DNA from: an uncultured Thermotogae bacterium
GTDB lineage: Bacteria > Bipolaricaulota > Bipolaricaulia > UBA7950 > UBA9294
NCBI GenBank assembly: GCA_964447445.1
Contig: CAYUSW010000065.1
Coordinates: 1,106 to 65,105 of the forward strand
Direction of reading: 5' to 3'
Length of the DNA stretch: 64,000 bases
Every line of letters starts with the position of its first letter. Positions within the stretch are counted from its first letter, which is position 1. A program made the translations under genes and the position numbers. Positions 1 to 64,000 of this stretch are shown here, in pieces. The notes beneath the pieces were generated by a model. It did no database searches, was not told where the DNA came from, and worked only from the letters and a program-made list of their open reading frames with translations.

Positions 1-1038
1 GCCGAGCAGGCGTTCGCGATCGTAGAGGACGGCAAGCTGGCCGGGGGTCACGGCGCGTTGGGCTGCAGAGAAGGTGAGGCGGAAGCTCGACTCCTCGACG
101 ACTTCGAACTGAGCTCCACTCGCGGGCGAGCGGTATCGGATCTTCGCTTCGAGCGTGGCTCCGCTGGGGGGCGGCTCGCCGAGCGTGTAGATGGCATCGG
201 TGGCTGTCAGGGCACTCCGCAGGAGCTCCTCGTTGCCGCCGACGATCACGGCATTGCGAGCGGGATCGAGTCCAGTGACATAGAGGGGCCGCTGCGACGC
301 AATGGCCAGTCCGCGGCGCTGCCCGATCGTGTACCACGGGAGTCCGCGATGCTGCCCGAGTTCGTTGCCGTCACGGTCAAGGATCGGGCCGGGCGCGTAG
401 TCCTCTGGAGCGAACAGGAACGAGACGTCGTCTCCGGCGGCGAAACACAGGTCCTGGCTCTCGGGAAGCTCGGCGGCAGTGAGTTGTGCGCGGCGGGCGA
501 TCGCGAACACTTCTTCCTTCTGCAGTTCGCCGATCGGCAAGAAGAGGCGAGAGAGCGTTCCCTGATCAAGCCCGTACAGGAAGTAGGTCTGATCCTTCGA
601 GGGATCCCTTCCACGGAGAAGGAAGCGCTTCCCGCTCTCGTCGGCAGCGAGGCGTGCGTGGTGCCCGGTGGCAACGTAGTCGAAGCCTCGTTCGCGCGCG
701 TACGCGATGGCGAGTCCGAAGCGGAGAAGCCGGTTGCAGCGGCCGCAGGGGTTGGGAGTCTCCCCGCGGCGGCGGCGGGAGACGAAGTCGTCGAGGACGA
801 GACGCTGGAACTCACGGCTCGCATCCACAATCTCGTGGGGGATGCCGAGCTCACGGGCGGCGAGCGAGGCCGAATCGAGCGAGCAGCACTGGGTCACGCC
901 ACCGAACGCGGGCGCGCTGGGGAACGACCAGAACCAGAACGTGAGGCCGGCGACGTCGTGTCCCGCCTGCCTGAGCAAGAGCGCGGCCACGGTGCTGTCA
1001 ACGCCGCCGCTCATGCAGACAAGGACCGACTTGGCCAT
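1..1038 (-). CDS. mnmA: tRNA 2-thiouridine(34) synthase MnmA (5' part; C-terminus lies beyond window start)
   Basis: Reverse-strand translation from ATG at 1038-1036 gives MAKSVLVCMSGGVDSTVAA... with the PP-loop SGGVDS motif, CGRCN motif and a C-terminal region typical of MnmA. The frame runs open to position 1. Confidence 0.8.
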   Translation of the reverse strand, partial: MAKSVLVCMSGGVDSTVAALLLRQAGHDVAGLTFWFWSFPSAPAFGGVTQCCSLDSASLAARELGIPHEIVDASREFQRLVLDDFVSRRRRGETPNPCGRCNRLLRFGLAIAYARERGFDYVATGHHARLAADESGKRFLLRGRDPSKDQTYFLYGLDQGTLSRLFLPIGELQKEEVFAIARRAQLTAAELPESQDLCFAAGDDVSFLFAPEDYAPGPILDRDGNELGQHRGLPWYTIGQRRGLAIASQRPLYVTGLDPARNAVIVGGNEELLRSALTATDAIYTLGEPPPSGATLEAKIRYRSPASGAQFEVVEESSFRLTFSAAQRAVTPGQLAVLYDRERLLG

Positions 1039-1395
1039 CTATCCGTCGTCTCCCGAGAGGGGCACCACGCAGAGGAACTCCAGAGGCTCGTCGCCTGCGT
1101 TCAGGAATTGATGCTTGTCCATCGGCGGGACGAAGACGAAGTCGTCCGGGCCAACCTCCACGGCGCCGTCGCTGAAGCGGACTCGACCCTTGCCCGACAG
1201 CACGTACACCTCATGCTCCCAGGGATGGGTGTGTTCGGGGCTGTAGCCGTCTGGGGCAAGCGTGAAATGGCGCATGACGAATCGGGGTGCCCCCTGGCGG
1301 GGTCCGATGAGAACCCGCTTCTCCACGCCGCGGACGCTCGCGGCATCGTCGTAGGTTCGGGGCGGGACGGCGTTCTTCTTGCCGATGGTCACCAT
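1039..1395 (-). CDS. cupin domain protein
   Basis: 118 aa. The HxH...E...H-like cupin motif region (PEHTHPWEHEVYVLSGKG...FVPPMDKHQF) is present. The gene is tightly packed between mnmA and the phosphodiesterase gene. Confidence 0.7.
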   Translation of the reverse strand: MVTIGKKNAVPPRTYDDAASVRGVEKRVLIGPRQGAPRFVMRHFTLAPDGYSPEHTHPWEHEVYVLSGKGRVRFSDGAVEVGPDDFVFVPPMDKHQFLNAGDEPLEFLCVVPLSGDDG

Positions 1396-1410
1396 GTCTA
1401 GTTCCTTTCT

Positions 1411-2658
1411 CTAGAGGGGGCCTACGAGCAGCGGCACGATCATCTCGTCGGCGGTGAGCCCGCCGTGCATGCCGCGCAAGAGCGCGGCGTCAGGGTATGG
1501 GTGGCGGAGTCCTCTCCGCCCCGTAGACACGACCAGGAGGTCGCCGAGGCGGTGCCGCGTCTCAGGGTGAATGGGGCTCGATCCAAATAGGCCGAGAGAG
1601 AGCGCGACGTCGGCGTCGAGGAACAAGAGGTCATCCTCGAGGACCGGCGCCGGATAGGTCAGACGGCTCGACCCCCTTCCAGCTCCGAAGAACATGTACG
1701 AGGCCCGTGGCTCCCCGACAGGGAAGAGAAGGGAACGGTCGTGCAAGTCGGGGAAACGAGTGGTCGGGAGGTAGTCCGCGGGAGTCATGGAGGCAAAGCC
1801 ATGATCCGAGGACAGGAGGAGGAGAGTCCGTTCGGCCCGCCCTACGAGTTCGCGGCGTAGCGCGGAGGCGATGGAGGCGGCTTCAGCGACGTAGGCGTCC
1901 GACTCGCAGCCGCGGACGTGGGCAATGGTATCGAGCCCCGGCCAGTAGAGAGTGACCACGGTACGTGCCCGAGCCGCGTTCAAGATCTGACGCGATAGAG
2001 CCAGCATGTCGGAGAATTCGATCGCCGGGTGAACGTGCGTCGCGCCGCGGTAGAGAAGGCGTGACAGGCCGCTCGCCGCGATTCCGCGGGGCAAGACAAC
2101 GTGGCTGTCCACCCCGCTCTCGGCCAGACGTTCGTACACCGTCGGGTGGGTCAACAGGGCATCGGCGGCAAACGACTCGGGGAGCGGGCTCTCGCCTCGT
2201 CCACCGACAACGGTGAGCTGGATCATGTTGACGATGGATGAGATCTCTCGCAGGTAGAGCCTGTATCCGAGCATCCCGTGCCCGGCCGGAGGCAGTCCCG
2301 TGCTGTACGTGGTGAGTGCGGCCACGGTCGTAGAAGGGAAGACCGTCGTCAACGGGATACAGGTTCCCCGAGACGCGATGGCGTCGAAGTCCGCTCGCGC
2401 CTCCTCGGAGGCAAGCTCTGTGAGCCCGCGATACCCCAGTCCGTCGAGAATGACGAGGAGAACGCGGTCGACACGGCATGGCGCGACCGCTTCGACCAGC
2501 CTGCCGGGGCGCACGCTGACGCCGAGAGCGCTCAGGACCACATCGGCTATCCGTGCGATCGAGAGTCCGTCATAGTCCGGGAGGACGACGTGGTCAGGAA
2601 ACCCGGTGGGTCGAGGGCGGGACAAGAGCTGCGCGAGGAGCTCATCGGGTCGGTTCAT
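1411..2658 (-). CDS. alkaline phosphatase superfamily protein (type I phosphodiesterase / nucleotide pyrophosphatase-like)
   Basis: 415 aa with the AP-superfamily pattern (LLVILDGLGY..., SSDHGF). It is too short and lacks the extra domains of a BREX PglZ. Confidence 0.65.
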   Translation of the reverse strand: MNRPDELLAQLLSRPRPTGFPDHVVLPDYDGLSIARIADVVLSALGVSVRPGRLVEAVAPCRVDRVLLVILDGLGYRGLTELASEEARADFDAIASRGTCIPLTTVFPSTTVAALTTYSTGLPPAGHGMLGYRLYLREISSIVNMIQLTVVGGRGESPLPESFAADALLTHPTVYERLAESGVDSHVVLPRGIAASGLSRLLYRGATHVHPAIEFSDMLALSRQILNAARARTVVTLYWPGLDTIAHVRGCESDAYVAEAASIASALRRELVGRAERTLLLLSSDHGFASMTPADYLPTTRFPDLHDRSLLFPVGEPRASYMFFGAGRGSSRLTYPAPVLEDDLLFLDADVALSLGLFGSSPIHPETRHRLGDLLVVSTGRRGLRHPYPDAALLRGMHGGLTADEMIVPLLVGPL

Positions 2659-2700
2659 GGATCGTGAGTATACGGACCCGAGCCTCTCGACTCCCGGTGG

Positions 2701-3342
2701 CTAGTCCGCTGGCGTGGCCTCGGGGATCGTGGAGAGGCGCTCCAACTCGTCGAGCAGCGCGGCCGGCCATTCGGGAGAGGCTGCGTCGGCGGGCGGGCTC
2801 CACGGCAAGAGGTCCCCGCTCAGCGTGAAGACCGCGGAGCCCTCGAGCTGCATGGAGTGGGGATCCTCGGGAACCACGAAGCCGCCCGAAGCTACGCCCT
2901 CGGCGTCCCCTTCTACGGTCCAGCGGCCGGCGGAGGTCGTGATCAGGAGGAAGAAGCGACCGCGCCCCTTGCCGGACGTCGATGTCGCTCCGTCGGAGTC
3001 GATCGCGGTGACGACGATGCCCCCTTCGATCGAGCACGTAGTTCCGGAGTCCGTCGTGCCGACCGCAGCGAACGCGATCGTGGCATCGACGGCGAGGGTG
3101 CCGGGGTTGCCGACACCCGACCCACTAGCGCGACCTGACGCGGAGAAGGCTGTGGACGTGCTGCCGAGCAGCAGACTCCCCGAGAACGCCATGTGCGATC
3201 GAACATCTGCTGTGACATTCTCGCCCAGGAACCACAAGACGACAGTTCCTGTCGCCGCGACGTCCGCGCGGAACGCGTCCGCTGCTAGGCCCAAGGAAGA
3301 TCCAAGCGCCAGAAGCGCGGCCGCGATCAACACTCGTCTCAT
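2701..3342 (-). CDS. secreted hypothetical protein (Gly/Ser/Thr-rich)
   Basis: N-terminal signal peptide MRRVLIAAALLALGSSLGLAA followed by a low-complexity G/S/T-rich body. No recognisable catalytic motif. Confidence 0.5.
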   Translation of the reverse strand: MRRVLIAAALLALGSSLGLAADAFRADVAATGTVVLWFLGENVTADVRSHMAFSGSLLLGSTSTAFSASGRASGSGVGNPGTLAVDATIAFAAVGTTDSGTTCSIEGGIVVTAIDSDGATSTSGKGRGRFFLLITTSAGRWTVEGDAEGVASGGFVVPEDPHSMQLEGSAVFTLSGDLLPWSPPADAASPEWPAALLDELERLSTIPEATPAD

Positions 3343-3453
3343 GCTTCGCCTCCCTCTTCCGCCGACGATTCACCTTGCACAACCACAGATTGTACCCGCC
3401 GCCTGTCGCTGTGGGTTCGCGCGGCCGGGCGAGCGAGGATAAGCTCCTGAACG

Positions 3454-4686
3454 ATGGAGAAGAGAAAGGGATTCGACGTCTTGGTCGTGGGGGGCGGTCC
3501 GGCGGGCATGATGGCGGCGCACCACGCCGCCCAACGCGGGGCCGAAGTGGCCCTCGTCGATTCTCGCCCCGTGCCGGGCGAGAAGATTCTTCTCTCGGGC
3601 GGCGGGCGCTGTAACGTCCTGCCGATGACGGTGGATCCGCAGCTCTACGCGACTTCGTCATCTCCGAACGTGTTGCGCAAGATCGTCCTGTCGTGGCGTC
3701 TGGATGAGGTGCGAGACTTCCTCGAGAACACCATCAGGCTCCGCCTCATCGACCAGAAGAGGACGGGAAAGGTATTCCCGGCAACCGGTGGCGGCGAGGA
3801 GGTCCGCAGCCGCTTCCTCTCCGCCCTGCGGCGCAGCGGTGTGCGAGTCCTGACGAACACGAAGGTGGTCGACATCCTCCCGAACGAGAGGAGACGCGTC
3901 CTGATCCAGAAGGGGACCGGCATCGTTGCCGACCGGGTCGTCCTGGCGACGGGAGGACTGTCGTATCCACGGACGGGCAGCGACGGCTTCGGATTCCAGG
4001 TGGCGAAGGCCCTGGGCCACGAGGTCTTTCCCCCGTACCCGGCACTCGTGGCGTTGAGGAACGCGCGTTTCGAGCACACGGCGTTGGCCGGGATCGCGCT
4101 CCCGGTGCGCCTTAGTGTGGGCGATGGCCGCGGAAAGCGCACGGCGGTGGGGGATTTCCTCTTCACGCACCGGGGATATAGCGGCCCGGTCGTCCTCAAC
4201 ATGTCTCATCACGTCTCGCGCGCTCTGACGCTGGGTCAGAAGCTGCCTGTGCGCGTCGCGTGGCTGGATCTGAGCGAGGCGGATTGGGACGACGTGCTGA
4301 GCCAGCGGCGCGGTACTCTGCGCGGCGCGCTCAAGGAGAAACTCCCGGACCGACTGGTGGATTACCTGCTGGACGAATTGGGTTTGTGGGACGCCACGCC
4401 GCCGTCGCTGCGGCGCGAGGACCACGCTCGCGTTCTCAAGGCTCTCGTGGCATACGAGCTGCCGTGGGTCGAGTGTGACGGATACCGGGAGGCCGAGGTG
4501 ACGGGAGGTGGCGTCGCGTTGGGCGAGGTGGACCCAAAGACGCTGCGGAGCCGGATCGTGCCCAGCGTTCACTTCTGCGGGGAGGTGCTGGACGCGGTCG
4601 GACCGATCGGTGGATACAACTTCCTGTGGGCGTTTGTAACCGGCCGACTGGCGGGAGAGGGTGCGGCAGGGGTCGTGGCGGAGTGA
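3454..4686 (+). CDS. HI0933/BaiN-family NAD(P)/FAD-dependent oxidoreductase
   Basis: N-terminal FAD-binding motif DVLVVGGGPAGMMAA and the family-typical SGGGRCNV motif. 410 aa. Confidence 0.85.
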   Translation: MEKRKGFDVLVVGGGPAGMMAAHHAAQRGAEVALVDSRPVPGEKILLSGGGRCNVLPMTVDPQLYATSSSPNVLRKIVLSWRLDEVRDFLENTIRLRLIDQKRTGKVFPATGGGEEVRSRFLSALRRSGVRVLTNTKVVDILPNERRRVLIQKGTGIVADRVVLATGGLSYPRTGSDGFGFQVAKALGHEVFPPYPALVALRNARFEHTALAGIALPVRLSVGDGRGKRTAVGDFLFTHRGYSGPVVLNMSHHVSRALTLGQKLPVRVAWLDLSEADWDDVLSQRRGTLRGALKEKLPDRLVDYLLDELGLWDATPPSLRREDHARVLKALVAYELPWVECDGYREAEVTGGGVALGEVDPKTLRSRIVPSVHFCGEVLDAVGPIGGYNFLWAFVTGRLAGEGAAGVVAE

Positions 4687-4847
4687 TCGAACGGACCGAT
4701 GTCCCTGCACGAGCGGGCGCGTGGCCACGCGTCGGGCTCCGTTTGCTGGATGCTACGTCGCGGTGATCTGCATCACGCTCGGCCTGAAGCTCCGGGTGGC
4801 AGACTCGGGCAACGATGCACACCACGCAGCACCTCCTTGCCGGCGCA

Positions 4848-4915
4848 GCGGGCGACCGGCCGGAGCGGGTTGGCTCGTCGAACGGGTTCAATCCAGCCGG
4901 CCGGTCGAAGCCCGC
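4848..4915. repeat. long imperfect hairpin (16-bp stem GCGGGCGACCGGCCGG / CCGGCCGGTC-gaa-GCCCGC around a 33-nt loop) inside a 357-bp intergenic spacer
   Basis: The inverted repeat is read directly from the sequence. It is followed by a pyrimidine tract (ctctcctctctccc) rather than a U-tract. Confidence 0.35.
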
Positions 4916-5043
4916 TGCGCCTCACGCTCTCCTCTCTCCCTAACCGGGGCATCACCCGCTTGCGTAGGCCGAGCGCATTTCGCAGAATGTTCGCGCCTTG
5001 CAGTGAAGACGGGATGCCCTGCGCAGCGTGAAGCGAGGGGAGG

Positions 5044-6960
5044 GTGGTGACCGCAGCCCCGCCATGGGGTGGCGGGCAGGGCGATATGGAGTACTTGGAA
5101 GAGTTCCGACGCCAGTTCCCTGAGAAGTTCGTTTCGGCTGATGTAGCCTTCTCACGCATCCACCGCGGCGACCGAATCTTCATCGGCACCGGGTGCGGGC
5201 AACCTCAGTATCTCGTGGACGCGATGGTCGAGTTCGTCAAGACGAACCCGAAGGCGTTCTTCGATGCAGAAGTGGTGCACGTCTGGACGCTGGGGCTGAC
5301 TCCGTACCTGCGAGAAGAGGTCAAGAGGAACTTCCGCCTGGACTCCTTCTTCATTGGCCTGCCCACGCGTCAGGCTGTGAACGAGGGCGAGGCGGATTAC
5401 ACGGCGATCTTCCTGTCGCAGGTGCCGGGGCTGTTCCGTCGCGGCGTGGTTCCGATCGACGTTGCGTTGGTCCAGACGTCGCCACCCGACGAGCACGGCT
5501 ACCTGAGCCTTGGCGTGAGTGTTGACATCGTTCGCGCCGCGACCGACTGCGCGCAGACCGTGATCTGCCAAGTCAATCGGTCGATGCCGCGGACGCACGG
5601 TGACAGCTTTATCCACGTGCGCGACGTGGACTTCGTTCTGCCGCACGACGAACCGCTTCTCGAGTACGGAACGACTGTGCCGGACGGTATTGCCGACCGC
5701 ATTGGTGACTACGTCGGGCGTCTCGTTCAGGACGGCGCGACGATCCAGGTCGGGTACGGCCGAATCCCCGACGCGATTCTCTCGCACCTGTCGAACAAGG
5801 TTCACCTGGGAGTCCACACCGAACTCCTGAGCGACGGGATCGTCGACCTCATGAAGGCCGGAGTCGTAGACAACACGCGGAAGTCCATTGACCGCAACAA
5901 GACCGTGGCCGCTTTCTGCATGGGGAGCACTGCGACGTACGACTACCTGAGTGACAACCCCGCCGTGTCGTTCCGGCCGGTGGACTACACGAACAGCCCC
6001 GCCGTCATCGCGGAGATTGAGAAGATGACGGCCATCAACACAGCCCTGGAGATCGACCTGACGGGCCAGGCGACGGCCGAGTCGTTGGGGAGCGAGTTTT
6101 ACAGCGGAATAGGGGGGCAGGCGGACTTCATGCGCGGAGCCGTGCTCGCTCCGGAGGGGAAGTCGATTCTGTGCATCGAGTCCACGGCGCGACACGGAGA
6201 GGTGTCGCGCATCGTTCCTCGCCTGAGCAGCGGAGCCGGGGTGACGTTGACGCGCGGGGATCTTCATTACGTCGTCACGGAGTACGGGATCGCTTACCTG
6301 CACGGAAAGAACATGCGCGAGCGCGCGATGGAACTCATCCGCGTGGCGCACCCGAAGTTCCGTCCGTGGCTGCTTCGTGAAGCGAAAGAGCGCAATCTGG
6401 TCTATCGCGACCAGGCCTACGTTCCGGGCAAGCGGGGAGAGTACCCCGAGCATCTCGAGACGTACCGCACGACCAGGGCAGGGTTGGAGGTGCTCCTGCG
6501 GCCTGTCCGGATCAGCGATGAGCCGCTCGTGAAGGACTTCTTCTACGCGCTGTCCGACCAGTCCACGTACCAGCGGTTCATCTCGTCGCGCAAGGACATG
6601 CCGCACGAGCGCCTGCAGGAGTTCGTCGTGATCGACTACACCGCCGAGACGGTGATCCTCGCCGTAGTGCCTGCCGACGAGCGCGACATCGTGGTCGGCA
6701 TCGGGCAGTATGGGATCGATCCCCAGACCCACACGGCCGAGGTCGCTCTCGTGGTGCGGGACGATTACCAGAAGCGGGGCCTTGGGACGGAGCTCCTGAG
6801 CTACCTCACGCTCCTTGCCCGAAAGGAAGGCCTTCTCGGGTTCACGGCCGAGGTGCTGATGGAGAACCGGGCGATGATGCGGCTCTTCGAGCGCGCAGGA
6901 TTCTCGATCGACAAGAAACGGGGTGCCGGCGTCTATGAACTCAAGATGCTGTTCAGATGA
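5044..6960 (+). CDS. acetyl-CoA hydrolase/transferase family protein fused to a C-terminal GNAT acetyltransferase domain
   Basis: 638 aa. The N-terminal ~430 aa match the acetyl-CoA hydrolase/transferase (4-hydroxybutyrate CoA-transferase-like) fold. The C-terminal ~170 aa have the GNAT signature (VVRDDYQKRGLGTELLSYL...AEVLMENRAMMRLFERAGF). The start could instead be GTG 5047 or ATG 5085. Confidence 0.8.
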   Translation: MVTAAPPWGGGQGDMEYLEEFRRQFPEKFVSADVAFSRIHRGDRIFIGTGCGQPQYLVDAMVEFVKTNPKAFFDAEVVHVWTLGLTPYLREEVKRNFRLDSFFIGLPTRQAVNEGEADYTAIFLSQVPGLFRRGVVPIDVALVQTSPPDEHGYLSLGVSVDIVRAATDCAQTVICQVNRSMPRTHGDSFIHVRDVDFVLPHDEPLLEYGTTVPDGIADRIGDYVGRLVQDGATIQVGYGRIPDAILSHLSNKVHLGVHTELLSDGIVDLMKAGVVDNTRKSIDRNKTVAAFCMGSTATYDYLSDNPAVSFRPVDYTNSPAVIAEIEKMTAINTALEIDLTGQATAESLGSEFYSGIGGQADFMRGAVLAPEGKSILCIESTARHGEVSRIVPRLSSGAGVTLTRGDLHYVVTEYGIAYLHGKNMRERAMELIRVAHPKFRPWLLREAKERNLVYRDQAYVPGKRGEYPEHLETYRTTRAGLEVLLRPVRISDEPLVKDFFYALSDQSTYQRFISSRKDMPHERLQEFVVIDYTAETVILAVVPADERDIVVGIGQYGIDPQTHTAEVALVVRDDYQKRGLGTELLSYLTLLARKEGLLGFTAEVLMENRAMMRLFERAGFSIDKKRGAGVYELKMLFR

Positions 6961-6979
6961 GGCCTTAACTCGCGAGAGT

Positions 6980-9091
6980 ATGAGCCGGCTGTTCAACCCG
7001 CGGGGCGTGGCCGTGGTCGGGGCCTCCACAAATCCGAACAAGATCGGATACCGCATCGTGGAGAACATGGTCAAGTCGGCGTACACGGGCCGGATCTACC
7101 CTATCAATCCCAAGGGGGGCGAGATCCTTGGGTGGAGCGTGCACCGCAGCCTCGCGGACGTGCCGGGAGATGTCGACGTCGCGGTGCTGTCCGTGCCCGC
7201 GGACCATGTACTGGGAACGGTCGCGGAGTGTGCTGCCAAGGGCGTTCGCCATCTTGTCATTGTCACGTCCGGCTTCTCCGAGATCGGCAACATGACGCAG
7301 GAGAAGGAGATCGTCTCAATGGCGCGCTCACATGGGATGCGCGTTCTTGGGCCCAACATCTTCGGGATCTACTCCGCGTCGAGTCGACTGGATGCCACAT
7401 TCGGCCCGGGAGGCATCCTCCCGGGACACGTTGCGATCATCACGCAGAGCGGCGCGCTGGGCATTGCCATGATCGGCAAGACGGCGGCGGAATCGCTGGG
7501 CCTGTCGGCCCTCGTCTCGGTGGGGAACAAGTCGGACATCGATGAGGCGGACCTCCTGACGTATCTGGCCGAGGACCCGGAGACTCGCGTCGTTCTCCTC
7601 TACATCGAGGGAGTCAAGAACGGGGAACGGCTGGTAAAGACGCTCAAACAGGTCACACGACGCAAACACGTCGTCGTCATCAAGTCGGGGAGATCGGCGC
7701 GGGGAGCCATGGCGGCCGCGTCCCACACGGGATCCCTGGCGGGGGCCGACGACGTGTTCGACGACATCATGCGCCAGTGCGGGGTCTTGCGTGCGGAGAG
7801 CGTACAGGAAGCGTTCAACTGGGTTCGCTATCTCGCGACGGCGCCGCTCCCTTCCGGCGAAGATGCCGTGATCGTCACGAACGGTGGAGGGATCGGGGTG
7901 CTGGCGACGGACGCCTGCGAGAAGTACGGGGTCCGTCTGTACGACAACCAGCCGGTCCTGGCGGAGTCTTTCGCGGGAGTGATGCCGGAGTTCGGCTCGT
8001 CGAAGAACCCGGTCGACCTCACCGGGCAGGCAACAGGGGACGACTACGCCCGGGCGCTCGACGCCGTGTTCGCTCGGTCCGACATGCACGCCGCGGTGGC
8101 CCTCTACTGCGAGACGGCTCTTTTCGACACAGCGCAGTTTGCGGCGTTGCTGCGAACGATCCACCGACGCTACAAGGAAGTGAAGCCGATTGTCTTCGCC
8201 CTATTCGGCGGGGAGCGGATCGAAGCGATGATCCGCGAGCTGCGGTCGGAGGGAGTCCCCGTGTTCGGCGATGTCTACGAGGCGATCTCGGTCCTCGGGG
8301 CGCTCTACCGGTCGAGGCGGCGCTTCGCCGAGGGGAGCGAGGACGAGCCGGCCATGTCCGACATCGATGTGGCGAGGATTCGCCGCGTCCTTGAGAACGC
8401 GGGCGCGGAAGGGCGCCGGTTCCTGCTTGCGCACGAGGCCGCGGACGTGGCGGCGGCGCTCGGCCTTTGCATGCCGCGCTCCATCCTGGGTCGGGATCTG
8501 GACGAGGCAGTGCGCGCGGCGGAGACGATAGGGTATCCCGTCGTCATGAAGGTCGTGTCGCGAGACATCATGCACAAGAGCGACGCGGGGGGCGTGGCCC
8601 TGAACCTGGAGAATCGGGACGAGGTGGTCGACGCGTACCAGGCGATCCTCCAGAGTTGTCTGCGCTACAAGCCTGATGCATCGATTCAAGGTGTGGAGGT
8701 CGTGGAGATGGTTCGGCCCGGAGTGGAGACGATCGTCGGCGCGCGTCAGGACCCGTCGTTCGGCCCTGTGGCGATGTTCGGCCTCGGCGGCATCTACGTG
8801 GAAGTTATGAAGGATGTGTCATTCCGCGCGGCGCCGGTCGGGGCGCGCTTGGCACGCGAAATGATCGGGAGCATCCGGTCGTATCCCCTCTTACTCGGAG
8901 TGCGAGGCGAGCGGAGAAAGGACATCGGAGCGGCGGCCGACGTGATCATGCGCCTCGGACAGCTGATTTCGGAATGCCGGGAGATCACTGACATCGAAGT
9001 GAATCCCCTCATGGTTTACGACTATGGGGAAGGGGCCAAGGCCGTGGACGTGAGGATCCTGTTCCATACCCAAGGGGGTGACGCAGCGTGA
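6980..9091 (+). CDS. acetate--CoA ligase (ADP-forming) family protein (fused CoA-binding/succinyl-CoA-synthetase-like alpha + ATP-grasp beta domains)
   Basis: The N-terminal CoA-binding domain (LFNPRGVAVVGAS...KIGYRI) and the C-terminal ATP-grasp region match NDP-forming acyl-CoA synthetases. Start taken at ATG 6980, just after the upstream stop at 6960; the ORF track's 6923 start would overlap. Confidence 0.8.
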   Translation: MSRLFNPRGVAVVGASTNPNKIGYRIVENMVKSAYTGRIYPINPKGGEILGWSVHRSLADVPGDVDVAVLSVPADHVLGTVAECAAKGVRHLVIVTSGFSEIGNMTQEKEIVSMARSHGMRVLGPNIFGIYSASSRLDATFGPGGILPGHVAIITQSGALGIAMIGKTAAESLGLSALVSVGNKSDIDEADLLTYLAEDPETRVVLLYIEGVKNGERLVKTLKQVTRRKHVVVIKSGRSARGAMAAASHTGSLAGADDVFDDIMRQCGVLRAESVQEAFNWVRYLATAPLPSGEDAVIVTNGGGIGVLATDACEKYGVRLYDNQPVLAESFAGVMPEFGSSKNPVDLTGQATGDDYARALDAVFARSDMHAAVALYCETALFDTAQFAALLRTIHRRYKEVKPIVFALFGGERIEAMIRELRSEGVPVFGDVYEAISVLGALYRSRRRFAEGSEDEPAMSDIDVARIRRVLENAGAEGRRFLLAHEAADVAAALGLCMPRSILGRDLDEAVRAAETIGYPVVMKVVSRDIMHKSDAGGVALNLENRDEVVDAYQAILQSCLRYKPDASIQGVEVVEMVRPGVETIVGARQDPSFGPVAMFGLGGIYVEVMKDVSFRAAPVGARLAREMIGSIRSYPLLLGVRGERRKDIGAAADVIMRLGQLISECREITDIEVNPLMVYDYGEGAKAVDVRILFHTQGGDAA

Positions 9092-10140
9092 AGTCGCTCG
9101 TCGTGGCGTCAACGCGTGAGGGTGCGGGAAAGACGAGCCTGCTGGTCGGATTGGCCGGCGTTCTCGATCGGCGTTTCGGGTACATCAAGCCGCTCGGCGA
9201 CAGGTTCCTGTACCGTAAGAAACGACTGTGGGACTACGATGCGGCTCTCTTCGCCCGCGTGCTCGGCCTTGGCCAGGAGCCGGAGACGATGAGTATCGGC
9301 TTTGACCATTCGAAGCTGCGTTTCATGTACGACCGCGACACGATCTTCGACGAGCTGCGGCGCCTGCTTCTCCTTGTGGGGTCGGGCCGGGATGCGGTAT
9401 TCATTGAGTGCGGGAAGGATCTATCCTATGGAGCGTCAGTCTGCCTTGACCCGTTGACGATCTCCCGCGAGACAGGGAGTCCCGTCGTGATTGTCGTCAG
9501 TGGTGCGGAAGACGAGATCGCCGATGACGTGGCGTTTGTCGAGCGGTTCGTCAGCGCGGACGAAGCCACCGTCGCGGGGATCATCGTGAATAAAGTCATC
9601 CACGCGGACGACTTCCGGGAGGTCCACCTTCCGGAGATCGCCAAGCTCGGCGTGGAGGTTCTCGGAGTGATTCCTCACGACAAGGAACTCACGACGATGT
9701 CCGTCTCGCTGGTTGCCGACCGCCTCTTCGCGCGTGTGGTTGCGGGGGAAGAAGGACTCGGAAACCTCGTGCGCAGCGTCGTTGTGGGAGCGATGTCCGT
9801 GGCGACGGCCATGGCCGAGGAGAGAATGCGGGCCTCCGACAAGCTCGTCATCACGAGCGGAGATCGCAGCGACATGATCCTTGCGGCGATTGAGGCGGGC
9901 GGCACGTCGGCGGTCGTGCTCACGAACAACATCCTTCCGCCGGCACAGGTCATGTCGAAGGCATCCGAGAAGAGAATCCCGCTCTTGCTCGTACCGAGCG
10001 ACACGTACACCGTGGCGATGCAGGTCGAACGTATCGAGCCGCTGCTCGGAGCCGGCGAGGCGAAGAAGAGCGAGCGGATCCGCCAACTTGTCACGGAACA
10101 CGTCAACGTGCGTGCCTTGGCGGCGCTGTTGGAGGCCTGA
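9088..10140 (+). CDS. Pta N-terminal-like protein (AAA_26/CobQ-type P-loop + DRTGG domain), no phosphotransacetylase catalytic domain
   Basis: The P-loop STREGAGKTS and the DRTGG-like segment VITSGDRSDMILAAIEAGGTSAVVLTNN match the regulatory N-terminal half of E. coli-type Pta. Its ATGA start overlaps the upstream gene's stop, suggesting translational coupling. Confidence 0.6.
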   Translation: MKSLVVASTREGAGKTSLLVGLAGVLDRRFGYIKPLGDRFLYRKKRLWDYDAALFARVLGLGQEPETMSIGFDHSKLRFMYDRDTIFDELRRLLLLVGSGRDAVFIECGKDLSYGASVCLDPLTISRETGSPVVIVVSGAEDEIADDVAFVERFVSADEATVAGIIVNKVIHADDFREVHLPEIAKLGVEVLGVIPHDKELTTMSVSLVADRLFARVVAGEEGLGNLVRSVVVGAMSVATAMAEERMRASDKLVITSGDRSDMILAAIEAGGTSAVVLTNNILPPAQVMSKASEKRIPLLLVPSDTYTVAMQVERIEPLLGAGEAKKSERIRQLVTEHVNVRALAALLEA

Positions 10141-10217
10141 CACGGGGCTCTTGCGATGGAGAAACAAGAGAGGCGGGTCGGACGAGCCGCCCGCCTCTCG
10201 TCAGCAAGAGCATTGCA

Positions 10218-10400
10218 CTAACTTCGGTTCTCCTCTCGCTCGAGGTACTGGAGAATGGCATCCACCACGAGGTAGTTGATCGACCGATCATGCTTCTCCC
10301 CCAGTTTGATCAGCCGTTCGACCGGCTTCTCCCCCATCTTCTTCTGAGGGATGTAGATCGACAGCTTGTCGTAGATTTCCTTCTTCGGCACGTAACTCAC
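10218..10400 (-). CDS. small ribbon-helix-helix (CopG/Arc-like) DNA-binding protein, compositionally atypical
   Basis: 60 aa with a beta-strand/helix/helix pattern (KLSIYIPQK...VERLIKLGEKHDRSINYLVVDAILQYLERE). Local GC is about 52% against about 66% genome-wide, and the protein is Lys/Glu-rich. It has no adjacent partner gene. Confidence 0.45.
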   Translation of the reverse strand: MSYVPKKEIYDKLSIYIPQKKMGEKPVERLIKLGEKHDRSINYLVVDAILQYLEREENRS

Positions 10401-10598
10401 CCCCTCTGCACGACCCGCAAGACATCGTTCGTTTGGTTAGCCTGTTGCACGAGCCCTGAATACCCCCAGGCTACCGCATTGCGCGGAGCTATCCATGCAG
10501 GCACGTCGGAATAAACATGGAAGAAACATGGAAGCCGGGTTGATCGTGAGTCTGCGATCACGAATGATGCAGGCGCGGGATGGAGGAGGTCATGGCGC

Positions 10599-12131
10599 GT
10601 GGGGGGATCGGGAGTGATGCGACGTCCGGAAAGGATGGGAGCTTTGCTGCTCCTTGGCGGCGAGGTCATGGGTCATGCAGGGTGTGATGCAGTCCTCGTG
10701 GCGGATGGGCGCGTCGCGGAGATTGGACGAGCAGACGACCTGGGCGGACTCGATGTCGCGCGACGGGACGCCGTCGGCGGCGCGATCGTTCCCGGCTTCG
10801 TCGACGGCCACACGCATCTGGTGGAGTCCGGCCTCACGTCCATAGGGTGGCGGCTCGATGTGTCGGGATGCGGACGCCGGGAGGCATTGGAGCGCATCGC
10901 CGCGGCCAGCCGCCTGCGCGTCTCGGGTGAATGGCTTGTCGCGGCAGGGTGGGACGAGAGCTGCTGGACCCCGGCCGTCGTGCTGTCGCGTTCGGACCTC
11001 GATCAGGCGGCAGGACGGGGCCCTGTCGTGGCGATTCGCGTCGACGGCCACCTTGCGATTGCGAACTCGAGGGCGCTGGACGTCTCCCGAAGCGCGCTAC
11101 AGAGCAGGGCGGAGCTCGTCGAAAGGCAGTCCGGGCAGGTCCGCGAGGCAGCGGTAGACGTGCTGCTGTCGTTCAGCCGCCCGGACGCGGCCGTCATCGG
11201 CGAGGCGATGCGCGCGTCGGCTGCGACGTGTCACAGGCTCGGGATCACTACCGCACACGTGATGACCGGATGCGCCGACGCCGGCGTTGTCCTCGATGCC
11301 GCGCGGCATGTCCGCCTGCGCTGCGTAGTGCACCCGCCGGTGGAATCGCTGGAGGCGCTGGCCGGCGCCGGCATTCACACAGGCCAAGGGGACTCGTGGG
11401 GGAGATGGGGCGGCCTGAAATTCTTCGCCGACGGGTCCATCGGAGCCCGGAGCGCTGCCGTGTCGGAGCCTTACGAATCCGGGGGGCGCGGCGCGCTGAA
11501 CGTGTCCACCGCGTGGCTGTCGGAGAGAATCGCCGCCGCGGAACGAGCCGGGTGGCAGACGATGGGGCACGCGATTGGAGACCGTGCGATCGGACAAGTT
11601 TTGGACGCGCATCGACGTGCGCGTTCGTCGCGCAGCTTCCGACACCGCATCGAGCACTTCGAGCTTCCGACGGCCGGCCAGATCGAAGAGACGGCGCGCC
11701 TAGGGCTCGCGGTCTGCATGCAGCCTAACTTCGTCGGCAACTGGTCGGGCCCCGGGAAGCTATACGAGAGGGCGCTCGGCGCGGCGCGCGATGCAGCCAG
11801 CAACCCGTTCCCCGCGGTCCGCGAGGCGGGAATCCCTCTTGGGTTCGGGTCCGACGGGATGCCGCTGTCGCCGCTGTACGGCATCGACAGCGCAGTGCGG
11901 GCCCCGCACGAAACGCAGCGGATGGATCTAGATCGTGCCGTGTACGCCTACACGGAGGGGGCATCGTTCTTGAGCGGCGACGAATCCGGCTGCGCGGGCG
12001 TCGCGCGGGGCCGGAACGCCGACCTCGTGGTTCTTGACCGCCGGCTCGATACGTGTGACATCGGATCCAGCTCGATCGTGTTGACATGTGTCGGCGGGGA
12101 GATCGTCTACGACGCAATGGAGGACCGATGA
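10599..12131 (+). CDS. amidohydrolase family (metal-dependent hydrolase) protein
   Basis: The metal-binding HxH motif (FVDGHTHL) and overall TIM-barrel amidohydrolase_3 pattern are present. The start is uncertain, with alternative ATGs at 10617 and 10638. Confidence 0.75.
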   Translation: MGGSGVMRRPERMGALLLLGGEVMGHAGCDAVLVADGRVAEIGRADDLGGLDVARRDAVGGAIVPGFVDGHTHLVESGLTSIGWRLDVSGCGRREALERIAAASRLRVSGEWLVAAGWDESCWTPAVVLSRSDLDQAAGRGPVVAIRVDGHLAIANSRALDVSRSALQSRAELVERQSGQVREAAVDVLLSFSRPDAAVIGEAMRASAATCHRLGITTAHVMTGCADAGVVLDAARHVRLRCVVHPPVESLEALAGAGIHTGQGDSWGRWGGLKFFADGSIGARSAAVSEPYESGGRGALNVSTAWLSERIAAAERAGWQTMGHAIGDRAIGQVLDAHRRARSSRSFRHRIEHFELPTAGQIEETARLGLAVCMQPNFVGNWSGPGKLYERALGAARDAASNPFPAVREAGIPLGFGSDGMPLSPLYGIDSAVRAPHETQRMDLDRAVYAYTEGASFLSGDESGCAGVARGRNADLVVLDRRLDTCDIGSSSIVLTCVGGEIVYDAMEDR

Positions 12132-13312
12132 GGGTTGGGCTTTTCACCGACGCGTACTTGCCGGAGATCACGGGAGTGACGACCGTCGTGCGGACGCTGC
12201 GCGATGAGCTGATGCGACTGGGGCACGAGGCCTACGTCTACGCGCCGCGTTACAGCGCCCCATGCGACGACGAGCGCCTTGTGTTCCGTTTCCGATCTGG
12301 ACCGGTCTTCTCGTACAAGACCGCAAGGATGGCGTTGCCCTACAGCCGCGACGCTGCGGGGAGCTTCCGTCACCTCGATGTGGTCCACAGCCATACTCCT
12401 TTCTCGCTCGCGTACGTCGCGTTGGCTGCGGCGCACCGCCACAGGCTGCCGCACGTCCAGACGTATCACACGTACCTGAGTCACTACCTGCACTACATTC
12501 CCCGGGTCGTTCGCCCGACGGTGCGAGCGGCGGAGCGATACTCGGCGCTCCTGTGCAATCATTGCTCGGTCGTCACCGCGCCCACCCGCTCGATCCACGA
12601 CGAGCTGCGTCGGTTCGGCGTGCGGCGACCGATTCACGTTCTTCCGTTCGGCCCAGATCTGCGGGACTACGCCGGACCGCCTGTGTGGGAGCCGCGGCGT
12701 GCGCTGTCGATAGACGCCGCGGCCCCGGTATTCCTGTACGCCGGACGCATCGCGCCGGAGAAGAACCTCATCTTCCTCCTAGAGTGTTTCGCGCGGATCC
12801 GCGGCCAGATGGATCAGAGCATCATGGTGTTCGCGGGGGACGGCCCGCAGAGGGCGGAGCTCGAGCAACACGCCGCGCGTCTCGGCATGGAGGGTTCGGT
12901 TCGGTTCGCAGGATTCCTCGACCGGAAGCGACTTGTCGATCTGTATCGGTCGGCCGACGTGTTCCTGTTCGCGTCGAAAACCGAGACGCAGGGCTTGGTC
13001 ATCGTGGAGGCGATGGCGGCGGGCACGCCTGCGGTCGCCGTCCGGGCGATGGGTGTCCGCGATGTCGTGCGCGACGGAGTGAATGGATACCTCGTCTCTG
13101 AGGATGCGGACGCCTTGGCGGAGCGAGCCGTGCGGGTCGTTGCCGATCGTGAGCTCGCCGCGCAGCTTGGCGCAGCAGCGCGGACGACGGCTGAGGAGAC
13201 GTCCCTCCAGAACGGAGTGCTCCGGCTGGTTGAGGTCTATGAGGAGAGTCTGGCGGCTGCTCCGGTCGTTCGCGGGCCGCGCAGAGCATTGCGACGGCGG
13301 ATGCCGCGGTAG
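12128..13312 (+). CDS. glycosyltransferase family 4 protein
   Basis: MRVGLFTDAYLPEITGVTT... N-terminus plus the GT4 C-terminal E-x7-E region (FLFASKTETQGLVIVEAMAAGTPAV). Its ATGA start overlaps the amidohydrolase stop. Confidence 0.8.
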   Translation: MRVGLFTDAYLPEITGVTTVVRTLRDELMRLGHEAYVYAPRYSAPCDDERLVFRFRSGPVFSYKTARMALPYSRDAAGSFRHLDVVHSHTPFSLAYVALAAAHRHRLPHVQTYHTYLSHYLHYIPRVVRPTVRAAERYSALLCNHCSVVTAPTRSIHDELRRFGVRRPIHVLPFGPDLRDYAGPPVWEPRRALSIDAAAPVFLYAGRIAPEKNLIFLLECFARIRGQMDQSIMVFAGDGPQRAELEQHAARLGMEGSVRFAGFLDRKRLVDLYRSADVFLFASKTETQGLVIVEAMAAGTPAVAVRAMGVRDVVRDGVNGYLVSEDADALAERAVRVVADRELAAQLGAAARTTAEETSLQNGVLRLVEVYEESLAAAPVVRGPRRALRRRMPR

Positions 13313-13315
13313 GGC

Positions 13316-15139
13316 CTACTCCACCGTGACCGTCTTCGCCAGGTTCCGCGGCTGGTCGACGTCGGTGCCCAAGGAAACTGCGACGTGGTAGGCGAGCAGT
13401 TGCAGGGGGATCGTGAAGAGGATGGGCAGCGAGATCCCGGCCGAGGCCGGCACAGGCAGGATTTCGTCGGCGAGCCGGACGAGACTCGGATCTTCGGGGG
13501 CATCGGATACTGCGATGACGAGCCCCTTCCGAGCCTTCACTTCTTCCATGTTCGAGAGCAACTTGTCGTACGCCGGGCCTCGAGCCGCCAACATGATGAC
13601 GGGGGTCTCCTCGTCAATCAGGGCGATGGGTCCGTGCTTCATCTCGCCGGCCGGACAGCCCTCCGCGTGGATGTACGAGATCTCCTTGAGTTTGAGGGCG
13701 CCCTCGAGGGCGATGGGGAAGAGCACCCCGCGTGCGAGGAAGAGAACGTCCGAGGCGCGATGCAGACGCTCCGCCAGCACCCGTACCCTGTCTTCGATCC
13801 GCAGGGCCTCGACGATGCGCCCGGGCAGAAGGGCCAGCTCACGCAGCTCGCCGGACCATGGCGCCTCGTGCGTCGCCCGCTTCACTCGCGACAGAGCGAA
13901 GCCCATAAGCCCTAGGGCAGCGATCTGGGCCGTGAACGTCTTGGTCGCGGCGACCCCGATCTCGATCCCGGCACGCGTGTACACGGTGGCGTGGGACTCA
14001 CGCTCAATCGCGGACTGTTCTGCGTTCACAAGCGCAAGGATGTGAGCGCCGCGCGCCCGCGCGCTCCGCACGGCCATGAGCGTGTCGATCGTCTCGCCGG
14101 ACTGGGAGACGGCGATGACCAGAGTGCGCGGCGTCACGGGCGCATTCCGCAGGCGGAACTCAGAAGCAATCATCGCGTGAGCGGGAACGGGGAGCACGTC
14201 CTCCCAAAGGTACTCGGCAACCTTCGCTGCATAGTATGCCGAGCCGCACGCGACGAGGTAGATGTGATCGAAGTCCGCGGGAATCCGTTCCAGGTCGGCC
14301 ATGTCGAGGATTCGGCTGTCCGGGTCCAGCTTCTCCCGTAGCGTCTCACCCACAGAGCGAGGTTGTTCGTGGATCTCCTTGAGCATGAAGTGCTTGTAGC
14401 CACCCTTCTGGATGGCCACAGGGTCCGCAGACACGCGGTGCGGAGGTCGATGCACCTCACGACCGTCGAGCGTCAGAATGCGATAACCGTCCGACGTGAG
14501 CTCGGCGAGCTCATCGTCGAGAAGGAACTGGACCTCGGATGCCTTGCCAAGAAGTGCCGGCACGTCCGAGCTCACGTACGTTGCACCGCCGCCTTGGCCC
14601 ACGACGAGCGGGCTTCCCCGCTTTGCGACGACGATCTTGTCCGGAGTGCGTTGGGCGAGCACGGCGACGGCGAAAGCTCCCTGGGCCTGGGAGACGGCTT
14701 CCCTCACCGCGGCGAGGAGGTCGCCGTCGTAGAGGGACTCGACGAGGTGGGCGAGTACCTCCGTGTCGGTCTCGGAGGAGAAGGTGTGTCCCTCGCGCTG
14801 CAGCCGCTCCCTCAACGGCCCGTGGTTCTCAATGATGCCGTTGTGTATGATGGCGAACTCGCCACGGCAGTCCATGTGGGGATGGGCGTTCCGTTCTGTG
14901 GGCACTCCATGCGTTGCCCAGCGCGTATGCCCGATCCCGATCTTGGCGGAGAATGACTTCGCGGCCAGGTCGCGCTCCAGGTCACGCACCTTGCCGGCGC
15001 GGCGGAACCGGAGGAGTTTTCCTTCCTCAATCAGCGCGATCCCGGCTGAATCGTAGCCACGGTACTCCAAGCGCTTCAGGCTCTGCAGGAGAAACGGCGC
15101 GGCTGCCCCCGAACCCACATAACCGACGATTCCGCACAC
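13316..15139 (-). CDS. glmS: glutamine--fructose-6-phosphate aminotransferase (isomerising)
   Basis: The full GlmS architecture is present: N-terminal glutaminase domain CGIVGYVG followed by two SIS domains. The start is probably GTG at 15139-15137, giving M-C-G-I-V with the Cys1 nucleophile. The ORF track's ATG at 15148 would add MIR. Confidence 0.9.
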   Translation of the reverse strand: MCGIVGYVGSGAAAPFLLQSLKRLEYRGYDSAGIALIEEGKLLRFRRAGKVRDLERDLAAKSFSAKIGIGHTRWATHGVPTERNAHPHMDCRGEFAIIHNGIIENHGPLRERLQREGHTFSSETDTEVLAHLVESLYDGDLLAAVREAVSQAQGAFAVAVLAQRTPDKIVVAKRGSPLVVGQGGGATYVSSDVPALLGKASEVQFLLDDELAELTSDGYRILTLDGREVHRPPHRVSADPVAIQKGGYKHFMLKEIHEQPRSVGETLREKLDPDSRILDMADLERIPADFDHIYLVACGSAYYAAKVAEYLWEDVLPVPAHAMIASEFRLRNAPVTPRTLVIAVSQSGETIDTLMAVRSARARGAHILALVNAEQSAIERESHATVYTRAGIEIGVAATKTFTAQIAALGLMGFALSRVKRATHEAPWSGELRELALLPGRIVEALRIEDRVRVLAERLHRASDVLFLARGVLFPIALEGALKLKEISYIHAEGCPAGEMKHGPIALIDEETPVIMLAARGPAYDKLLSNMEEVKARKGLVIAVSDAPEDPSLVRLADEILPVPASAGISLPILFTIPLQLLAYHVAVSLGTDVDQPRNLAKTVTVE

Positions 15140-15205
15140 CCGGATCACCCCCGCCTCAGGCTTCGAGTGTAGCGGACCCAGGCCGCTCGTCCAGTAGGGC
15201 TTGCT

Positions 15206-15233
15206 TTGTGCGGCCAGGGGTGGACTGTATAAT
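15206..15233 (+). promoter_or_regulatory. sigma70-like promoter (TTGTGC-16 nt-TATAAT) for the downstream DUF151 gene
   Basis: Hexamers read directly from the sequence. An AAGGAG ribosome-binding site sits at 15249-15254 and the ATG at 15262. Confidence 0.4.
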
Positions 15234-15261
15234 CGCCGAGACCAGACGAAGGAGTCTCAAG

Positions 15262-15765
15262 ATGCGGGAAGTCGTGATCAAGGCGCTTCTGGTGGATCCG
15301 TCGAACAACTCGCCGGTCGTGCTCCTGAAGGACCGCAAGTCGCAGAAGGCTCTGCCGATATGGATCGGTGATGCCGAGGCCATCTCGATTGCCTTCGGCC
15401 TCCAGAACGAGGACTTTCCCAGACCCCTGACGCACGCACTGATGAAGAGGATCCTCGATGACCTTCACGCCACGGTCGAGCGCGTGGTGATCAAGGAAGT
15501 CAAGGATGGCACGTACTTCGCATCGATCTATGTCCGTCCCGGGGGGGGCGGCGTGCTCGAGTTCGACGCGCGTCCATCCGATTCCCTTGCGCTGTCCCTG
15601 CGTGTCGGGTGTCCGATCTTCATCGCGGATGCCGTCTTCGACGAGGCGTCCATCGAGTCACCGTTCGCCGAGGAAGACGAGTTCCAGGAGTTCATCGAGG
15701 ATGGGCTCGACCTTCGCGAGTTTCGGCGTCGCCGAGGTACCCCCGAAGACGCCTCCGGAAACTAG
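15262..15765 (+). CDS. bifunctional nuclease family protein (DUF151/BFN)
   Basis: 167 aa, MREVVIKALLVDPSNNSPVVLLKD...IWIGDAEA..., the conserved BFN pattern. The ORF-track start at 14914 would overlap glmS. ATG 15262 is preceded by an AAGGAG ribosome-binding site. Confidence 0.75.
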   Translation: MREVVIKALLVDPSNNSPVVLLKDRKSQKALPIWIGDAEAISIAFGLQNEDFPRPLTHALMKRILDDLHATVERVVIKEVKDGTYFASIYVRPGGGGVLEFDARPSDSLALSLRVGCPIFIADAVFDEASIESPFAEEDEFQEFIEDGLDLREFRRRRGTPEDASGN

Positions 15766-15775
15766 ACCCGACGGG

Positions 15776-16630
15776 TCATCCGCGAATCGTTGTCGCCGCG
15801 CGCGGGAGCGCCAGAACCTCGTCCGCAGTGAGACCCTGGTCCGTGACCCATCGCTCTACCTCCAGGGTGCGAACGCGGCGCTCGACCTCGAAGTAGACGA
15901 TCTTCTGGATCAGGTACGTGGTGCGATCGATCCATAGAGTCTCCGTCAATCGTCCGGACTCCGCCTCGCGCACTTCGATGACGTAGCTTCCGTGAAGCGG
16001 ATCGGAAGCGCCGGTCGATGGAGGCGCAGCAAACCCGGTCAAGTCCGGACCGAACGTTGCCGTCGAGTCCGAGGCCAGTGGAAGCGAATCGTCGAGCGGC
16101 GTGCCGGCCAGCGTCTCGGCGAGCGGAACGCTCTCGGCGAGGGTGCTGGAGGCGAGACTCGCGCTGGCATCCAGAATACGCGCCTGCACAAGGCCCTGCT
16201 GCCAGCGGGCCCGGAGGAGAGACACATCAAGCCCCGCGAGTCCCACAGCGGCCAACGGAACTCCCGTCCAACGCCGTACGATCAGGAGGTCCGCTTCTGG
16301 CACGTAGTGCGACAACAGGTCGCGGTCACTCGTCACGACGTGCCCCGCCATGCTTTGCGGTTCCGTGTATCGCACGGACAAGGCCGGCGTGGGGCTGATG
16401 ACCACCTGGACGACCATGCGCACGGTTTGTGGGATGTCCCCGTACTCCGTGGATGCCAGCGAGATCTCCACGTCTTTCGCGCGGCTGAGGGTGTTCTCCA
16501 CGCGCCAGAGGAGGCCGCCCACTTCAGAGACGGGATGCTCGGAGAGGAGGTAGTGATCCACAGCAGCCGCGGCGACGACGAGAGAAGCGAACAGCCCCAC
16601 CGCCAGAAGTACGAAACCTTGCCCGGTCAT
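15776..16630 (-). CDS. membrane-anchored hypothetical protein (N-terminal TM helix, periplasmic/extracytoplasmic domain)
   Basis: The N-terminal hydrophobic segment FVLLAVGLFASLVVAAAAV is followed by a soluble domain of unknown function. Confidence 0.45.
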   Translation of the reverse strand: MTGQGFVLLAVGLFASLVVAAAAVDHYLLSEHPVSEVGGLLWRVENTLSRAKDVEISLASTEYGDIPQTVRMVVQVVISPTPALSVRYTEPQSMAGHVVTSDRDLLSHYVPEADLLIVRRWTGVPLAAVGLAGLDVSLLRARWQQGLVQARILDASASLASSTLAESVPLAETLAGTPLDDSLPLASDSTATFGPDLTGFAAPPSTGASDPLHGSYVIEVREAESGRLTETLWIDRTTYLIQKIVYFEVERRVRTLEVERWVTDQGLTADEVLALPRAATTIRG

Positions 16631-16646
16631 CGGGAGTCATTATAAT
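16619..16646 (+). promoter_or_regulatory. sigma70-like promoter (TTGCCC-16 nt-TATAAT) upstream of pgk
   Basis: Read directly from the sequence. It overlaps the start of the divergent membrane-protein gene. A GGAAGGAAG ribosome-binding site precedes the pgk ATG at 16703. Confidence 0.4.
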
Positions 16647-16702
16647 GCCGTCCAGAAAAGCGTTCAATCGCGCTCGGCACGGAGATAGAGGAAGGAAGAT
16701 TC

Positions 16703-17893
16703 ATGGGGCACGCGAAGGCGATGAGGCGGGTCCAGGATGCCGCGGTATCGGGGAAGGCGGTGCTTGTTCGCGTCGACTACAACGTTCCGATGGCGGGAAC
16801 GACCATCAAGGACGACGGTCGAATCCGTGCGTCCCTCCCGACGATCGACCTCCTTCTGGCGCGAGGCGCGACCGTGGTTCTTGCGACGCACCTCGGTCGT
16901 CCGGACGGTGTGGCCGTAGCGGAACTGCGGCTTGATCCGATCGCGAGGCGCCTGGCCGAACTCCTTGGACGCCCCGTCCGGAAGCTCGATGACTGCATCG
17001 GGGCGGATGTGGTACGTGAAGTGCGCGGGAGTGCGGCGGGTACGGTCCTGCTCCTGGAAAACGTGCGGTTTCATCGCGAGGAAGAGGAGAACGACTCGGG
17101 GTTCTCCGGCGCGCTGGCGGAGATCGCCGACGTCTACGTGGACGACGCATTTGGAACTGCGCACCGCGCACATGCTACGACCGTCGGTGTCGCTGAGCGC
17201 CTGCCGTCGTACGCCGGACTGCTTCTTCAGAGAGAAGTGGATGTCTTGTCCCGCTTGGTCGCGTCCCCCGACCGACCGTACTGGGCGATCGTCGGAGGGA
17301 AGAAGGCGAGCGACAAGCTGGGAGTCCTTCGCGACCTCGTGTCGCGCGTCGACGGGATCCTGATCGGCGGCGGCGTGGCGTTCACGTTCCTCGCCGCCAC
17401 GGGAGCGGATGTCGGAGACTCGCGGGTCGACGGCGACCTACTGGAGGATATCCGCGGCATTGCGCAGCAGGCAGAGGAGAAGGGAACGAAGATCGTTCTC
17501 CCGGTGGACGCAGTGCTCGCGCCGTCCCTGCGGGAGCCGGAGAAGGCGGCGGTCGGCAGCGCGACGCGAATTCCGCATGGCCTCGCGGGATTCGACATCG
17601 GGCCCCAGACCGTTGTCGCGTTCGCACGCCACATCGCGGCCGCCCGCTCGATTGTCTGGGCCGGTCCCATGGGGGCGTTCGAGACGCCGGCCTTTGCTGC
17701 TGGAACGCGCGGCGTCGCCGAAGCCGTCGCGAGGTCGGGCGCATTTAGCGTGATCGGGGGCGGAGAGACAGGAGAGGCGATCGAAGAGATGGGCCTCTCC
17801 GGAAGAGTCAGCTTCATCTCGACAGGCGGCGGTGCCTGTCTTTCGTTCGTCCGCGGGAAGACACTCCCCGCGCTGGCCGTGCTCGAGGAGTAG
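16703..17893 (+). CDS. pgk: phosphoglycerate kinase
   Basis: KAVLVRVDYNVP, LATHLGRP and the C-terminal GGGA signature are present. 396 aa. Confidence 0.92.
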   Translation: MGHAKAMRRVQDAAVSGKAVLVRVDYNVPMAGTTIKDDGRIRASLPTIDLLLARGATVVLATHLGRPDGVAVAELRLDPIARRLAELLGRPVRKLDDCIGADVVREVRGSAAGTVLLLENVRFHREEEENDSGFSGALAEIADVYVDDAFGTAHRAHATTVGVAERLPSYAGLLLQREVDVLSRLVASPDRPYWAIVGGKKASDKLGVLRDLVSRVDGILIGGGVAFTFLAATGADVGDSRVDGDLLEDIRGIAQQAEEKGTKIVLPVDAVLAPSLREPEKAAVGSATRIPHGLAGFDIGPQTVVAFARHIAAARSIVWAGPMGAFETPAFAAGTRGVAEAVARSGAFSVIGGGETGEAIEEMGLSGRVSFISTGGGACLSFVRGKTLPALAVLEE

Positions 17894-17932
17894 GTTGGTT
17901 CCCGCCCGAGCGGCGGCTATACTGAGCAACCT

Positions 17933-18005
17933 CGCGGGCATAGCTCAGTTGGTAGAGCATCAGCTTCCCAAGCTGAGGGTCGCGGGTTCGAATCCCGCTG
18001 TCCGC
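17933..18005 (+). tRNA. tRNA-Gly (anticodon CCC)
   Basis: Manual cloverleaf: acceptor GCGGGCA/TGTCCGC (one G-U pair), D-arm GCTC/GAGC, anticodon stem TCAGC/GCTGA with loop TTCCCAA, T-arm GCGGG-TTCGAAT-CCCGC, discriminator U. No CCA is encoded. Confidence 0.85.
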
Positions 18006-18058
18006 TCAGGGCTTTCAGCCTTCCGGCTGACAGAAAACGCCACTCGTGGGAGGCAGCG

Positions 18059-18673
18059 GTGGAACAGCGCTCCAATCCGGCGGAACCCCTGAGCCTGGAG
18101 TCCCTGGGCGCCCGCGCGAGAGGCTGCACTCAGTGCGCTTTGTCGGCCGCCCGCACGAAGGTCGTGTTCGGCGAGGGCCCGGCGCAGACGCGCCTCATGA
18201 TGGTCGGCGAGGGACCCGGGGAGGTCGAGGACACGACCGGACGGCCCTTCGTCGGGCCGGCTGGCCAGAAGCTCGACGAAGTGATGGCGTCCGTCGGGAT
18301 TCGCCGCGAAGACTCGTACATCACCAACATCGTGAAGTGCCGCCCTCCCGGGAATCGCGTCCCGGCCCGGGGCGAGATGGAGGCGTGTTTCCCCTACCTT
18401 GAGGCGCAGATCGCTCTCATCCAGCCCTCGCTTATCGTCACGCTGGGGAACACGCCGACTCAGTGGTTCTTGCCAGATACTCCCGGAATCACCCAATCGC
18501 ATGGGACGTTCTTCGCGTGGCGGGGCGGGATTGCGCTCTTCCCGATGTTCCATCCGAGCTACCTTCTCCGGTACCCGTCGAAGGAGAAGGGAGGCCCGAA
18601 GTACCTTGCCTGGCTTGACATCCAGAAGGTCAGGGCATGGCTTGACGAACATGGCGCCGGCGGGAGCTCGTAA
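18059..18673 (+). CDS. uracil-DNA glycosylase, family 4
   Basis: CTQCALSAARTKVVFGEGP...MMVGEGPG and the HPSYLLR motif are typical of family-4 (thermostable type) UDG. Confidence 0.85.
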   Translation: MEQRSNPAEPLSLESLGARARGCTQCALSAARTKVVFGEGPAQTRLMMVGEGPGEVEDTTGRPFVGPAGQKLDEVMASVGIRREDSYITNIVKCRPPGNRVPARGEMEACFPYLEAQIALIQPSLIVTLGNTPTQWFLPDTPGITQSHGTFFAWRGGIALFPMFHPSYLLRYPSKEKGGPKYLAWLDIQKVRAWLDEHGAGGSS

Positions 18674-18835
18674 GGATCTCGGGAAGGCCCCACACGGAGG
18701 CGGTCGTTAGGGTCTCCATTCGGGAGGATCTGAAAGCACAGCATTCCGATGGGTCTTGCGTTTGACGGACTCGGATGCATCACGTATAGTCTGTGCCGCG
18801 TTCACCCTCTGCGGAATCGGAAAGGAAGGGCATTC

Positions 18836-20599
18836 TTGGCACGGAAGAGGATCTACGAGATCGCTCACGAACTCGGTGTCTCGAGCAAGGAACTCATCAC
18901 CAAGCTCGAGGAGATGGGAATGCCCGGCATGAAGGCGGCGAACTCCGTCGAGGAAGAGGAGTACGCGCTCATCGCGCAGCTGTACAGGGAGCCCGGGAAG
19001 CCGGCGCCGCAGGAGGAGAAGGGAGAGGCCAAGGCTGCACCCTCCTCCGCGACGGCAACGGCTCAAGCTTCCCCGCCGAAGAAGCAGCGGGCGCCGAGAC
19101 ACGGCGCGCCGCGCCCTCCGATCGTGTCGGTCCTCGGGCACATCGACCACGGCAAGACAACGCTGCTGGACGCAATCCGTCACTCGCACCTCGCGGCCAA
19201 AGAGGCCGGCGGCATCACGCAGGGCGTCGCAGCGTATCAGGCGGATCTCCGCGGACGCCGAATCACCTTCATCGACACGCCGGGGCATAAGGCCTTCACG
19301 GGCATGCGTGCCCGCGGCGCGAGTGCGACGGACATTGCGATCCTTGTCGTTGCTGCCGACGACGGGGTCATGACGCAGACGATCGAGGCGATGGATCACA
19401 TCAAAGCTGCCCAGATCCCGATGATCGTCGCCATCAATAAGGTGGACAAGGCAAACGCCGACGTGAACAAAGTCATGTCGGATCTTGCGAAGCACGGACT
19501 GACTCCCGAAGCGTGGGGCGGCGATACGGTCACGGTCGAGATCTCCGCCTTGCAGGGCACGAAGGTGGAAGACCTGCTGGAGATGATCCTCCTCGTGGCG
19601 GAGATGGAGGACCTGCGTGCCGACCCGAAGGGCGTTTTGGAGGCAGTGATCATCGAGAGCCACCTTTCGGCCGGCCGAGGACCGGTGGCGACGGCGATCG
19701 TGCGTGACGGTACCCTTCGCGAGAAAGACTGGGCCGTCGCGGGCTCGACGTACGGGCGGGTGAAGGCGTTGCTTGACGAGACCGGCCAGCGGGTGCCCGA
19801 AGCGAAGCCCGGCGACGCCGTCGAGGTTCTCGGCTTCGACGAGGTTCCCGTGGTTGGGACGCAGATCACGATCGCCAAGGATCAGGCCGCTGCAAAGCGG
19901 GCGGTGGAGTCGGCGCAGCAGGATCTGAAGCCCAAGCAGGCAAGGCGCGTTCTGTCGTTTGACGAACTGCTCGCGCAGGCCGAGGAGAAGCTCCGACTCC
20001 AGCTCATCCTGAAGGCATCCTCGAGCGGAGCTCTGGAGGCGGCACGGAGAGAGCTCGAAGGCCTGAGCATTGAAGGTGTCGAGCTCTCCATTCTGCACGC
20101 TGGCGTCGGCACGATCTCGGAGAGCGATGTCCTCCTCGCGACGTCCGTTCAGGACGAATCTTTCGTTGTGGGTTTCGGTGTGAAGGCCGACGGGAAGGCG
20201 GCAAAGGCGGCCGAGGAGCACGGGGTCCTGGTGCTGACCTACGACATCATCTATGACCTCGTAGATGAGATCGAGCGATCCCTCAAGCGGAAGCTGGCCC
20301 CGGAGTTCGAGGAAGTGATCGTCGGATCGGCCGAAGTGCGGAACGTGTTCAAGGTCCCGACCGGAAAAGTCGCCGGGTGCTTCGTCGCGGACGGGAAGGT
20401 GACGAAGAAAAGCCGCGTGAGGGTTCTTCGCGGCGACCAGGAAGCCTTCGTAGGCGAGATCGCGTCGCTGCGGCGGTTCGAGGACGACGTCCGCGAGGTG
20501 CTGATGGGGAGGGAGTGCGGCATCCGCCTCAAGGATTTCGATGACGTTCAGGTCGGCGATCGGCTGGTCGTGTTCGACCTCAAGGAAGTCGAGCGATAG
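18836..20599 (+). CDS. infB: translation initiation factor IF-2 (short form)
   Basis: The N-terminal IF2_N segment [20 protein letters not shown], the GTPase domain ([23 protein letters not shown]) and C-terminal domains are all present. Start assigned to TTG 18836 preceded by GGAAAGGAAGG. The track's ATG 18749 adds an unalignable 29 aa. Confidence 0.88.
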
Positions 20600-20605
20600 G
20601 GACCG

Positions 20606-20890
20606 ATGAGGGCCGGGCTGCTGACGCTCACGTACCGGCTGTTCGGGGTGCAGTCCATCAAAGAGAGGCGCGCGATCGTGAAACACCTCATCGCGCAGGT
20701 TCACGCGGAGGGCCCTGCATTCGCGGCGTGCGAGATCGACCCTGACGGAGGCCTGCGCCGCGCGGCTATCCGCGTGGCGCATCTCTCGGAGGACGCTGCG
20801 CGGACAGCGGTTGTGCTGGCCCATCTCAGCGATCGGCTCGAGCGAGGCAACGGCTTCGAGGCGACGAGTGCGGAGACGGAGATCCTGTGA
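20606..20890 (+). CDS. DUF503 family protein (YlxP-like)
   Basis: 94 aa, in the conserved position between infB and rbfA. Confidence 0.7.
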   Translation: MRAGLLTLTYRLFGVQSIKERRAIVKHLIAQVHAEGPAFAACEIDPDGGLRRAAIRVAHLSEDAARTAVVLAHLSDRLERGNGFEATSAETEIL

Positions 20891-21279
20891 GCGGGCGGAA
20901 GAACGCGCGACTTCGCGAGGACATCCAACGGGTGCTGTCTGGAATTCTGGAGTTCGAGAGCCGCGATCCGGTGGTTCGGGAGGCTTTCCCCACGCTGATG
21001 GATGTCCGCCTTTCGGTGGACGGTCGCTACGCCAGGGTCTACGTGGCGGTCGCGGGCGATGTTCGCCGCGACGATGTGGAGAAGGCACTGATGCAGGACC
21101 GTGGCTTCTATCGGAGCATGTTGGCGGAGCGCCTCGCGCTGCGCCACACTCCGGAACTCCGATTCGTCCTCGATGAGACGGTCGAGCGATCCCTGCGGCT
21201 CGGGGATCTGCTTCGCGAGGACGAGGCGAACGTGCTGCGAGAGGGTGAACCCGAAGCGAGCGAGGATGGGACACCATGA
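20887..21279 (+). CDS. rbfA: ribosome-binding factor A
   Basis: The RbfA KH-like pattern (RLREDIQRVLSGIL...RVYVAV...GFYRSMLAERLALRHTPELRF) is present. Its start overlaps the upstream stop. Confidence 0.85.
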   Translation: MSGRKNARLREDIQRVLSGILEFESRDPVVREAFPTLMDVRLSVDGRYARVYVAVAGDVRRDDVEKALMQDRGFYRSMLAERLALRHTPELRFVLDETVERSLRLGDLLREDEANVLREGEPEASEDGTP

Positions 21280-23006
21280 ACCGGGATCTGGAGATCGCGC
21301 GCTCGGTCGTGCCGCGGCCCATTGCTGAGATTGCGGCGAACCTGGGCCTGCGTGGAGACGAACTCATACCCTTCGGGGACGTCATGGCCAAAGTGCGGCT
21401 GTCCGCCTACGTCGACCGCCGTGAGCGGCCGGACGGCAAGTACGTGGATGTGACGGCCATCACGCCGACGCCGCTCGGCGAAGGCAAGACCACGACGACT
21501 CTCGGCCTTGTGCAGGGTCTGGCTTGTAGGGGGAAGCGCGCGGTGGCGTGCATCCGGCAGCCGTCGCAGGGTCCGACGTTCGGGATCAAGGGAGGAGCGG
21601 CGGGCGGTGGGCACGCCCAGGTGATTCCGATGGAGGATCTGAACCTTCATCTGACGGGCGACTTCCACGCCGTCACCGCTGCCCACAATCTGATCGCTGC
21701 GGCGCTCGATGCCCGGCTGTTCCACGAGCGGGACTTCAGCGACGCCGGCTTGGCGGGTCGTGGACTCCGACGCCTTCACATCGATCCGCAGGGCGTTGTG
21801 TGGCACAGGGTGATCGACACGTGCGACCGTGCGCTGCGTAACGTGGTTGTTGGCCTGGGGGCGAGAGGGGACGGCATCCCGCGGCAGTCGGGGTTCGAGA
21901 TTACCGCGGCGTCGGAACTCATGGCCTGCCTTGCGCTCGCCGACGATCTTGCCGATCTCCGACGGCGCATTGGGCGAGTGATCGTCGCCTACTCGGTCGA
22001 CGGGAGCCCGGTGACCGCCGAGGATCTCGGAGTGGCCGGAGCGGCGGCTGTGCTGATGAAGGAGACGGTGCACCCGACCCTCCTGCAGACGCTCGAGGGG
22101 CAGGGCGTGTTCGTCCACGCGGGTCCATTTGCCAACATTGCGCATGGCAACTCGTCGGTCATCGCGGATCGCCTCGCCCTCAAGCTGGCCGACGTTGTCG
22201 TCACCGAGTCCGGATTCGGCGCGGACGTCGGAATGGAGAAGTTCTTCGATATCAAGTGCCGGGCGAGCGGGCTCTTTCCCGATGTGGTCGTGCTGGTGGC
22301 TACCGTTCGCGCCCTCAAGATGCACGGCGGCGGACCGCGCGTGTCGCCTGGGAAGCCTCTTCCGGAGGCGTACACCCGCGAGGACCTGCGACTTCTCGAA
22401 GCGGGTCTGCCGAACCTGATGCATCACCTCGGGATCGCGCGGAAGTTCGGTGTCCCTTCGGTGGTGGCGGTGAACCGGTTTCCCGAGGACACTCCGCGCG
22501 AGCTGGACATGGTGTGTCGCGCGGCTCGCGGAGCGGGCGGAGCGGCCGTCGTGGCCGATCACTGGGCAAGGGGCGGCGAAGGGGCGATCGATCTTGCCGA
22601 CGCCGTCGGCGACGCGTGGCGCGCAGAGAAGTCGCCCAGGTTCCTCTACCCGCTGGACCTCCCGCTGCGAGAGAAGATCGAGACGATCGCCCGGGAGATC
22701 TATGGCGCGGGGAGCGTCCTCTACGGCGAAGGGGCTGAGAGGGACCTCGAACGCTGCGAGCGACTCGGCTACGGCAAGCTTCCCGTGTGCATGGCGAAGA
22801 CCCATCTGTCTCTGTCGCACGACCCCTCTCTGAAGGGAGCTCCGCAGGGGTTCACGCTTCCGGTGCGCGAAATCCGCGTCAGTGCGGGCGCCGGCTTCGT
22901 CTATCCGCTGTGTGGCGCGATGCAGACCATGCCCGGCCTTCCGGCTCGTCCGGTGTTCATGGGCATCGACCTCGATCCCGAAGGCGATGTGAGAGGCCTT
23001 TCGTAG
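21276..23006 (+). CDS. fhs: formate--tetrahydrofolate ligase
   Basis: PTPLGEGKTTTTLGL P-loop. 576 aa collinear with FTHFS. Confidence 0.9.
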   Translation: MNRDLEIARSVVPRPIAEIAANLGLRGDELIPFGDVMAKVRLSAYVDRRERPDGKYVDVTAITPTPLGEGKTTTTLGLVQGLACRGKRAVACIRQPSQGPTFGIKGGAAGGGHAQVIPMEDLNLHLTGDFHAVTAAHNLIAAALDARLFHERDFSDAGLAGRGLRRLHIDPQGVVWHRVIDTCDRALRNVVVGLGARGDGIPRQSGFEITAASELMACLALADDLADLRRRIGRVIVAYSVDGSPVTAEDLGVAGAAAVLMKETVHPTLLQTLEGQGVFVHAGPFANIAHGNSSVIADRLALKLADVVVTESGFGADVGMEKFFDIKCRASGLFPDVVVLVATVRALKMHGGGPRVSPGKPLPEAYTREDLRLLEAGLPNLMHHLGIARKFGVPSVVAVNRFPEDTPRELDMVCRAARGAGGAAVVADHWARGGEGAIDLADAVGDAWRAEKSPRFLYPLDLPLREKIETIAREIYGAGSVLYGEGAERDLERCERLGYGKLPVCMAKTHLSLSHDPSLKGAPQGFTLPVREIRVSAGAGFVYPLCGAMQTMPGLPARPVFMGIDLDPEGDVRGLS

Positions 23007-23080
23007 CAGGTTCGAGCATTCGGATGCCCGGATGGGCTTGCGTGTTGCCTCCGTGGCCGTCGAGGAGTATGGTCAGCGCG

Positions 23081-24535
23081 ATGAGAAACCAAGAACAGAT
23101 CGACGTTCGGGCGTTGTTCGCGCTGCACCCCTTTGCTCGAGTCATCCTCGAGCGGCTATCCGCCGCCGGACACGAGTCGGTGCTGATCGGTGGCGTTGTC
23201 CGCGATGGCTTGCGCGCCCTCTGGGGGGAGGATGTGGACTACCCGCCAGCGGACGTGGACATTGCCACCGCGGCCCTTCCGGCGGAGATCCGATGGCTCT
23301 TTGACGGGCACCCCATTGTCGGCGTGGGCGAGGAGTTCGGCGTCATCATCATCGTCGCGCCCGACGGGCGTCCCTACGAGGTTGCGACGTACCGCGTCGA
23401 GGGGGAGTACGACGGCCGGTGGCCGGGCCGCGTCGAGCTTGTCCGCGATCTGGCGGGCGACGTTCGCCGGCGAGATCTCACGATCAACGGATTGGCCGCG
23501 ACCGCGGACGGGCGGGTCATCGATCTTGTCGGGGGCGTCGATGACCTCAAGGCGAGGCGCATCCGGGCGATCGGAGATCCAGCCATTCGCTTTGGCGAGG
23601 ATTACCTGCGCATGCTGCGGGCAGTCCGTTTTGCGTGCCAGATCGACGGAGAAGTCGAACCGTCGACCGCGGAAGCCATTGCGGCGCACGCCGGAAAGCT
23701 CGCGGCCATCTCAGGGGAGCGGGTGCGCGATGAGGTCCTGCGACTGCTCGGCACGCCGCGTGCGTGCCGCGGCGTCAGACTCCTCGACGAGCTCGGGCTA
23801 CTACCGGAAATCTTGCCGGAGCTGTCGGCTGGGAAGGGAGTGGCCCAGCCGGAGATCTACCATCCGGAGGGCGACGTCTTCGAACACACCCTTGAGGCCT
23901 TGCGCATAGCGGACCTCTTCATCCGCGATCCCCTCGTGAAACTGGCGGTGCTTCTTCACGACGTGGGGAAACCACAGGCCCTCGAAAGAAACGAGGGAGC
24001 GAACATGGGCGGGCACTGCGCGCTGGGAGCATGGCAGACCAAGCGAATCGCGCAGCGCCTACGGCTGAGTCGGGCCGACGCCGGGAGGCTCGTCTTCGCC
24101 GTCAAGAACCACATGCGGATCGCTGACTTCCCCGAGATGGGAAGAGGCAAGCAAGTGCTCTTCCTCACGGAAGGCGAAGTCCAGGGCGCGCGATGCTTCG
24201 CGGAGCGCTACCCGCGGTTCTTCGAACTACTCCAACTCCTCGTCGCAGACTGCGAGGCCAGCGCGCACCGAGCGGCGGGGTGGGAGCCGATCCTGGTGGA
24301 GACCCTGCGGGTGGTCTTGCACGTCGAGCGAGTGGGCGACGTGCGTCGGGCGCGCGAGCTTGTGGACGGTCACGATCTGAAGGAGCTGGGGATGCCGGAC
24401 GGGCCGGACATGGGTCGACTCCTCGACGTGCTCCACGATCGCATCCTGGCTGGCGAGATCACGTCGCGGGCGGAGGCCATAGAGACGGCACGGGGCCTGC
24501 TCCGGACCCGGCAGGGGACGCTCGGGGGGCAGTGA
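23081..24535 (+). CDS. cca: CCA tRNA nucleotidyltransferase (class II, with C-terminal HD domain)
   Basis: Pol-beta nucleotidyltransferase head (LIGGVVRD...DVDIAT...RDLTING) and an HD segment (LLHDVGKP). The track ORF begins inside fhs. An in-frame ATG at 23081 or 23069 is the likely start. Confidence 0.8.
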   Translation: MRNQEQIDVRALFALHPFARVILERLSAAGHESVLIGGVVRDGLRALWGEDVDYPPADVDIATAALPAEIRWLFDGHPIVGVGEEFGVIIIVAPDGRPYEVATYRVEGEYDGRWPGRVELVRDLAGDVRRRDLTINGLAATADGRVIDLVGGVDDLKARRIRAIGDPAIRFGEDYLRMLRAVRFACQIDGEVEPSTAEAIAAHAGKLAAISGERVRDEVLRLLGTPRACRGVRLLDELGLLPEILPELSAGKGVAQPEIYHPEGDVFEHTLEALRIADLFIRDPLVKLAVLLHDVGKPQALERNEGANMGGHCALGAWQTKRIAQRLRLSRADAGRLVFAVKNHMRIADFPEMGRGKQVLFLTEGEVQGARCFAERYPRFFELLQLLVADCEASAHRAAGWEPILVETLRVVLHVERVGDVRRARELVDGHDLKELGMPDGPDMGRLLDVLHDRILAGEITSRAEAIETARGLLRTRQGTLGGQ

Positions 24536-24634
24536 CGGGACAGGCGACCCCTGGGAATTGACCCGCCCCCTGTACCTTCTCCCTGCGCCGCGGGCGGCAA
24601 CGAGTGCGGGTTCCGCGGGACGGGCAGGGGGAAG

Positions 24635-26167
24635 ATGGGGACGCCACTCAGCATCAGCAGGGACCTTGAGCTCGACCTCGAAACCCTCATTGGGCAATGC
24701 ATTGCGATCCTGGGGATCCGGGGATCCGGCAAGTCAAACACCGCGGGGGTCATCTTCGAGGAGCTGCTCTCGAACAACTACCCCATGTCCATCGTCGACA
24801 TCGAGGGAGAGTACTTCGGATTAAAGGAGAAATACGAAGTACTGGTGGTCGGCACGGGAGACGGGGTGGAGATCGAGATCGACGCCGGGTGCGCGGCGGA
24901 GATCGCCGAGGTCAGCATGGAGAAAAACGTCCCGGTCGTTCTCGACCTCAGCGGGTTCCTCTCGGACGAAAGGAACGAACTGCTGATGGAGTACCTCTCC
25001 AGCCTCTGGAACCTGGCGGGCACCCTCCGGCGTCCCTACATCATCGGAATCGAAGAGGCGCACGAGTTCATACCGCAGGGCGTGAAGACCGAACTCAAGG
25101 AGATGATCGCCCGCATTGCACTGCGCGGCCGCAAGCGCGGCTTGGGGGCTATCGTTGTCTCCCAACGCAGCGCGAAGGTGGACAAGGACGTGTTGAGTCA
25201 GGCTGGCATGCTGCTCCTGCACCGCGTTGTTCACGAGGTCGACATGCGGGTGTACAGCGAGCTTCTTCCGTGGCGGAAGAGCGAGGTGAAAGAGATCATC
25301 GCGTCGCTGGAAACCGGGAACTGCATTTTCGTGAACGGCGAGATCGTCCGTCCGATCTACGTACGCGAACGTGCGACGTTCCATGCGGGGTTCACTCCGT
25401 CACTCGAGGCCGTGGCGACGCCTGAACTGAAGCAGGTGAGCGCCTCTATCATTGAAGCGATCGAACGAGCGCGCGAGGGTCGCGGACGCCGAACGCGGGC
25501 CCAGGAACTCGAAGAGCAGCTTTCCAGAATGCAGGAGAGGGTAGCGGAGAGAGACCAGAGGATCGCCGAACTGGAGGAGACAGCGCGGACGCTGGGGTAC
25601 ATCAAGGTCGAAGTCCCGCAGCCCGCGCCGACGATCGTCACTCAAGATCCCCTGCCCCGAGCTGCCGCGGACGCCGAGTTCGTTTCCGAATCACCGAGTT
25701 CGGCGCGGCGCGACCTTGTGGAGGCCAGAGCCGCGGCGCGCGAACGCGTTGCAGCGGAGACTGGGTGGGGGGTCATCGAGGTCGCACAGCCGGGGCCGAC
25801 AGCGGCCGGCCTTCCTCCGGCCGTCGGGCGGCACATCGACCGCCTCGTGGCTCGGGTGGAGCGCCGAAGTCTGTTGGAGCGCCGCGTTCTGGCGTTTCTC
25901 GTCGAGCACGCTCCCGGCTCGTACACCGCGTCGCAAATCGCCGCGTGGACCAACTGCGCACGAGAGATGATCGAAGACGAGCTGCCGCAGGAACTCCTTG
26001 AGGCGGGGCTGATCGCCCGCGAGAGGAGAACGGACGGCTTGCGCTTCCAGAGCCGACTCCGAACGTTCGTCAGCAGCGAGTTCGCCGTCTACCTTCCGGA
26101 TATTGGCGAGAGCGGCCTGCATGCAATAACCCGCCAGCTCTCAGATCGACTCGTGCGCATTCCCTAG
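24635..26167 (+). CDS. DUF87 (HerA/FtsK-superfamily) P-loop ATPase with central coiled coil and C-terminal winged-helix domain
   Basis: Walker A ILGIRGSGKSNT and the DUF87-type DIEGEY motif are present, with Walker B-like hhhhEEAHEF. Residues about 265-320 are heptad-rich (RAQELEEQLSRMQERVAERDQRIAELEE). The C-terminal about 90 aa resemble a MarR/TrmB-like wHTH (RRVLAFLVEHAPGSYTASQIAAWT...). Confidence 0.6.
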   Translation: MGTPLSISRDLELDLETLIGQCIAILGIRGSGKSNTAGVIFEELLSNNYPMSIVDIEGEYFGLKEKYEVLVVGTGDGVEIEIDAGCAAEIAEVSMEKNVPVVLDLSGFLSDERNELLMEYLSSLWNLAGTLRRPYIIGIEEAHEFIPQGVKTELKEMIARIALRGRKRGLGAIVVSQRSAKVDKDVLSQAGMLLLHRVVHEVDMRVYSELLPWRKSEVKEIIASLETGNCIFVNGEIVRPIYVRERATFHAGFTPSLEAVATPELKQVSASIIEAIERAREGRGRRTRAQELEEQLSRMQERVAERDQRIAELEETARTLGYIKVEVPQPAPTIVTQDPLPRAAADAEFVSESPSSARRDLVEARAAARERVAAETGWGVIEVAQPGPTAAGLPPAVGRHIDRLVARVERRSLLERRVLAFLVEHAPGSYTASQIAAWTNCAREMIEDELPQELLEAGLIARERRTDGLRFQSRLRTFVSSEFAVYLPDIGESGLHAITRQLSDRLVRIP

Positions 26168-26214
26168 AAGAGTCCTTGTCCAGGGCGAGGCGAGCATCCT
26201 CGGACCTCCCACCG

Positions 26215-26243
26215 TTGACCGGTCTCTCTTTTTCTGTCATAAT
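26215..26243 (+). promoter_or_regulatory. sigma70-like promoter (TTGACC-17 nt-CATAAT) for hpf
   Basis: Read directly from the sequence. A GGAAGGGGGAG ribosome-binding site precedes the hpf ATG at 26264. Confidence 0.5.
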
Positions 26244-26263
26244 CTCGTTGGAAGGGGGAGCCG

Positions 26264-26791
26264 ATGAAGATCAAGATCGCTGAGCGACACGGTCATGCAG
26301 AGTCAAGTCAGGCTTTGCGGGCGTACGTCGTCGAGAAGACGGAGGCGCTCGAGCGGTTCTTCGACCGAATCGTCAGTGTGGACGTCGTCTTGTCGTCAGA
26401 GAAGGAGCGACAGATCGCCGATCTCCACGCACACTTGACGAACAAGAAGCTCATCACGGCGCGCGAGGAATCCACGGACATGTACGCATCCGTCGACAAA
26501 GCCGTGGACCGGCTCCGCCGCCAACTGGTGAAGTTCAAAGACCAGCTTGGGGACGTGAAAGTGCGTGGCGGCGGAGGAGGCGAGCCGGATCGCGGAGGGG
26601 GCGGCGGCGAGAGGCAGATCATCAGAACCGAAACCCACTTCTACAAGCCGATGACGCCCGAGGAGGCGTCGCTTCAGCTGGAGGCGATTGAGAAGGGCTT
26701 CCTCGTGTTCATTGATGCGGAGACCGACGAAGTGGCGATCATCTACCACCGCCGGGACGGCAACTATGGCCTGATCGAGCCGCGACGATAG
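26264..26791 (+). CDS. hpf: ribosome hibernation-promoting factor (long HPF/RaiA type)
   Basis: N-terminal RaiA/YfiA fold, a Gly-rich linker (GGGGGEPDRGGGGGE) and a C-terminal dimerisation domain. Confidence 0.85.
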   Translation: MKIKIAERHGHAESSQALRAYVVEKTEALERFFDRIVSVDVVLSSEKERQIADLHAHLTNKKLITAREESTDMYASVDKAVDRLRRQLVKFKDQLGDVKVRGGGGGEPDRGGGGGERQIIRTETHFYKPMTPEEASLQLEAIEKGFLVFIDAETDEVAIIYHRRDGNYGLIEPRR

Positions 26792-26828
26792 CGCGGAGCG
26801 CTGGGGGAGGGAGGAGTCGGGGTAGGCG

Positions 26829-27881
26829 TTGGCTAAGGTTCTCGTTTTATTCTCGGGCAGTCTGGCAAGTCGCGTTGCGGCGGCGCTTGTGTTGCACCAT
26901 CCTGGTGTGCACTCCATACAGCTCCTGCACTTCCGGTCCCCGTTTGCCTCGGAGACGGAGGAGCTGCGGGAATTGGTCCGCGAGGAGTGGCCCGGAACCG
27001 TCTTCCGTACCCAGTCTCTCAAGCGGGAGTACCTGAGGTTCGTCGAGCCGGACGCTGCGCAGTTCTCGCTTCGGCAGGCGTGCCTTGAGTGTCGAGCCTT
27101 GCTCGTCTCGCGCTCGGTTCGGTACATGGCGCGCGTGGGTGCGGACTTCCTGGCCACCGGCGAACGTCTGGGACGGCATGGTTTGGGCCGCGAGGAGATG
27201 GATTGGCTGGCTGCGCGATATGATGTTCAGAGCCGTATCCTCCGGCCGCTGTGCTTCCGGGCCGGGCACGGGGACTGCGATCTTGAGGGGTGGGGCCGGC
27301 TGGGTGGCCCCCGGGCGATCCACGCCATGGACGACGAAGACCTGGCGAGGCTGGCGACATCGCTTCATTTGAGCTCGTCGAATCGAATGGGGTCGTGTGG
27401 CCGCTGCAAGCTCACGGTGCCCGGTTTCGGCGAGCGGGTCGCCAATCTGTTCGCGGAGGAGGGGTTCACGCTGAACGGCCTGCGGCTCCTCGATTTCTCG
27501 CACTACTACAAGATCGAGCCCTGGGCAAAGGTCGTAGTTGCCGTCGGAGACGAGGAGAAGCGCGAGCTCCAGAACTTGTTCCTTCCGCAGGACCTGCGCG
27601 TGTATCCGGCCACGCCGCATGGCCCGATGGCGCTCGTGCGAACGGACTGGGGAGCAAGAACAGCCGCAGAGAGGACGCGGATCCTCGAGCTGGCAGCGTG
27701 CATCACGGCAACCCACACGAGCGGCGGACGATGTACGTCGGTGCCCATCTACTACCGCCTCGAGAGTGACGACGAGACGCTTCTCCTGCACGCGAAGGCG
27801 TTTCGATCCACCGACGAGCTTCTCGAGATCCCGGGCGTTCAAGCGATGACGCTCGTGGCGGCAGCACCTGCGGCAGCTTGA
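26829..27881 (+). CDS. PP-loop (ThiI/MnmA-like adenine-nucleotide alpha-hydrolase) superfamily protein with degenerate P-loop, plus C-terminal domain of unknown function
   Basis: VLVLFSGSLASRVAA occupies the position of SGGxDS, with Gly->Ser, Asp->Ala and Ser->Ser changes. ATGERLGRHG resembles the ThiI ITGESLGQ motif. There is no THUMP or rhodanese domain. Confidence 0.45.
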   Translation: MAKVLVLFSGSLASRVAAALVLHHPGVHSIQLLHFRSPFASETEELRELVREEWPGTVFRTQSLKREYLRFVEPDAAQFSLRQACLECRALLVSRSVRYMARVGADFLATGERLGRHGLGREEMDWLAARYDVQSRILRPLCFRAGHGDCDLEGWGRLGGPRAIHAMDDEDLARLATSLHLSSSNRMGSCGRCKLTVPGFGERVANLFAEEGFTLNGLRLLDFSHYYKIEPWAKVVVAVGDEEKRELQNLFLPQDLRVYPATPHGPMALVRTDWGARTAAERTRILELAACITATHTSGGRCTSVPIYYRLESDDETLLLHAKAFRSTDELLEIPGVQAMTLVAAAPAAA

Positions 27882-27886
27882 CAGCG

Positions 27887-27914
27887 CGAGCCCGGAGGCT
27901 ATACTCCGACCAAC
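27887..27914 (+). promoter_or_regulatory. sigma70-like promoter (TTGACA-16 nt-TATACT) for the FmdB-rpoC transcription unit
   Basis: Perfect -35 hexamer and a near-consensus -10, read directly from the sequence. It is followed by an about 115-nt leader that contains a small hairpin (CCCTA-cgaggac-TAGGG). Confidence 0.5.
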
Positions 27915-28036
27915 CAGTCTGAACAAGGGATGCGCGGCTTCGGAACGGAGCGTCTGTTTATTCCGCGATCGCGTTTCATGAGAGTAGAGTCAAGAGACCG
28001 TGGTGCTAGCCCTACGAGGACTAGGGCGGGGCAGTT

Positions 28037-28276
28037 ATGCCTTTTTACCGCTTCGAGTGCGCAAGTTGCGGGAGCGAGTTCCGTGTGTTGCGACAAAACG
28101 GCGATGTGGCTCTGGCGACGTGCCCGCACTGCGGCGGCGGCCAGACGAAGCGGCTTCTTCCCCGGATCGGCGTGATCTACAAGGGCAAAGGGTACTACTC
28201 CACGGACTACCGCAAGACCAAGAGTGAAAGCGCGCTGCGCGACTCGGCGGAGTCGACGACGGGAACCGAGAACTAG
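28037..28276 (+). CDS. FmdB-family zinc-ribbon protein
   Basis: MPFYRFECASCGSEF...CPHCGG is the CxxC...CxxC FmdB signature. 79 aa. Confidence 0.8.
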   Translation: MPFYRFECASCGSEFRVLRQNGDVALATCPHCGGGQTKRLLPRIGVIYKGKGYYSTDYRKTKSESALRDSAESTTGTEN

Positions 28277-28331
28277 GGCAAACGGAGCGGCCGCGCGGCG
28301 CAGCTCGGCTGCCACGGAAGACTAAGGAGAG

Positions 28332-31300
28332 GTGAGGCAAGTGATTGCCGGCGATGACATCCGTCGCATAAAGCTGCAGCTGGCTCCACCGTCGGTGATT
28401 CTCGGCTGGTCGCACGGAGAGATCACGGAGTCCGAGACGATCAACTACCGAACGCATCGGGCGGAGCGGGGCGGCTTGTACGCCGAAGAGATCTTCGGGC
28501 CCGCCAACGACTACGAGTGCGCGTGCGGCAAGTACAAGGGCAAGAAGTACGAGGGGATCACGTGCGAGAAGTGTCACGTCCTCGTCACAGACTCATCGGT
28601 TCGGCGCGTCAACATGGCGCACATCCAACTGGCCAGCCCCGTGGTCCACTTCTGGTTCCTCAAGGGGGTGTCCAGCCTTCTCAGTCGTCTCTTGGGGTTG
28701 AAGCGCCGCGAGCTCCAGCGGATCGCGTACTACGAGACCGAGCCCCTTGAGCAGGCTCTCTACATCGTCACGACGTCCGGAAGCAAGGAAGTGCGGCCAG
28801 GCGAGTCGCTGTATGCGTCCGAACACGCGATCCTGTCCCAGGCGTTGACCTTCGAGGTGGAGCCCGCATACTACCTCGACGAAGCCCCCCGCGTTCTCGC
28901 GGAGGAGGGTGGGCGAGTCACGATCGAAGAGCGGCAGCTGACGAACGGCGAGCGCATTCGCTCGGTCATCATCGGGAGTCAGGAGTACCCGATGGTGGGC
29001 GAGGCCGAGATCATGCTCGAGGACGGCGACGAGGTGGAAGCGGACACCGTGATCGCCGAGCGTCCGGTGGGCGAGATCTGCTCGAAGACAGCCTACGACA
29101 TGCTGGTGGACCGCTACGGCGCGGTCACGGGAGAGCCGCTCGATCGAGAGGTGCTGGACAGCTTGGCGTTCATCGTGACGCAGATCAAGGATCGCGACAT
29201 CCCCCTCTCGATCGGAGAGCGGCTGACCTATCTCGAGAAGCGCGCGTACGAACGCATCTATCCGGACGGCTTCGCGGCCGAGACAGGCGCCGCTGGAATC
29301 AAGGGCATTCTCCAGTCGCTCGACGTAGAGGAGCTCTACGCGTCTCTCACTGAAGAGCTGCGCCAGGAGACGAGCATCGGCAACCAGCGGCGACTCATGA
29401 AGCGGCTCGAGGTGGTGGATCAGTTGCGGCGCTCCGGCAACAACCCGCAGGACATGATCCTCGATGCGGTTCCGGTTCTTCCACCCGACCTGCGCCCGAT
29501 GATCCAGCTTGAGGGCGGGAAGTTCGCTACGACGGACCTGAACGACCTCTACCGCCGAATCATCAACCGGAACAACCGCCTCAAGAAGCTGGTCGACATG
29601 GGTGCTCCGGAAGTGATCCTGCGGAATGAGCGACGGATGCTGCAGGAAGCGGTCGACGCCCTGATTCACAACGAGAAGAAGGAGAGCCCGATTCGGGGGC
29701 GCGACAACCGCCCGCTCAAGTCGTTGTCCGAACGGATCCACGGCAAGCACGGTCGGCTGCGTCGCAACCTGCTGGGTCGTCGCGTCGACTATTCGGGACG
29801 TGCCGTCATCGTTGTCGATCCGAAGCTGAAGCTGGCGCAGTGCGGGATTCCGAAGAAGATGGCGCTCGAGCTGTTCAAGCCGTTCATCTTGCACTACCTC
29901 GAGACGACGACGTTCTCCGACTTCGACGAGATCAAGAATCGTGCCCTCATGGGCGAGATGCCCGAGGTGTGGGACATCCTTGACAAGCTCATCAAGAAGC
30001 ACCCGGTGCTTCTCAACCGCGCCCCGACGCTCCACCGGCTCTCGATGCAGGCGTTCGAGCCGATCCTGGTGGACGGCGAGGCCATTCATGTCCACCCCTT
30101 GGTGTGCCCGCCCTACAACGCGGACTTCGACGGCGACACGATGTCGGTGCACCTTCCGCTTTCTCCCGAGGCCATCGCGGAGGCACGGGAACTCATGGCG
30201 GCGCCGCGCAACATCCTCTCGCCGTCGAGCGGCGAGCCCATCACGTTGCCGACGCAAGACCCGATCTTCGCCTTCTACTTCCTGACCCTCGAGGAGCCTG
30301 AGGGGAAGGGGAAGGGGAAGGCATTCCGCGACATCGACGAGGCCCAAAGAGCCTTCGAGACAGGAGCCCTAGGACTGCACAGCCTGGCGAAGATCCGCAT
30401 CGACGGACAGATCGTCGACACCACTCTAGGTCGCGCCGAGGTGAACCGAGTCCTTCCCGAACCGATTCGCGACTACAGCCGCGTCATTGACCGGCGGACC
30501 GTGAAGAAGATCGTCATGCGCTGCTTCCACGAGTACGGCTGGGAGAAGACAGCCGAGGTCTTGGATGATCTGAAGGACCTTGGGTTCAAGTATGCCACGT
30601 ATGCCGGCCTCACGATCTCACTCAAGGACTGCCTCATCCCCGTGGAGAAGACTGGCATTGTTCGCGAGTCCCAAGCCGCCGTGCTGCGCATCGAGACCAT
30701 GTTCAAGATGGGGCTGTCCACGGAGGAGGAGCGCCGCGACGCGGTGATTCGCATCTGGCGGCGCACGGTGGATGACGTGGAGCACGCCACGATGGAGAAC
30801 CTGCGTCAGCACCTGTTCAACCCCGTGTATGGAATGGTCATGTCTGGCGCGCGGGGAGGTCCGGACCAGGTCAAGCAGCTCTGCGGGATGCGGGGACCCA
30901 TGGCGGGTCCGTCGGGCGAGATCATCGAGAGGCCCGTCATCTCGAACTTCCGCGAAGGGCTGGACATGATGGAGTACTTCATCTCCACCCACGGCGGGCG
31001 CAAGGGCGCGGCGGACACGGCGCTGAAGACGGCCGACTCGGGCTACCTGACCCGGCGCCTCGTGGACGCGTCGTCCGACACGATCATCCGTGCGGTCGAC
31101 TGCGGGACGACGCAGGGTGTGGAGATTGATCCCCTACGGTTCAGCAAATCGGAAACGATGGAGGCGATTGAAGAGCGCATCTACGGGCGAGTCACCGCGT
31201 CGCCCGTGATCGACCCGTCAAGCGGTGACGTGGTCGCGGATGCCAATCAGTGGATCACGCAGGAAATGGCCACACTGATCGGCCAGATGGAGTGCGAGCT

Positions 31301-33309
31301 GTCCACCGCGAGCGCGGCCGACCGCGAGCGCATGATCGGTGCGAAGAGCCTGCACGACGTCAAAGAACCTCGCACCGGGCGAGTGATCCTGAGGCAGGAC
31401 GAGATGCTGACAGCGCGTCTCGCGGAGACCCTGCGCGCGGCGAAGATCAAGAAGATTCAGGTGCGGCCCCGCGTGGTGATCCGCTCCGCGATGACTTGCG
31501 AGTCAACCGGAGGAGTGTGCCAGCTCTGCTACGGATATGACATGAGCAGCCATCAGCCGGTCGCGTTGGGGACGGCCGTAGGGGTCATCGCGGCGCAGTC
31601 TATCGGAGAGCCCGGCACGCAGCTGACGATGCGCACGTTCCATCTGGGCGGCGTTGCTGGAGAAGACATCACGCAGGGACTGCCTCGTGCCGAGGAGCTG
31701 TTCGAGGCGCGGAAGACGCCGAAGGAGAGCGAGGCGGGAATCTCACCGCTGGACGGGTTCGTCACCAGCGTCGTGTCCACGGAGACAGGACACGACCAAG
31801 TGGAGATCACCGGAGAGCCGCGGGACATCCTCGTGCCGGCAGGAATCCTCAAAGCCGAAGAGGGTGACGAGGTCGCGACCGAGGACCTGATTCGTACGAA
31901 GAGCCCGTGCAAGCGAGGTCTACATCCTGCGCGCCGACGATGGCAGCCAGGAACTCCTGCTGCTGGATCCCGCGAGCGGCGACCGATCGTACACCATCCC
32001 GCGCGGAGCTACGGTCAAGGTTGAGACCGGCGATGTCGTCGAGGCGAAAGATGCCCTAACGGACCGCTTCAACGTGGAACCGGTCGTTGCGACGCGGAAA
32101 GCAAAGGTCGAATTGTCCGAAGAGAACGACAGGGTGTTCCGACTCGTGTTTGGCGAGGGAGACGTGGTCGAACACGAGATCCCCTACGGCGGCCGACTGC
32201 TCGTGGAGCCGGGGCAGACCGTGCAGGCGGGGAAAGCCGTCACATCGCGCTCGAAGCCCATCTTCGTCGCTGCGGAGGGTGAAGGGACTGCCGTCGTCTT
32301 GGACGATCGGATCCTCGTGTACAACCCGGAGGGAGGACTGCGGATTCCGCTCACGGCAGACATCTCGTCCCTGAAGGGGCACGGGGAAACCGTGCGCGCC
32401 GGCGAGCCGCTCGTCCGGCTCGAGGTGCCGCACGTCGGCGAGGTGCGCGTGGAATCGATCGAGATCCATGGCGAAATCGCCAAAGTGAGAATCGAGCCGA
32501 AGAGCGTGGTGACGATCGACAAAGCAGTCACGGTACGCGTGGGCGACAAGATCGAAGAGGGAGACCTGTTAACCAAAGGGATCGTGGCGCCGCACACGGT
32601 GCTCGCGGCTGCCGGCGTTCAGAAGGCCCGTCAGTACCTCTTGACGGAGATCCACAAGGTGTACAGGCAGCAAGGCGTGGACATTAACGACAAGCATCTC
32701 GAGGTGATCATTCGCCAGATCCTGAACAACGTGCGGATCATGGACAAGGGTGACTCGCGCTTCCTGCTGGGTGATCTCGTCACGCTGGAGGAGTTCCGCA
32801 AGGAGGTCAAGACTCTGGCTCTGTGGAACCAGGAAGCGGACAAGACGCGCGCAGAGGCGCTGAGTCTTCCCCTGGCGGAAGATGTGACCGTCGATGACCA
32901 AATCGCGGCCCGGAGCGGAGAGCCTCTGACGGCCCTCGTGTTGGCAACGGCCAGGAGGGCGAAGATCGACGTCGTCCGGGTCGTGCGGGACGAGGAGGAG
33001 GTCGAGGTCCCCGTCGCGGAGAAGCGGCTGCCTGCCGGCGACCGCGAGCTCTTGAGGATCTCGAAGGCGGCCTTGCAGACGAAGGGGTGGCTCTCCGCCG
33101 CGTCGTTCCAGCGAACGACGAAAGTGCTCGCCGAGGCGGCGCTGCGCGGCGAGACCGACGAACTGGAAGGGCTGAAGCCGAGCATCATTGTGGGAAAACG
33201 GATCCCCGCTGGGACGGGCTTCCGGCCCCTCGTCAGCGCGGGGGTGCCTGCCGGCAGCGCCGACGTGCCCGCAGCCGAAGAGCCGGCGGATGACGAGGAT
33301 TCTGCGTAG
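28332..33309 (+). CDS. rpoC: DNA-directed RNA polymerase subunit beta-prime, with an apparent frameshift near 31.90 kb (two ORF pieces 28332-32024 and 32074-33309)
   Basis: Zinc-binding motif CxCGKYK..C.KC, NADFDGD active site, trigger loop/bridge-helix regions and the C-terminal ...[12 protein letters not shown] are all present. The reading frame changes between about 31895 and 31912. The downstream frame read back to about 31903 continues beta-prime sensibly ([18 protein letters not shown]...). The start is GTG 28332 or 28341, after an AAGGAG ribosome-binding site. Confidence 0.85.
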
Positions 33310-33311
33310 CC

Positions 33312-33340
33312 TTGAAGGGGCTACAGGCCCAACCTATAAT
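33312..33340 (+). promoter_or_regulatory. sigma70-like promoter (TTGAAG-17 nt-TATAAT) for rpsL-rpsG-fusA
   Basis: Read directly from the sequence. A GGGAG ribosome-binding site precedes the rpsL ATG at 33368. Confidence 0.5.
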
Positions 33341-33367
33341 CACGGCCATCCAAGCCAGGGAGTGAAG

Positions 33368-33739
33368 ATGCCAACGATCAATCAGCTGATCCGACTCGGG
33401 CGGAAGCCCAAGACGAAGAAGAGCAAGGCTCCGCAGCTCAGTACATGCCCGCAGAAGCGCGGCGTCTGCACGCGCGTCTACACGCGCACGCCGAAGAAGC
33501 CAAATTCCGCGTTGCGGAAAGTCGCCCGCGTGCGGATGAGCAACGGGAAGGAAGTCACCGCCTACATTGGGGGAGAAGGGCACAACCTGCAGGAGCACTC
33601 CATGGTGTTGGTGCGGGGTGGTCGCGTCAAGGATCTACCCGGAGTCAGGTACCACATCATTCGCGGCACCCTGGACTCAGAGGGCGTGACGTCACGGCGT
33701 CAGGGCCGGTCGAAGTATGGCGCCAAGAAGCAGCAGTAG
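33368..33739 (+). CDS. rpsL: 30S ribosomal protein S12
   Basis: MPTINQLIR...[11 protein letters not shown] is the S12 signature. Confidence 0.95.
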
Positions 33740-33752
33740 TGAGGAGACGAGC

Positions 33753-34211
33753 ATGAAGATCCCTGGTCGTGACGTGAAGCCCGACATCCGCCACAGCAGC
33801 AAGCTCCTGGCGAAGCTCATCAACTACGTCATGCAGGAGGGTAAGAAGCCGATCGCCGAGCGGATCGTCTACGGGGCCCTCGAGTTGGTGGAGTCGAGGA
33901 GCGGCTCTCCATCGCTCGATGTGTTCAATGAGGCCATCACGAACTGCTGCCCACGCCTTGAGGTCCGAACTCGGCGGGTCGGCGGTGCCAACTATCAGGT
34001 GCCGTACGAAGTTCCGGCGGATCGGCAGATCGCGCTCGCGCTTCGCTGGCTCGTCGCGGCGTCGCGGGAGCGAGGCGAGCACACCATGGCCGAGCGATTG
34101 GCTGCCGAGATCGTCGACGCGTCGCGCAAAGAGGGGAAGGCCTACACGAAGCGGCTGGATGCTCATCGCATGGCCGAGTCCAACAAGGCGTTCGCGCACT
34201 ACCGCTGGTAG
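33753..34211 (+). CDS. rpsG: 30S ribosomal protein S7
   Basis: S7 signature present, 152 aa. Start at ATG 33753 after GAGGAG. Confidence 0.93.
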
Positions 34212-34258
34212 ACGCTCGCTCGGCCCGCGCCCGAAGTCCCGGCAAAGGAACGTCGACT

Positions 34259-36331
34259 GTGTCTCCGCGTACGTCTGACCTCGAGAGAGTGCGCAACATT
34301 GGCATCATGGCGCACATCGATGCCGGGAAGACGACGACGACGGAGCGCATCCTCTTCTACACCGGCCAGATCCACAAGATGGGCGAAGTCCATGAGGGTG
34401 ACACCGAAATGGACTGGATGGCGCAGGAGCGGGAGCGCGGGATCACGATCACGTCGGCTGCGACGACGTGTCCGTGGAAAGACCACCAGATCAACATCAT
34501 CGACACGCCGGGGCACGTCGACTTCACTGCCGAGGTCGAGCGCAGCCTGCGGGTGCTGGACGGTGCCGTCGTCCTCTTCTCGGGCGTGGAGATGGTCGAG
34601 TCCCAGTCGGAGACGGTCTGGCGGCAGGCCGACCGCTACAAGACCCCGCGCATCGCTTTCGTCAACAAACTCGATCGTGCAGAGGCGAGCTTCACAGGCA
34701 CACTCGAGATGATCGAAGCGCGCCTTGGCGTGCGGACGGTTCCGTTGAGCCTGCCGCATCGAGACGCGGATCGCCGGCTTCTGGGCATCGTCGACCTGCT
34801 CGCGCGAGAGCTCGTTGTGTGGGACAGTGGGAGCCAGGGCTCCGCGATGGCGCGGGAGCCGGTTCCCCCTGCTCTGCACGAGCAGGTAGAACTGTACCGC
34901 GAGCTGGCGATCGAGCGAACGGCGGAGTTCGACGATCGATTGATGGAGTCGTTCCTCGAGGGGCGGGAAGTGCGTCCGGAGGATTTCCACGCGGGGCTCC
35001 GACGGGGATGCATTGCGAATCGACTGATCCCCGTAGTCGGGGGATCTGCGTTCCAGAACGTCGGCGTACAGCCGCTTCTCGATGCCGTAGTTCGCTATCT
35101 ACCTTCTCCGGTCGACGTCCCTCCCGTGCGGGGCGTCGACGGCGTGGAGGAGCGGGCGTCGAATCCGGAAGCTCCCTTCTCCGCTCTTGCATTCAAAGTG
35201 ACGTCCGACCCGTACGCCGGGCGGCTGGTTTACCTACGCATCTACTCCGGATCTCTGAAGGTCGGAGGACACGCATACAACAGCTCAACGGGCAAAGGCC
35301 TTCGAGTCACGAAGCTCTTCCGCATGCACGCCAACCACCGAATGGCGCTGGACGAAGCGGTTGCGGGCGACATCGTCGCGGTCGTCGGGTCGCAGGACGT
35401 CTCGACGGGGGACACGCTGTGCGACAAGAGCGCGCCGATCCTGCTCGAGAAGATCCAATTCCCCGAACCCGTCGTGTTCTCGGCCGTGGAGCCGCGAACG
35501 GAAGCCGAGCGGCTGGGACTGATGGACGGACTAGCGAAGCTGGCTCAGGAGGATCCGACGTTCCACGTCCGGACGGATGAGACGACCGACCAGATCATCA
35601 TCGGCGGGATGGGCGAGTTGCACCTGGATGTGCTGGTCCGCCGCCTGCGCGAAGAGCTGCGCGTCCACGCGCGAGTCGGCACACCTCAGGTGGCATACCG
35701 GGAGACTCTCCGCGAGCCGGTCGTCGCGGAGGACGAGTTCGAGAGGCAAGCGGGCGGGCGCGGTCAGTTCGCGCGCGTCGTCCTGCGGCTCGAGCCGTTG
35801 CCGCGGGAAAGCGGGATCACGTTCCGCTTTGACGCGAAGCCGGAAGAGATCCCAAAGGCGTATGCGGCGGCCATTGAGAGCGCTCTGCGGGGAACGTTGA
35901 CAAACGGTCCACTAGCGGGATATCCTCTCGCCGACATCGGAGCCGCCGTTATTGGTGGGTCTTTTCATCCGGTAGACTCGTCCGAGCTTGCGTTTCGTGC
36001 AGCCGCATCCGCGGCGTTGCACAAGGCGTACAGTGCGGGTGTGTTTGAGCTTCTCGAACCGATTATGGAAGGAGAAGTGATCACGCCTGCCGAGTACCTG
36101 GGTGAAGTGATGGAGGACCTGGCGCGCAGGCGTGGAGAAATCCACATGCTTCGGCCGCTGGAGACGGTGCAGATCCTGATGGTCTGCATCCCGCTGGCCG
36201 AGACGTTTGGGTACGCGACGCGGTTGCGCTCTCTGACCCAGGGAAGAGCGACGTACTCGCTTCGGGTGGCTCGTTACGAGAGAGTCCCGGAGGGGTTGCA
36301 GGGGAAGATCGTCAAGAGTAGAGGGTACTGA
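34259..36331 (+). CDS. fusA: elongation factor G
   Basis: [23 protein letters not shown] and full-length EF-G domains I-V are present. GTG start. Confidence 0.95.
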
Positions 36332-36332
36332 C

Positions 36333-36641
36333 ATGGCGAGAGAGAAGATCCGGATCAAGCTGCGGGGGTACGATCACGAGCTTGTCGACAGCTCGGTTCG
36401 GAAGATCGTGGAGTCGGCAAAGGAGACGCGGGCCAAGATCGCTGGCCCGATTCCGCTTCCGACGGAGCGCCGCGTGTACACGGTGTTGCGGTCTCCGCAC
36501 ATCGACAAGCGATCGATGGAGCACTTTGAGCGGCGGATCCACACGCGCCTCCTCGACATCAAGGAGCCGACCTCTGAGACGATTAACGCGCTGATGGATA
36601 TCGAACTCCCCACGGGCATCGACATCGAGATCAAACTCTAG
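36333..36641 (+). CDS. rpsJ: 30S ribosomal protein S10
   Basis: Classic S10 sequence ([14 protein letters not shown]...). It starts 2 nt after the fusA stop, so no tuf lies between them. Confidence 0.95.
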
Positions 36642-36660
36642 GCACGAAGGTAGGCGACGC

Positions 36661-37284
36661 ATGGCTCGGAGGCTTCTCGGAAAGAAGATTGGCATGGCGC
36701 AGGTGTTTGTCGATGACCGCGCGGTCGGCGTGACGGTCATCGAAACGCGTCCCTGCACCGTCGTCCAGATCAAGACGAAGGAGAGAGACGGATACGACGC
36801 CTTGCAGCTCGGCTACGACGAAGTCAAGGAGACGAAGGTCTCCCGGCCGCTCGCGGGGCACTTCAAGAAGAGCGGTGTGGCGGCGCATCGTCACTTGTTT
36901 GAGATCCGTGTCGAGAGTGTGGGGGAGTACAAAGTCGGTGACGCCATCGGGGTGGGGATCTTCGCCGAGGGCGACAAGGTGGACGTGTCCGGTACCAGCC
37001 GAGGACTCGGGTTCCAGGGCGTCGTGAAGCGATGGAACTTCAGCGGCGGACCGGACAGCCACGGCTCCAAATTCCACCGGCGGCCCGGTTCGGTAGGGTG
37101 CCACGTGGAGCCGGGGCGGATCATCAAGGGGCGGAAAATGCCGGGGCACATGGGGAATCGGCGTGTCACGGTGCGCGGGCTTCGCGTGGTCAAGATTGAC
37201 GCCGAGAAGAACCTGCTCGTCCTCAAGGGGGCGACGCCGGGGGCCCGCGGAAGCCTCTTGGAATTGGGGAAGCATCATGGTTGA
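36661..37284 (+). CDS. rplC: 50S ribosomal protein L3
   Basis: L3 signature present and conserved operon position. Confidence 0.93.
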   Translation: MARRLLGKKIGMAQVFVDDRAVGVTVIETRPCTVVQIKTKERDGYDALQLGYDEVKETKVSRPLAGHFKKSGVAAHRHLFEIRVESVGEYKVGDAIGVGIFAEGDKVDVSGTSRGLGFQGVVKRWNFSGGPDSHGSKFHRRPGSVGCHVEPGRIIKGRKMPGHMGNRRVTVRGLRVVKIDAEKNLLVLKGATPGARGSLLELGKHHG

Positions 37285-37906
37285 AGCAAGAGCGTACTCG
37301 CTCGGCGAGGGTTCCGAGCCGCAGACCGTGGCGCTTGACGAGCGCTTGTTCGGCGGCAAAGTGAACAAGGACCTCCTCTATCGAATGGTTCGCATGCAGA
37401 TGGCGAATCGCCGCCAGGGCACGAGTTCGACGAAGACCCGAGGCGAAGTGCGGGGAGGAGGGCGAAAGCCCTGGCGTCAGAAGGGGACCGGGCGCGCCCG
37501 TCAAGGCTCGCGTCGCTCGCCCCTGTGGGTCGGAGGCGGCACGGTGTTCGGGCCGAAGCCTCGCTCCTACGCGATGAACCTGACGAAGAAGATGCGCGCA
37601 GGGGCGCTTGTCTCCGCGCTGTCTGATCGAGCCCAGGAAGGCCGGGTCATCCTTGTTGACCGGATCGCATTCGAGCAGCCGAAGACGAAGGCCGCCGTTG
37701 CGCTTCTCGCGCGGCTGGGCGTCGAGGGGAGTGCCCTTATCGTAGTAAGTTCCTCCGAGTATGGGCGGGCCGTGAAAAAGTCGTTTACGAACCTCCGCTA
37801 TGTGAAATGCATCGCGGGCTGCGGGATCAACGTCTACGACGTCCTGCGTCACGACCACCTTGTCATGACGGCCGGGGCCGTTGAGGAGCTGCGGGGGAGG
37901 TTCTGA
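37277..37906 (+). CDS. rplD: 50S ribosomal protein L4
   Basis: L4 pattern (RGGGRKPWRQKGTGRARQGS). ATG 37277 overlaps the L3 stop. Confidence 0.92.
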   Translation: MVEARAYSLGEGSEPQTVALDERLFGGKVNKDLLYRMVRMQMANRRQGTSSTKTRGEVRGGGRKPWRQKGTGRARQGSRRSPLWVGGGTVFGPKPRSYAMNLTKKMRAGALVSALSDRAQEGRVILVDRIAFEQPKTKAAVALLARLGVEGSALIVVSSSEYGRAVKKSFTNLRYVKCIAGCGINVYDVLRHDHLVMTAGAVEELRGRF

Positions 37907-37908
37907 CT

Positions 37909-38208
37909 ATGGCCAAGCTGATGCACGCGGAAGACATCGTCCTCGCGCCGCTGGTCACCGAGGACACGGTACGCAAGGCCGAAGAGCGGAAGTACGCGTT
38001 TCGCGTTGCCTTGAGAGCGAACAAGGTGGAGATCCGCAAGGCCGTCGAAGAGCTATTCAAAGTGAAGGTCGAAAAGGTGTGGACTGCCAACGTCCACGGA
38101 AAGCCCCGCCGCGAGCGCTTGAGCCAGCTTCACGGGCACACATCGCGATGGCGCAAGGCGACCGTGCGACTCGCGCCCGGCGACCGCATTGAGATGATGG
38201 GAGGCTAG
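37909..38208 (+). CDS. rplW: 50S ribosomal protein L23
   Basis: L23 signature present and operon position. Confidence 0.92.
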   Translation: MAKLMHAEDIVLAPLVTEDTVRKAEERKYAFRVALRANKVEIRKAVEELFKVKVEKVWTANVHGKPRRERLSQLHGHTSRWRKATVRLAPGDRIEMMGG

Positions 38209-38214
38209 GCAAGA

Positions 38215-39051
38215 ATGGCGCTCAAACGATACAAGCCGACGACCCCCGGGCGACGCCATGCGGAGCTGCCAGACTACAGCGAGCTCTCGCAGGTCGCTCC
38301 CGAAAAGTCACTCTTGCGCCCGAAGCCGAAGAAGGCCGGACGCAATAGCCAGGGACACATCACGGCTCGCTGGCGCGGGGGCGGCCACAAGAGGCAGTAC
38401 CGCGTGATCGATTTCGCGCGGGACAAGGATGGCATCCCCGCGCGCGTCATGACACGCGAGTATGACCCGAACCGGTCAGCGTGGATCACCCTTCTGTGCT
38501 ACGCGGACGGCGAGAAGCGGTACATCGTGGCCCCGGTCGAGCTGCCCGTCGGCGCGGTGGTCGAAGCGGGAGAGAACGCCGAGGTTTCGGTAGGCAACTC
38601 GCTCCCTCTGGCGAAGATCCCGCTCGGGTCGACGATCCATAACCTCGAGTTCTACCCGCGGAGCGGCGGAGCCATCGCGCGATCTGCCGGCACGTCGGCG
38701 AAGCTCATAGGAAAAGAGGGAGACAGGGCTCACGTGCGACTCCCGTCGGGCGAGGTGCGCATCTTCCGGACCGACTGCCGAGCGACGGTGGGCGAGGTCT
38801 CGAATCCCGACCACAAGAACGTAAAGCATGGGAGTGCCGGGAGAGTGCGGCACCTTGGGTGGAAGCCGGAGGTGCGGGGCACGGCGATGAACCCGGTCGA
38901 TCACCCGCACGGCGGCGGAGAGGGGCGCGGCCACGTTGGCGGACCGAAGGTCTCGCCGACCGGGAAGACGGCCAAGGGCGGCCGGACCCGCAAACCGCGC
39001 AAGAAGAGCAACGCGCTGATCGTCCGCCGGGCTGGCGAAGGTCGGCGGTAG
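38215..39051 (+). CDS. rplB: 50S ribosomal protein L2
   Basis: L2 signature ([19 protein letters not shown]...HPHGGGEGR). Confidence 0.95.
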
Positions 39052-39063
39052 GAGGAGGCCCTG

Positions 39064-39348
39064 ATGGGGAGATCAACGAAGAAGGGTCCCTACGTTTGTG
39101 CCAGCCTTCTCGACAAGGTGCAGCGCGCGAAGCGAGGGGATTCGGGGGAAATCAAGACGTGGTCGCGGGCTTCGATGGTCACACCCGACATGGTGGGCCT
39201 GATCATCAAGGTCCACAACGGCAAAGTGCACTTGCCCGTCTCGATCGTCGAGAACATGGTCGGACACAAGCTCGGTGAGTTCGCTCCGACTCGGACGTTC
39301 CGCTCGCACGGCGGAATGAAGAAGAAAAAGGCACCAGGCCTGACGTAG
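39064..39348 (+). CDS. rpsS: 30S ribosomal protein S19
   Basis: S19 signature ([10 protein letters not shown]...HNGK). Confidence 0.95.
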
Positions 39349-39356
39349 GAGACGCT

Positions 39357-39698
39357 ATGGAAGCACGGGCTATTGCGCGCCACATCCGCATGTCGCCACG
39401 AAAGGCGCGACTCGTTATCGATGCGATTCGCGGCAAGGGCGTGAACGAGGCGCTCCGGATCGTGGGGCTGTCAAGCAAGAAGACGGCACTGCCGATCCGC
39501 AAGACTCTTGAGTCGGCGATCGCCAACGCAGAGAACCACTATGACGTCGATGTCGACGGACTCTACGTGGTTCGCGCGACCGTCGACATGGGGAAGTCAC
39601 TGCGAAGGATGCAGCCCCGTGCATACGGACGGGCCGACGCGGTGCGGCACCATACGAGCCACGTGACGATTGTCGTCGGCGATAGGGAGCGTGCGTAA
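39357..39698 (+). CDS. rplV: 50S ribosomal protein L22
   Basis: L22 signature present and operon position. Confidence 0.93.
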   Translation: MEARAIARHIRMSPRKARLVIDAIRGKGVNEALRIVGLSSKKTALPIRKTLESAIANAENHYDVDVDGLYVVRATVDMGKSLRRMQPRAYGRADAVRHHTSHVTIVVGDRERA

Positions 39699-40351
39699 TG
39701 GGTCAGAAGATCCATCCGATCGGGTTCCGGGTCGGAGTCACTCGGAAATGGGTTTCCAATTGGTACAACCCGAAACTGGCTCCCGAGTACATCGCCGAGG
39801 ACAAGAGAATCCGCGACCTCATTCAGGAGCGGTATCGAAGAGCGGCGGTTGCAGAGATCAACATCGAACGGTCGAAAGAGGACCGAGTTTCGATCGTCAT
39901 TCGCTCCGCGCGGCCCGGGATCATCATCGGGCGGGGCGGCAGCGAGATCGAGATTCTGCAACGGGCCCTGGAGGATCTCACCGGGCGGACCGTCAAGGTG
40001 TCGATTCAGGAGATCGAGCGTCCCGACCTCGAAGCGCGTCTTGTCGCACAGGACATCGCGCTGCAGATCGAGAATCGCACCGCCCCGGCTCGCACGATGA
40101 AGGAAGCGATACGGCGCGTGATGGGCGCCGGAGCTGAGGGAGTCAAGATCAAGGTCAGCGGGCGCCTCGGGGGAACCGACATCGCCCGTTCCATCACGAT
40201 GAAAGAGGGACGAATCCCGCTCCAAACCCTACGTGCCGACATCGACTACGGGCTTGTCGAGGCGCGGACGAAGTACGGCAACATCGGCGTCAAGGCATGG
40301 GTGTTCCGCGGCGAACGCTCTCCTCGCGCCCACCGAGACGAGGTGAAGTAG
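39698..40351 (+). CDS. rpsC: 30S ribosomal protein S3
   Basis: MGQKIHPIGFRVG... KH domain typical of S3. Confidence 0.95.
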   Translation: MGQKIHPIGFRVGVTRKWVSNWYNPKLAPEYIAEDKRIRDLIQERYRRAAVAEINIERSKEDRVSIVIRSARPGIIIGRGGSEIEILQRALEDLTGRTVKVSIQEIERPDLEARLVAQDIALQIENRTAPARTMKEAIRRVMGAGAEGVKIKVSGRLGGTDIARSITMKEGRIPLQTLRADIDYGLVEARTKYGNIGVKAWVFRGERSPRAHRDEVK

Positions 40352-40352
40352 A

Positions 40353-40784
40353 GTGCCACTCCTTTTCCCCAAGCGAACGAAGTACCGGAAGATGCACCGT
40401 GGGCGCAAAGCCGGAAAGGCTACGCGAGGGAATCAGATCGCGTTCGGGGACTTCGGGATCCAGACGCTCGAGGCATCGTGGATCACTCAGGCGCAGATCG
40501 AGGCGTGCAGAACGACCATCGCACGCACGACGCAGCGCGGCGCGCGCCTGTGGATCCGAATCTTCCCTGACAAGCCGATCACGAAGCACCCTGCGGAAGC
40601 TCGTATGGGAAAAGGGAAGGGCCCGGTCGACCACTGGGTCGCCGTGGTGCGCCCGGGAAGCGTGTTGTTCGAGATCGCAGGTGTGACCGAGGATCAAGCG
40701 AAGCGAGTCCACTACCTCGTGGGCAACAAGCTTCCTGTCCGCACGCGGCTGAAGCGGAGGACTGTCCTTGGAGGCGAGCTATGA
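40353..40784 (+). CDS. rplP: 50S ribosomal protein L16
   Basis: PKRTKYRKMHRGR signature. GTG start. Confidence 0.93.
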   Translation: MPLLFPKRTKYRKMHRGRKAGKATRGNQIAFGDFGIQTLEASWITQAQIEACRTTIARTTQRGARLWIRIFPDKPITKHPAEARMGKGKGPVDHWVAVVRPGSVLFEIAGVTEDQAKRVHYLVGNKLPVRTRLKRRTVLGGEL

Positions 40785-40981
40785 AGACGGACAAGCTACG
40801 CGACATGACGGTCGATGAGCTCGAGCAGCAAGAGCGAGCGCTGAAGAGGAAGCTGTTCACCCTTCGCTTCCAGAGAGCGACCGGGCAGCTTGCGAACACG
40901 GCGGAGCTCGAGAAGGCTCGCCGTTCTGTCGCTCGAGTTCTGACGTTGAAGAGCGAGAAGGCGCGGGAGGAAGGGCGATGA
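40781..40981 (+). CDS. rpmC: 50S ribosomal protein L29
   Basis: 66 aa, L29 pattern and operon position. Confidence 0.9.
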   Translation: MKTDKLRDMTVDELEQQERALKRKLFTLRFQRATGQLANTAELEKARRSVARVLTLKSEKAREEGR

Positions 40982-41223
40982 AGAAGACGAAGACCGGTCG
41001 AGTAATGAGCGACCGGATGGAGCAGACGATTGTTGTCAGAGTCGAGGAGCTTCGCCTTCATCCGCGATACCGGAAGCACGTCGCTCGACATGCCAAGTTC
41101 CACGCGCACGATCCTCGCCAGGAAGCCGGGATCGGCGATCTCGTGCGGATCGAGGAGTGCCGCCCGCTGAGCCGGACGAAGCACTGGCGGCTGGTGGAGA
41201 TCGTCGAGAAGGCGGAGGGCTGA
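40978..41223 (+). CDS. rpsQ: 30S ribosomal protein S17
   Basis: S17 pattern ([17 protein letters not shown]...). Confidence 0.92.
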
Positions 41224-41224
41224 C

Positions 41225-41593
41225 ATGATCCAGATGCAGACGATGGTGAAGGTAGCGGACAATTCCGGCGCGAAGCTGGTTCGCTGCTTCAACATCCTTG
41301 GTCCGTCGAATCGACGCGTCGGAGAGATCGGAGACATCGTCGTGGGGTCAGTTCGGAAGCGTCTCCCGACGAGCGACATCGAGAAAGGGCAGATCGTCCG
41401 AGGCGTGATCGTACGAACGCGCAGCGCGTATCGGCGTGAGGATGGGACGTACGTCAGGTTCGACGACAACGCGATCGTGTTGATCAATACCCAGGGGGAG
41501 CCGATCGGAACCCGCGTGTTTGGGCCGGTGGCTCGCGAGCTGCGCGACAAGAAGATGATGCGGATCATCTCGCTGGCGCCCGAGGTTCTCTAG
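41225..41593 (+). CDS. rplN: 50S ribosomal protein L14
   Basis: [17 protein letters not shown] is the L14 signature. Confidence 0.95.
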
Positions 41594-41602
41594 GAGGATG
41601 CG

Positions 41603-41911
41603 ATGAGAAGTGTGCGCAAGGGAGACCGCGTCCAGGTTTTGTCAGGCGACGACCGCGGCAAGGTCGGTCGCGTTCTCGTCGTGATCCCTGAGAAGAACAG
41701 GGTCGTCGTCGAGAACGTGAACATGGTGACGAAACACCAACGGGCGACCCAGAACCTGCGCGAGCCTGGGATTGTGAAGCGGGAAGGGGCGATCCATATC
41801 TCCAACGTCATTCCCGTCTGCCCAGAGTGCGACGCGCCGACCCGGACGCAGTTCGTGGATGTGGAGAATAAGAAGATGCGGAAGTGCAGTCGGTGTGGGG
41901 AGACCTTCTAG
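41603..41911 (+). CDS. rplX: 50S ribosomal protein L24
   Basis: KOW motif (VRKGDRVQVLSGDDRGKVGRV). Confidence 0.92.
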   Translation: MRSVRKGDRVQVLSGDDRGKVGRVLVVIPEKNRVVVENVNMVTKHQRATQNLREPGIVKREGAIHISNVIPVCPECDAPTRTQFVDVENKKMRKCSRCGETF

Positions 41912-41913
41912 AG

Positions 41914-42447
41914 ATGCTGCTACATGAGAGGTACGTCCAAGAGATCGGCCCGCGACTTCAAGCGGAGCTGGGCATCTCGAACGTGATGCAGGTTCCGCGA
42001 ATCGTCAAGGTCGTCGTCAACATGGGGGTTGGCGACAAGGACAACCCCAAAGTCCTGGAGGGGGCGGTCCAGAACTTGGCGAAGATGACGGGGCAGCGGC
42101 CCGTGGTGACGAAGGCGAAGAAGTCGATCTCCGACTTCAAGCTCGTCATCGGAGATCCGATCGGGTGCCGTGTGACGCTGCGAGGCACGAGGGCCTACGA
42201 GTTCCTCAACAAGCTGTTCAACGTCGTGCTGCCGGGGATACGCGACTTCCGGGGGCTCTCGGCATCGGCGTTCGACGGGCGAGGCAACTATAGCGTCGGC
42301 CTCTCCGAGCAACTGACGTTCCCTGAGATCGAGTACAACGAGATCGTGAAGACTCAGGGAATGGACATCACGATCGTAACGACCGCGCGCGACGACCGCG
42401 AGGGCTATGTGCTCCTCAAGGCGTTGGGATTCCCGTTCAACGACTAG
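41914..42447 (+). CDS. rplE: 50S ribosomal protein L5
   Basis: L5 signature present. Start ATG 41914, right after the L24 stop. The track's 41884 start overlaps L24. Confidence 0.92.
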   Translation: MLLHERYVQEIGPRLQAELGISNVMQVPRIVKVVVNMGVGDKDNPKVLEGAVQNLAKMTGQRPVVTKAKKSISDFKLVIGDPIGCRVTLRGTRAYEFLNKLFNVVLPGIRDFRGLSASAFDGRGNYSVGLSEQLTFPEIEYNEIVKTQGMDITIVTTARDDREGYVLLKALGFPFND

Positions 42448-42456
42448 GGGGCAAGG

Positions 42457-42642
42457 ATGGCGAGGAAAGCGCTGATCAACAAGACGAAGATGACGCCCAA
42501 GTTCCCCGTCCGCAAGTACCATCGCTGCAATCTGTGCGGGCGACCTCACGCCTTCATTCGGGACTTCGGACTGTGTCGGCTTTGCTTCCGCAAGCTCGCC
42601 CACTTGGGTGAGATTCCTGGAATCAAGAAGGCGAGTTGGTAG
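42457..42642 (+). CDS. rpsN: 30S ribosomal protein S14, type Z (zinc-binding)
   Basis: 61 aa with CxxC...CxxC (CNLCGR...CRLC). Confidence 0.93.
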
Positions 42643-42648
42643 GAGGGC

Positions 42649-43056
42649 ATGATGATTCCTTATCCGATTGGCGACATGCTGACGCGGATCCGTAATGCGA
42701 ACTCGCGGCTCCACGACGGCGTGACCATGCCGCACTCGCGGCTGAAAGAGGCAGTGGCGCAGATCCTGCTCGAGGAAGGCTACGTGGAAGCGTACGAGAG
42801 GATTGATGGGGTTCCTCAGCCCCAGCTCCACATTCAATTGAAGTATCGGGGCGAGCGGAACCGCGCGCGGCGAGCGATCAGCGAGATCCGCCTCGTCAGC
42901 AAGCCCAGCCGGCGAGTCTACGTGGGTCGGGACGAGATCCCTCAGCCGCTGGGGGGAATGGGAATCTGTGTTGTGTCCACCTCGCAGGGAGTGCTTTCGG
43001 GCAAGGATGCGCGCGCGCGCGGACTCGGTGGCGAAGTGCTGTGCGAGGTTTGGTAG
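42649..43056 (+). CDS. rpsH: 30S ribosomal protein S8
   Basis: S8 signature (DMLTRIRNA...). Confidence 0.93.
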   Translation: MMIPYPIGDMLTRIRNANSRLHDGVTMPHSRLKEAVAQILLEEGYVEAYERIDGVPQPQLHIQLKYRGERNRARRAISEIRLVSKPSRRVYVGRDEIPQPLGGMGICVVSTSQGVLSGKDARARGLGGEVLCEVW

Positions 43057-43068
43057 GGTGATGCTGCG

Positions 43069-43620
43069 ATGTCCAAAGTAGGCAAAGTACCAGTGGCAGT
43101 CCCAAGCGGCGTGAAGGTAACCGTCGCCGGAGGGACGTTCAGCGTGGAAGGCAAGCACGGCCGGCTCTCGCAAGCGTATCGGCCGGACATGGTGGACATC
43201 GTCGTAGCCGATGGCACAGTGCGTGTCTCCCGCCGCAAGGAAGGCAAGGAGTATCGCGCCTACCACGGCCTCTATCGAAGCCTGCTGGCGAACATGGTCA
43301 GGGGCGTGTCGGAGCGATGGGAGAAGCGCCTGATCATCAAGGGCCTGGGCTACCGCGCGCGTCTTCAGGGGAACACGATCACTCTCGACCTTGGATACGC
43401 GGGGCCGAAGGAGTACGAACTCGCGGCGGGTATTGAGGCCGAACTGCCGAACCCGACGGAGATCATCATCCGGGGCGCGAGCAAGCGGGACGTGGGCCAA
43501 GTGGCGGCGGAGATACGGCGCCTGCGGAAGCCCAACGTGTACGACGGGAAGGGCATTCGCTACAAGGACGAGATTGTTGTGCAGAAGGCCGGGAAGCTCG
43601 GCGGTCAGGGCGCCGCGTAG
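43069..43620 (+). CDS. rplF: 50S ribosomal protein L6
   Basis: L6 two-domain pattern and operon position. Confidence 0.92.
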   Translation: MSKVGKVPVAVPSGVKVTVAGGTFSVEGKHGRLSQAYRPDMVDIVVADGTVRVSRRKEGKEYRAYHGLYRSLLANMVRGVSERWEKRLIIKGLGYRARLQGNTITLDLGYAGPKEYELAAGIEAELPNPTEIIIRGASKRDVGQVAAEIRRLRKPNVYDGKGIRYKDEIVVQKAGKLGGQGAA

Positions 43621-43632
43621 GGAGAGTGGGCG

Positions 43633-43998
43633 ATGGCAAAGATGACGAACCGTGCTGCCGAGCGCCAGAAGCGACACCGTCGCCTTCGAAGGCGCATCGT
43701 GGGATCGAGCGAGCGGCCGCGCTTGTGTGTGACGAAGACATTGAGACACTTCTATGTTCAGATTGTGGACGACAAGGTAGGGGCTACCCTCGTCCAGGCG
43801 TCAACCCTCGACGGCGAGCTGCGCGGCGAGGTTGGCGGGCCGAACCGAACAGCCGTTCTGAAAGTCGCGGCGAAGCTGGTGGAGCGAGCGTCTCAGGCAG
43901 GGATCAAGCGAGTTGTGTTTGACCGCGGAGGATACCCGTACCACGGTGTGGTGTCGGCCTTTGCTGAGGCCTGTCGGGAGGGGGGGTTGGAGTTTTGA
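43633..43998 (+). CDS. rplR: 50S ribosomal protein L18
   Basis: L18 signature (RPRLCVTKTLRHFYVQIVDD...VVFDRGGYPYHGVV). Confidence 0.93.
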   Translation: MAKMTNRAAERQKRHRRLRRRIVGSSERPRLCVTKTLRHFYVQIVDDKVGATLVQASTLDGELRGEVGGPNRTAVLKVAAKLVERASQAGIKRVVFDRGGYPYHGVVSAFAEACREGGLEF

Positions 43999-44492
43999 TC
44001 AGCCACGACGAGTTCGAGAACGAGATCATCGACATCCGACGCGTCAGCAAGGTGACAAAGGGAGGTCGGAATCTCCGCTTCCGCGTGACGATGGTCGTCG
44101 GCGACCGGAAGGGGCGCGTGGGCGTCGGAGTCGGCAGCACGACCGAGATCCCTCGCGCGATCCAACAGGCAATTCGCGACGCGAAGAAGAGCATGGTCAC
44201 GGTGAACACCACCGGCGGGACGATTCCCCACGAGACCTGGGGCAAGTTCAAGGCCGGCTACGTGCTTCTGAAGCCAGCGCATCCGGGGACCGGACTGATC
44301 GCCGGCGTGACCGTCGGCGCGATCTGTCGCCTTGCAGGAATTGCGGACATTCTGACGAAGTCCGTGGGGACAACCAACCCCCTTACGTTGTCGCGAGCGG
44401 CACTCGACGGCCTCTCCCGCCTGCGCAGCCAGCGGGAAGTGGAAGAGCTGCGGGGCGTTGCGGTGGGCGAGGAGGCGGGGCATGCGGCTTGA
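43995..44492 (+). CDS. rpsE: 30S ribosomal protein S5
   Basis: S5 signature (IDIRRVSKVTKGGRNLRFRV). It is directly followed by L15, with no L30 gene between. Confidence 0.93.
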   Translation: MISHDEFENEIIDIRRVSKVTKGGRNLRFRVTMVVGDRKGRVGVGVGSTTEIPRAIQQAIRDAKKSMVTVNTTGGTIPHETWGKFKAGYVLLKPAHPGTGLIAGVTVGAICRLAGIADILTKSVGTTNPLTLSRAALDGLSRLRSQREVEELRGVAVGEEAGHAA

Positions 44493-44928
44493 GGATCTAC
44501 GACCCACGGCGGGGAGCAAGCACCGGCGGAAGAGAATAGGCCGGGGCGGCGGCTCCGGGCATGGCGGGCACACAGTTGGCCGCGGGATGAAAGGGCAGAA
44601 TTCCCGCAGCGGCGGCGGAACGCGCCTCGGATATGAAGGCGGGCAGACACCGATCTGGATGCGGGTCCCCAAGAGGGGTTTCCATAACTTCGCGCGCATC
44701 GTCTACGCGTGCGTGAACGTCGATACGTTGGACGAGCGCTACTCGGCCGACGATGTCGTGACGCCGGAGACGCTGACGGCCATGCGACTCGTGAACGAGC
44801 GCGACGTGCCGGTCAAGATCCTCGGGCGCGGGGAGCTCTCGAAGCCCCTCACTGTGCGCGCACACCGGTTCGGAGCTGAGGCGAAGCGGAAGATCGAGGC
44901 GGCCGGCGGTCGGGCCGAGGTGATCTAG
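44482..44928 (+). CDS. rplO: 50S ribosomal protein L15
   Basis: L15 Gly-rich N-terminus (GRGGGSGHGGHTVGRG). ATG 44482 overlaps the S5 stop. Confidence 0.92.
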   Translation: MRLEDLRPTAGSKHRRKRIGRGGGSGHGGHTVGRGMKGQNSRSGGGTRLGYEGGQTPIWMRVPKRGFHNFARIVYACVNVDTLDERYSADDVVTPETLTAMRLVNERDVPVKILGRGELSKPLTVRAHRFGAEAKRKIEAAGGRAEVI

Positions 44929-44930
44929 AG

Positions 44931-46220
44931 ATGTGGGAGAAATTCGCGAGCCTGTTCAAGGTCCCGGAGCTTCGGAAGAGAATCCTCTTTACTCTCGGCG
45001 CGATCATCGTGTTCCGCCTGGGTGTGCACATCACTGTTCCCGGCGTGGAGAAGCAGCTTCTGCAACAGGTATTCAACCCGGGGAGTGGCGGCCTCTTCGA
45101 CTTCATGAACATGTTCACAGGCGGCGCGCTGCAGCAGTTCTCGCTCTTCGCGCTGGGCGTGACGCCCTACATTAACGCCTCGATCATCTTCAGCCTGCTC
45201 ACGTCCGTCGTGCCGAAGCTGAAGGAGCTTCAGCAACAGGGGCGCGAGGGACGGCGCAAGATCACGGCGTACACCCGTTGGGCGACGGTCGGACTCGCGA
45301 TCCTGCAGGGCGCCTTCATGACGACGCTGATCCGGAGCGCTGCAACGCAAGGCGCGGGGGTCCTCTTCTACGTGACCACCGTGATCGCGCTGACGACCGG
45401 GACGATCTTCCTGATGTGGCTCGGCGAGCGCATCACGGAGAACGGGATCGGGAACGGGATCAGCATGCTGATCATGGTGGGGATCCTGTCGCGGTTCCCC
45501 TCGTCGCTGAACTCGATGTGGACGAGCATCAGCACGGGCTCTGCGAGCCCGATCTGGGGAATCGTCTTCATCGTCCTTCTCGTCGTCGTTGTGGCGGCAA
45601 TGACGATGGTCCAGCAAGGGCAGCGCAAGATTCAGATCCAGTACGCCAAGAGAACGATGGGAAGGCGGATCTACGGCGGGCACACGTCACACCTGCCGCT
45701 TCGAGTGAACCAGGGCGGCGTCATCCCGATCATCTTCGCGTCGGCCCTGTTGAGCCTGCCGATCACGCTGTTCGAGGCATTGCCCAGTCTCCGGCCGTAC
45801 ATGTACCTGATTGCGTCGGGGAGCTTGCTGTACATGGGACTGTACGTCCTGCTGATCTTCTTCTTCACGTACTTCTACAGCTCGATCGTGTTCGATCCTG
45901 TGGACATGGCGAAGAACATCCGTGAGGCCGGCGGATTCGTCCCCGGCGTGCGTCCGGGCACTCCGACGGCGGAGTACATCAGCGCGATCATGAGTCGCAT
46001 CCTTCTCGTGGGCGCGGTGTTCCTGTCCGCGATCGCGATCCTGCCGTACATCCTGTCGGCAGCGAGCAAACTGCCCACGATGTTCCTCATCGGAGGGACG
46101 TCCCTGCTGATCGTCGTGGGCGTCGGAATCGACACGCTGATGCAGATCGAGGCCCACCTGGTCATGCGGCACTACGAGAGCCTGACGAAATCCGGGCGCC
46201 TGCTCGGTAGGAGAGGTTGA
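44931..46220 (+). CDS. secY: preprotein translocase subunit SecY
   Basis: 10-TM SecY topology. 429 aa. Confidence 0.95.
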   Translation: MWEKFASLFKVPELRKRILFTLGAIIVFRLGVHITVPGVEKQLLQQVFNPGSGGLFDFMNMFTGGALQQFSLFALGVTPYINASIIFSLLTSVVPKLKELQQQGREGRRKITAYTRWATVGLAILQGAFMTTLIRSAATQGAGVLFYVTTVIALTTGTIFLMWLGERITENGIGNGISMLIMVGILSRFPSSLNSMWTSISTGSASPIWGIVFIVLLVVVVAAMTMVQQGQRKIQIQYAKRTMGRRIYGGHTSHLPLRVNQGGVIPIIFASALLSLPITLFEALPSLRPYMYLIASGSLLYMGLYVLLIFFFTYFYSSIVFDPVDMAKNIREAGGFVPGVRPGTPTAEYISAIMSRILLVGAVFLSAIAILPYILSAASKLPTMFLIGGTSLLIVVGVGIDTLMQIEAHLVMRHYESLTKSGRLLGRRG

Positions 46221-46852
46221 TGCCGGGGAAGCGCGTGGTGTTCCTCGGCCCTCCTGGAGCCGGCAAGGGCACTCAAGCGAAGCGCGTGGTGGAGCGGCTC
46301 GGCCTTCTTCACCTATCCACCGGCGACCTGCTTCGGGATGAGGTGGCTCGGAAGACAGCCCTCGGGGCCAAGGCGAAGACCTACATGGACCGTGGCGAGC
46401 TGGTTCCGGACGGGTTGATCATTGACATGATCCAGGGGCGGATCGCGGGAGCGACGACGGGATTCCTGCTCGACGGGTTTCCCCGCACGGTCGCTCAGGC
46501 GGAGGCGCTTGCTTCGATCACGAAGCTCGACGCGGTCGTGAGTATCGACCTGCCGCGGGCCGAAGTCGTACGCCGACTGACGTCGCGCAGAGTGTGTCGC
46601 TCGTGCGGCGCGATCTACAACCTCACGTACAATCTGGCGTCTGATGCGACGCCGTGCGAAGCCTGCGGGGGCGTGCTCTACCAGCGGGATGACGATCGCT
46701 CCGCCGTGATCGAGAACCGGTTCGACGTGTACGAGAAGTCGACGGCTCCGCTCGCGACGTTCTACCGAAAGCAGGGCCTGCTTCACTCTGTAAACGGGGA
46801 GCTCGGGAGCGATAAGGTCTTCGCGGAGATCATGCAGCTTCTCGAAGCATGA
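46217..46852 (+). CDS. adk: adenylate kinase (long form with Zn-ribbon LID)
   Basis: GPPGAGKGTQ P-loop. LID with CRSCG...CEACGG. Confidence 0.93.
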   Translation: MMPGKRVVFLGPPGAGKGTQAKRVVERLGLLHLSTGDLLRDEVARKTALGAKAKTYMDRGELVPDGLIIDMIQGRIAGATTGFLLDGFPRTVAQAEALASITKLDAVVSIDLPRAEVVRRLTSRRVCRSCGAIYNLTYNLASDATPCEACGGVLYQRDDDRSAVIENRFDVYEKSTAPLATFYRKQGLLHSVNGELGSDKVFAEIMQLLEA

Positions 46853-47601
46853 TCTTGCTCAAGACGGAAGAGGAGCTGGCCATCATGAGAGAAAACGGCC
46901 TGTTCCTCGCGGACATCCTGGCGGAACTTGTGGCGGAAGTACGACCCGATCGGACGACCGGGTTCTTCAACCGGCTCGCGGCGGACCGGATCGCAGCGTG
47001 CGGAGGAGAGTCGGCGTTCGACCGACTCGCAGGCTTCCCGGGAGTGATCAATACGTCGATCAACGACGAAGTGGTCCACGGGGTGCCGAGCGAGGAGCGG
47101 GTGCTGCACGACGGCGACCTCTTCTCGATCGATATCGGAATGGTTCGGAAGGGCTTCTGCGTCGATATGGCGACGACGATCGGCGTGGGGCAGATCGACA
47201 GCGCGGCGCAGAGACTGCTCGAAGTCGGAGAGCAGAGCTTGTGGGAAGGGGTCAGGGAAGTTAGAATCGCGAAACGGTTGTCCGACGTTTCCCACGCTAT
47301 CGGCGCGTACGTCGAGTCGCGCGGTTTTCACGTTGTGCGGGAGTACGTGGGACATGGAATCGGGAGGGCGCTTCACGAGGATCCCCAGATTCCCAACTAC
47401 GGCCCGCCGGGTCGCGGTGTCCGCCTGAGGGCAGGGATGACTTTGGCCATCGAGCCGATGGTAAAGGTCGATGACCTGCCCACTCGCGTGCAGGATGACG
47501 AGTGGACCGTAGTCACTGCGACCGGAGGCCTGTCGGTGCATTTCGAGCATACGGTCGCTGTAACGAGCGACGGAGCAGTGGTCTTGACCCTAAGGAGGTG
47601 A
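46849..47601 (+). CDS. map: type I methionine aminopeptidase
   Basis: Pita-bread fold motifs. 250 aa. Confidence 0.92.
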   Translation: MILLKTEEELAIMRENGLFLADILAELVAEVRPDRTTGFFNRLAADRIAACGGESAFDRLAGFPGVINTSINDEVVHGVPSEERVLHDGDLFSIDIGMVRKGFCVDMATTIGVGQIDSAAQRLLEVGEQSLWEGVREVRIAKRLSDVSHAIGAYVESRGFHVVREYVGHGIGRALHEDPQIPNYGPPGRGVRLRAGMTLAIEPMVKVDDLPTRVQDDEWTVVTATGGLSVHFEHTVAVTSDGAVVLTLRR

Positions 47602-47610
47602 CAAGAGGGC

Positions 47611-47853
47611 GTGGTGGCGACGAGTGAGTCCCGAGGCAACAAGGAAGATGTCATTCGACAGCGCGGCGAGGTCATCGAGAGCCTCCCGGGGTCGACGTTT
47701 CGAGTGCAGCTGGCCAACGGACACGTCATTCTGTGCCACATCTCGGGGCGGATCCGCAAGCACTACATCAGGATTCTGACCGGCGACCGCGTGATCGTGG
47801 AGATGTCGCCGTACGATCTGACGAAGGGACGCATCGTCTATCGTGAGAGCTGA
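47611..47853 (+). CDS. infA: translation initiation factor IF-1
   Basis: S1-like OB fold ([43 protein letters not shown]). GTG start after AAGGAGGTG. Confidence 0.92.
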
Positions 47854-47873
47854 TCCGCAGCACGCTGACACGT

Positions 47874-47987
47874 ATGAAAGTTCGAGCATCCGTCAAGAAG
47901 ATGTGCGCGAAGTGCAAGGTCCTCCGGCGGGAAGGGCGTTTATTGGTGATCTGCCGGAACCCGAAGCACAAGCAGCGCCAAGGGTAG
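47874..47987 (+). CDS. rpmJ: 50S ribosomal protein L36
   Basis: Manual translation [37 protein letters not shown] (37 aa, Zn-ribbon C..C..C..H). It is below the ORF-track length cutoff. Confidence 0.88.
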
Positions 47988-48000
47988 GGGGAGAGGAAGC

Positions 48001-48366
48001 ATGGCGCGTATAGCTGGAGTCAACCTGCCGAGTAACAAGCGTATCGAGATTGCGCTCACGTACGTGTACGGCATTGGGCATCCGCGTGCTGCCGACATCG
48101 TAGCCAAGACCGGCATCTCGCCCGACGTGCGAGTCAAAGATCTGACCGAGAACGAGGTGGCCAGTCTGCGGCGCGAGGTGGAGCAGTACGTGGTGGAAGG
48201 GGATCTGCGCCGGCGGGTCGTGTCGAGCATCCAGCGGCTGAAGGACATCAGCTCCTATCGTGGTCTTAGGCACAAGAAGCGACTTCCTGTGCGCGGCCAG
48301 CGCACGCGGGCGAACGCGCGCACATGGAAAGGGCCGCGTCCAGCCAAAGCCGGGAAGAAGAGGTAG
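48001..48366 (+). CDS. rpsM: 30S ribosomal protein S13
   Basis: [10 protein letters not shown] signature. Confidence 0.95.
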
Positions 48367-48369
48367 GGA

Positions 48370-48729
48370 ATGGCGACGAAGAATATCAAGCTTGAGCGTG
48401 CCATGATCCACGTGCACTCGACGTTCAACAACACGATCATTACCGTGACGGACCCGAGCGGCCATCCGGTGGCGTGGAAGAGCCCCGGGGTCGTCGGATA
48501 CAAGAATTCCAAGAAGGGGACTCCGTACGCGGCGCAGATCGCGGCGGAGGCATTGGTGCGCGAGATCAAGGACTACGGCGTGCGTTCGGTCGCCATCCGC
48601 GTGAAAGGGACAGGGTCGGGGAGGCAGTCCGTAGTCCAGACGATCAAAGCCTCGGGCATTCGCATCGAGGAAGTGAAGAACGTGACGCCGGTCTCGCACA
48701 GCAATTCGCACAGCAAGGGGAAAGGCTAA
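48370..48729 (+). CDS. rpsK: 30S ribosomal protein S11
   Basis: S11 signature present and operon position. Confidence 0.93.
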   Translation: MATKNIKLERAMIHVHSTFNNTIITVTDPSGHPVAWKSPGVVGYKNSKKGTPYAAQIAAEALVREIKDYGVRSVAIRVKGTGSGRQSVVQTIKASGIRIEEVKNVTPVSHSNSHSKGKG

Positions 48730-49352
48730 TGGGACGCGATACAGGCCCGAAGTGCAAACAGTGCCGCCGGGAAGGCGAGAAGCTCTTCCTGAAGGGGGAT
48801 CGCTGCTATTCGAGGAGCTGCGCGGTGTCGCGACGAGCGAGTCCACCGGGCGAGGGCCCGAAGAAGCGCAGACCGCGACGAAGCCAGTACCAACTCCACC
48901 TGCGAGCGAAGCAAAAGGCGCGGCGGATCTATGGCGTGCGTGAGAGTCAGTTCAGGATCTACGTTGCCCGGGCAAAAAGCGTCAAGGGAGCGACGGGTGA
49001 CGCGCTCCTGGGCATGCTGGAGCAGCGCTTCGACAACATGGTCTACCGCTCCGGCTTCGCGGCCTCGCGCCAGCAGGCGCGCCAGCTGATCGTGCACGGG
49101 CACTTTGCTTTGAACGGGCGGTCGTCGAACGTTCCGTCGATCCTGCTTCGCGAGGGCGACATCGTGTCGGTGAAGCAAGAGCGACTCGACAAAGTCAAGC
49201 CGATCGTTGGAGCGAACCAGGACCGCGACGTTCCTGCTTGGATTGAGAGGAACAGCGACGCGCTGCGGTTCCAGGTGTTGGGACTGCCCAACGCCGCGCA
49301 GATGGGCCTCGACATCTCCGCCAATCTGATCGTCGAGTTCTATTCCCGCTAG
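48729..49352 (+). CDS. rpsD: 30S ribosomal protein S4 (zinc-binding N-terminus)
   Basis: MGRDTGPKCKQCRREGEKLFLKG...S4 domain. Its ATG shares one base with the S11 TAA stop. Confidence 0.93.
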   Translation: MGRDTGPKCKQCRREGEKLFLKGDRCYSRSCAVSRRASPPGEGPKKRRPRRSQYQLHLRAKQKARRIYGVRESQFRIYVARAKSVKGATGDALLGMLEQRFDNMVYRSGFAASRQQARQLIVHGHFALNGRSSNVPSILLREGDIVSVKQERLDKVKPIVGANQDRDVPAWIERNSDALRFQVLGLPNAAQMGLDISANLIVEFYSR

Positions 49353-49363
49353 GAGGTGTGGTC

Positions 49364-50317
49364 ATGGACGAGTTGGTCTTCCCTAAGGAGATCAAGGTCG
49401 CTGAACTCACCGAGACGAGCGGGAGAGTCATCCTTGAGCCGCTCGAGCCTGGGTTCGCAACGACACTGGGCAACGCGATCCGGCGCACGCTTCTCTCGGC
49501 GATTCCGGGAGCGGCGATCACGCGAGTCCGCTTTGCTGGGAAGTATCACGAGTACGACACGATGGAGGGAGTCAAGGAAGACATCCTGGAGATCATCCTA
49601 AACCTCAAAGGCGTTGCGCTGCGCGTCCGAGAAGAGGGCAAGCGTCGCGTGACTCTTGAGAAGAAGGGGCCGGGCGAAGTCAAGGCGGGGGACATCGAGG
49701 TCCCGCCGGGCGTGGAGATCGTCAACCCCGAGCACCACATCGCGACCCTGAATGCAAAGGGAGTTCTTGACATCGAGATGGAGGTCGAGACCGGACTCTC
49801 GTACCTTCCTGCCGAACTCAACCGGTCGGAGGATGCCCCTTTGTCGCAGATCCCGATCGACGCGGAGTTCTCTCCCGTGCGGCGCGTGAACTTCTCGATT
49901 GAAGAGACTCGAGTCGGCGGGAAGTCGGGCTACGAGCGCCTGGTAATTGAGCTCTTGACGAACGGGAGCATCCGGCCCGAAGAAGCTCTGTCCGAGGCGA
50001 GTCGATTGCTGCAGAGGCACCTCGAGCTGTTCCGGAACTTCGCCGAGCATCCGTTTGGCGTAGCGATTGCCGAGTCGGGGCAGGGCGAGGACGAGGAGCT
50101 GGCCATCCCGCTCGCCGAGTTGGACGTCGACCAGCGGGCCTGCAATCTCCTGCAGGAAGCGGACATCACGACCCTCGGTGCCCTTCTTGCCCGGCCCAGA
50201 GAAGAACTGCTCGACATCCACGGATTCGGCGCAAAGACGCTGAGCAAGGTGGAGGATCGGCTGGCCGAGCTCGGCTACTCACTGCGAAGCGAAGGGGAGA
50301 TGCACCATGCGGCATAG
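49364..50317 (+). CDS. rpoA: DNA-directed RNA polymerase subunit alpha
   Basis: Alpha-subunit N-terminal domain plus C-terminal domain (HhH, ...LLARPREELLDIHGFGAKTL). ATG 49364 lies 7 nt after AGGAGG. Confidence 0.93.
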   Translation: MDELVFPKEIKVAELTETSGRVILEPLEPGFATTLGNAIRRTLLSAIPGAAITRVRFAGKYHEYDTMEGVKEDILEIILNLKGVALRVREEGKRRVTLEKKGPGEVKAGDIEVPPGVEIVNPEHHIATLNAKGVLDIEMEVETGLSYLPAELNRSEDAPLSQIPIDAEFSPVRRVNFSIEETRVGGKSGYERLVIELLTNGSIRPEEALSEASRLLQRHLELFRNFAEHPFGVAIAESGQGEDEELAIPLAELDVDQRACNLLQEADITTLGALLARPREELLDIHGFGAKTLSKVEDRLAELGYSLRSEGEMHHAA

Positions 50318-50660
50318 GATGGATGTCGACAAGATGGGAATGCTGCCGAGCCATCGGCGCAGCGTGTTGGCGAACCTGACGAACGCTCTGATCATGCACT
50401 CAAAGGTGGATACGACGTTCATGCGGGCAAAAGCCAGTCAGCGCTACGCGGAGCGGGTCATCACTCTGGCGCGTCGGGGAGATCTCCACGCGCGGCGCTT
50501 GGTCTTCTCACGGCTGCGTGACAAGGATGCGGTGGACAAGCTGTTCACCGAGATCGGCCCCACGTTCAAAGACAGAGCCGGAGGGTACACGCGCGTCGTG
50601 AAGCTGGGTCCCCGACGAGGCGACGGCGCAGAAGAGGCCCGACTCATGCTCGTGCAGTAG
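50307..50660 (+). CDS. rplQ: 50S ribosomal protein L17
   Basis: L17 pattern (MRHR...GGYTRVVKLGPRRGDGA). Confidence 0.92.
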   Translation: MRHRMDVDKMGMLPSHRRSVLANLTNALIMHSKVDTTFMRAKASQRYAERVITLARRGDLHARRLVFSRLRDKDAVDKLFTEIGPTFKDRAGGYTRVVKLGPRRGDGAEEARLMLVQ

Positions 50661-50688
50661 GCTGACGGCCGGCTGGAAGACGACAACG

Positions 50689-50728
50689 AGGGACGACTCC
50701 GCCCGTAGGCAGGCGGAGTCGTCCCTTT
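50689..50728. terminator. rho-independent terminator, likely bidirectional (14-bp perfect stem GGGACGACTCCGCC/GGCGGAGTCGTCCC, 8-nt loop, TTTT on + strand)
   Basis: Read directly from the sequence. It lies between the convergent rplQ (+) and the SDR dehydrogenase gene (-). Confidence 0.8.
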
Positions 50729-50742
50729 TCCGGTTCTTGCGG

Positions 50743-51705
50743 TCAGCGCCGCTGCAACGCCAGCCTCGGACGGAGACGCCGGATCATGTCTTCCGTCATC
50801 GACGCAAGATCGAAGGAAGGCCTCCAATCCCAGTCCCGGCAGGCAGCGGAGTCGTCGATGGACTGCGGCCAGGAATCAGCGATCGCCTGGCGGAAGTCCG
50901 GCTCGTACGCGCACACGAAGCCGGGCATGTGTCGCGCGATCTCGGCTGCCAGGTCGGCAGCGGAGAAACTCATGCCGGCGACATTGTAGTCGCAGTGCCG
51001 CGAGAGGCGAGACGGGTCCGCGTGCATGAGGTTGAGCGTCGCCTGAACGCAGTCCGGCATGTACATCATCGGGAGCACCGTGTCTGGGCGCACGAAGCAG
51101 GTGTATCGGCCGACGCGGAGCGCCTGGTAGAAGATGTCGACGGCGTAGTCCGTCGTGCCGCCGCCCGGCGGGGTCTCGCTGGAAACGATGCCGGGATAGC
51201 GCAACCCGCGGACGTCGAGACCGTAACGCTGAACGTAGTAGTCGCCGAGAAGCTCGCCGGTGACCTTCGTCAGGCCGTACATGGTAGAAGGGCGGAGTAC
51301 GGTCTCCTGGGGTGCAGGACGCCGGGGGGTCTCCGGACCGAACACGGCGATGGAGCTAGGGCAGAAGACGCGCCCCACTCCGCCGGACCTCGAGACCTCG
51401 AGGACGTTGACGAGGCCCGCGATGTTGACATCCCAAGCGAGCTGAGGGTTGGCTTCCCCGGTGGCAGACAGAATCGCCGCGAGATGGTAGATGGTATCGA
51501 TGCGAAGGTCGCGAACGATCTCCTCCAGCCGCGGACGATCTCTCACGTCCAGAGTCTCGAAAGGCCCCTGCGACAGAGACGAGCCCTCCACTGGCGCGCG
51601 AAGGTCGCTGGCGAGGACGTCCGTCGTGCCGTGGCGCTCGCGGAGAGCAGGTGCCAGTTCAGAGCCGACCTGCCCGGAGGCGCCTGTGACCAGAATACGC
51701 TGCAT
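50743..51705 (-). CDS. NAD-dependent epimerase/dehydratase (extended SDR) family protein, L-threonine 3-dehydrogenase-like
   Basis: MQRILVTGASGQVG Rossmann motif and catalytic YxxxK (MYGLTK). Start ATG 51705 is preceded by GGAGGAAG. The track's longer N-terminus (to 51819) is not supported. Confidence 0.75.
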   Translation of the reverse strand: MQRILVTGASGQVGSELAPALRERHGTTDVLASDLRAPVEGSSLSQGPFETLDVRDRPRLEEIVRDLRIDTIYHLAAILSATGEANPQLAWDVNIAGLVNVLEVSRSGGVGRVFCPSSIAVFGPETPRRPAPQETVLRPSTMYGLTKVTGELLGDYYVQRYGLDVRGLRYPGIVSSETPPGGGTTDYAVDIFYQALRVGRYTCFVRPDTVLPMMYMPDCVQATLNLMHADPSRLSRHCDYNVAGMSFSAADLAAEIARHMPGFVCAYEPDFRQAIADSWPQSIDDSAACRDWDWRPSFDLASMTEDMIRRLRPRLALQRR

Positions 51706-51806
51706 GCTTCCTCCCCATCTTGATTCCTGGGTGTGCCGGCGAAGTGTACGCAACGCCGTGAGGCACGGGTAGTGCGACACGATCCGCCGCGCCAACCGGG
51801 CCCGCT

Positions 51807-51835
51807 TTGCGGGACCCAACGTTCCTTCCTATACT
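51807..51835 (+). promoter_or_regulatory. sigma70-like promoter (TTGCGG-17 nt-TATACT) placed about 7 nt upstream of the hyuA ATG (leaderless configuration)
   Basis: Read directly from the sequence. The -10 ends at 51835 and the ATG is at 51843. Confidence 0.4.
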
Positions 51836-51842
51836 GCGGCCC

Positions 51843-53912
51843 ATGGCTCAGGCGGTCGGCATTGACATCGGAGGTACGTTCGTCGATGTGGTCATCGCGA
51901 GCGACTCGGGGGTGTGGATCGCCAAAGAGCCATCCACGGCGGCAGACCCGGCCGTCGGCGTGCTGCGAGCTCTCGACCGACTCCTTGCCGCGGGCGCGAT
52001 CGACCCGCACGAAGTCCAGGGATTGGCACATGGATGCACGGTGGGAACGAACGCGCTTCTCGAAGGCAAGTGGGCGCGGACGGCGCTCGTCACGACCCGC
52101 GGCTTTCGCGACGTGCTCGAGATCGGCAGGCAGAACCGGGAATCGCTTTACGACTTGTCGGCAGTCAAGTCCCCGGCCGTCGTTCCCCGCGATCTTCGTT
52201 TTGAGATCACTGAACGCGTGAGCGCCGACGGTACGGTGCAGACAGCGCTCGACGCAGCCGAAGTCTCGGCGCTTGCCGAGCGACTGAGGGCGGAGGCCGT
52301 GGAGGCCGTGGCGATCGTCTTCCTCTTCTCGTACCTCCACCCCGAGCACGAGCGCACGGCGGGGAGAGTCCTCGCCGAGACTCTCTCGCTGCCGATCGCG
52401 CTGTCGAGCGACGTGCTGCCGGAGATCCGCGAGTACGAGAGAACGTCGACGACGGCGATCTCCGCCGCGCTGCGCCCCGTGATGAGCGCCTATCTCGCAA
52501 GCCTCGAAGAGGGAGGGGCGCGGCGCGGGTTGCCGCGGGCGTGGCGCGTCATGCAGTCGAGCGGAGCAGTCTGCACGTTGGCGCGCGCGCGGGAAGAGCC
52601 CGCGGCTCTTCTCCTCTCGGGCCCCGCAGCGGGTGTCCAGGGAGCCCGGGCTGTGGGGCTTTCCCTAGGTGAGCGAAGCCTCATCACCATGGACATGGGC
52701 GGGACGAGTTGCGACGTCGCGGTCATCAGTGACGGCTCGGTCGAGCGAACGCGGGCAGGAGCGGTGGGCGCCTACCCGGTGGCTCTGCCCATGGTGTCCA
52801 TCCACACGATTGGCGCGGGGGGCGGCAGCGTTGCGTGGGTCGATCGCGGCGGGGCCCTGAGGGTGGGACCGCAGAGCATGGGGGCGGACCCAGGGCCTGC
52901 GTGCTACGGTCGCGGCGGTTGCGCCACCGCAACCGACGCCCATCTTGTGCTCGGACATCTCGCGGCGGACAAGGCCTTGGGTGGCTTACCTCCTCTCGAC
53001 GTCGAGGCAGCGCGGCGCGCGATCATGGGCGACGTCGGTCGCCCGCTGGGGCTGTCTCCAGAGGAGGCGGCGCTGGGGATCCTCGAAGTCGCGGACGCTG
53101 CGATGGAACGGGCGATCCGCGTCGTCACGGTGGAGAAAGGCCGCGACCCTCGCGACTACGCCCTTCTCGTCTTCGGTGGTGCAGGCCCTCTGCACGGCGC
53201 TTCCATCGCGCGGCGTCTCGGTGTGCGGCGCGTCATCGTCCCGAGCGTTGCCGGCGTTCTGTCCGCGTTTGGGCTTCTGGTTGCTGAAACCGGGCATGAC
53301 TACAGCCGCAGCCTGGTGATCCCGTTCGGTCGCCTCGACGCGGCGAAGGCCGGACGAGTGGTGCGAGTGCTCCGGGCGAAGGGAGAGGCGGCGTTGCACT
53401 CTGAGGCGATTGCTGAGGAGAAGATGGAGTTCTTCATGTCGGCGGACGTGCGATACGTAGGGCAGTCTCACGAGCTGACCGTTCCGCTTGAGATGGTCGG
53501 CGAATCGGTCGACGTGGCGGCGCTACGGCGCGCGTTTGAAGTAGCGCACGTGGCGCGGTACGGACACGGATCTCCGACCGAGGAGGCGGAACTCGTGACG
53601 GTGCGGCTTCGCGCCCAGGGCCCGCCGCTTCTCCGGTCCAACGAATTCCGCCTGACGAAGCGCGCACAGCAGGAGGTCGCGGGCCGGGTGTCTGATGTGT
53701 GGTTCGACGCCGCAGGCCCGATTGCGGGGCGCTGGCGCGACCGCGAGACGCTGGCTGAGGGAGAGGACGTTCTTGGCCCGGCGGTTATCACCGGCGAAGA
53801 TGCAACGATCCTCGTGCCGCCGGATGTTCGTGGAACGTGCTGCGCCTGGGGGCACATCATCCTTGAGGTCGGGCGAGACGGAGGGGAGACCGATGGATGC
53901 CATTGCGCTTGA
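51843..53912 (+). CDS. hyuA: hydantoinase/oxoprolinase family protein, A (HyuA-like) subunit
   Basis: AVGIDIGGTFVDVV N-terminal ASKHA ATPase motif. About 690 aa. Confidence 0.82.
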   Translation: MAQAVGIDIGGTFVDVVIASDSGVWIAKEPSTAADPAVGVLRALDRLLAAGAIDPHEVQGLAHGCTVGTNALLEGKWARTALVTTRGFRDVLEIGRQNRESLYDLSAVKSPAVVPRDLRFEITERVSADGTVQTALDAAEVSALAERLRAEAVEAVAIVFLFSYLHPEHERTAGRVLAETLSLPIALSSDVLPEIREYERTSTTAISAALRPVMSAYLASLEEGGARRGLPRAWRVMQSSGAVCTLARAREEPAALLLSGPAAGVQGARAVGLSLGERSLITMDMGGTSCDVAVISDGSVERTRAGAVGAYPVALPMVSIHTIGAGGGSVAWVDRGGALRVGPQSMGADPGPACYGRGGCATATDAHLVLGHLAADKALGGLPPLDVEAARRAIMGDVGRPLGLSPEEAALGILEVADAAMERAIRVVTVEKGRDPRDYALLVFGGAGPLHGASIARRLGVRRVIVPSVAGVLSAFGLLVAETGHDYSRSLVIPFGRLDAAKAGRVVRVLRAKGEAALHSEAIAEEKMEFFMSADVRYVGQSHELTVPLEMVGESVDVAALRRAFEVAHVARYGHGSPTEEAELVTVRLRAQGPPLLRSNEFRLTKRAQQEVAGRVSDVWFDAAGPIAGRWRDRETLAEGEDVLGPAVITGEDATILVPPDVRGTCCAWGHIILEVGRDGGETDGCHCA

Positions 53913-55506
53913 GGTGCTGCGCCATGCGCTCGCCGCCGTCGCAGAGGAGATGAACGCCGACCTCATTCGAACGGCGTACAGCCCCAACATCAACGAGCGG
54001 CGAGACTGCTCGTCCGCGGTGTTCGACCGAGCGGGGAACATGATCGCGCAGGCGGAATCCATCCCCGTGCACCTGGGAGCCATGCCGTGCTCCGTGGCCT
54101 CTGCGATCGAGGAAGTGGCCTTCGCGAGCGGCGACATCGTCGTGGTGAACGACCCGTACGCAGGGGGGGCGCACTTGCCGGACATCACGTTTGTGGCTCC
54201 TGTGTTCCTCGGTGACGACCTCGTGGGGTACGTTGCCAATCGAGCGCACCACGCAGACGTGGGCGGCAAGGAGCCGGGGAGCCTTGCTGGGGACAGCGTC
54301 GAGATCTTCCAAGAGGGGCTGCGCATTCCGCCCGTGCACCTGTGGCGGGGCGGGCGGCTGCAGGAGGACCTACTGTCCCTGATTCTCCTCAATGTCCGCA
54401 CGCCGCGAGAGCGACTCGGCGATCTTCGCGCGCAGGCAGCGGGATGTCGCATGGGAGTGCGCCGAATGCAGGACTTGTTCGCGCGGCACGGCCGCGCGCG
54501 GCTCGCCGCGGGCATGGATGCCGTGCTCGACTACTCCGAACGACGGATGCGACGGGAAATCGAGGGGCTTCCTCGCGGAAGCTTCGAGTTCGAAGATGCC
54601 CTTGACGGCGACGGGATCAGCGATGGGGAAGTCCCGCTTCGCGTTTTGATTCGAGCCGACGGGGACTGTCTGTACGTCGACTTCACGGGGAGCGCGCCGC
54701 AGGTGGCGGGCCCCGTCAACGCCGTGCTTGCCGTCACCTTGTCTGCAACCTACTTCGCGGTCCGGGCGGCGACCGATCCAACGATTCCCGCGAACTCGGG
54801 CTGCTACCGTCCGATCAAAGTCATTGCACAGCAGGGGACCGTCGTGCATGCGGCCGCGCCGGCCGCTGTTGTCGGGGGCAACCTGGAGACGGCGCAGCGG
54901 ATTGTGGATGTGATCCTTGGCGCCTTAGGGCGAGCGTGCCCGGAGCGCGCTCTCGGGGCATGCCAGGGAACGATGAACAACGTCGCCGTGGGTGGGACGG
55001 ATCCGCGGTCGGGCCACGCGTACACCCTGTATGAGACGATCGGCGGAGGGTTCGGCGGGCGAGCGACGGCCGATGGGATGGACGGTGTGCACTCGCACAT
55101 GACAAACACGCTCAACACGCCCATCGAAGCGCTCGAGGCGGCCTATCCGCTCCAGGTGGTGCGCTACGAACTCGCGTCGGGAACCGGAGGAGCGGGCGAG
55201 CACCGCGGGGGCCTCGGGATTCGGCGCGAGATCAGAGCCATCGGGCACGCCGCTCGGGTGTCCCTTCTCACCGATCGCCGTCGCCGCCGACCCTATGGGG
55301 TCCGTGGGGGCGGCGCGGGGGCAGCGGGGCAAGACGCTCTGATTCGGGCGAGCGGCGAGGTGGTGTCTGTTCCCAGCAAGGGATCCATCATCCTCTTGCC
55401 GGGGGACGCGGTCCGCGTGCAGACCCCCGGTGGGGGCGGGTGGGGCGAGCCGGCGCGACGGTCCTCGGATCTGTCGGAGCGGGACCGCCGGGAAGGCCGC
55501 ACGTAG
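53893..55506 (+). CDS. hyuB: hydantoinase B/oxoprolinase family protein (HyuB-like) subunit
   Basis: MDAIALEVLRHAL...NDPYAGGAHLPD is the HyuB signature. Its start overlaps the hyuA 3' end by 20 nt. Confidence 0.82.
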   Translation: MDAIALEVLRHALAAVAEEMNADLIRTAYSPNINERRDCSSAVFDRAGNMIAQAESIPVHLGAMPCSVASAIEEVAFASGDIVVVNDPYAGGAHLPDITFVAPVFLGDDLVGYVANRAHHADVGGKEPGSLAGDSVEIFQEGLRIPPVHLWRGGRLQEDLLSLILLNVRTPRERLGDLRAQAAGCRMGVRRMQDLFARHGRARLAAGMDAVLDYSERRMRREIEGLPRGSFEFEDALDGDGISDGEVPLRVLIRADGDCLYVDFTGSAPQVAGPVNAVLAVTLSATYFAVRAATDPTIPANSGCYRPIKVIAQQGTVVHAAAPAAVVGGNLETAQRIVDVILGALGRACPERALGACQGTMNNVAVGGTDPRSGHAYTLYETIGGGFGGRATADGMDGVHSHMTNTLNTPIEALEAAYPLQVVRYELASGTGGAGEHRGGLGIRREIRAIGHAARVSLLTDRRRRRPYGVRGGGAGAAGQDALIRASGEVVSVPSKGSIILLPGDAVRVQTPGGGGWGEPARRSSDLSERDRREGRT

Positions 55507-55533
55507 ACGCCGAGCCGTTTCTGGAAGAGGGAG

Positions 55534-55992
55534 CTAGGGCTCGGCGGGCGGCGGAGCGGTGAGGGTCGTCTGCCAAGTAAACGTGTACGACGTCCCGTTG
55601 ACGGTGTGCGTTCCGACACCGGACATCGTCGTGGGCGTGACCCGACCGTCGAAGGAGAACTCCACGACGGCCGGCGGCGGGACGAGGTCGTTCGTGCCAG
55701 AGGCCTCGAGGACGACCGTATCTGCGTGGATCTCGGCGCGCGTGATGGGAAGCTGGTACTCCTTCATGCCGGGGCTCGGGAAGGATGCGGTGCCGGTGAT
55801 CGTCCCGTCGCTGCTCTGGAGATCCATCCTGAACGAGCCCGTGATTCCCATCACATGGCCGCTCGTGTACGTGAACGTGCCCCTCCATCTGCCCGTGACA
55901 TCCATGCGCATCACCGGCTGGCAGCCAACGACGCAGGCGAGGAGAACGAATCCGAGGCGACAGAAGAGCGCAAGACGGAGCTTGTTCGACAT
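55534..55992 (-). CDS. lipoprotein of unknown function
   Basis: MSNKLRLALFCRLGFVLLACVVGC is a signal peptide with lipobox-like Cys residues. 152 aa. Confidence 0.5.
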   Translation of the reverse strand: MSNKLRLALFCRLGFVLLACVVGCQPVMRMDVTGRWRGTFTYTSGHVMGITGSFRMDLQSSDGTITGTASFPSPGMKEYQLPITRAEIHADTVVLEASGTNDLVPPPAVVEFSFDGRVTPTTMSGVGTHTVNGTSYTFTWQTTLTAPPPAEP

Positions 55993-56183
55993 CGACAAGG
56001 CAACCACCCAACGCTCATTCTGCGGCCTCGCTGCACGCGGCAGAGGGAACCCTGGGCCGGGCTGTCCGGACATGCGCGCCGTGACAGGGAAGGACGCTGG
56101 ACACCTCGCGGCGGGCGAGGGGGGAAGCGGATCCGATGGGCGCCCTCCTCGGCCTCGTATAATGTCCGGCGGGGGAGAGAGTC

Positions 56184-57032
56184 ATGCCGGAGCTGCCCGA
56201 GGTTGAGGTGATGAGAGAGGTCCTTGAGTCGCGTGTCGTCGGGAAGACCATTCGGGTCGCGAGAGCCTGCAGGCCTGCGATCCTGAAGACCGTCGAGCCG
56301 GGGCTCGAGGCTTTGACCGGGGAGTCCTTCCGACAGGTAACTCGACGCGGGAAGCACCTCATCCTCGCATGTCGAGACGAGCTGTGGCTTGTCGTTCACC
56401 TGATGGTTGCCGGTCGGCTCGTGCTCACGCAGAGCGCGAGCCGGGTGACGAAGGCGACGGGCTTCGTCGTCTCGTTCGTCGATGGCGAGGACCTGAGACT
56501 GGTTGAGAACGGCACGGCGAAGATGGCCAAGGTGCACGTGGTGCGGGATCCGGAGAGCGTGGAATGGGTAGCGCGAAGCGGCGAGGAGCCCCTCGGCTCA
56601 GGCTTCTCGCTTGCTCGTCTGTCGCAGCTGCTCGAGGGAGAGCGCAGGCAACTGAAAAAGCTCATCACGGATCAGGCGTTGATCGCGGGGATTGGGACGG
56701 CGTACGCGGACGAGATTCTGTTCGCCGCCCGAGTGTCGCCGATTCGCTACGCGAACACGCTGGAGGCCGGCGAGATCGAACGACTGCATGCGGCGATCCG
56801 GTGCGTGCTGTCGGCTGCGGTCGAGCGCATACGGCAGGAATCTGCCGGCGCGCTGGTGGGAGAGCGTCGGGGTGTGGGCATGGCTGTGTACAAGCGGTCG
56901 GGCGAGCCGTGCGTCGCGTGCGGAAAGCCGGTCGCCGAGATTCGCTTCGCGGAGACCCGGACGTACTACTGCCCGGAGTGCCAATCCAAGGGCCAGACGA
57001 TCGCCGATCGCCGCGCCTGGCTGCGGCGGTAG
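56184..57032 (+). CDS. mutM: formamidopyrimidine-DNA glycosylase (Fpg/Nei family)
   Basis: MPELPEVE N-terminal catalytic Pro, H2TH region and C-terminal zinc finger (CxxC...CPECQ). Confidence 0.85.
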   Translation: MPELPEVEVMREVLESRVVGKTIRVARACRPAILKTVEPGLEALTGESFRQVTRRGKHLILACRDELWLVVHLMVAGRLVLTQSASRVTKATGFVVSFVDGEDLRLVENGTAKMAKVHVVRDPESVEWVARSGEEPLGSGFSLARLSQLLEGERRQLKKLITDQALIAGIGTAYADEILFAARVSPIRYANTLEAGEIERLHAAIRCVLSAAVERIRQESAGALVGERRGVGMAVYKRSGEPCVACGKPVAEIRFAETRTYYCPECQSKGQTIADRRAWLRR

Positions 57033-57052
57033 AGCCCTCGGACTGACATGTT

Positions 57053-58081
57053 CTAGCAGATGCGGGGCACCGGATCGCCGAGCGGCATGTCGAGGAATCG
57101 GCGCCCGCCTACCTCTGTGGCGAGCACGACGCGCCCCGGGTACTCTGCAGTGACGGTTCCGATGACCGCGGCCGACACGCCTAAGGGATGGGTCCGCAGG
57201 ATTCGTAGCGCATCATCCGTGGCCGCGGAATCGACAATGAGGACAGCCTTGCCTTCGTTGGCAACGTCGAGCGGCGAGATGCCGAGGAGTTCCGAGATGG
57301 CCTGGACCTCGGGGCGGATCGGGATGTCTCGCTCCGCGATCTCGATGCAGGTGCGCGACTTGCGCGCCATCTCGTTGAGCGTTGCTGCAAGGCCGCCGCG
57401 CGTGGGATCCTTCATCGCGTGGACCAGATGGCCAAAGTCGAGCAGAGGGGCGAGCATCGGCCAGAGCGGCGCGACGTCACTGCGGAGAGGTGTGCGGAGC
57501 CGGAACTCGCTCCGCGCCGCGAGCAGTGACATTCCGTGGTCGCCCAGCGTGCCGGTCACGAGAACGCGGTCGCCGACCGAAAGCGCGGCGTCCGAGATCG
57601 CGCGTCGCGCGATCCCGATGCCGGATGTTGTCAGGATGAGACCGTCGAGATCCCCGGCAGGCATGACCTTGGTGTCGCCGCAAGCGACGGCAGCACCGAC
57701 TTCCCGAACGACGGCCGCGAAAGAGTCGAGAATGCGCTCAAGGTCGGCGATCAGGAAGCCCTCCTGGATCACGGCGGCAAGGCTGAGTGCGTACGGTCGC
57801 GCTCCCATGACGGCGAGGTCGTTCAGGGTGCCGCACGCCGCAAGCCGGCCGATGTCGCCTCCTGGGAAGAAGAGGGGCTTGACGATGTGGCTGTCGGTGG
57901 TGAAGACGATCTCGCCGTCCCGTGGCACATCCAGGGTCGCGCCGTCGTCGCCGGCGGAGAGAGAGATCCGGCCCGTGGCCGAGCCGGCCAGTCGGGGAAA
58001 CACGACTCGGGAGAGGAGCTGATCCATGACTTCGCCGCCAGCCCCGTGGAGCGACGTGATTCTTGTCTCGTGGTCGCTCAT
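57053..58081 (-). CDS. hypE: hydrogenase maturation (carbamoyl dehydratase) protein HypE
   Basis: PurM-like fold with C-terminal PRIC motif ending in Cys. Start taken at MSDHETRI (58081); the longer track ORF overlaps hypD. Confidence 0.82.
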   Translation of the reverse strand: MSDHETRITSLHGAGGEVMDQLLSRVVFPRLAGSATGRISLSAGDDGATLDVPRDGEIVFTTDSHIVKPLFFPGGDIGRLAACGTLNDLAVMGARPYALSLAAVIQEGFLIADLERILDSFAAVVREVGAAVACGDTKVMPAGDLDGLILTTSGIGIARRAISDAALSVGDRVLVTGTLGDHGMSLLAARSEFRLRTPLRSDVAPLWPMLAPLLDFGHLVHAMKDPTRGGLAATLNEMARKSRTCIEIAERDIPIRPEVQAISELLGISPLDVANEGKAVLIVDSAATDDALRILRTHPLGVSAAVIGTVTAEYPGRVVLATEVGGRRFLDMPLGDPVPRIC

Positions 58082-59163
58082 AGAGCGGTCTCCCCTTCGT
58101 AGCGGAACCAGATGGCGCAAGCTCCCTCGGCTCCGACCATACACGGTCCTACGGGAGACAAGGGCGTGCATCGGGTTCCGAAGAGCGGGCAGTCGTTGGG
58201 GGCGGTGCGTGCCGTCAGGACCTCTGCGCAGCGGCAGCCCGTATCGTCGTGGCGGGCCGGCATGTCGCCCACCGAGAACCGAGCCCGGGCGTCGACCGCC
58301 TCGAACGACGGACGGAGGCGATAGCCCGACTCGGGCAGGACGCCCATTCCGCGCCAGGCCGCGGCAGTAGGCTCGAAGACCTCATCGAGCAGCTGCAAAG
58401 CCGCCGGATTGCCCTCGTTACGCACAGCGCGCGGATAGCCGTTCTCGACCGCGGCGTGACCGTCATGAATCTGCCGCAGGAGAAGCGCAATGGCGTAGAG
58501 GATGTCCAACGGCTCAAACCCGCCGATCACCACGGGGATGTGGCGCTCCGCAAGCCAAGGCTCGTAGGCGTGAGACCCGATGATGGTCGAGACATGGCCC
58601 GGGGCGAGGAACCCAGCGATGTCGGTGTCCGGAAGGTCGAGAAGTGCTGCCATCGCGGGAGGGATCCGTTTGTGCGCCACGAGGAGCGACAGGTTGGGGG
58701 GAAGTTGCTCGAAGACTAGAGCGGCCGTCATCGGTGCCGTGGTCTCGAATCCGACGGCGAAGAACACGACCTCGCGCGACGTGGTCCGCGCGATGCGTAC
58801 GGCTTCGTCGGCCGAGAGAACGGTCCGGACATCACAGCCGACGGCGCGGGCGGTATCGAGGGAACGGCCGAAGCCCGGCACGCGAAGCATGTCGCCGAAC
58901 GAGCAGATGATGGCCCCGAGCTCGCCCATGCGAATGGCCGTCTCGATGTCGGCGGCCGGAGTCACGCAGACGGGGCACCCCGGACCTTCCAGAACTCGTA
59001 CGGTCTCCGGCAAGAACCGCCGCAGGCCGTGGCGGGTGATGGCGATCTCGTGTGTTCCGCAGACATGGACCAGTTTGACGGGCCTGCGAGGCGCGAGGAG
59101 ACGGATCGCGTCGCTGAGCCGATGGGCGCGGAGGGGATCCGAGAAGTGGAACGGATGGCTCAT
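58078..59163 (-). CDS. hypD: hydrogenase maturation protein HypD
   Basis: CGTHE, GPGCPVC and the C-terminal CxxC...C..C Fe-S motifs. Confidence 0.88.
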   Translation of the reverse strand: MSHPFHFSDPLRAHRLSDAIRLLAPRRPVKLVHVCGTHEIAITRHGLRRFLPETVRVLEGPGCPVCVTPAADIETAIRMGELGAIICSFGDMLRVPGFGRSLDTARAVGCDVRTVLSADEAVRIARTTSREVVFFAVGFETTAPMTAALVFEQLPPNLSLLVAHKRIPPAMAALLDLPDTDIAGFLAPGHVSTIIGSHAYEPWLAERHIPVVIGGFEPLDILYAIALLLRQIHDGHAAVENGYPRAVRNEGNPAALQLLDEVFEPTAAAWRGMGVLPESGYRLRPSFEAVDARARFSVGDMPARHDDTGCRCAEVLTARTAPNDCPLFGTRCTPLSPVGPCMVGAEGACAIWFRYEGETAL

Positions 59164-59402
59164 GGATCGCCGGAGGCGGGAGTGACAGAGGACGCTAGTT
59201 CATCGAACAAGCGCAGAGTCGCTTGACCATCCGCGGCGGACATACGCTGGATGGCGAAGCCCGCGTGGACCAGAACATAGTCGCCGGGACGCACGAGTTC
59301 GGACAGCGTTTCGAGGCGGACTGTCGCGCCGACTCCGCCGTAGTCGACCTCGGCCGTCTGGCCGGAAACCGAAAGCACGAGCGCCGGAGCGGCTAGGCAC
59401 AT
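59160..59402 (-). CDS. hypC: hydrogenase maturation protein HypC/HupF
   Basis: MCLAAP N-terminus (Cys2) and OB-fold. 80 aa. Confidence 0.82.
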   Translation of the reverse strand: MCLAAPALVLSVSGQTAEVDYGGVGATVRLETLSELVRPGDYVLVHAGFAIQRMSAADGQATLRLFDELASSVTPASGDP

Positions 59403-59502
59403 GTGGGATCACCAGGTGAGATTATAGCGCGGGGTGACCACTCGCTGGCAACGGCAGCCCGCGATAGACTGCGACGAAGCCGACGGGAAGTGAGGAGGTG
59501 GC

Positions 59503-59847
59503 TTGATGGCCGATCGTCTCTATGAGCGAATCTACGATGTGGTGCGCCACGTTCCGAGAGGGAGAGTGGCTACGTACGGAGCCATTGCGCGGGCGGTGGG
59601 GATGCCGCGGGGTGCGCGTCAAGTAGGCTACGCGATGGCGGCGCTGGGTCGCGGGCAGCCGAGGCCTGACGTTCCGTGGCATCGCATTGTCAATGCGAAG
59701 GGCGAGTCAAGCATCGGAGACGAACAGATCGAGCGACTGCGCGCTGAGGGGGTCTCGTTCGGGCCGGACGGACGCATCGACCTCCGAGTCCACGCCTGGG
59801 ATGAAGTCGCCGGCGAAGGATTCGAACAGGAAGGGCTGTTCGGGTGA
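59503..59847 (+). CDS. alkyltransferase-like protein (ATL; MGMT DNA-binding domain with PWHRIV in place of the PCHRV active site)
   Basis: MGMT helix-turn-helix/Arg-finger region (YGAIARAVGMPRGARQVG) is present. The active-site Cys is replaced by Trp (PWHRIVNAKGE), the hallmark of non-catalytic ATL proteins. Confidence 0.75.
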   Translation: MMADRLYERIYDVVRHVPRGRVATYGAIARAVGMPRGARQVGYAMAALGRGQPRPDVPWHRIVNAKGESSIGDEQIERLRAEGVSFGPDGRIDLRVHAWDEVAGEGFEQEGLFG

Positions 59848-59884
59848 CGCCATTCCGTCCGAGCTTCGTACTGCAGTGAGTCGC

Positions 59885-61075
59885 ATGTCGCGGCCGCGAG
59901 TCATCGCCGATCTGCACCTCCATTCTCGCTTCAGTCGTGCCACGAGCCCGCGCATGGATCTCGGGGGACTCGCGCGCGGGGCTCGGCAGAAAGGAGTGCA
60001 TCTCCTGGGAACAGGCGATGCGACGCACCCGGAATGGCTCGCCTGCATCCGCCGCCAGCTCAAGCCAACGGGCGACGGGGTGTACGAGTGCGGCGGAGTG
60101 CACTCCCTCGTCACTGGCGAGGTGTCGTCTTCGTGGCAAGCTGAGGGGAAAGGCCGGCGCGTCCACCTGCTTCTCCTGCTGCCATCGATCGCGGCGGCGC
60201 ACCGGGCATCGAGATGCCTGAGTCGGATGGGAGCGGTCCAGTCGGAGGGTCGCCCCGCGCTTCGCGCGGCGGCCGTGGATGTGGTCGATGCCGTCTGGGC
60301 GGCGGCGCCCGGAGCCGTGGTCATCCCTGCGCACGTCTGGACTCCGTGGTACTCCGTCTTCGGAGCGCGTTCAGGGTTTGACTCCCTCGACGCGTGCTTC
60401 GGTCCGTACGCCGACCGCATCCGAGCCATTGAGACCGGGCTGTCGAGCGACCCTTCCATGTGCCGCCGTGTCTCTATGTTGGACAGGCTGACCCTTGTGT
60501 CCTTCTCCGACGCGCATTCCCCGGACCGACTAGGACGCGAAGCGACGATCCTCGCTCTGGAGGAGATCTCGTTTCCGGCTGTTGCGTCGGCGCTGACAGG
60601 TTCCGGCGGCTGCGCGGGAACGATCGAGCTCTTTCCCCAGGAGGGGAAGTACTACCAAGATGGACACCGCGCCTGTGGGATATCGGTCACGCCGGGAGAG
60701 GCGCGCCGGCTGCGAGGCCGCTGCCCCGCATGCGGGCGAGCTCTCACACCGGGGGTCCTTCACCGGGTCGAGGAGCTTGCGGATCGCGCTCTGTCGCGCT
60801 ACGTGCCGCCGCACGACCACGTGATTCCGCTCGACGAGATCGTCGGCCACCTCCTCCGTCGTGGGCCGCGGACCCAGACCGTGGCGGCCGCGGTGGAGGA
60901 GCTCGTGAGGCGCTACGGGTCGCAACTCGCGGTTCTGGTCGAACGTCCGGTCGAGGACCTGCGGGATGCCAACCCGCTTGGGCTCGCGGATGCGATAGCG
61001 GCAGTTCGGGCGGGCCACGTGACCGTGACGGCGGGATACGACGGGGTGTACGGCACGGCGCAACCTAACGTCTAG
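59885..61075 (+). CDS. PHP-domain nuclease, endonuclease Q (EndoQ)-like
   Basis: N-terminal PHP motif VIADLHLHSRFSRATSP...GTGDATHPEW and later His/Asp clusters (PAHVWTPW, FSDAHSP). Internal zinc-finger candidate CGISV...GRCPACGR. The start is ATG 59885 or GTG 59877. Confidence 0.55.
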   Translation: MSRPRVIADLHLHSRFSRATSPRMDLGGLARGARQKGVHLLGTGDATHPEWLACIRRQLKPTGDGVYECGGVHSLVTGEVSSSWQAEGKGRRVHLLLLLPSIAAAHRASRCLSRMGAVQSEGRPALRAAAVDVVDAVWAAAPGAVVIPAHVWTPWYSVFGARSGFDSLDACFGPYADRIRAIETGLSSDPSMCRRVSMLDRLTLVSFSDAHSPDRLGREATILALEEISFPAVASALTGSGGCAGTIELFPQEGKYYQDGHRACGISVTPGEARRLRGRCPACGRALTPGVLHRVEELADRALSRYVPPHDHVIPLDEIVGHLLRRGPRTQTVAAAVEELVRRYGSQLAVLVERPVEDLRDANPLGLADAIAAVRAGHVTVTAGYDGVYGTAQPNV

Positions 61076-62094
61076 AGGCGCCGGCGCGAGAAGAAGGCGT
61101 CGACACGTTGCTGCAAGCGCTCTTTCCGATCATCGGGCAAGAAGGCTGCCTGGACGCTGTTCGTCACGAGAGACTGGATCGACTCACGCCCGAACTTGAA
61201 CGCCTTCGCGATCGCGGTGAACTCATGAGAGAGGTCGACCTGGGACATGAGCCGATTGTCGGTGCTGATCGTCACAGGGATGCCGAGGTCGATGTAGCGC
61301 GCAAGCGGGCTATCAGCGTACGACGTCATGAACCCCGAGATCTGAAGGTTGCTTGTGGGGCACATCTCCAAGGGGATCCCAAGCTCTGCGACGCGGCTCT
61401 CCGTCTTGGGAGCCTGGAACAGGTAGACGCCGTGGCCGATGCGCTCCGCTCCGAGGTCGACCGCCTCCTTGATCTGCTCGGGGCAGCACCCCTCGCCGGC
61501 GTGGATGGTGACGTGGAGTCCGGCATCGTGGGCGAACTCGACTGCCTTGCGGTGTTTGAGCGGCGGGAACGAGCGCTCTGGCCCGGCGAGGTCGATGCCG
61601 ACGACGCCGCTGCGGCGGAACTGCGCGGCGAGCTGGACGGTCTCAATCGAGTGTTCGGTCGACTCCTGCTTCAGGGCGGTGAGGATGAGGCCGGACTCCA
61701 CTCCGAGCTCCTGCTCAGCGCGACTCATGCCCGCGAGCACCGAGGTGACGACGTCGCGGGGCTTGAGCTCGAGGCGCGTGTGGAGGAGGGGCGCGAAGCG
61801 GATCTCGATGTAGATCACGTTCTCGGCCGCGGCGTCAACACAGAGCTCGTAGGCGGCGCGCTCGAGTGCGGCCTGAGTCTGCAAGAGCGGGACCGTGAAG
61901 TCGAAGGCGGCGAGGTAGACGTCGAGCGGCCGCTTGCCCTTCGGGATGATGGCGGCACGCAGGTCGTCGGTCTGGGGAAGGCCCGCCTCCGGCCGCACGT
62001 CTCGTGCGAGCTCCTCGACAGTGTTCCAACGCAGGGAGCCGTCGAGGTGCACGTGAAGCTCGACCTTCGGCATCCGTCGAATCCATTCCGCCAT
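61072..62094 (-). CDS. add: adenosine deaminase
   Basis: PKVELHVHLDGS, HAGE and TDNRLMS motifs. Start ATG 62094; the track's 118-aa N-terminal extension is low-complexity and unsupported. Confidence 0.85.
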   Translation of the reverse strand: MAEWIRRMPKVELHVHLDGSLRWNTVEELARDVRPEAGLPQTDDLRAAIIPKGKRPLDVYLAAFDFTVPLLQTQAALERAAYELCVDAAAENVIYIEIRFAPLLHTRLELKPRDVVTSVLAGMSRAEQELGVESGLILTALKQESTEHSIETVQLAAQFRRSGVVGIDLAGPERSFPPLKHRKAVEFAHDAGLHVTIHAGEGCCPEQIKEAVDLGAERIGHGVYLFQAPKTESRVAELGIPLEMCPTSNLQISGFMTSYADSPLARYIDLGIPVTISTDNRLMSQVDLSHEFTAIAKAFKFGRESIQSLVTNSVQAAFLPDDRKERLQQRVDAFFSRRRL

Positions 62095-62212
62095 GGTCAC
62101 GTCCAGTCTACAATCCGCTTGCCTCTTGGCCAATCGAACAGGGTTCCCTGTTTCGCGTTGTCCGCTTCCCCGCCTATACTGCCCACGAGATTGTAACGTG
62201 TGGGGGGCGTGG

Positions 62213-63829
62213 ATGGTTGAGGTCGTATTCAGTGTAGCGGGCGGGCTGGCGGTGTTTCTCTTCGGGCTGCGGATTCTCAGCGATGCGCTCAAGCGCGCGG
62301 TCGGAGACCGCATGCGGTCGATCATCGAGCGGCTCACCGGGAAGCCGTATCGGGGAGTGCTCGTGGGCGCGGTGACATCCGCGACACTACAGTCGAGCAC
62401 GATGACGATGGTTCTCCTGATCGGGCTCATCAATGCGGGCATCCTCACGCTGGCTCAGGGGATTGGCGTCATGCTCGGGTCGGAGATCGGGACGACGCTG
62501 ACCGCGCAGATCATTGCGTTCAAGATCGGCATCTACTACATGCCCAGCATTGCGATCGGCTACTTCCTCGGGGAAACGTTCCGCGGGAAGAAGGCCGGCG
62601 ATGTGGGCCGGATTATCCTCGGGCTAGGCCTCGTCTTCCTCGGGATGAGCATCTTTACCGGCGGGCTGAAGGGGCTGGCGGAAAGCCCGGCGATCCTCGG
62701 CGTCCTGCAAGCGTGCGGGAGCAACGTGCTTCTCGGCGTGTTGGTCGGCGCCGGTGTCACCGCTGCGATCCACAGCTCTGCGGCCATGACCGCGCTTGTG
62801 ATCGGACTGGGCTCGTCGAGTCTCATCACGCTTCCTGCTGCGATTGCCATGGTTCTCGGCGCGAACATCGGCACGACAGTGACGGCGCAGATCGCATCCG
62901 TCGGAACATCTCTCTCATCGCGCCGTCTTGCCGTCACCCAGCTCGTCGTCAACGTGGCTGGCGTCGCCGTGTTTCTGCCGTTTCTCCCGTGGTTTGCGCG
63001 CCTCGTGGAGACAACCTCGTCCTCGCTTCCTCGGCAGATCGCGAACGCCCACACGATCTTCAACGTGACGGTCACTCTGGCGCTGATCCCGTGCGTTGGT
63101 CTTCTGGTCTGGGTTGCGCGTCGATTGGTTCGTGGCCGCGAGGAGACTTCGCAACGAAGGACGCAGTTCATCGGGGAGCAATTCCTGGCGACTCCGGCCA
63201 TCGCGGTGCGGCAGGCGGAGCGGGAGCTCGTGCGGATGGGCGAGATGACCACGGCCATGATCCGCGCCTGCAAGCAGGGAGTCGTGAAGAGCGACCCCGC
63301 CGAGACGGCGTCCGTCGCCGAAGTGGAAGAGGCGATCGACAGCCTGAAGGAGTCGGTGGACGAGTATCTCGAGCGGATCGACGGGAGCACGCTGAGCGGC
63401 GAGAACGAACGTCGTCTCCACGTGCTACGTCATATTGCGGCCGACATCGAGCGCGTCGGAGACCAAGCCGTGAACATCACCGTGCGCGCCGGCAAGCTCC
63501 TTGCGAAGAAGCGACGCCTGTCCACCACGGCCCTTGAAGAACTCGGCGACATGTTCGACCGAGCCATCGAACTCTACCAGCTGTCGCTTGCCGCGCTGGA
63601 GTCCGAAGATACGGACCGCGCCAAGCGCGCGTTGGAGCTGGAGAAGAGCCTCGACATCCTTGAGACCCAGTACAAGGCGCACCACGTCACGCGGCTCGAG
63701 GCGGCAGAGTGCGATCCCGAAGCAGGGATTCTATTCGCCGAGATCCTCCACAACCTCGAGCGGATCGGCGATCACGCGACGAACATCGCCGGCGACGTCC
63801 TCATCATCCACCCCGAGGGGGCCGAGTAG
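62213..63829 (+). CDS. Na/Pi cotransporter family protein with C-terminal PhoU-like domains
   Basis: Two NptA repeats (QSSTMT / HSSAAMTA) and a C-terminal PhoU-like helical repeat. Start ATG 62213. Confidence 0.82.
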   Translation: MVEVVFSVAGGLAVFLFGLRILSDALKRAVGDRMRSIIERLTGKPYRGVLVGAVTSATLQSSTMTMVLLIGLINAGILTLAQGIGVMLGSEIGTTLTAQIIAFKIGIYYMPSIAIGYFLGETFRGKKAGDVGRIILGLGLVFLGMSIFTGGLKGLAESPAILGVLQACGSNVLLGVLVGAGVTAAIHSSAAMTALVIGLGSSSLITLPAAIAMVLGANIGTTVTAQIASVGTSLSSRRLAVTQLVVNVAGVAVFLPFLPWFARLVETTSSSLPRQIANAHTIFNVTVTLALIPCVGLLVWVARRLVRGREETSQRRTQFIGEQFLATPAIAVRQAERELVRMGEMTTAMIRACKQGVVKSDPAETASVAEVEEAIDSLKESVDEYLERIDGSTLSGENERRLHVLRHIAADIERVGDQAVNITVRAGKLLAKKRRLSTTALEELGDMFDRAIELYQLSLAALESEDTDRAKRALELEKSLDILETQYKAHHVTRLEAAECDPEAGILFAEILHNLERIGDHATNIAGDVLIIHPEGAE

Positions 63830-63840
63830 CGCCGCGCGGT

Positions 63841-64000
63841 TCAGGGCGCCGGAGTGGGGGCGTAGGAGAAGGCGAGGTTCGGCTGCTCGCCAGTTCCCTC
63901 GATGGTCACTGTCGCGTCGGACGCATCGAGAGTCACAACGGCCCACGACGGAGGCCCGCCACGGTCGACGAGCGCCTCGAACGTCACGTAGTGGACTCCC
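63841..64000 (-). CDS. hypothetical protein (3' end only; gene begins beyond window end)
   Basis: An open minus-strand frame runs from the window edge to a TGA stop at 63843-63841. Too little sequence for a call. Confidence 0.3.
   Translation of the reverse strand, partial: GVHYVTFEALVDRGGPPSWAVVTLDASDATVTIEGTGEQPNLAFSYAPTPAP

Follow-up and report, generated by a model that had tools for sequence, protein, structure and literature searches.

Chromosome segregation, DNA repair, conjugation and virus packaging are all powered by pumping ATPases of the FtsK-HerA superfamily, as are several anti-phage systems. The protein described here, which together with its gene at 24635..26167 we call X, lies in a 64-kb window (the whole stretch of DNA analyzed), and the nearest relative of its ATPase core in both sequence and fold is archaeal and bacterial HerA of the HerA-NurA end-resection complex (for example Sulfolobus solfataricus, 4D2I; Thermococcus kodakarensis, 9X1L). 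X and HerA have in common the Walker A motif, D-x-x-G-E-Y, a Walker B of the form hhhhEEAH, (E/R)GRK-x-G and SQR. Canonical HerA, however, carries a HAS barrel that X lacks, the Walker A of X beginning at residue 27, and inserts ~190 residues between the Walker A region and Walker B where X has ~47. [quoted passage not shown] The NCBIfam HerA equivalogs NF040819 and NF040937 score X far too low, at 78.2 bits against a cut-off of 970 and at 67 bits against one of 800.

FtsK and SpoIIIE belong to the same pumping-ATPase superfamily and place a flexible linker and then a C-terminal winged helix after a ring motor, a design to which that of X can be likened, as it can to Streptomyces TraB, a motor with a C-terminal winged helix. 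A previous reading of this DNA from its letters (hereafter, the sequence-only reading) drew the analogy with FtsK, which is reasonable for the succession of motor and winged helix, but any narrower kinship with FtsK is unsupported: neither FtsK_SpoIIIE (PF01580) nor Ftsk_gamma matched X in Pfam (E <= 0.1), and an approximate Escherichia coli FtsK motor sequence aligned only over a 49-residue Walker B region (E = 0.004). Apart from X, no FtsK-like gene was present in the window or the fetched loci. FtsK has an N-terminal anchor, whereas the ATPase domain of X begins at residue 1, so that X has no N-terminal extension and is predicted to lack a membrane anchor. The winged helix of FtsK is of the gamma type, and that of X is MarR/ArsR/TrmB-like with an acidic recognition helix. 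STIV2 B204, the Haloarcula virus PH1 ATPase, the Corticoviridae NTPase and A32-like proteins are comparable to X in size and, like it, have a minimal FtsK-HerA fold whose Walker A lies near the N-terminus (TM-score normalized to the target ~0.7 for B204 and PH1). This likeness is structural only, at 14-23% identity, and the viral packaging ATPases are without coiled coil or wHTH, whereas X stands in a cellular core-gene context. Finally, PADLOC models of HerA and of MADS mad8 match the ATPase core of X, and solved defense HerAs are among its top fold matches; yet anti-phage HerA proteins such as SIR2-HerA and DUF4297-HerA come with an adjacent effector and a patchy presence in defense islands, whereas X is a conserved core gene that stands without a partner.

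The open reading frame of X is complete (Table 1), and its start codon is fixed by the N-terminal MGTPLxISxDL, which is conserved among homologs (alignment A1); an identical protein is encoded on an NCBI contig of 65,755 bp. Judged from its sequence, X is a compact HerA-type motor ATPase followed by a short coiled coil, a floppy linker and a winged helix, a domain arrangement without characterized counterpart. The sequence-only reading was right about this overall architecture, as it was about the limits of the reading frame and about the Walker A and DIEGEY motifs, both of which proved invariant across the clade. Our literature search on such proteins and on HerA, FtsK and cell division in Bipolaricaulota found nothing on X. 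The placement of the N-terminal ~260 residues in the DUF87/HerA-FtsK group holds on several lines of evidence. Pfam DUF87 (PF01935) matched at E = 1.9e-14 (54.8 bits, cut-off 23.2), covering only residues 10-96, and HerA models and solved HerA chains from NCBIfam, PADLOC and PDB aligned with residues 12-62 and 109-245. In phmmer comparisons with 9X1L and 4D2I, Walker A, D-x-x-G-E-Y, Walker B (hhhhEE), GRK-x-G and SQR were all alignable. The structural model of X (pLDDT ~80 across residues 10-245) had HerA as its top Foldseek match (E = 1e-10), and its RecA-like core superposes on HerA and on pumping ATPases. The absence of a HAS barrel, also claimed before, is borne out by these alignments: residue 12 of X pairs with HerA residue 134 or 170, so that the first 130-170 residues of HerA have no counterpart. 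No match to a well-characterized housekeeping ATPase family emerged, and the family of X is itself uncharacterized.

Table 1. Features of X and its upstream region (positions in the window)
Feature	Residues	Position	Strand	Basis or remark
Upstream element GGGACAGGCGACCC, consensus GGGACAnnCGnCCY		24537..24550	+	Conserved across aligned loci
TACCTT, -10-like hexamer (TAnnnT)		24573..24578	+	~22 nt past the conserved element; position kept in related loci
X, complete ORF	1-510	24635..26167	+	510 aa plus stop, ATG start
Compact HerA-class P-loop ATPase domain	1-262	24635..25420	+	Pfam DUF87, HerA alignments, Foldseek
Walker A, GIRGSGKSNT	27-36	24713..24742	+	Invariant in alignment A1
DIEGEY (HerA D-x-x-G-E/D-Y)	55-60	24797..24814	+	Alignment to solved HerA chains
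Walker B and catalytic glutamates, YIIGIEEAHEF	135-145	25037..25069	+	HerA Walker B alignment; E141 invariant
RGRKRGLG (counterpart of HerA EGRKFGVG)	164-171	25124..25147	+	Alignment to HerA
TFHAGFTP, directly past the ATPase core	248-255	25376..25399	+	Conservation in diverse alignment
Coiled coil, five heptads	288-322	25496..25600	+	Heptad register score, conserved a/d hydrophobics
TLGYIKVEVP, strand-like motif closing the coiled coil	319-328	25589..25618	+	Conservation
Disordered low-complexity linker	331-389	25625..25801	+	Variable length and sequence, non-alignable
C-terminal winged-helix domain and flanking helices	390-510	25802..26164	+	
Recognition-helix region NCAREMIEDELPQE	440-453	25952..25993	+	Acidic, kinked at conserved proline(s)
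Beta-hairpin wing LIARERRTDGLRFQSR	459-474	26009..26056	+	Conservation, charge, model strands

The catalytic motif residues (K33, D55, E59, E141, R166 and Q177) are intact and invariant over the whole family. Within Walker A, G27, G32 and K33 are invariant also in the diverse alignment A2; DIEGEY pairs with 'DphGdY' and 'DyhGEY' in the solved HerA chains, and its D55 and E59 do not vary family-wide. The same holds for G165, R166 and G169 of RGRKRGLG, which is a candidate arginine finger or sensor. Past the core, H250 and P255 of TFHAGFTP never vary in the diverse alignment, and conservation there is 90% or more for T248 and T254.

The sequence-only reading had described a long heptad-rich segment after the motor. 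A coiled coil does exist, but it is short: a single a/d register runs over ~35 residues, with hydrophobic positions kept even in distant relatives, and residues 288-320 are modeled as helix. In the closing strand-like motif, T319, L320, G321, Y322, I323, E326 and P328 are invariant in A1, and relatives show L-S-x-L-K-V-x-V. Next comes a disordered, non-alignable linker of ~60 residues with pLDDT below 50, which the sequence-only reading did not mention. The C-terminal domain does show the H1-b1-H2-H3-b2-wing-b3 topology of the MarR/ArsR/TrmB type and resembles these regulators, as had been proposed for MarR/TrmB. The family wHTH profile reached PDB AF2008 at 2.3e-4 and ArsR at 2.8e-4; no Pfam wHTH family matched the window sequence at its gathering score (MarR_2, 14 bits versus 27). 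The wing, whose strands occupy positions 73-78 and 81-86 in the model of the C-terminal fragment, has a net charge of +3, with E463, R464, R465 and G468 invariant in A1. The net charge of the recognition helix is -4 in X and ranges from -1 to -5 across group-1 Bipolaricaulota, whereas in relatives the helix is S/T-rich, with a net charge of -3 to +2 (mostly -1 to +2), and stays polar or basic. The S-x-S-T-L with which it starts in relatives is swapped in the X clade for C-A-R-E-M-I-E-D-E, which carries a net charge of -3 to -5, leaving only the wing basic. Because the helix is acidic, short and kinked at conserved prolines in this clade, sequence-specific DNA reading by X is doubtful, and with it the built-in DNA reader suggested earlier; the winged helix may bind protein instead of DNA.

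The window belongs to a genome of the phylum Bipolaricaulota (OP1/Acetothermia), of which X is a core gene, present as one copy and conserved to a very high degree. We found more than 100 full-length homologs at 65-86% identity, and all those with informative organism names were Bipolaricaulota or metagenome-assembled genomes (MAGs) labeled Thermotogota. Of the 80 best species-representative loci, ~76 belonged to Bipolaricaulota, with one copy of X per genome. The block infB-rbfA-fhs-cca-X-hpf-rpoC is fixed in 64 species representatives, and the order cca-X-hpf-ThiI-like-Zn ribbon-rpoC is kept in 64 loci, even in deep lineages whose X is only 46-50% identical. A sub-lineage has a second fixed housekeeping context instead, dcd-thyX-X-HU-pheS (11 species loci and one metagenome contig). 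Over 64 species, the ATPase domain of X reaches a median identity of 81.5%; the values for other genes of the block are 74% (rpoC), 75% (fhs), 67% (infB) and 64% (cca). All Bipolaricaulota sequences of X form one clade with short branches, recovered in 99 of 100 bootstraps. X has been vertically inherited throughout the phylum, with very strong purifying selection on the ATPase, and its location on an integrated element in Bipolaricaulota was rejected from synteny, composition and phylogeny. Since the neighbors in the main block are translation and transcription genes, the block itself does not point to DNA metabolism, and since the two conserved contexts have no neighbor in common, guilt by association yields no partner. 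In agreement with the earlier claim, NurA does not lie next to X in the window, whose genes around X are fhs, cca, hpf, one that is ThiI/NFACT-R-like, a zinc ribbon gene and rpoC; nor does it in the related loci, of which 64 were checked for these neighbors by tblastn and three through their gene and Pfam tables.

The relatives of X outside the phylum live differently. Proteins with the ATPase-coiled coil-wHTH layout at 30-46% identity occur in Methanobacterium subterraneum, Ktedonobacteraceae and Bacillota MAGs; relatives at this distance are accessory genes, either in variable loci that are mobile-element-like or restriction-linked, beside resolvases, recombinases, ImmA/IrrE-type regulators, a Dcm methyltransferase, HsdR or a DUF1156 methyltransferase, or on haloarchaeal plasmids. 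They often adjoin small partner proteins of ~135-175 aa, sometimes with a further protein of 253 aa. The small proteins are coiled-coil, with a C-terminal part that looks winged-helix-like by eye; their homology to the C-terminal domain of X, when tested, found no support (best E ~1e-3 against 20 sequences). The partner proteins gave no significant match in Pfam (one was sub-threshold) or PADLOC and none at all in PHROG, and neither the small partner family nor the 253-aa protein was found in the window by tblastn and HMM searches. A single capture probably gave rise to the X family, its source being the cassette type now seen in Methanobacterium, in a MAG contig labeled 'Geoglobus' and in Bacillota.

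As the best explanation of the whole, and with about even confidence, we propose that X is a lineage-specific core nucleic-acid motor of Bipolaricaulota. By analogy with the FtsK-HerA superfamily, its ATPase would assemble as a ring, and ATP use would power translocation or remodeling of nucleic acid, most likely double-stranded DNA. We favor a DNA motor because the nearest relatives, HerA, STIV2 B204, the PH1 ATPase and A32-like proteins, are dsDNA translocases or packaging ATPases. Pairing or bundling of the C-terminal arms would fall to the coiled coil, and the winged helices on their tethers would hold the motor to its target, either DNA, mainly through the basic wing, or a protein partner. 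After such a capture, X would have become fixed for chromosomal housekeeping, for example segregation, resolution, repair or nucleoid handling. A more specific version, which we think rather improbable, is that Bipolaricaulota took the HerA-like ATPase-wHTH from a multi-gene cassette, dropped its partners and made of it an essential, phylum-specific chromosome motor whose remodeled acidic winged helix docks on a host protein and does not read DNA. If true, such a motor could, for example, substitute for or complement FtsK in segregation or dimer resolution, or remodel the nucleoid. Across an entire uncultured phylum X is fixed and ranks with the most conserved genes, a pattern that points to an unrecognized, probably essential function in nucleic-acid handling, and X looks like a clear instance of core cell biology recruiting a motor out of accessory or mobile-element cassettes. 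The protein is small, soluble and highly conserved, and thus suited to biochemical and structural work.

The DNA upstream of X bears on a different possibility. The gaps toward cca and hpf measure 99 and 96 bp, and hpf has its own predicted sigma-70-like promoter, in line with the earlier description of an isolated gene with its own spacer. The upstream element lies 2 nt past the cca stop and ~92 nt ahead of the start codon; all 18 aligned loci have GGACA..CG.CC without change, most group-1 loci contain it, and deep lineages carry its reverse complement, CATGTCCC. It is the sole exact copy in the window, and was therefore rejected as a general promoter motif. The hexamer TACCTT, replaced in related loci by TACCGT, TAGGCT or TAGTCT, is a putative promoter -10. 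An RNA element in the spacer was likewise rejected (only three predicted pairs, no covariation, no Rfam family). The motif is conserved and site-specific, and so points to X being an independent, conserved transcription unit. It would also suit an ATP-switched transcription or nucleoid regulator whose winged helix binds an operator, such as GGGACAnnCGnCC or sites near hpf and rpoC, and whose HerA-like ATPase is a nucleotide-dependent oligomerization switch rather than a translocase. The C-terminal fold and profile fit dimeric MarR/ArsR/TrmB repressors, the C-terminal helix included, the motif sits in the promoter region of X itself, the gene order with hpf and rpoC does not vary, and X of the other clade adjoins HU. 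We nevertheless consider such a regulator unlikely: constraint is extreme on the ATPase (81.5% median identity) and far weaker on the winged helix (53%), the recognition helix is acidic and has lost its polar S/T residues, X keeps every catalytic residue of a translocating HerA-type motor, and the neighbors of the two X clades are unrelated.

The fixed position of X amid infB, rbfA, cca, hpf, rpoC, rpsL, rpsG and fusA could instead suggest a motor associated with RNA or the ribosome, acting on RNA or ribonucleoprotein. This we regard as very unlikely, given that we know of no member of the FtsK-HerA superfamily that acts on RNA, that X of the second clade has moved beside dcd, thyX and HU, a DNA-related context, and that X and hpf each have an apparent promoter of their own.

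Least probable of all is that X is a single-gene anti-phage or anti-plasmid defense or conjugation ATPase that senses or pumps foreign DNA, toward which the sequence-only reading leaned; PADLOC HerA and MADS mad8 models do match its ATPase domain (E from 6e-27 to 4e-14), phrog_2666 'terminase large subunit' matches X (2e-19), and the relatives at 30-46% identity have the mobile or restriction-linked surroundings described above, but the PADLOC matches are limited to the core common to HerA-like proteins, no effector, nuclease or partner is encoded beside X in the window or the syntenic loci (the downstream ThiI-like gene had no PADLOC match either), and the distribution of X largely refutes this reading, since defense genes are patchy and fast-evolving whereas X is single-copy, universal in the sampled species, vertical, syntenic phylum-wide, compositionally native (its GC content equals that of its flanks) and more conserved than RpoC. 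Mobile-element-like or restriction-linked surroundings belong to the distant relatives and not to X of Bipolaricaulota, which sits in housekeeping synteny, and X cautions that a stand-alone HerA-like gene need not mean defense. The uncharacterized 'DUF87 domain-containing protein' family possibly overlaps arCOG00280, a 'HerA-like helicase' present in archaeal dark-matter islands (PMC4158269).

X, the protein encoded between cca and hpf, has an ATPase domain that belongs to the FtsK-HerA superfamily as a minimal member of the HerA class, as follows from its alignments to HerA, its Foldseek ranking and its matches to compact viral ATPases. Its open reading frame is real and has the GC content of its flanks (0.65); every close homologue in the alignment keeps the N-terminus MGTPLxISxDL, which fixes the start codon. 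Both motifs read from the sequence alone, Walker A and DIEGEY, proved invariant. The Pfam DUF87 match to X is significant (54.8 bits; cut-off 23.2), its coverage being limited to residues 10-96. Residues 12-62 and about 109-245 align to NCBIfam HerA equivalogs, PADLOC HerA models, MADS mad8 and solved HerA chains, in alignments that span Walker B (IIGIEEAHEF), RGRKRGLG and VSQRSAKV. Residue 12 pairs with residue 134 or 170 of solved HerA, leaving no space for a HAS barrel; as the sequence-only reading had claimed, X is a DUF87/HerA-type ATPase lacking both this barrel and a NurA partner. Canonical HerA membership is excluded by the NCBIfam equivalog score (78 bits versus 970 required). The interval between the Walker A-side and Walker B-side blocks is about 47 residues in X (62 to 109), compared with about 190 in HerA 9X1L (221 to 410). 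The AlphaFold model has a pLDDT around 80 across the ATPase, and Foldseek ranked the HerA proteins of T. kodakarensis and S. solfataricus first, followed by HerAs of the defence type and by the compact packaging ATPase STIV2 B204 (TM about 0.7 on target). Among viral models, the ATPase of Haloarcula virus PH1 (240 aa) matched best, and then came corticovirus and A32-like packaging ATPases.

The "long heptad-rich segment" initially described after the motor is in part a genuine coiled coil, but a short one, the rest being a flexible tether. The a/d hydrophobic positions of the coiled coil are retained in relatives at just 30-40% identity, and its helix is closed by an invariant motif, TLGYIKVEVP. 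Although Pfam matches to the C-terminal domain fell below threshold in a single-sequence search, a profile built from 24 diverse C-terminal segments and searched against solved proteins was in line with the predicted winged helix-turn-helix, matching AF2008/1SFX (E = 2.3e-4 across 98 residues) and ArsR (E = 2.8e-4), with a tail of Lrp, Lrs14, SmtB, BlaI, MarR and RuvB winged-helix entries. The suggestion that this domain reads DNA fared less well: the winged helix has a basic, invariant wing (RERRTDG), but the recognition helix, which opens in relatives with the usual polar Y-S-E-S-T-L...N-P-P, has lost these polar residues in the window (C-A-R-E-M-I-E-D-E-L-P, net charge -4). Its net charge is -1 to -5 across group-1 Bipolaricaulota, the lineage with X in a cca-X-hpf-rpoC block. 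There, the wing is the only basic part left in a C-terminal domain that is about neutral overall (-1 to +6); in most relatives its charge is about +5 to +10. Because the recognition helix is altered and acidic in this clade, it is a serious possibility that the winged helix targets a protein or contacts DNA in a non-canonical way.

Features of X, its surroundings and related loci (window coordinates unless residues or another locus are named)
Feature	Position	Strand	Description
Conserved element GGGACAGGCGACCC (GGGACAnnCGnCCY)	24537-24550	+	Two nt past cca stop
TAnnnT hexamer TACCTT	24573-24578	+	About 22 nt downstream of conserved element
X ORF	24635-26167	+	510 aa; ATG start, G-rich Shine-Dalgarno-like stretch in front
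Walker A GIRGSGKSNT	X residues 27-36		Present, invariant
DIEGEY	X residues 55-60		Present, invariant
Coiled coil	X residues 288-322		One a/d heptad register, five heptads
Linker	X residues 331-389		Variable in length and sequence, non-alignable between species; modelled disordered
hpf sigma-70-like promoter	26215-26243	+	TTGACC, 17-nt spacer, CATAAT with upstream TG; directly before hpf
ThiI/NFACT-R-like gene	26829-27881	+	350 aa; conserved, between hpf and rpoC
Zinc-ribbon ORF	28037-28276	+	79 aa; two CxxC pairs (MPFYRFECASCGSEF...CPHCGG), directly upstream of rpoC
Relative with small proteins	L092 6976-8981
Relative with small proteins	L068 3194-5273
Relative with small proteins	L089 4439-6297
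Relative with small proteins	L094 12018-13120

Numerous full-length homologues share 65-86% identity with X. Wherever their organism names are informative, they are Candidatus Bipolaricaulota, or else a Thermotogota-labelled MAG, which places the window in Bipolaricaulota (OP1/Acetothermia). Scanning one genome per GTDB species yielded 541 relatives. Bipolaricaulota make up about 76 of the best 80, some of them labelled 'uncultured Thermotogae' or 'Thermotoga sp.' yet with the same synteny. No isolate name is repeated among the best 80 of the 541 loci, which indicates one copy of X per genome. The gene order (infB-DUF503-rbfA-fhs)-cca-X-hpf-ThiI/NFACT-R-like-Zn ribbon-rpoC is found in 64 of these 80, deep lineages where X is at 46-50% identity among them. 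A second sub-lineage has a homologue that measures roughly 550-605 aa (P0122: 605 aa) and is about 45-47% identical to the window protein, in the different but equally fixed housekeeping context rimP-rluD-pgsA-dcd-thyX-X-HU-pheS-glmS (11 species-representative loci and a metagenome contig, L091). Median identity to the window protein over the 64 syntenic species is 81.5% for the ATPase domain, higher than for FHS (75%), the RpoC segment (74%), IF2 (67%), HPF (66%) and CCA (64%); the coiled coil (59%) and the winged helix (53%) are less conserved. In a neighbour-joining tree of the ATPase domain (100 bootstraps), the Bipolaricaulota sequences form one clade with short branches (99/100), sister to Methanobacterium, a 'Geoglobus'-labelled MAG and two representatives, P0125 and P0128. 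The single clade, short branches, fixed context and identity above RpoC bear the signature of a gene that Bipolaricaulota would have acquired once and then inherited vertically under strong purifying selection.

Bipolaricaulota X derives from within an otherwise accessory family. An exhaustive search against 50%-identity representatives returned 9,335 matches at E <= 1e-3, of which 446 reached E <= 1e-30, and the C-terminal profile also matches 54 of the best 150 relatives, most of them 450-520 aa. Named members, from Methanobacterium subterraneum, Methanobacterium sp. CWC-01, Ktedonobacteraceae and Bacillota MAGs, are annotated 'DUF87 domain-containing protein' or 'ATP-binding protein', with no characterised protein among them; X belongs to an uncharacterised DUF87 branch with a distinctive ATPase-coiled coil-wHTH layout. 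The neighbourhoods of relatives vary, and most resemble mobile elements or restriction/DNA-processing loci: resolvase, recombinase, HTH_3 and VWA genes near one; SPL, a Dcm methyltransferase and runs of small ORFs near another; a Bacillota MAG has an ImmA/IrrE-type regulator, an SNF2/NOV_C helicase and a DUF1156 methyltransferase there, a Ktedonobacterales MAG has HsdR, and a Chloroflexia MAG has RecD2 and DprA. The cassette in Methanobacterium is instead surrounded by metabolic genes. Haloarchaeal plasmids carry more distant copies, amid virus- or plasmid-like ORFs with MCM, PolB, Orc1 and HNH genes, and a Caudoviricetes contig carries one. The relatives in Methanobacterium, the 'Geoglobus' MAG, a Bacillota MAG and Ktedonobacteraceae have beside them one to three members of a family of small proteins (about 135-175 aa) that recurs across loci at blastp 1e-9 to 1e-19; judged by eye, their N-terminal stretch looks helical or coiled-coil and their C-terminal part like a winged helix. 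Two of these loci (L068 and L089) also share a 253-aa protein (2e-30). Neither the small proteins nor the 253-aa protein gave a significant Pfam, PHROG or PADLOC match, nor has either a homologue in the 64-kb window. The relative and its small proteins look like an undescribed multi-gene cassette.

X combines its domain architecture with intact catalytic motifs and core-gene status, and by analogy would work most like HerA- and FtsK-type pumps. FtsK is its closest parallel in logic (motor, linker, winged helix), an order also found in Streptomyces TraB; unlike FtsK/SpoIIIE, X has no PF01580 match, gamma domain or anchor. By comparison with HerA, FtsK and the packaging ATPases of viruses, the domain of 260 residues would assemble into a ring that uses ATP hydrolysis to move along or remodel nucleic acid, dsDNA being the most probable substrate. 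The coiled coil may pair or bundle the arms, and the tethered winged helices would anchor the motor to its target, either DNA through the basic wing or a protein. That X is such a ring motor with a chromosomal housekeeping role has, in our judgement, about an even chance of being correct. It is unlikely that X is an ATP-switched regulator or nucleoid factor, and a role linked to RNA or the ribosome, suggested by the neighbouring genes, is improbable. Equally improbable is a defence or conjugation ATPase, towards which the sequence-only reading had leaned: in contrast to HerA-based defence systems X has no partner gene and is a core gene of its phylum, and its synteny, its conservation under purifying selection and its single short-branched clade, pointing to one acquisition and vertical descent, are not what a defence gene or a mobile one would show. 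The original observation is confirmed and its interpretation partly supported; X is more interesting as a putative orphan motor, ultra-conserved and phylum-wide, than as a defence candidate.

The core of the element between cca and X, GGACA..CG.CC, is invariant in 18/18 aligned loci, and its reverse complement, CATGTCCC, is present in deep lineages. We found no second exact copy in the 64-kb window, and for the element no covariation-supported RNA fold or Rfam match; it is probably a promoter or operator. Sites like the sigma-70-like hpf promoter occur on average 0.1 times in dinucleotide-preserving shuffles of the region. Given this site-specific conserved element and the separate hpf promoter, X appears to be regulated independently and conservatively.

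Several neighbouring genes deserve mention. The 350-aa gene has weak Pfam matches (NFACT-R_2 8e-5, ThiI 0.012), both under gathering scores, and no PADLOC match; it is syntenic in 53 species, with a median identity of 49%. The 79-aa ORF is conserved in 41 related loci and presumably resembles FmdB-type zinc ribbons. In all Bipolaricaulota loci examined among the best 80, these two genes and hpf, not rpoB, precede rpoC (in the window, this stretch including rpoC lies at 26264-33309), and the entire 64-kb window lacks GDKxAGRHGNKG, a highly conserved RpoB motif; thus rpoB and rpoC appear unlinked, which is unusual for bacteria. In the window, rpoC (ORFs 28332-32024 and 32074-33309) is interrupted by a frameshift at 31909-31925: related genomes have a single RpoC of 1,571-1,662 aa, and homology to it leaves frame 3 for frame 1 near 31.9 kb, with the upstream ORF terminating in out-of-frame sequence. 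An error in assembly or sequencing is the probable cause, a real split being less likely. Finally, the longest cca ORF (22787-24535, + strand, GTG start at 22787) shares about 220 nt with the end of fhs, which stops at 23006; the length of cca homologues (481-500 aa) suggests a true start near 23.05-23.1 kb.

Follow-up and report, generated by a model that had tools for sequence, protein, structure and literature searches.

The β′ subunit of bacterial RNA polymerase is encoded by rpoC, a gene which is essential and normally present in a single copy. Splits of the large subunits of the enzyme are tolerated in non-conserved regions, as exemplified by cyanobacterial rpoC1/rpoC2, by the archaeal A′/A″ pair and by the in vitro split-site work on E. 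coli β′. The natural splits of β′ are lineage-wide, are located elsewhere in the protein than the break described below, and come with a regular stop, a signal in the intergenic region and a start codon. A different way of expressing an essential gene across two frames is that of prfB (RF2), in which a +1 frame change is needed for the full-length product and the site, conserved across bacteria, combines a slippery CUU U with an in-frame UGA and with a Shine-Dalgarno-like stimulator located upstream. Finally, reports on long-read assemblies describe frameshifting indels through which genes take on the appearance of pseudogenes (PMC12007338, PMC9262707).

In the present study we have analysed a 64-kb stretch of DNA from an uncultured bacterium of the Bipolaricaulota (hereafter the window), in which rpoC is one gene broken by a change of frame. 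The first open reading frame (ORF) of rpoC starts with a GTG at 28332 on the forward strand and remains open to 32024, its translation giving 1230 aa, and the +1 frame has no stop between 31891 and the one that closes it at 33309. The Pfam families PF04997, PF00623, PF04983, PF05000 and PF04998 are matched across the two ORFs, the first of them covering Rpb1 domains 1-4 and the beginning of domain 5, trigger loop included, and the +1 frame containing the C-terminal part of domain 5 (PF04998). The Rpb1 domains 1-5 are thus found in order, together with the trigger loop and with the conserved regions at the C-terminus that define a β′ subunit; as assembled, they do not form a single uninterrupted frame collinear with the orthologues, and they do so only once a GG dinucleotide is restored.

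Codons 1-1194 are read in the correct frame at 28332..31913 (+), as established by Pfam and tblastn, and end in LIRTKSPCK, with Lys-1194 (AAG, 31911-31913) being the last correct residue in frame 0. The wrong-frame tail of the first ORF follows at 31914..32024 (+) and is formed, on translation, by 36 residues (31914-32021) and a TGA stop (32022-32024). This 36-residue peptide was found in none of the homologues, which read KGEV(Y/L/F) at that point. True β′ resumes in the +1 frame at Glu (GAG, 31915), and the C-terminal 464 codons plus the stop occupy 31915..33309 (+), according to tblastn with orthologues, Pfam and mapping to Thermus β′. The first canonical start in this frame, a GTG, opens a 411-aa ORF in the ORF list (32074..33309, +) that a gene caller would give as the second fragment, and the position of this GTG corresponds to an internal Val (FNVEP) in the intact relatives. 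An earlier note on this DNA had described rpoC as disrupted near 31900, with the +1 frame carrying the true C-terminus to 33309, and both statements agree with the reading frames and with the orthologue matches given below, which extend to or near the C-termini. The note was right in seeing wrong-frame residues before the stop at 32024, although these number 36 and not about 40, KSPCK being true β′; similarly, the +1 continuation that it proposed is real, although it starts at Glu 31915 and not at about 31903, and the AS that it had read before EVYIL belongs to no real protein.

In order to pinpoint the lesion, as that note had advised, we aligned the locus with β′ homologues and compared it by DNA with seven Bipolaricaulota/Acetothermia relatives, which comprise the contigs of the closest ones, L001 and L002 (~82% nucleotide identity over rpoC), and five GTDB metagenome-assembled genomes, L003-L007. 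In tblastn, five full-length orthologues (1662-1666 aa, with a partial one of 1058 aa in addition) each match the window as two segments, in frames 3 and 1, that meet within 31909-31925, with an overlap of a few residues for L004. The first segment runs from orthologue residue 1 to ~1191-1199, ending at nt 31910-31925 with 74-81% identity, and the second one from residue ~1193-1201, at nt 31909-31915, to or near the orthologue C-termini with 60-67% identity. The repetition of this two-segment pattern in five orthologues indicates that it is not a chance arrangement of ORFs. A three-way nucleotide alignment of rpoC from the window, L001 and L002 contains one window-specific gap of 2 nt, in the G run at ~31912-31914, where the window reads TGCAA--GCGAGGTC, L002 reads TGCAAAGGGGAAGTC and L001 reads TGCAAGGGAGAGGTC.

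The lesion is a loss of 2 nt between 31913 and 31914 (+), the missing GG being positions 1-2 of an invariant Gly codon, so that the window has TGC AAG C GAG GTC in place of the TGC AAG GGC GAG GTC of L003. Around the site, the sequence of L003, TGCAAGGGCGAGGTCTAC, differs from that of the window only in this GG, and in all four of L004-L007 the Gly codon likewise begins with GG. The loss of 2 nt has the same effect as shifting the frame by +1, and re-insertion of the GG yields a β′ of 1659 aa, with no stops and collinear with the 1662-1666-aa orthologues, in which the repaired SPCKGEVYIL can be aligned with the relatives at every column, the Gly being invariant. The single-base indel at 31895-31912 that the earlier note had postulated is consequently replaced, on the alignment with the seven relatives, by a 2-nt deletion just outside that range.

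All seven relatives (L001-L007) are in frame at the site of the lesion, and the protein homologues P0001, P0009 and P0027 read through it and keep the Gly. The best protein match to the region spanning the break is P0001, with 81% identity, and the matches are labelled Candidatus Acetothermia or Bipolaricaulia; a scan of genome collections gave relatives at 63-69% identity among the matches listed. The same species as that of the window was found in none of the collections searched, exact-protein look-ups of the window's proteins gave no match, and an exact-pattern scan of metagenome contigs, allowing the gap at the site, gave 0 matches. A literature search on rpoC frameshifts in Bipolaricaulota returned nothing relevant. 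Regarding the labels of these sequences, P0027 is a β′ fragment of clear Bipolaricaulota type deposited at NCBI as 'Rhodoglobus sp.' on a contig of 1,046 nt, and the Bipolaricaulota-type rpoC loci L003, L005 and L007 belong to genomes that bear the titles Thermotogota or Thermotogae; wrong taxonomic labels or bin contamination are the probable reasons.

The rpoC genes of the two closest contigs are themselves interrupted by single-base insertions, which leave that of L001 (ENA ERZ25039527, contig_7042; rpoC at 2376-7347) in 4 pieces and that of L002 (ENA ERZ25039477, contig_8772; rpoC at 2231-7200) in 2 pieces. None of these insertions, four in L001 and two in L002, is at the position of the window's lesion. 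In addition, fusA is fragmented in both contigs (8281-9930 in L001 and 8997-10215 in L002), and the L4 gene call of L001 has only 110 aa and is apparently truncated. The different positions of the breaks, together with the broken fusA, point to independent indel errors in error-prone assemblies, of the type typical of unpolished long-read assemblies, and not to a conserved break. A lineage-wide frame break, to which the C-terminal fragments P0018 (448 aa) and P0025 (399 aa), encoded on these two long contigs, might have pointed, was rejected because L001 and L002 are broken at other positions. A conserved split before the trigger loop, considered in view of many database matches of ~565-600 aa, was also rejected, these proteins beginning at assorted internal Met residues (MSNH, MRTFH, MTCET, MENLR); most of them come from short contigs, and they look like truncated gene calls.

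As in the relatives, rpoC is followed in the window by an rpsL-rpsG-fusA-S10 operon and is immediately preceded by HPF, an NFACT-R_2-like gene and a small ORF. The region upstream of rpoC (21276-28331) contains FTHFS, a CCA-adding/HD enzyme, a DUF87 (HerA-like) ATPase, HPF, the NFACT-R_2-like protein and the small ORF, which in L001 is a Zn_ribbon_8 protein. The several large ORFs in this region had been considered as a fragmented rpoB, which was rejected since the genes from FTHFS to the NFACT-R_2-like one are intact. In the window rpoB is not adjacent to rpoC, and the same immediate upstream order is found in L001 (1-2375) and in the 2230 nt of L002 (1-2230), as far as these sequences reach, so that this clade appears to have lost the customary linkage of rpoB and rpoC.

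The lesion is the only frame-breaking indel in the 4,978 nt of the window's rpoC when aligned with L001 and L002, the other gaps being either multiples of 3 or the insertions of those relatives themselves. The ratio between the amino-acid identities after and before the break is 0.78-0.82 for the window against L003-L007 and 0.77-0.82 among these intact relatives, a normal value, meaning that constraint is not relaxed downstream of the lesion. No sign of decay was found in the gaps, the conservation ratio or the position of the gene, and no second rpoC copy is present within the 64-kb window. An old inactivated copy of rpoC is disfavoured, given the lack of further lesions, the normal downstream conservation and the usual place of the gene before rpsL-rpsG-fusA.

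The rest of the window was evaluated through ORF selection and Pfam/orthologue coverage, which replaced a GC3 frame plot that was too noisy for the detection of other frameshifts. Pfam profile coverage or tblastn with orthologues was examined for some 58 other genes, none of which shows a frame break, the intact genes including those for EF-G, IF-2, SecY, RpoA, GlmS, hydantoinase A and B, HypD, HypE and 22 ribosomal proteins. Coverage is full-length in nearly all; a phosphodiesterase and L3 show only partial coverage of the Pfam profile, and L3 is full-length against its orthologues. Homopolymer runs of at least 4 nt are frame-consistent in 453 of 453 cases (87 of them of at least 5 nt) over 54.4 kb of validated coding sequence. 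Among these ~58 genes and 453 runs there is no other indel error, and a systematic homopolymer problem is not evident in the window's assembly. Since rpoC is the longest gene of the window (~8% of it), one random event landing there is unsurprising. A 609-aa ORF at 41920-43749 (-), opposite the intact genes for the ribosomal proteins L5-S14-S8-L6-L18, is a shadow ORF, as is to be expected in DNA of 65% GC, and not a gene. Five sizeable candidate ORFs, with tentatively assigned strands and frames, have no Pfam match, at 58-1401 (+), 2701-3342 (-), 15776-16630 (-), 55534-56073 (-) and 59687-61075 (+).

The position of the break in the protein was examined with phmmer against the β′ chains of the PDB, which gave E = 2e-70 to Thermus β′, aligned over 1193-1292, 1308-1395 and 1407-1478. 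The β′ of this clade has ~1660 aa and carries, over window 31700-33000 (residues ~1160-1560), insertions relative to Thermus β′. The first of these, lineage-specific and of ~237 aa, is located in the jaw between Thermus residues 1292 and 1308 (query residues 106-342 versus Thermus 1293-1307). The break lies ~36 residues into this insertion, and everything that matches Thermus β′ 1308-1478 is downstream of it, 31915..33309 thus holding most of the jaw insertion and the conserved C-terminal regions. Weak matches to Apocytochr_F_C and Biotin_lipoyl suggest that the insertion may be formed by barrel-sandwich-type domains, and a further insertion of ~76 aa is found between Thermus 1395 and 1407.

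Among the explanations that take the break as a biological feature, one would have full-length β′ restored by ribosomes programmed to shift frame by +1 (or -2), or by slippage during transcription. Its only point in favour is that, as in prfB, the full-length product of an essential gene depends on a +1 frame change, which here would have to take place within 31891-32024. The site nevertheless reads CCG TGC AAG CGA GGT and is devoid of the slippery, stop and stimulator elements of prfB, as it has no slippery sequence (neither X XXY YYZ nor CUU U nor a homopolymer), the reading frame meets no stop there, and inspection by eye of the bases just upstream revealed no stimulator of the Shine-Dalgarno type; the 90 nt downstream (31916-32005) fold no better than shuffled sequences (z = -0.30). 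Furthermore, TGC AAG CGA GGT gives the P-site tRNA no +1 re-pairing, CGA is not a rare codon (11.3 per 1000 codons), there is no A or T run on which RNA polymerase could slip, and any product would be made without the invariant Gly. The shift is also unconserved, being absent from all the relatives, which encode the site in frame; a programmed event, one of the causes contemplated by the earlier note, is barely credible and, by this lack of conservation, already close to refuted. Were the deletion real and fixed, β′ might alternatively function in two pieces divided within the jaw insertion: the N fragment would comprise 1194 aa and a tail of 36 aa, and the C fragment would arise by re-initiation downstream, for instance at GTG 32074. 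The arrangement in two consecutive ORFs, with the break outside the universally conserved blocks, does recall cyanobacterial and plastid rpoC1/rpoC2 and archaeal A′/A″; the insertion is non-conserved and lacking in Thermus β′, and the downstream part is intact and conserved. Unlike in those systems, however, the two rpoC ORFs of the window overlap out of frame and 36 junk codons are read; the junction has neither a start nor a ribosome-binding site, and in all the relatives the gene is unsplit at this point. From 31891 onwards, the +1 frame has its first canonical start codon at 32074, a GTG that is 160 nt past the break and has no Shine-Dalgarno-like sequence before it (the upstream sequence reads CCCTAACGGACCGCTTCAAC-GTG), and in a C fragment starting there the insertion domain would be short of 53 residues. 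The deletion also abolishes the invariant Gly, and the locus bears no mark of adaptation to a split, be it a new start, a ribosome-binding site or a shortened tail. A functional β′ in two pieces is thus very improbable, and it is hardly to be expected that the deletion has become fixed and that the RNA polymerase is assembled from a newly arisen natural split of β′ at a site unseen in other lineages.

A 2-nt deletion that is real but very recent or unfixed, whether as a variant in part of the sampled population, in non-viable cells or in amplified DNA, or else a young pseudogene backed up by another rpoC at a different place in the genome, would be compatible with the absence of decay and with a window that is otherwise indel-free, where the local error rate seems low; the loss of 2 nt at a 3-nt run is also unlike the classic homopolymer miscall. 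This possibility is at odds with the essential and normally single-copy character of rpoC and with the absence from the truncated product of the C-terminal regions matching Thermus β′ 1308-1478. The copy is moreover in the conserved place before rpsL-rpsG-fusA, as in all relatives, with no other lesions in its 4,978 nt and no second copy in the 64-kb window. We consider it unlikely, and a very recent or unfixed real variant less likely than a sporadic consensus error. We assign a probability of roughly 0.8 to a sporadic 2-nt deletion arising at consensus, polishing or assembly as the origin of the break. This origin is an inference, in contrast to the exact position and size of the lesion, its absence in the relatives, the lack of recoding signals and of decay, and the integrity of the rest of the window, which are shown by the sequences. 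The Gly codon or residue is kept in the DNA of the seven relatives and in P0001, P0009 and P0027, the gene is otherwise intact and conserved, and the same kind of indel is found at other positions of rpoC in the public assemblies of L001 and L002. One small indel at a short G run giving two adjacent, overlapping ORFs is also what is seen with frameshifting indel errors in draft and long-read (meta)genome assemblies. In contrast to the typical 1-nt miscall in a long homopolymer, the window has lost 2 of 3 G's, which is not the commonest kind of error, and, unlike error-prone assemblies, it is very clean elsewhere (~58 genes intact); both points count against an artefact. Considering all of this evidence, the frame break is almost certainly one of the sequence as given and not a biological feature, and we judge that the earlier note was right in regarding a trivial error as the most likely cause, the gene being intact otherwise and the relatives in frame.

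Thus, we propose that this Bipolaricaulota/Acetothermia bacterium would possess an ordinary, single and functional rpoC, of which the assembled sequence would be a version minus two G's. The intact form of the site would be AAGGGCGAG, in which AAG GGC GAG would have been converted into AAG C GAG at 31913/31914 by a sporadic consensus, polishing or assembly error at the short G run. The loss of the GG would put the last 464 codons in the +1 frame and make a gene for 1659 aa look like two ORFs of 1230 aa and 411 aa. In the real cell, full-length β′ would be made with no recoding and no splitting of the subunit.

If the deletion were real and fixed, the locus would be a rare natural case of a newly split essential subunit of RNA polymerase, for which the sequence gives no support. 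With respect to annotation, the ORFs 28332-32024 and 32074-33309 should be merged into a single rpoC that carries a flag for the 2-nt frameshift at 31913/31914, as they may otherwise be wrongly read as a truncated β′ and a hypothetical protein, or be counted as a pseudogene in analyses of genome quality or gene loss. Since rpoC is a common phylogenetic marker, the repaired 1659-aa sequence is the one to be used for phylogeny.

Follow-up and report, generated by a model that had tools for sequence, protein, structure and literature searches.

An alkyltransferase-like protein gene and an endonuclease Q gene at one locus of a Candidatus Bipolaricaulota subclade: probably independent repair genes that are neighbours by descent

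Here we present an analysis of two co-oriented genes near one end of the window, a term used throughout for the whole stretch of 64,000 nucleotides that was analysed. The first gene encodes an alkyltransferase-like (ATL) protein and the second a homologue of endonuclease Q (EndoQ); their positions, together with those of the associated signals and the gene arrangements found in relatives, are given in Table 1. An earlier note, made from the sequence alone, had read the pair as a dedicated module in which the ATL senses a lesion and the nuclease incises beside it. The co-orientation of the two genes and the gap of exactly 37 nt between them, both described in that note, were confirmed from the list of open reading frames and from the sequence. 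Upstream of the pair, hypC-hypD-hypE lie on the minus strand, and downstream there is a convergent adenosine deaminase gene, the stop codon of which overlaps that of the EndoQ gene. The window had also been said to carry two further repair genes: fpg is indeed present at 56184-57032, 2.5 kb upstream of the pair, and the supposed family-4 UDG corresponds to a UDG-like ORF on the plus strand near 18.2 kb, recognised by motif only (GEGPG...HPSYLLR).

Table 1. Features of the ATL-EndoQ locus in the window, and the architectures of the corresponding locus in relatives
Feature	Position or loci	Strand	Basis or remark
Candidate -10 hexamer TAGACT	59465..59470	+	ATL start 35 nt downstream; identified by conservation
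Shine-Dalgarno GGAGG	59494..59498	+	7 nt before ATG 59506; read from sequence
ATL protein, 113 aa	59506..59847	+	PF01035 and ATL structure matches
Spacer, 37 nt	59848..59884	+	Deletion scar where relatives have a PKD lipoprotein gene of roughly 630 nt
EndoQ homologue, 396 aa	59885..61075	+	PfuEndoQ 5zb8 and TIGR00375 alignments
Type A, ATL-PKD-EndoQ	L084, L085, L086, L090, L093, L098, L103		tblastn map
Type B, ATL-EndoQ	window, L081, L088, L099		tblastn map
Type C, ATL-PKD without EndoQ	L095, L096, L100, L101, L105, L106		tblastn map
Type D, ATL alone	L097, L102, L108, L110		tblastn map

The identity of the first gene was established directly by profile and structure matches. Residues 7-83 of its product match PF01035 with 72.6 bits (cut-off 27; E = 2.4e-20), and the protein (113/114 aa) is an MGMT C-terminal fold standing alone, with no AGT N-terminal domain. 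Its best relatives of solved structure are Atl1 of S. pombe (3gva; E = 3e-18) and vpAtl of Vibrio parahaemolyticus (2kif; E = 2e-16), whereas true AGT/Ogt chains reached scores of only around 1e-4 in the same PDB sequence search. The sequence VPWHRIV places a Trp at the position of the acceptor Cys of the PCHRV motif, the replacement from which the earlier note had concluded that an MGMT-fold ATL was at hand. This residue, Trp58, aligns with W56 of Atl1 and with the Cys of M. tuberculosis Ogt. Y24, R38, W58, H59 and R60 are invariant among eight aligned orthologues, and in Atl1, TYG and ARQVG are the aligned counterparts of the TYG containing Y24 and of the Arg finger, GARQVG, containing R38. 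The motif PWHR[VI] was found in 74 of 80 ATL-seeded loci, the remaining six being regex misses on longer ORFs. Since the Trp is conserved across the orthologues and the ATL-seeded loci, a sequencing error at its codon was ruled out, and no catalytic Cys has been retained. The C-terminal tail of the protein is acidic and ends in ...QEGLFG. By all these features, the product of gene 1 reads as an ordinary member of the known ATL family.

The ATL gene ends with TGA at 59845-59847. Its start is best placed at ATG 59506, and not at TTG 59503, where the earlier note had begun it. A Shine-Dalgarno sequence stands upstream of this ATG, and orthologues, all of 112-116 aa, have the equivalent Met first (MVDSLYERIY...). 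Furthermore, in an alignment of the hypC-ATL regions of relatives, a purine-rich block occupies the equivalent place of the Shine-Dalgarno sequence.

The second gene runs from ATG 59885 to TAG 61073-61075 and encodes a protein with PHP, Zn-binding and C-terminal helical domains. Its residues 8-391 align end to end with residues 5-379 of PfuEndoQ, the enzyme of Pyrococcus furiosus (5zb8; E = 6.7e-55), in an alignment against the crystallised residues 1-400. TIGR00375 was matched over positions 2-373 of its 374 (E = 6.6e-57), with a score of 193.6 bits that misses the equivalog cut-off of 326.6 bits; because the score falls below this cut-off, the protein was filed in the wider EndoQ family, bacterial branch. 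The local Pfam copy gave no match for the protein, and its identity was settled through NCBIfam and PDB sequence searches. Homologues carry PF27218 (MJ0043_C) under the NCBI name 'endonuclease Q family protein', and the nearest named ones are listed as 'endonuclease Q family protein [Candidatus Bipolaricaulota]', which also places the window in this lineage. The two alignments bear out the earlier assignment of this PHP protein to the EndoQ family, which is widespread in bacteria, with more than 7,900 protein clusters (7,993) at E <= 1e-10.

The conserved residues were read directly from the alignments, using the roles described for PfuEndoQ in its structure paper (PMC5961232). The metal ligands H8, H10, E76, H84, H139, D193 and H195 of PfuEndoQ correspond to H11, H13, E79, H94, H150, D209 and H211 in the window protein; among 37 homologues, E79, H94, H150, D209 and H211 are invariant and H11 and H13 nearly so. 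The wedge residue, Trp144, is present as W155. The lesion pocket of PfuEndoQ, formed by H139, T142, E167, G169, L170 and D193, recurs as H150, T153, E183, G185, L186 and D209, which amounts to the same small pocket with which PfuEndoQ reads deaminated bases; L168 and N191, which contribute to the pocket through main-chain atoms only, are replaced by T184 and F207. The four-Cys structural Zn site of PfuEndoQ is represented by H261, C264, C280 and C283, all of them Zn-competent, so that what the earlier note had described as an internal CxxC/CPxC zinc finger is actually HxxC...CPxC. The first ligand of this site is His in 64 of 80 diverse EndoQ homologues and Cys in 15 of the 80, and the structural Zn site of bacterial EndoQ is accordingly His-Cys3 in most cases. 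Gene 2 thus encodes an EndoQ-family nuclease, an ordinary member, like its neighbour, of a known family.

Expression signals were sought between 59100 and 61400. The terminator scan found no terminator-like hairpin between the ATL and EndoQ genes; the sole terminator-like site of the interval lies inside the EndoQ gene, and such sites are no more frequent there than expected by chance. A scan for the sigma-70 consensus returned no promoter anywhere in the same interval and, for this reason, it is conservation that points to a promoter. In eight orthologous hypC-ATL intergenic regions, where the mean column identity is 67%, the heptamer GTAGACT is invariant, and the TAGACT within it is a plausible candidate for the -10 element of the promoter of an ATL(-EndoQ) transcript. 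The ATL-EndoQ spacers contain nothing conserved to a comparable degree and no recognisable promoter. Given that no terminator separates the genes and that a candidate -10 element stands upstream of ATL with none in the spacer, the two genes are likely to be co-transcribed from a promoter upstream of ATL.

Linkage of ATL to EndoQ was limited to one subclade of Candidatus Bipolaricaulota. All relatives with an EndoQ 55-71% identical to that of the window have ATL upstream, and they share a block of more than 13 kb that comprises hydantoinase, fpg, hypEDC on the minus strand, ATL, the PKD-domain gene where it is present, EndoQ, adenosine deaminase on the minus strand and a Na/Pi transporter, and further includes metallophosphatases and POR. 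Because the whole block is conserved, the conservation of the ATL-EndoQ arrangement is no more specific than that of its unrelated neighbours. Within the block, four architectures (types A to D) were observed directly, all occupying one slot between ATL and the deaminase gene. In the seven type-A loci, ATL and EndoQ are separated by a middle gene specifying about 210 aa; in the five of these loci that have gene calls, this gene overlaps one or both of its neighbours by 1-4 nt. The product combines a PKD domain with an N-terminal signal peptide that ends in the lipobox LAGC, LFGC or LGGC; on account of the signal peptide and lipobox it is predicted to be an exported lipoprotein, unrelated to DNA repair and without a plausible role on DNA. 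At one type-A locus, L093, the ATL-PKD-EndoQ trio is intact despite genes inserted on both sides, dinB among them, which suggests that the trio behaves as one transcription unit, albeit a functionally mixed one.

An ATL-seeded metagenome scan, which yielded 16 clade loci (63-83% identity) and 64 distant loci (45-58%), provided a set of clade loci unbiased towards EndoQ. In this set, EndoQ has been kept in 3 of the 13 informative loci and lost at the slot in the other 10. On a rough neighbour-joining tree of ATL and the deaminase the four locus states are interleaved, which argues for repeated, independent losses both of EndoQ and of the lipoprotein gene. ATL is the sole constant gene of the slot.

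The direction of these changes could be read from deletions seen directly in the sequences. Comparison of L099 (type B) with L098 (type A), the flanks of which are 92-94% identical in DNA, revealed that about 605 nt, the lipoprotein gene included, have been cleanly deleted from L099. In L095 and L096, two type-C loci whose ATLs are 81-83% identical to that of the window, the PKD stop codon is followed immediately by degenerate remains of the 5' end of EndoQ. The sequence of this relic, TGATGCGCG...CTTCGCTCTCGCTTCAG, can be aligned to the coding region of EndoQ ...DLHLHSRFS, and the persistence of the relic identifies the absence of EndoQ from these two loci as a deletion. Since the L098/L099 deletion and the L095/L096 relic fix the direction, the direct juxtaposition of ATL and EndoQ in the window is derived, through deletion of the lipoprotein gene, and the ancestral array of the subclade consisted of ATL, the PKD-domain lipoprotein gene and EndoQ. 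The spacers of the four type-B loci are mutually unalignable, as expected for separate deletions.

These gene arrangements bear on the idea that joint expression of the two repair genes is itself adaptive, with no contact between their products: nitrosative or alkylating stress yields both O6-alkylguanine and deaminated bases, and a common transcript would answer both. The single conserved promoter-like element upstream of ATL, with none comparable in the spacer, speaks for such co-regulation, as do the few-nucleotide gene overlaps of the trio form; in addition, fpg lies 2.5 kb upstream, dinB adjoins the trio in L093, and the bifunctional AGTendoV, reported with both activities, offers a precedent (PMC10779285). 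However, an unrelated gene, that of the lipoprotein, belongs to the same operon, and because EndoQ and the lipoprotein gene have each been lost repeatedly and independently, any selection for co-expression would be weak at best. We therefore regard adaptive co-regulation as unlikely.

The survey was extended beyond the subclade from both genes. An EndoQ-seeded scan, with one genome per species, covered 80 loci from many phyla in which EndoQ is 40-49% identical to that of the window, with an upstream sequence of 1 kb or more in 66; ATL was near EndoQ in none of the 80. Likewise, EndoQ was near ATL in none of the 64 non-clade ATL loci, 47 of which are flanked on one side by 1.3 kb or more. Other Bipolaricaulota gave the same picture: in sp. 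J31 (L092) and L094, judged by gene calls, and in L002 and L003, judged by the ATL scan, no ATL was detected with EndoQ, which sits in different contexts in all four. The question raised by the earlier note, whether the adjacency recurs across genomes, thus has a divided answer, positive inside one Bipolaricaulota subclade and negative at the 80 EndoQ and 64 ATL loci elsewhere.

True MGMT genes, with PCHRV, were found at four of the 80 EndoQ loci. In the Clostridia loci L035, L047 and L075, ogt is divergently adjacent to EndoQ, and in L064 the MGMT gene is 6.7 kb from EndoQ. The Clostridia loci are most closely related to one another, at 73-78% identity, and their flanks are fully syntenic; for this reason the three count as a single event, and the Ogt-EndoQ adjacency was rejected as independent support for a link.

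Both sets of loci must be set against the claim of a direct hand-off, in which ATL bound at O6-alkylguanine would recruit EndoQ to nick 5' of the marked lesion, along a route independent of nucleotide-excision repair (NER) and UvrABC. It can appeal to the co-orientation of the genes across a 37-nt spacer with no terminator, to a linkage that is ancestral in the subclade and a trio that survives the rearrangement of L093, to the fusions of AGT or ATL with EndoV as precedent (PMC10779285) and to the divergent ogt and EndoQ genes of one Clostridia lineage. But EndoQ is gone from 10 of the 13 ATL-seeded clade loci with ATL intact, in two of them by a deletion that the relic proves, so that the hand-off would have to be dispensable in most relatives. 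In the ancestral array, moreover, the gene of an exported lipoprotein stood between the supposed partners, and the pairing occurs at 0 of 80 and 0 of 64 loci outside the clade. The proteins themselves are no more accommodating: the acidic ...GLFG tail is conserved in clade ATLs with or without EndoQ alongside, the EndoQ pocket is unchanged from one that reads deaminated bases, and both proteins would need the same flipped nucleotide in their own pocket, in turn. A hand-off therefore appears very improbable to us. Were it true, it would correspond, at the level of an operon, to the ATL-EndoV fusions of archaea, bypassing UvrABC; alkylation repair would gain a further branch, and EndoQ a wider range of substrates. 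As for the dedicated sensor/incision module of the earlier note, the facts run against it: adjacency is confined to one subclade and goes together there with syntenic flanks of more than 13 kb, a PKD lipoprotein gene intervenes in most relatives, and EndoQ has repeatedly been deleted while ATL was kept.

The explanation that we favour, and consider probable, is that ATL and EndoQ are two independent DNA-repair genes, neighbours by descent and probably co-transcribed from a promoter upstream of ATL; from gene identities and conserved residues we infer the activities of their products, and likewise their independence of action. Going by what is known of its family, ATL would use its helix-turn-helix and Arg38 finger to bind O6-alkylguanine and would flip the base into a pocket in which Trp58 stands in place of the acceptor Cys, with nothing transferred. 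The distorted complex would then be presented to nucleotide-excision repair (UvrA/UvrC), by analogy with known ATLs, for which interaction of the family with UvrA and UvrC is established (PMC10779285). EndoQ, to judge by its conserved residues, would nick 5' of uracil, hypoxanthine, xanthine or abasic sites, and the tools predicted for this are the two-Zn PHP site, the Trp155 wedge and a small, rigid pocket. The two proteins would attend to different lesions, in parallel, neither needing the other, and their genes would adjoin in the window because of the deletion of a lipoprotein gene that had stood between them in the subclade's ancestor.

Some observations count against such independence. 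The pair, or trio, is tightly packed and co-oriented with no terminator-like site between the genes; the trio of L093 has remained intact amid insertions; and links of an MGMT-fold protein with an endonuclease exist elsewhere, as AGT-EndoV, ATL-EndoV and the ogt-EndoQ of Clostridia.

If the two genes are indeed independent, the locus presents a tight, co-oriented packing of two genes of the same theme without functional dependence. Because the operon carries the gene of an exported lipoprotein and each accessory gene has been lost independently, the locus also serves as a caution for guilt-by-association inference in compact genomes.

Coupling of an ATL to an endonuclease had been thought by the earlier note to be undescribed. 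A bifunctional AGTendoV, in which AGT is fused to EndoV, has however been reported in Ferroplasma acidarmanus, as have ATL-EndoV fusions in archaea, and a review speculates that the EndoV domain of the fusion acts like an NER endonuclease (PMC10779285). In our literature search no paper was found that contains both 'alkyltransferase-like' and 'endonuclease Q'. By that search, the pairing of ATL with EndoQ is itself undescribed, and it recalls a known theme in a looser form restricted to one lineage.

Taken singly, both proteins compare closely with characterised ones. The ATL resembles Atl1 (3gva), vpAtl (2kif) and E. coli eAtl/YbaZ in consisting of the MGMT C-terminal fold alone, at about 110 aa, in having the Trp of PWHR for the acceptor Cys and in keeping the helix-turn-helix Tyr and Arg finger, and differs from them by its clade-specific acidic C-terminal tail ending in GLFG. 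The EndoQ homologue shares the three-domain architecture of PfuEndoQ (5zb8, 7k30-7k33) and of Bacillus pumilus EndoQ, with a full-length alignment. It retains all six Zn ligands of PfuEndoQ together with H195, the pocket residues that act through side chains and the Trp144 wedge, whereas its first structural Zn ligand is His and not Cys, and relative to the TIGR00375 equivalog the protein scores below the cut-off.

As a pair, they are best set beside AGTendoV and the archaeal ATL-EndoV proteins (PMC10779285), in which an MGMT-fold binder of alkyl lesions is likewise genetically coupled to an endonuclease for deaminated bases. Unlike those fusions, the window has two separate ORFs with a 37-nt spacer between them; its nuclease is EndoQ, of the PHP fold and nicking 5' of the lesion, and not EndoV; and the two genes are coupled facultatively, in one subclade only.

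In many of the Bipolaricaulota relatives, the ATL and EndoQ genes are separated by a gene for a ~210-aa lipoprotein, which has a PKD domain, a lipobox signal peptide and, in its C-terminal half, the conserved segment ...RARFYDADG... According to the gene calls, this gene overlaps at one or both of its junctions by 1-4 nt. It is absent from the window. Of two loci, L081 and L084, which were both recovered from GCA_040961015.1, on different contigs, and are syntenic throughout the locus yet diverged, the first lacks it and the second has it. Given two such versions on separate contigs, this assembly seems to hold two related populations. A different loss was found in L095 and L096, where the lipoprotein gene is kept and EndoQ is otherwise gone: a degenerate remnant of the EndoQ 5' end persists, including its ATG, which shares bases with the stop codon of the lipoprotein gene. 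Judged from this relic, the lack of EndoQ at these loci shows deletion, not primary absence.

Feature coordinates in the window and in the compared loci
Feature	Position	Strand	Remark
Lipoprotein gene	L084:5312-5941		
Lipoprotein gene	L085:5354-6001		
Lipoprotein gene	L086:5342-6001		
Lipoprotein gene	L090:5396-6004		
Lipoprotein gene	L093:4793-5443		
Lipoprotein gene	L095:6339-6989		
EndoQ 5'-end relic	L095:6985-7035		
EndoQ 5'-end relic	L096:3960-4010		
EndoQ segment before Met24	window 59885-59953		
CTAG palindrome	window 61072-61075		
Adenosine deaminase gene	window 61072-62094	-	convergent with EndoQ
GA(T/G)TATA(G/C)CG element	window 59421-59426	-	conserved
ATL C-terminus	window 59800-59847		...GFEQEGLFG
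Uracil-DNA glycosylase-like ORF	window ~18090-18660	+	family 4
Y-family polymerase and DUF72 genes	L093:8035-10207		
ogt	L035:9419-10000	-	
ogt	L047:5059-5613	-	
ogt	L075:9411-9899	-	

For this EndoQ gene or near relatives of it, public gene calls (P0001 and P0007) give proteins of 373 aa, and P0001 matches the window EndoQ at 99% identity over 94% coverage. The 23-residue shortfall fits a start at Met24 (MDLGG...). That start would remove the DLHLHS metal-ligand motif and looks mis-called, as judged from length and coverage. At the 3' end, the stop codons of EndoQ and the adenosine deaminase gene overlap in the palindrome, so that a terminator could not fit between these two convergent genes. 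Upstream of hypC, the conserved element reads TATAAT or TATACT on the - strand, 19-24 nt 5' of the start codon, and may be the hypCDE promoter, in which case the leader would be very short.

At their C-terminus, the Bipolaricaulota ATLs carry an acidic tail whose terminus, (G/T/M)LF(G/S/D), is conserved. The tail is found with or without EndoQ alongside and is absent from the L093 and L103 ATLs. In the window ATL, the QEGLF of this tail resembles, by sequence, a QxxLF beta-clamp-binding peptide.

Only in L093 do ATL, the lipoprotein gene and EndoQ stand together amid rearranged surroundings; there, EndoQ is followed at a distance of 1.4 kb by a gene for a Y-family polymerase (IMS/DinB) and a DUF72 gene. 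In the window, a family-4 uracil-DNA glycosylase-like ORF, assigned by motif only (GEGPG...HPSYLLR), lies ~41 kb away from the ATL-EndoQ pair.

In one Clostridia lineage (L035, L047, L075), a genuine ogt, with PCHRV, is adjacent to and divergent from EndoQ, ~100 nt apart. Since the three loci are closely related and completely syntenic, they amount to a single evolutionary event. This arrangement is a second instance of an MGMT-fold gene beside EndoQ.
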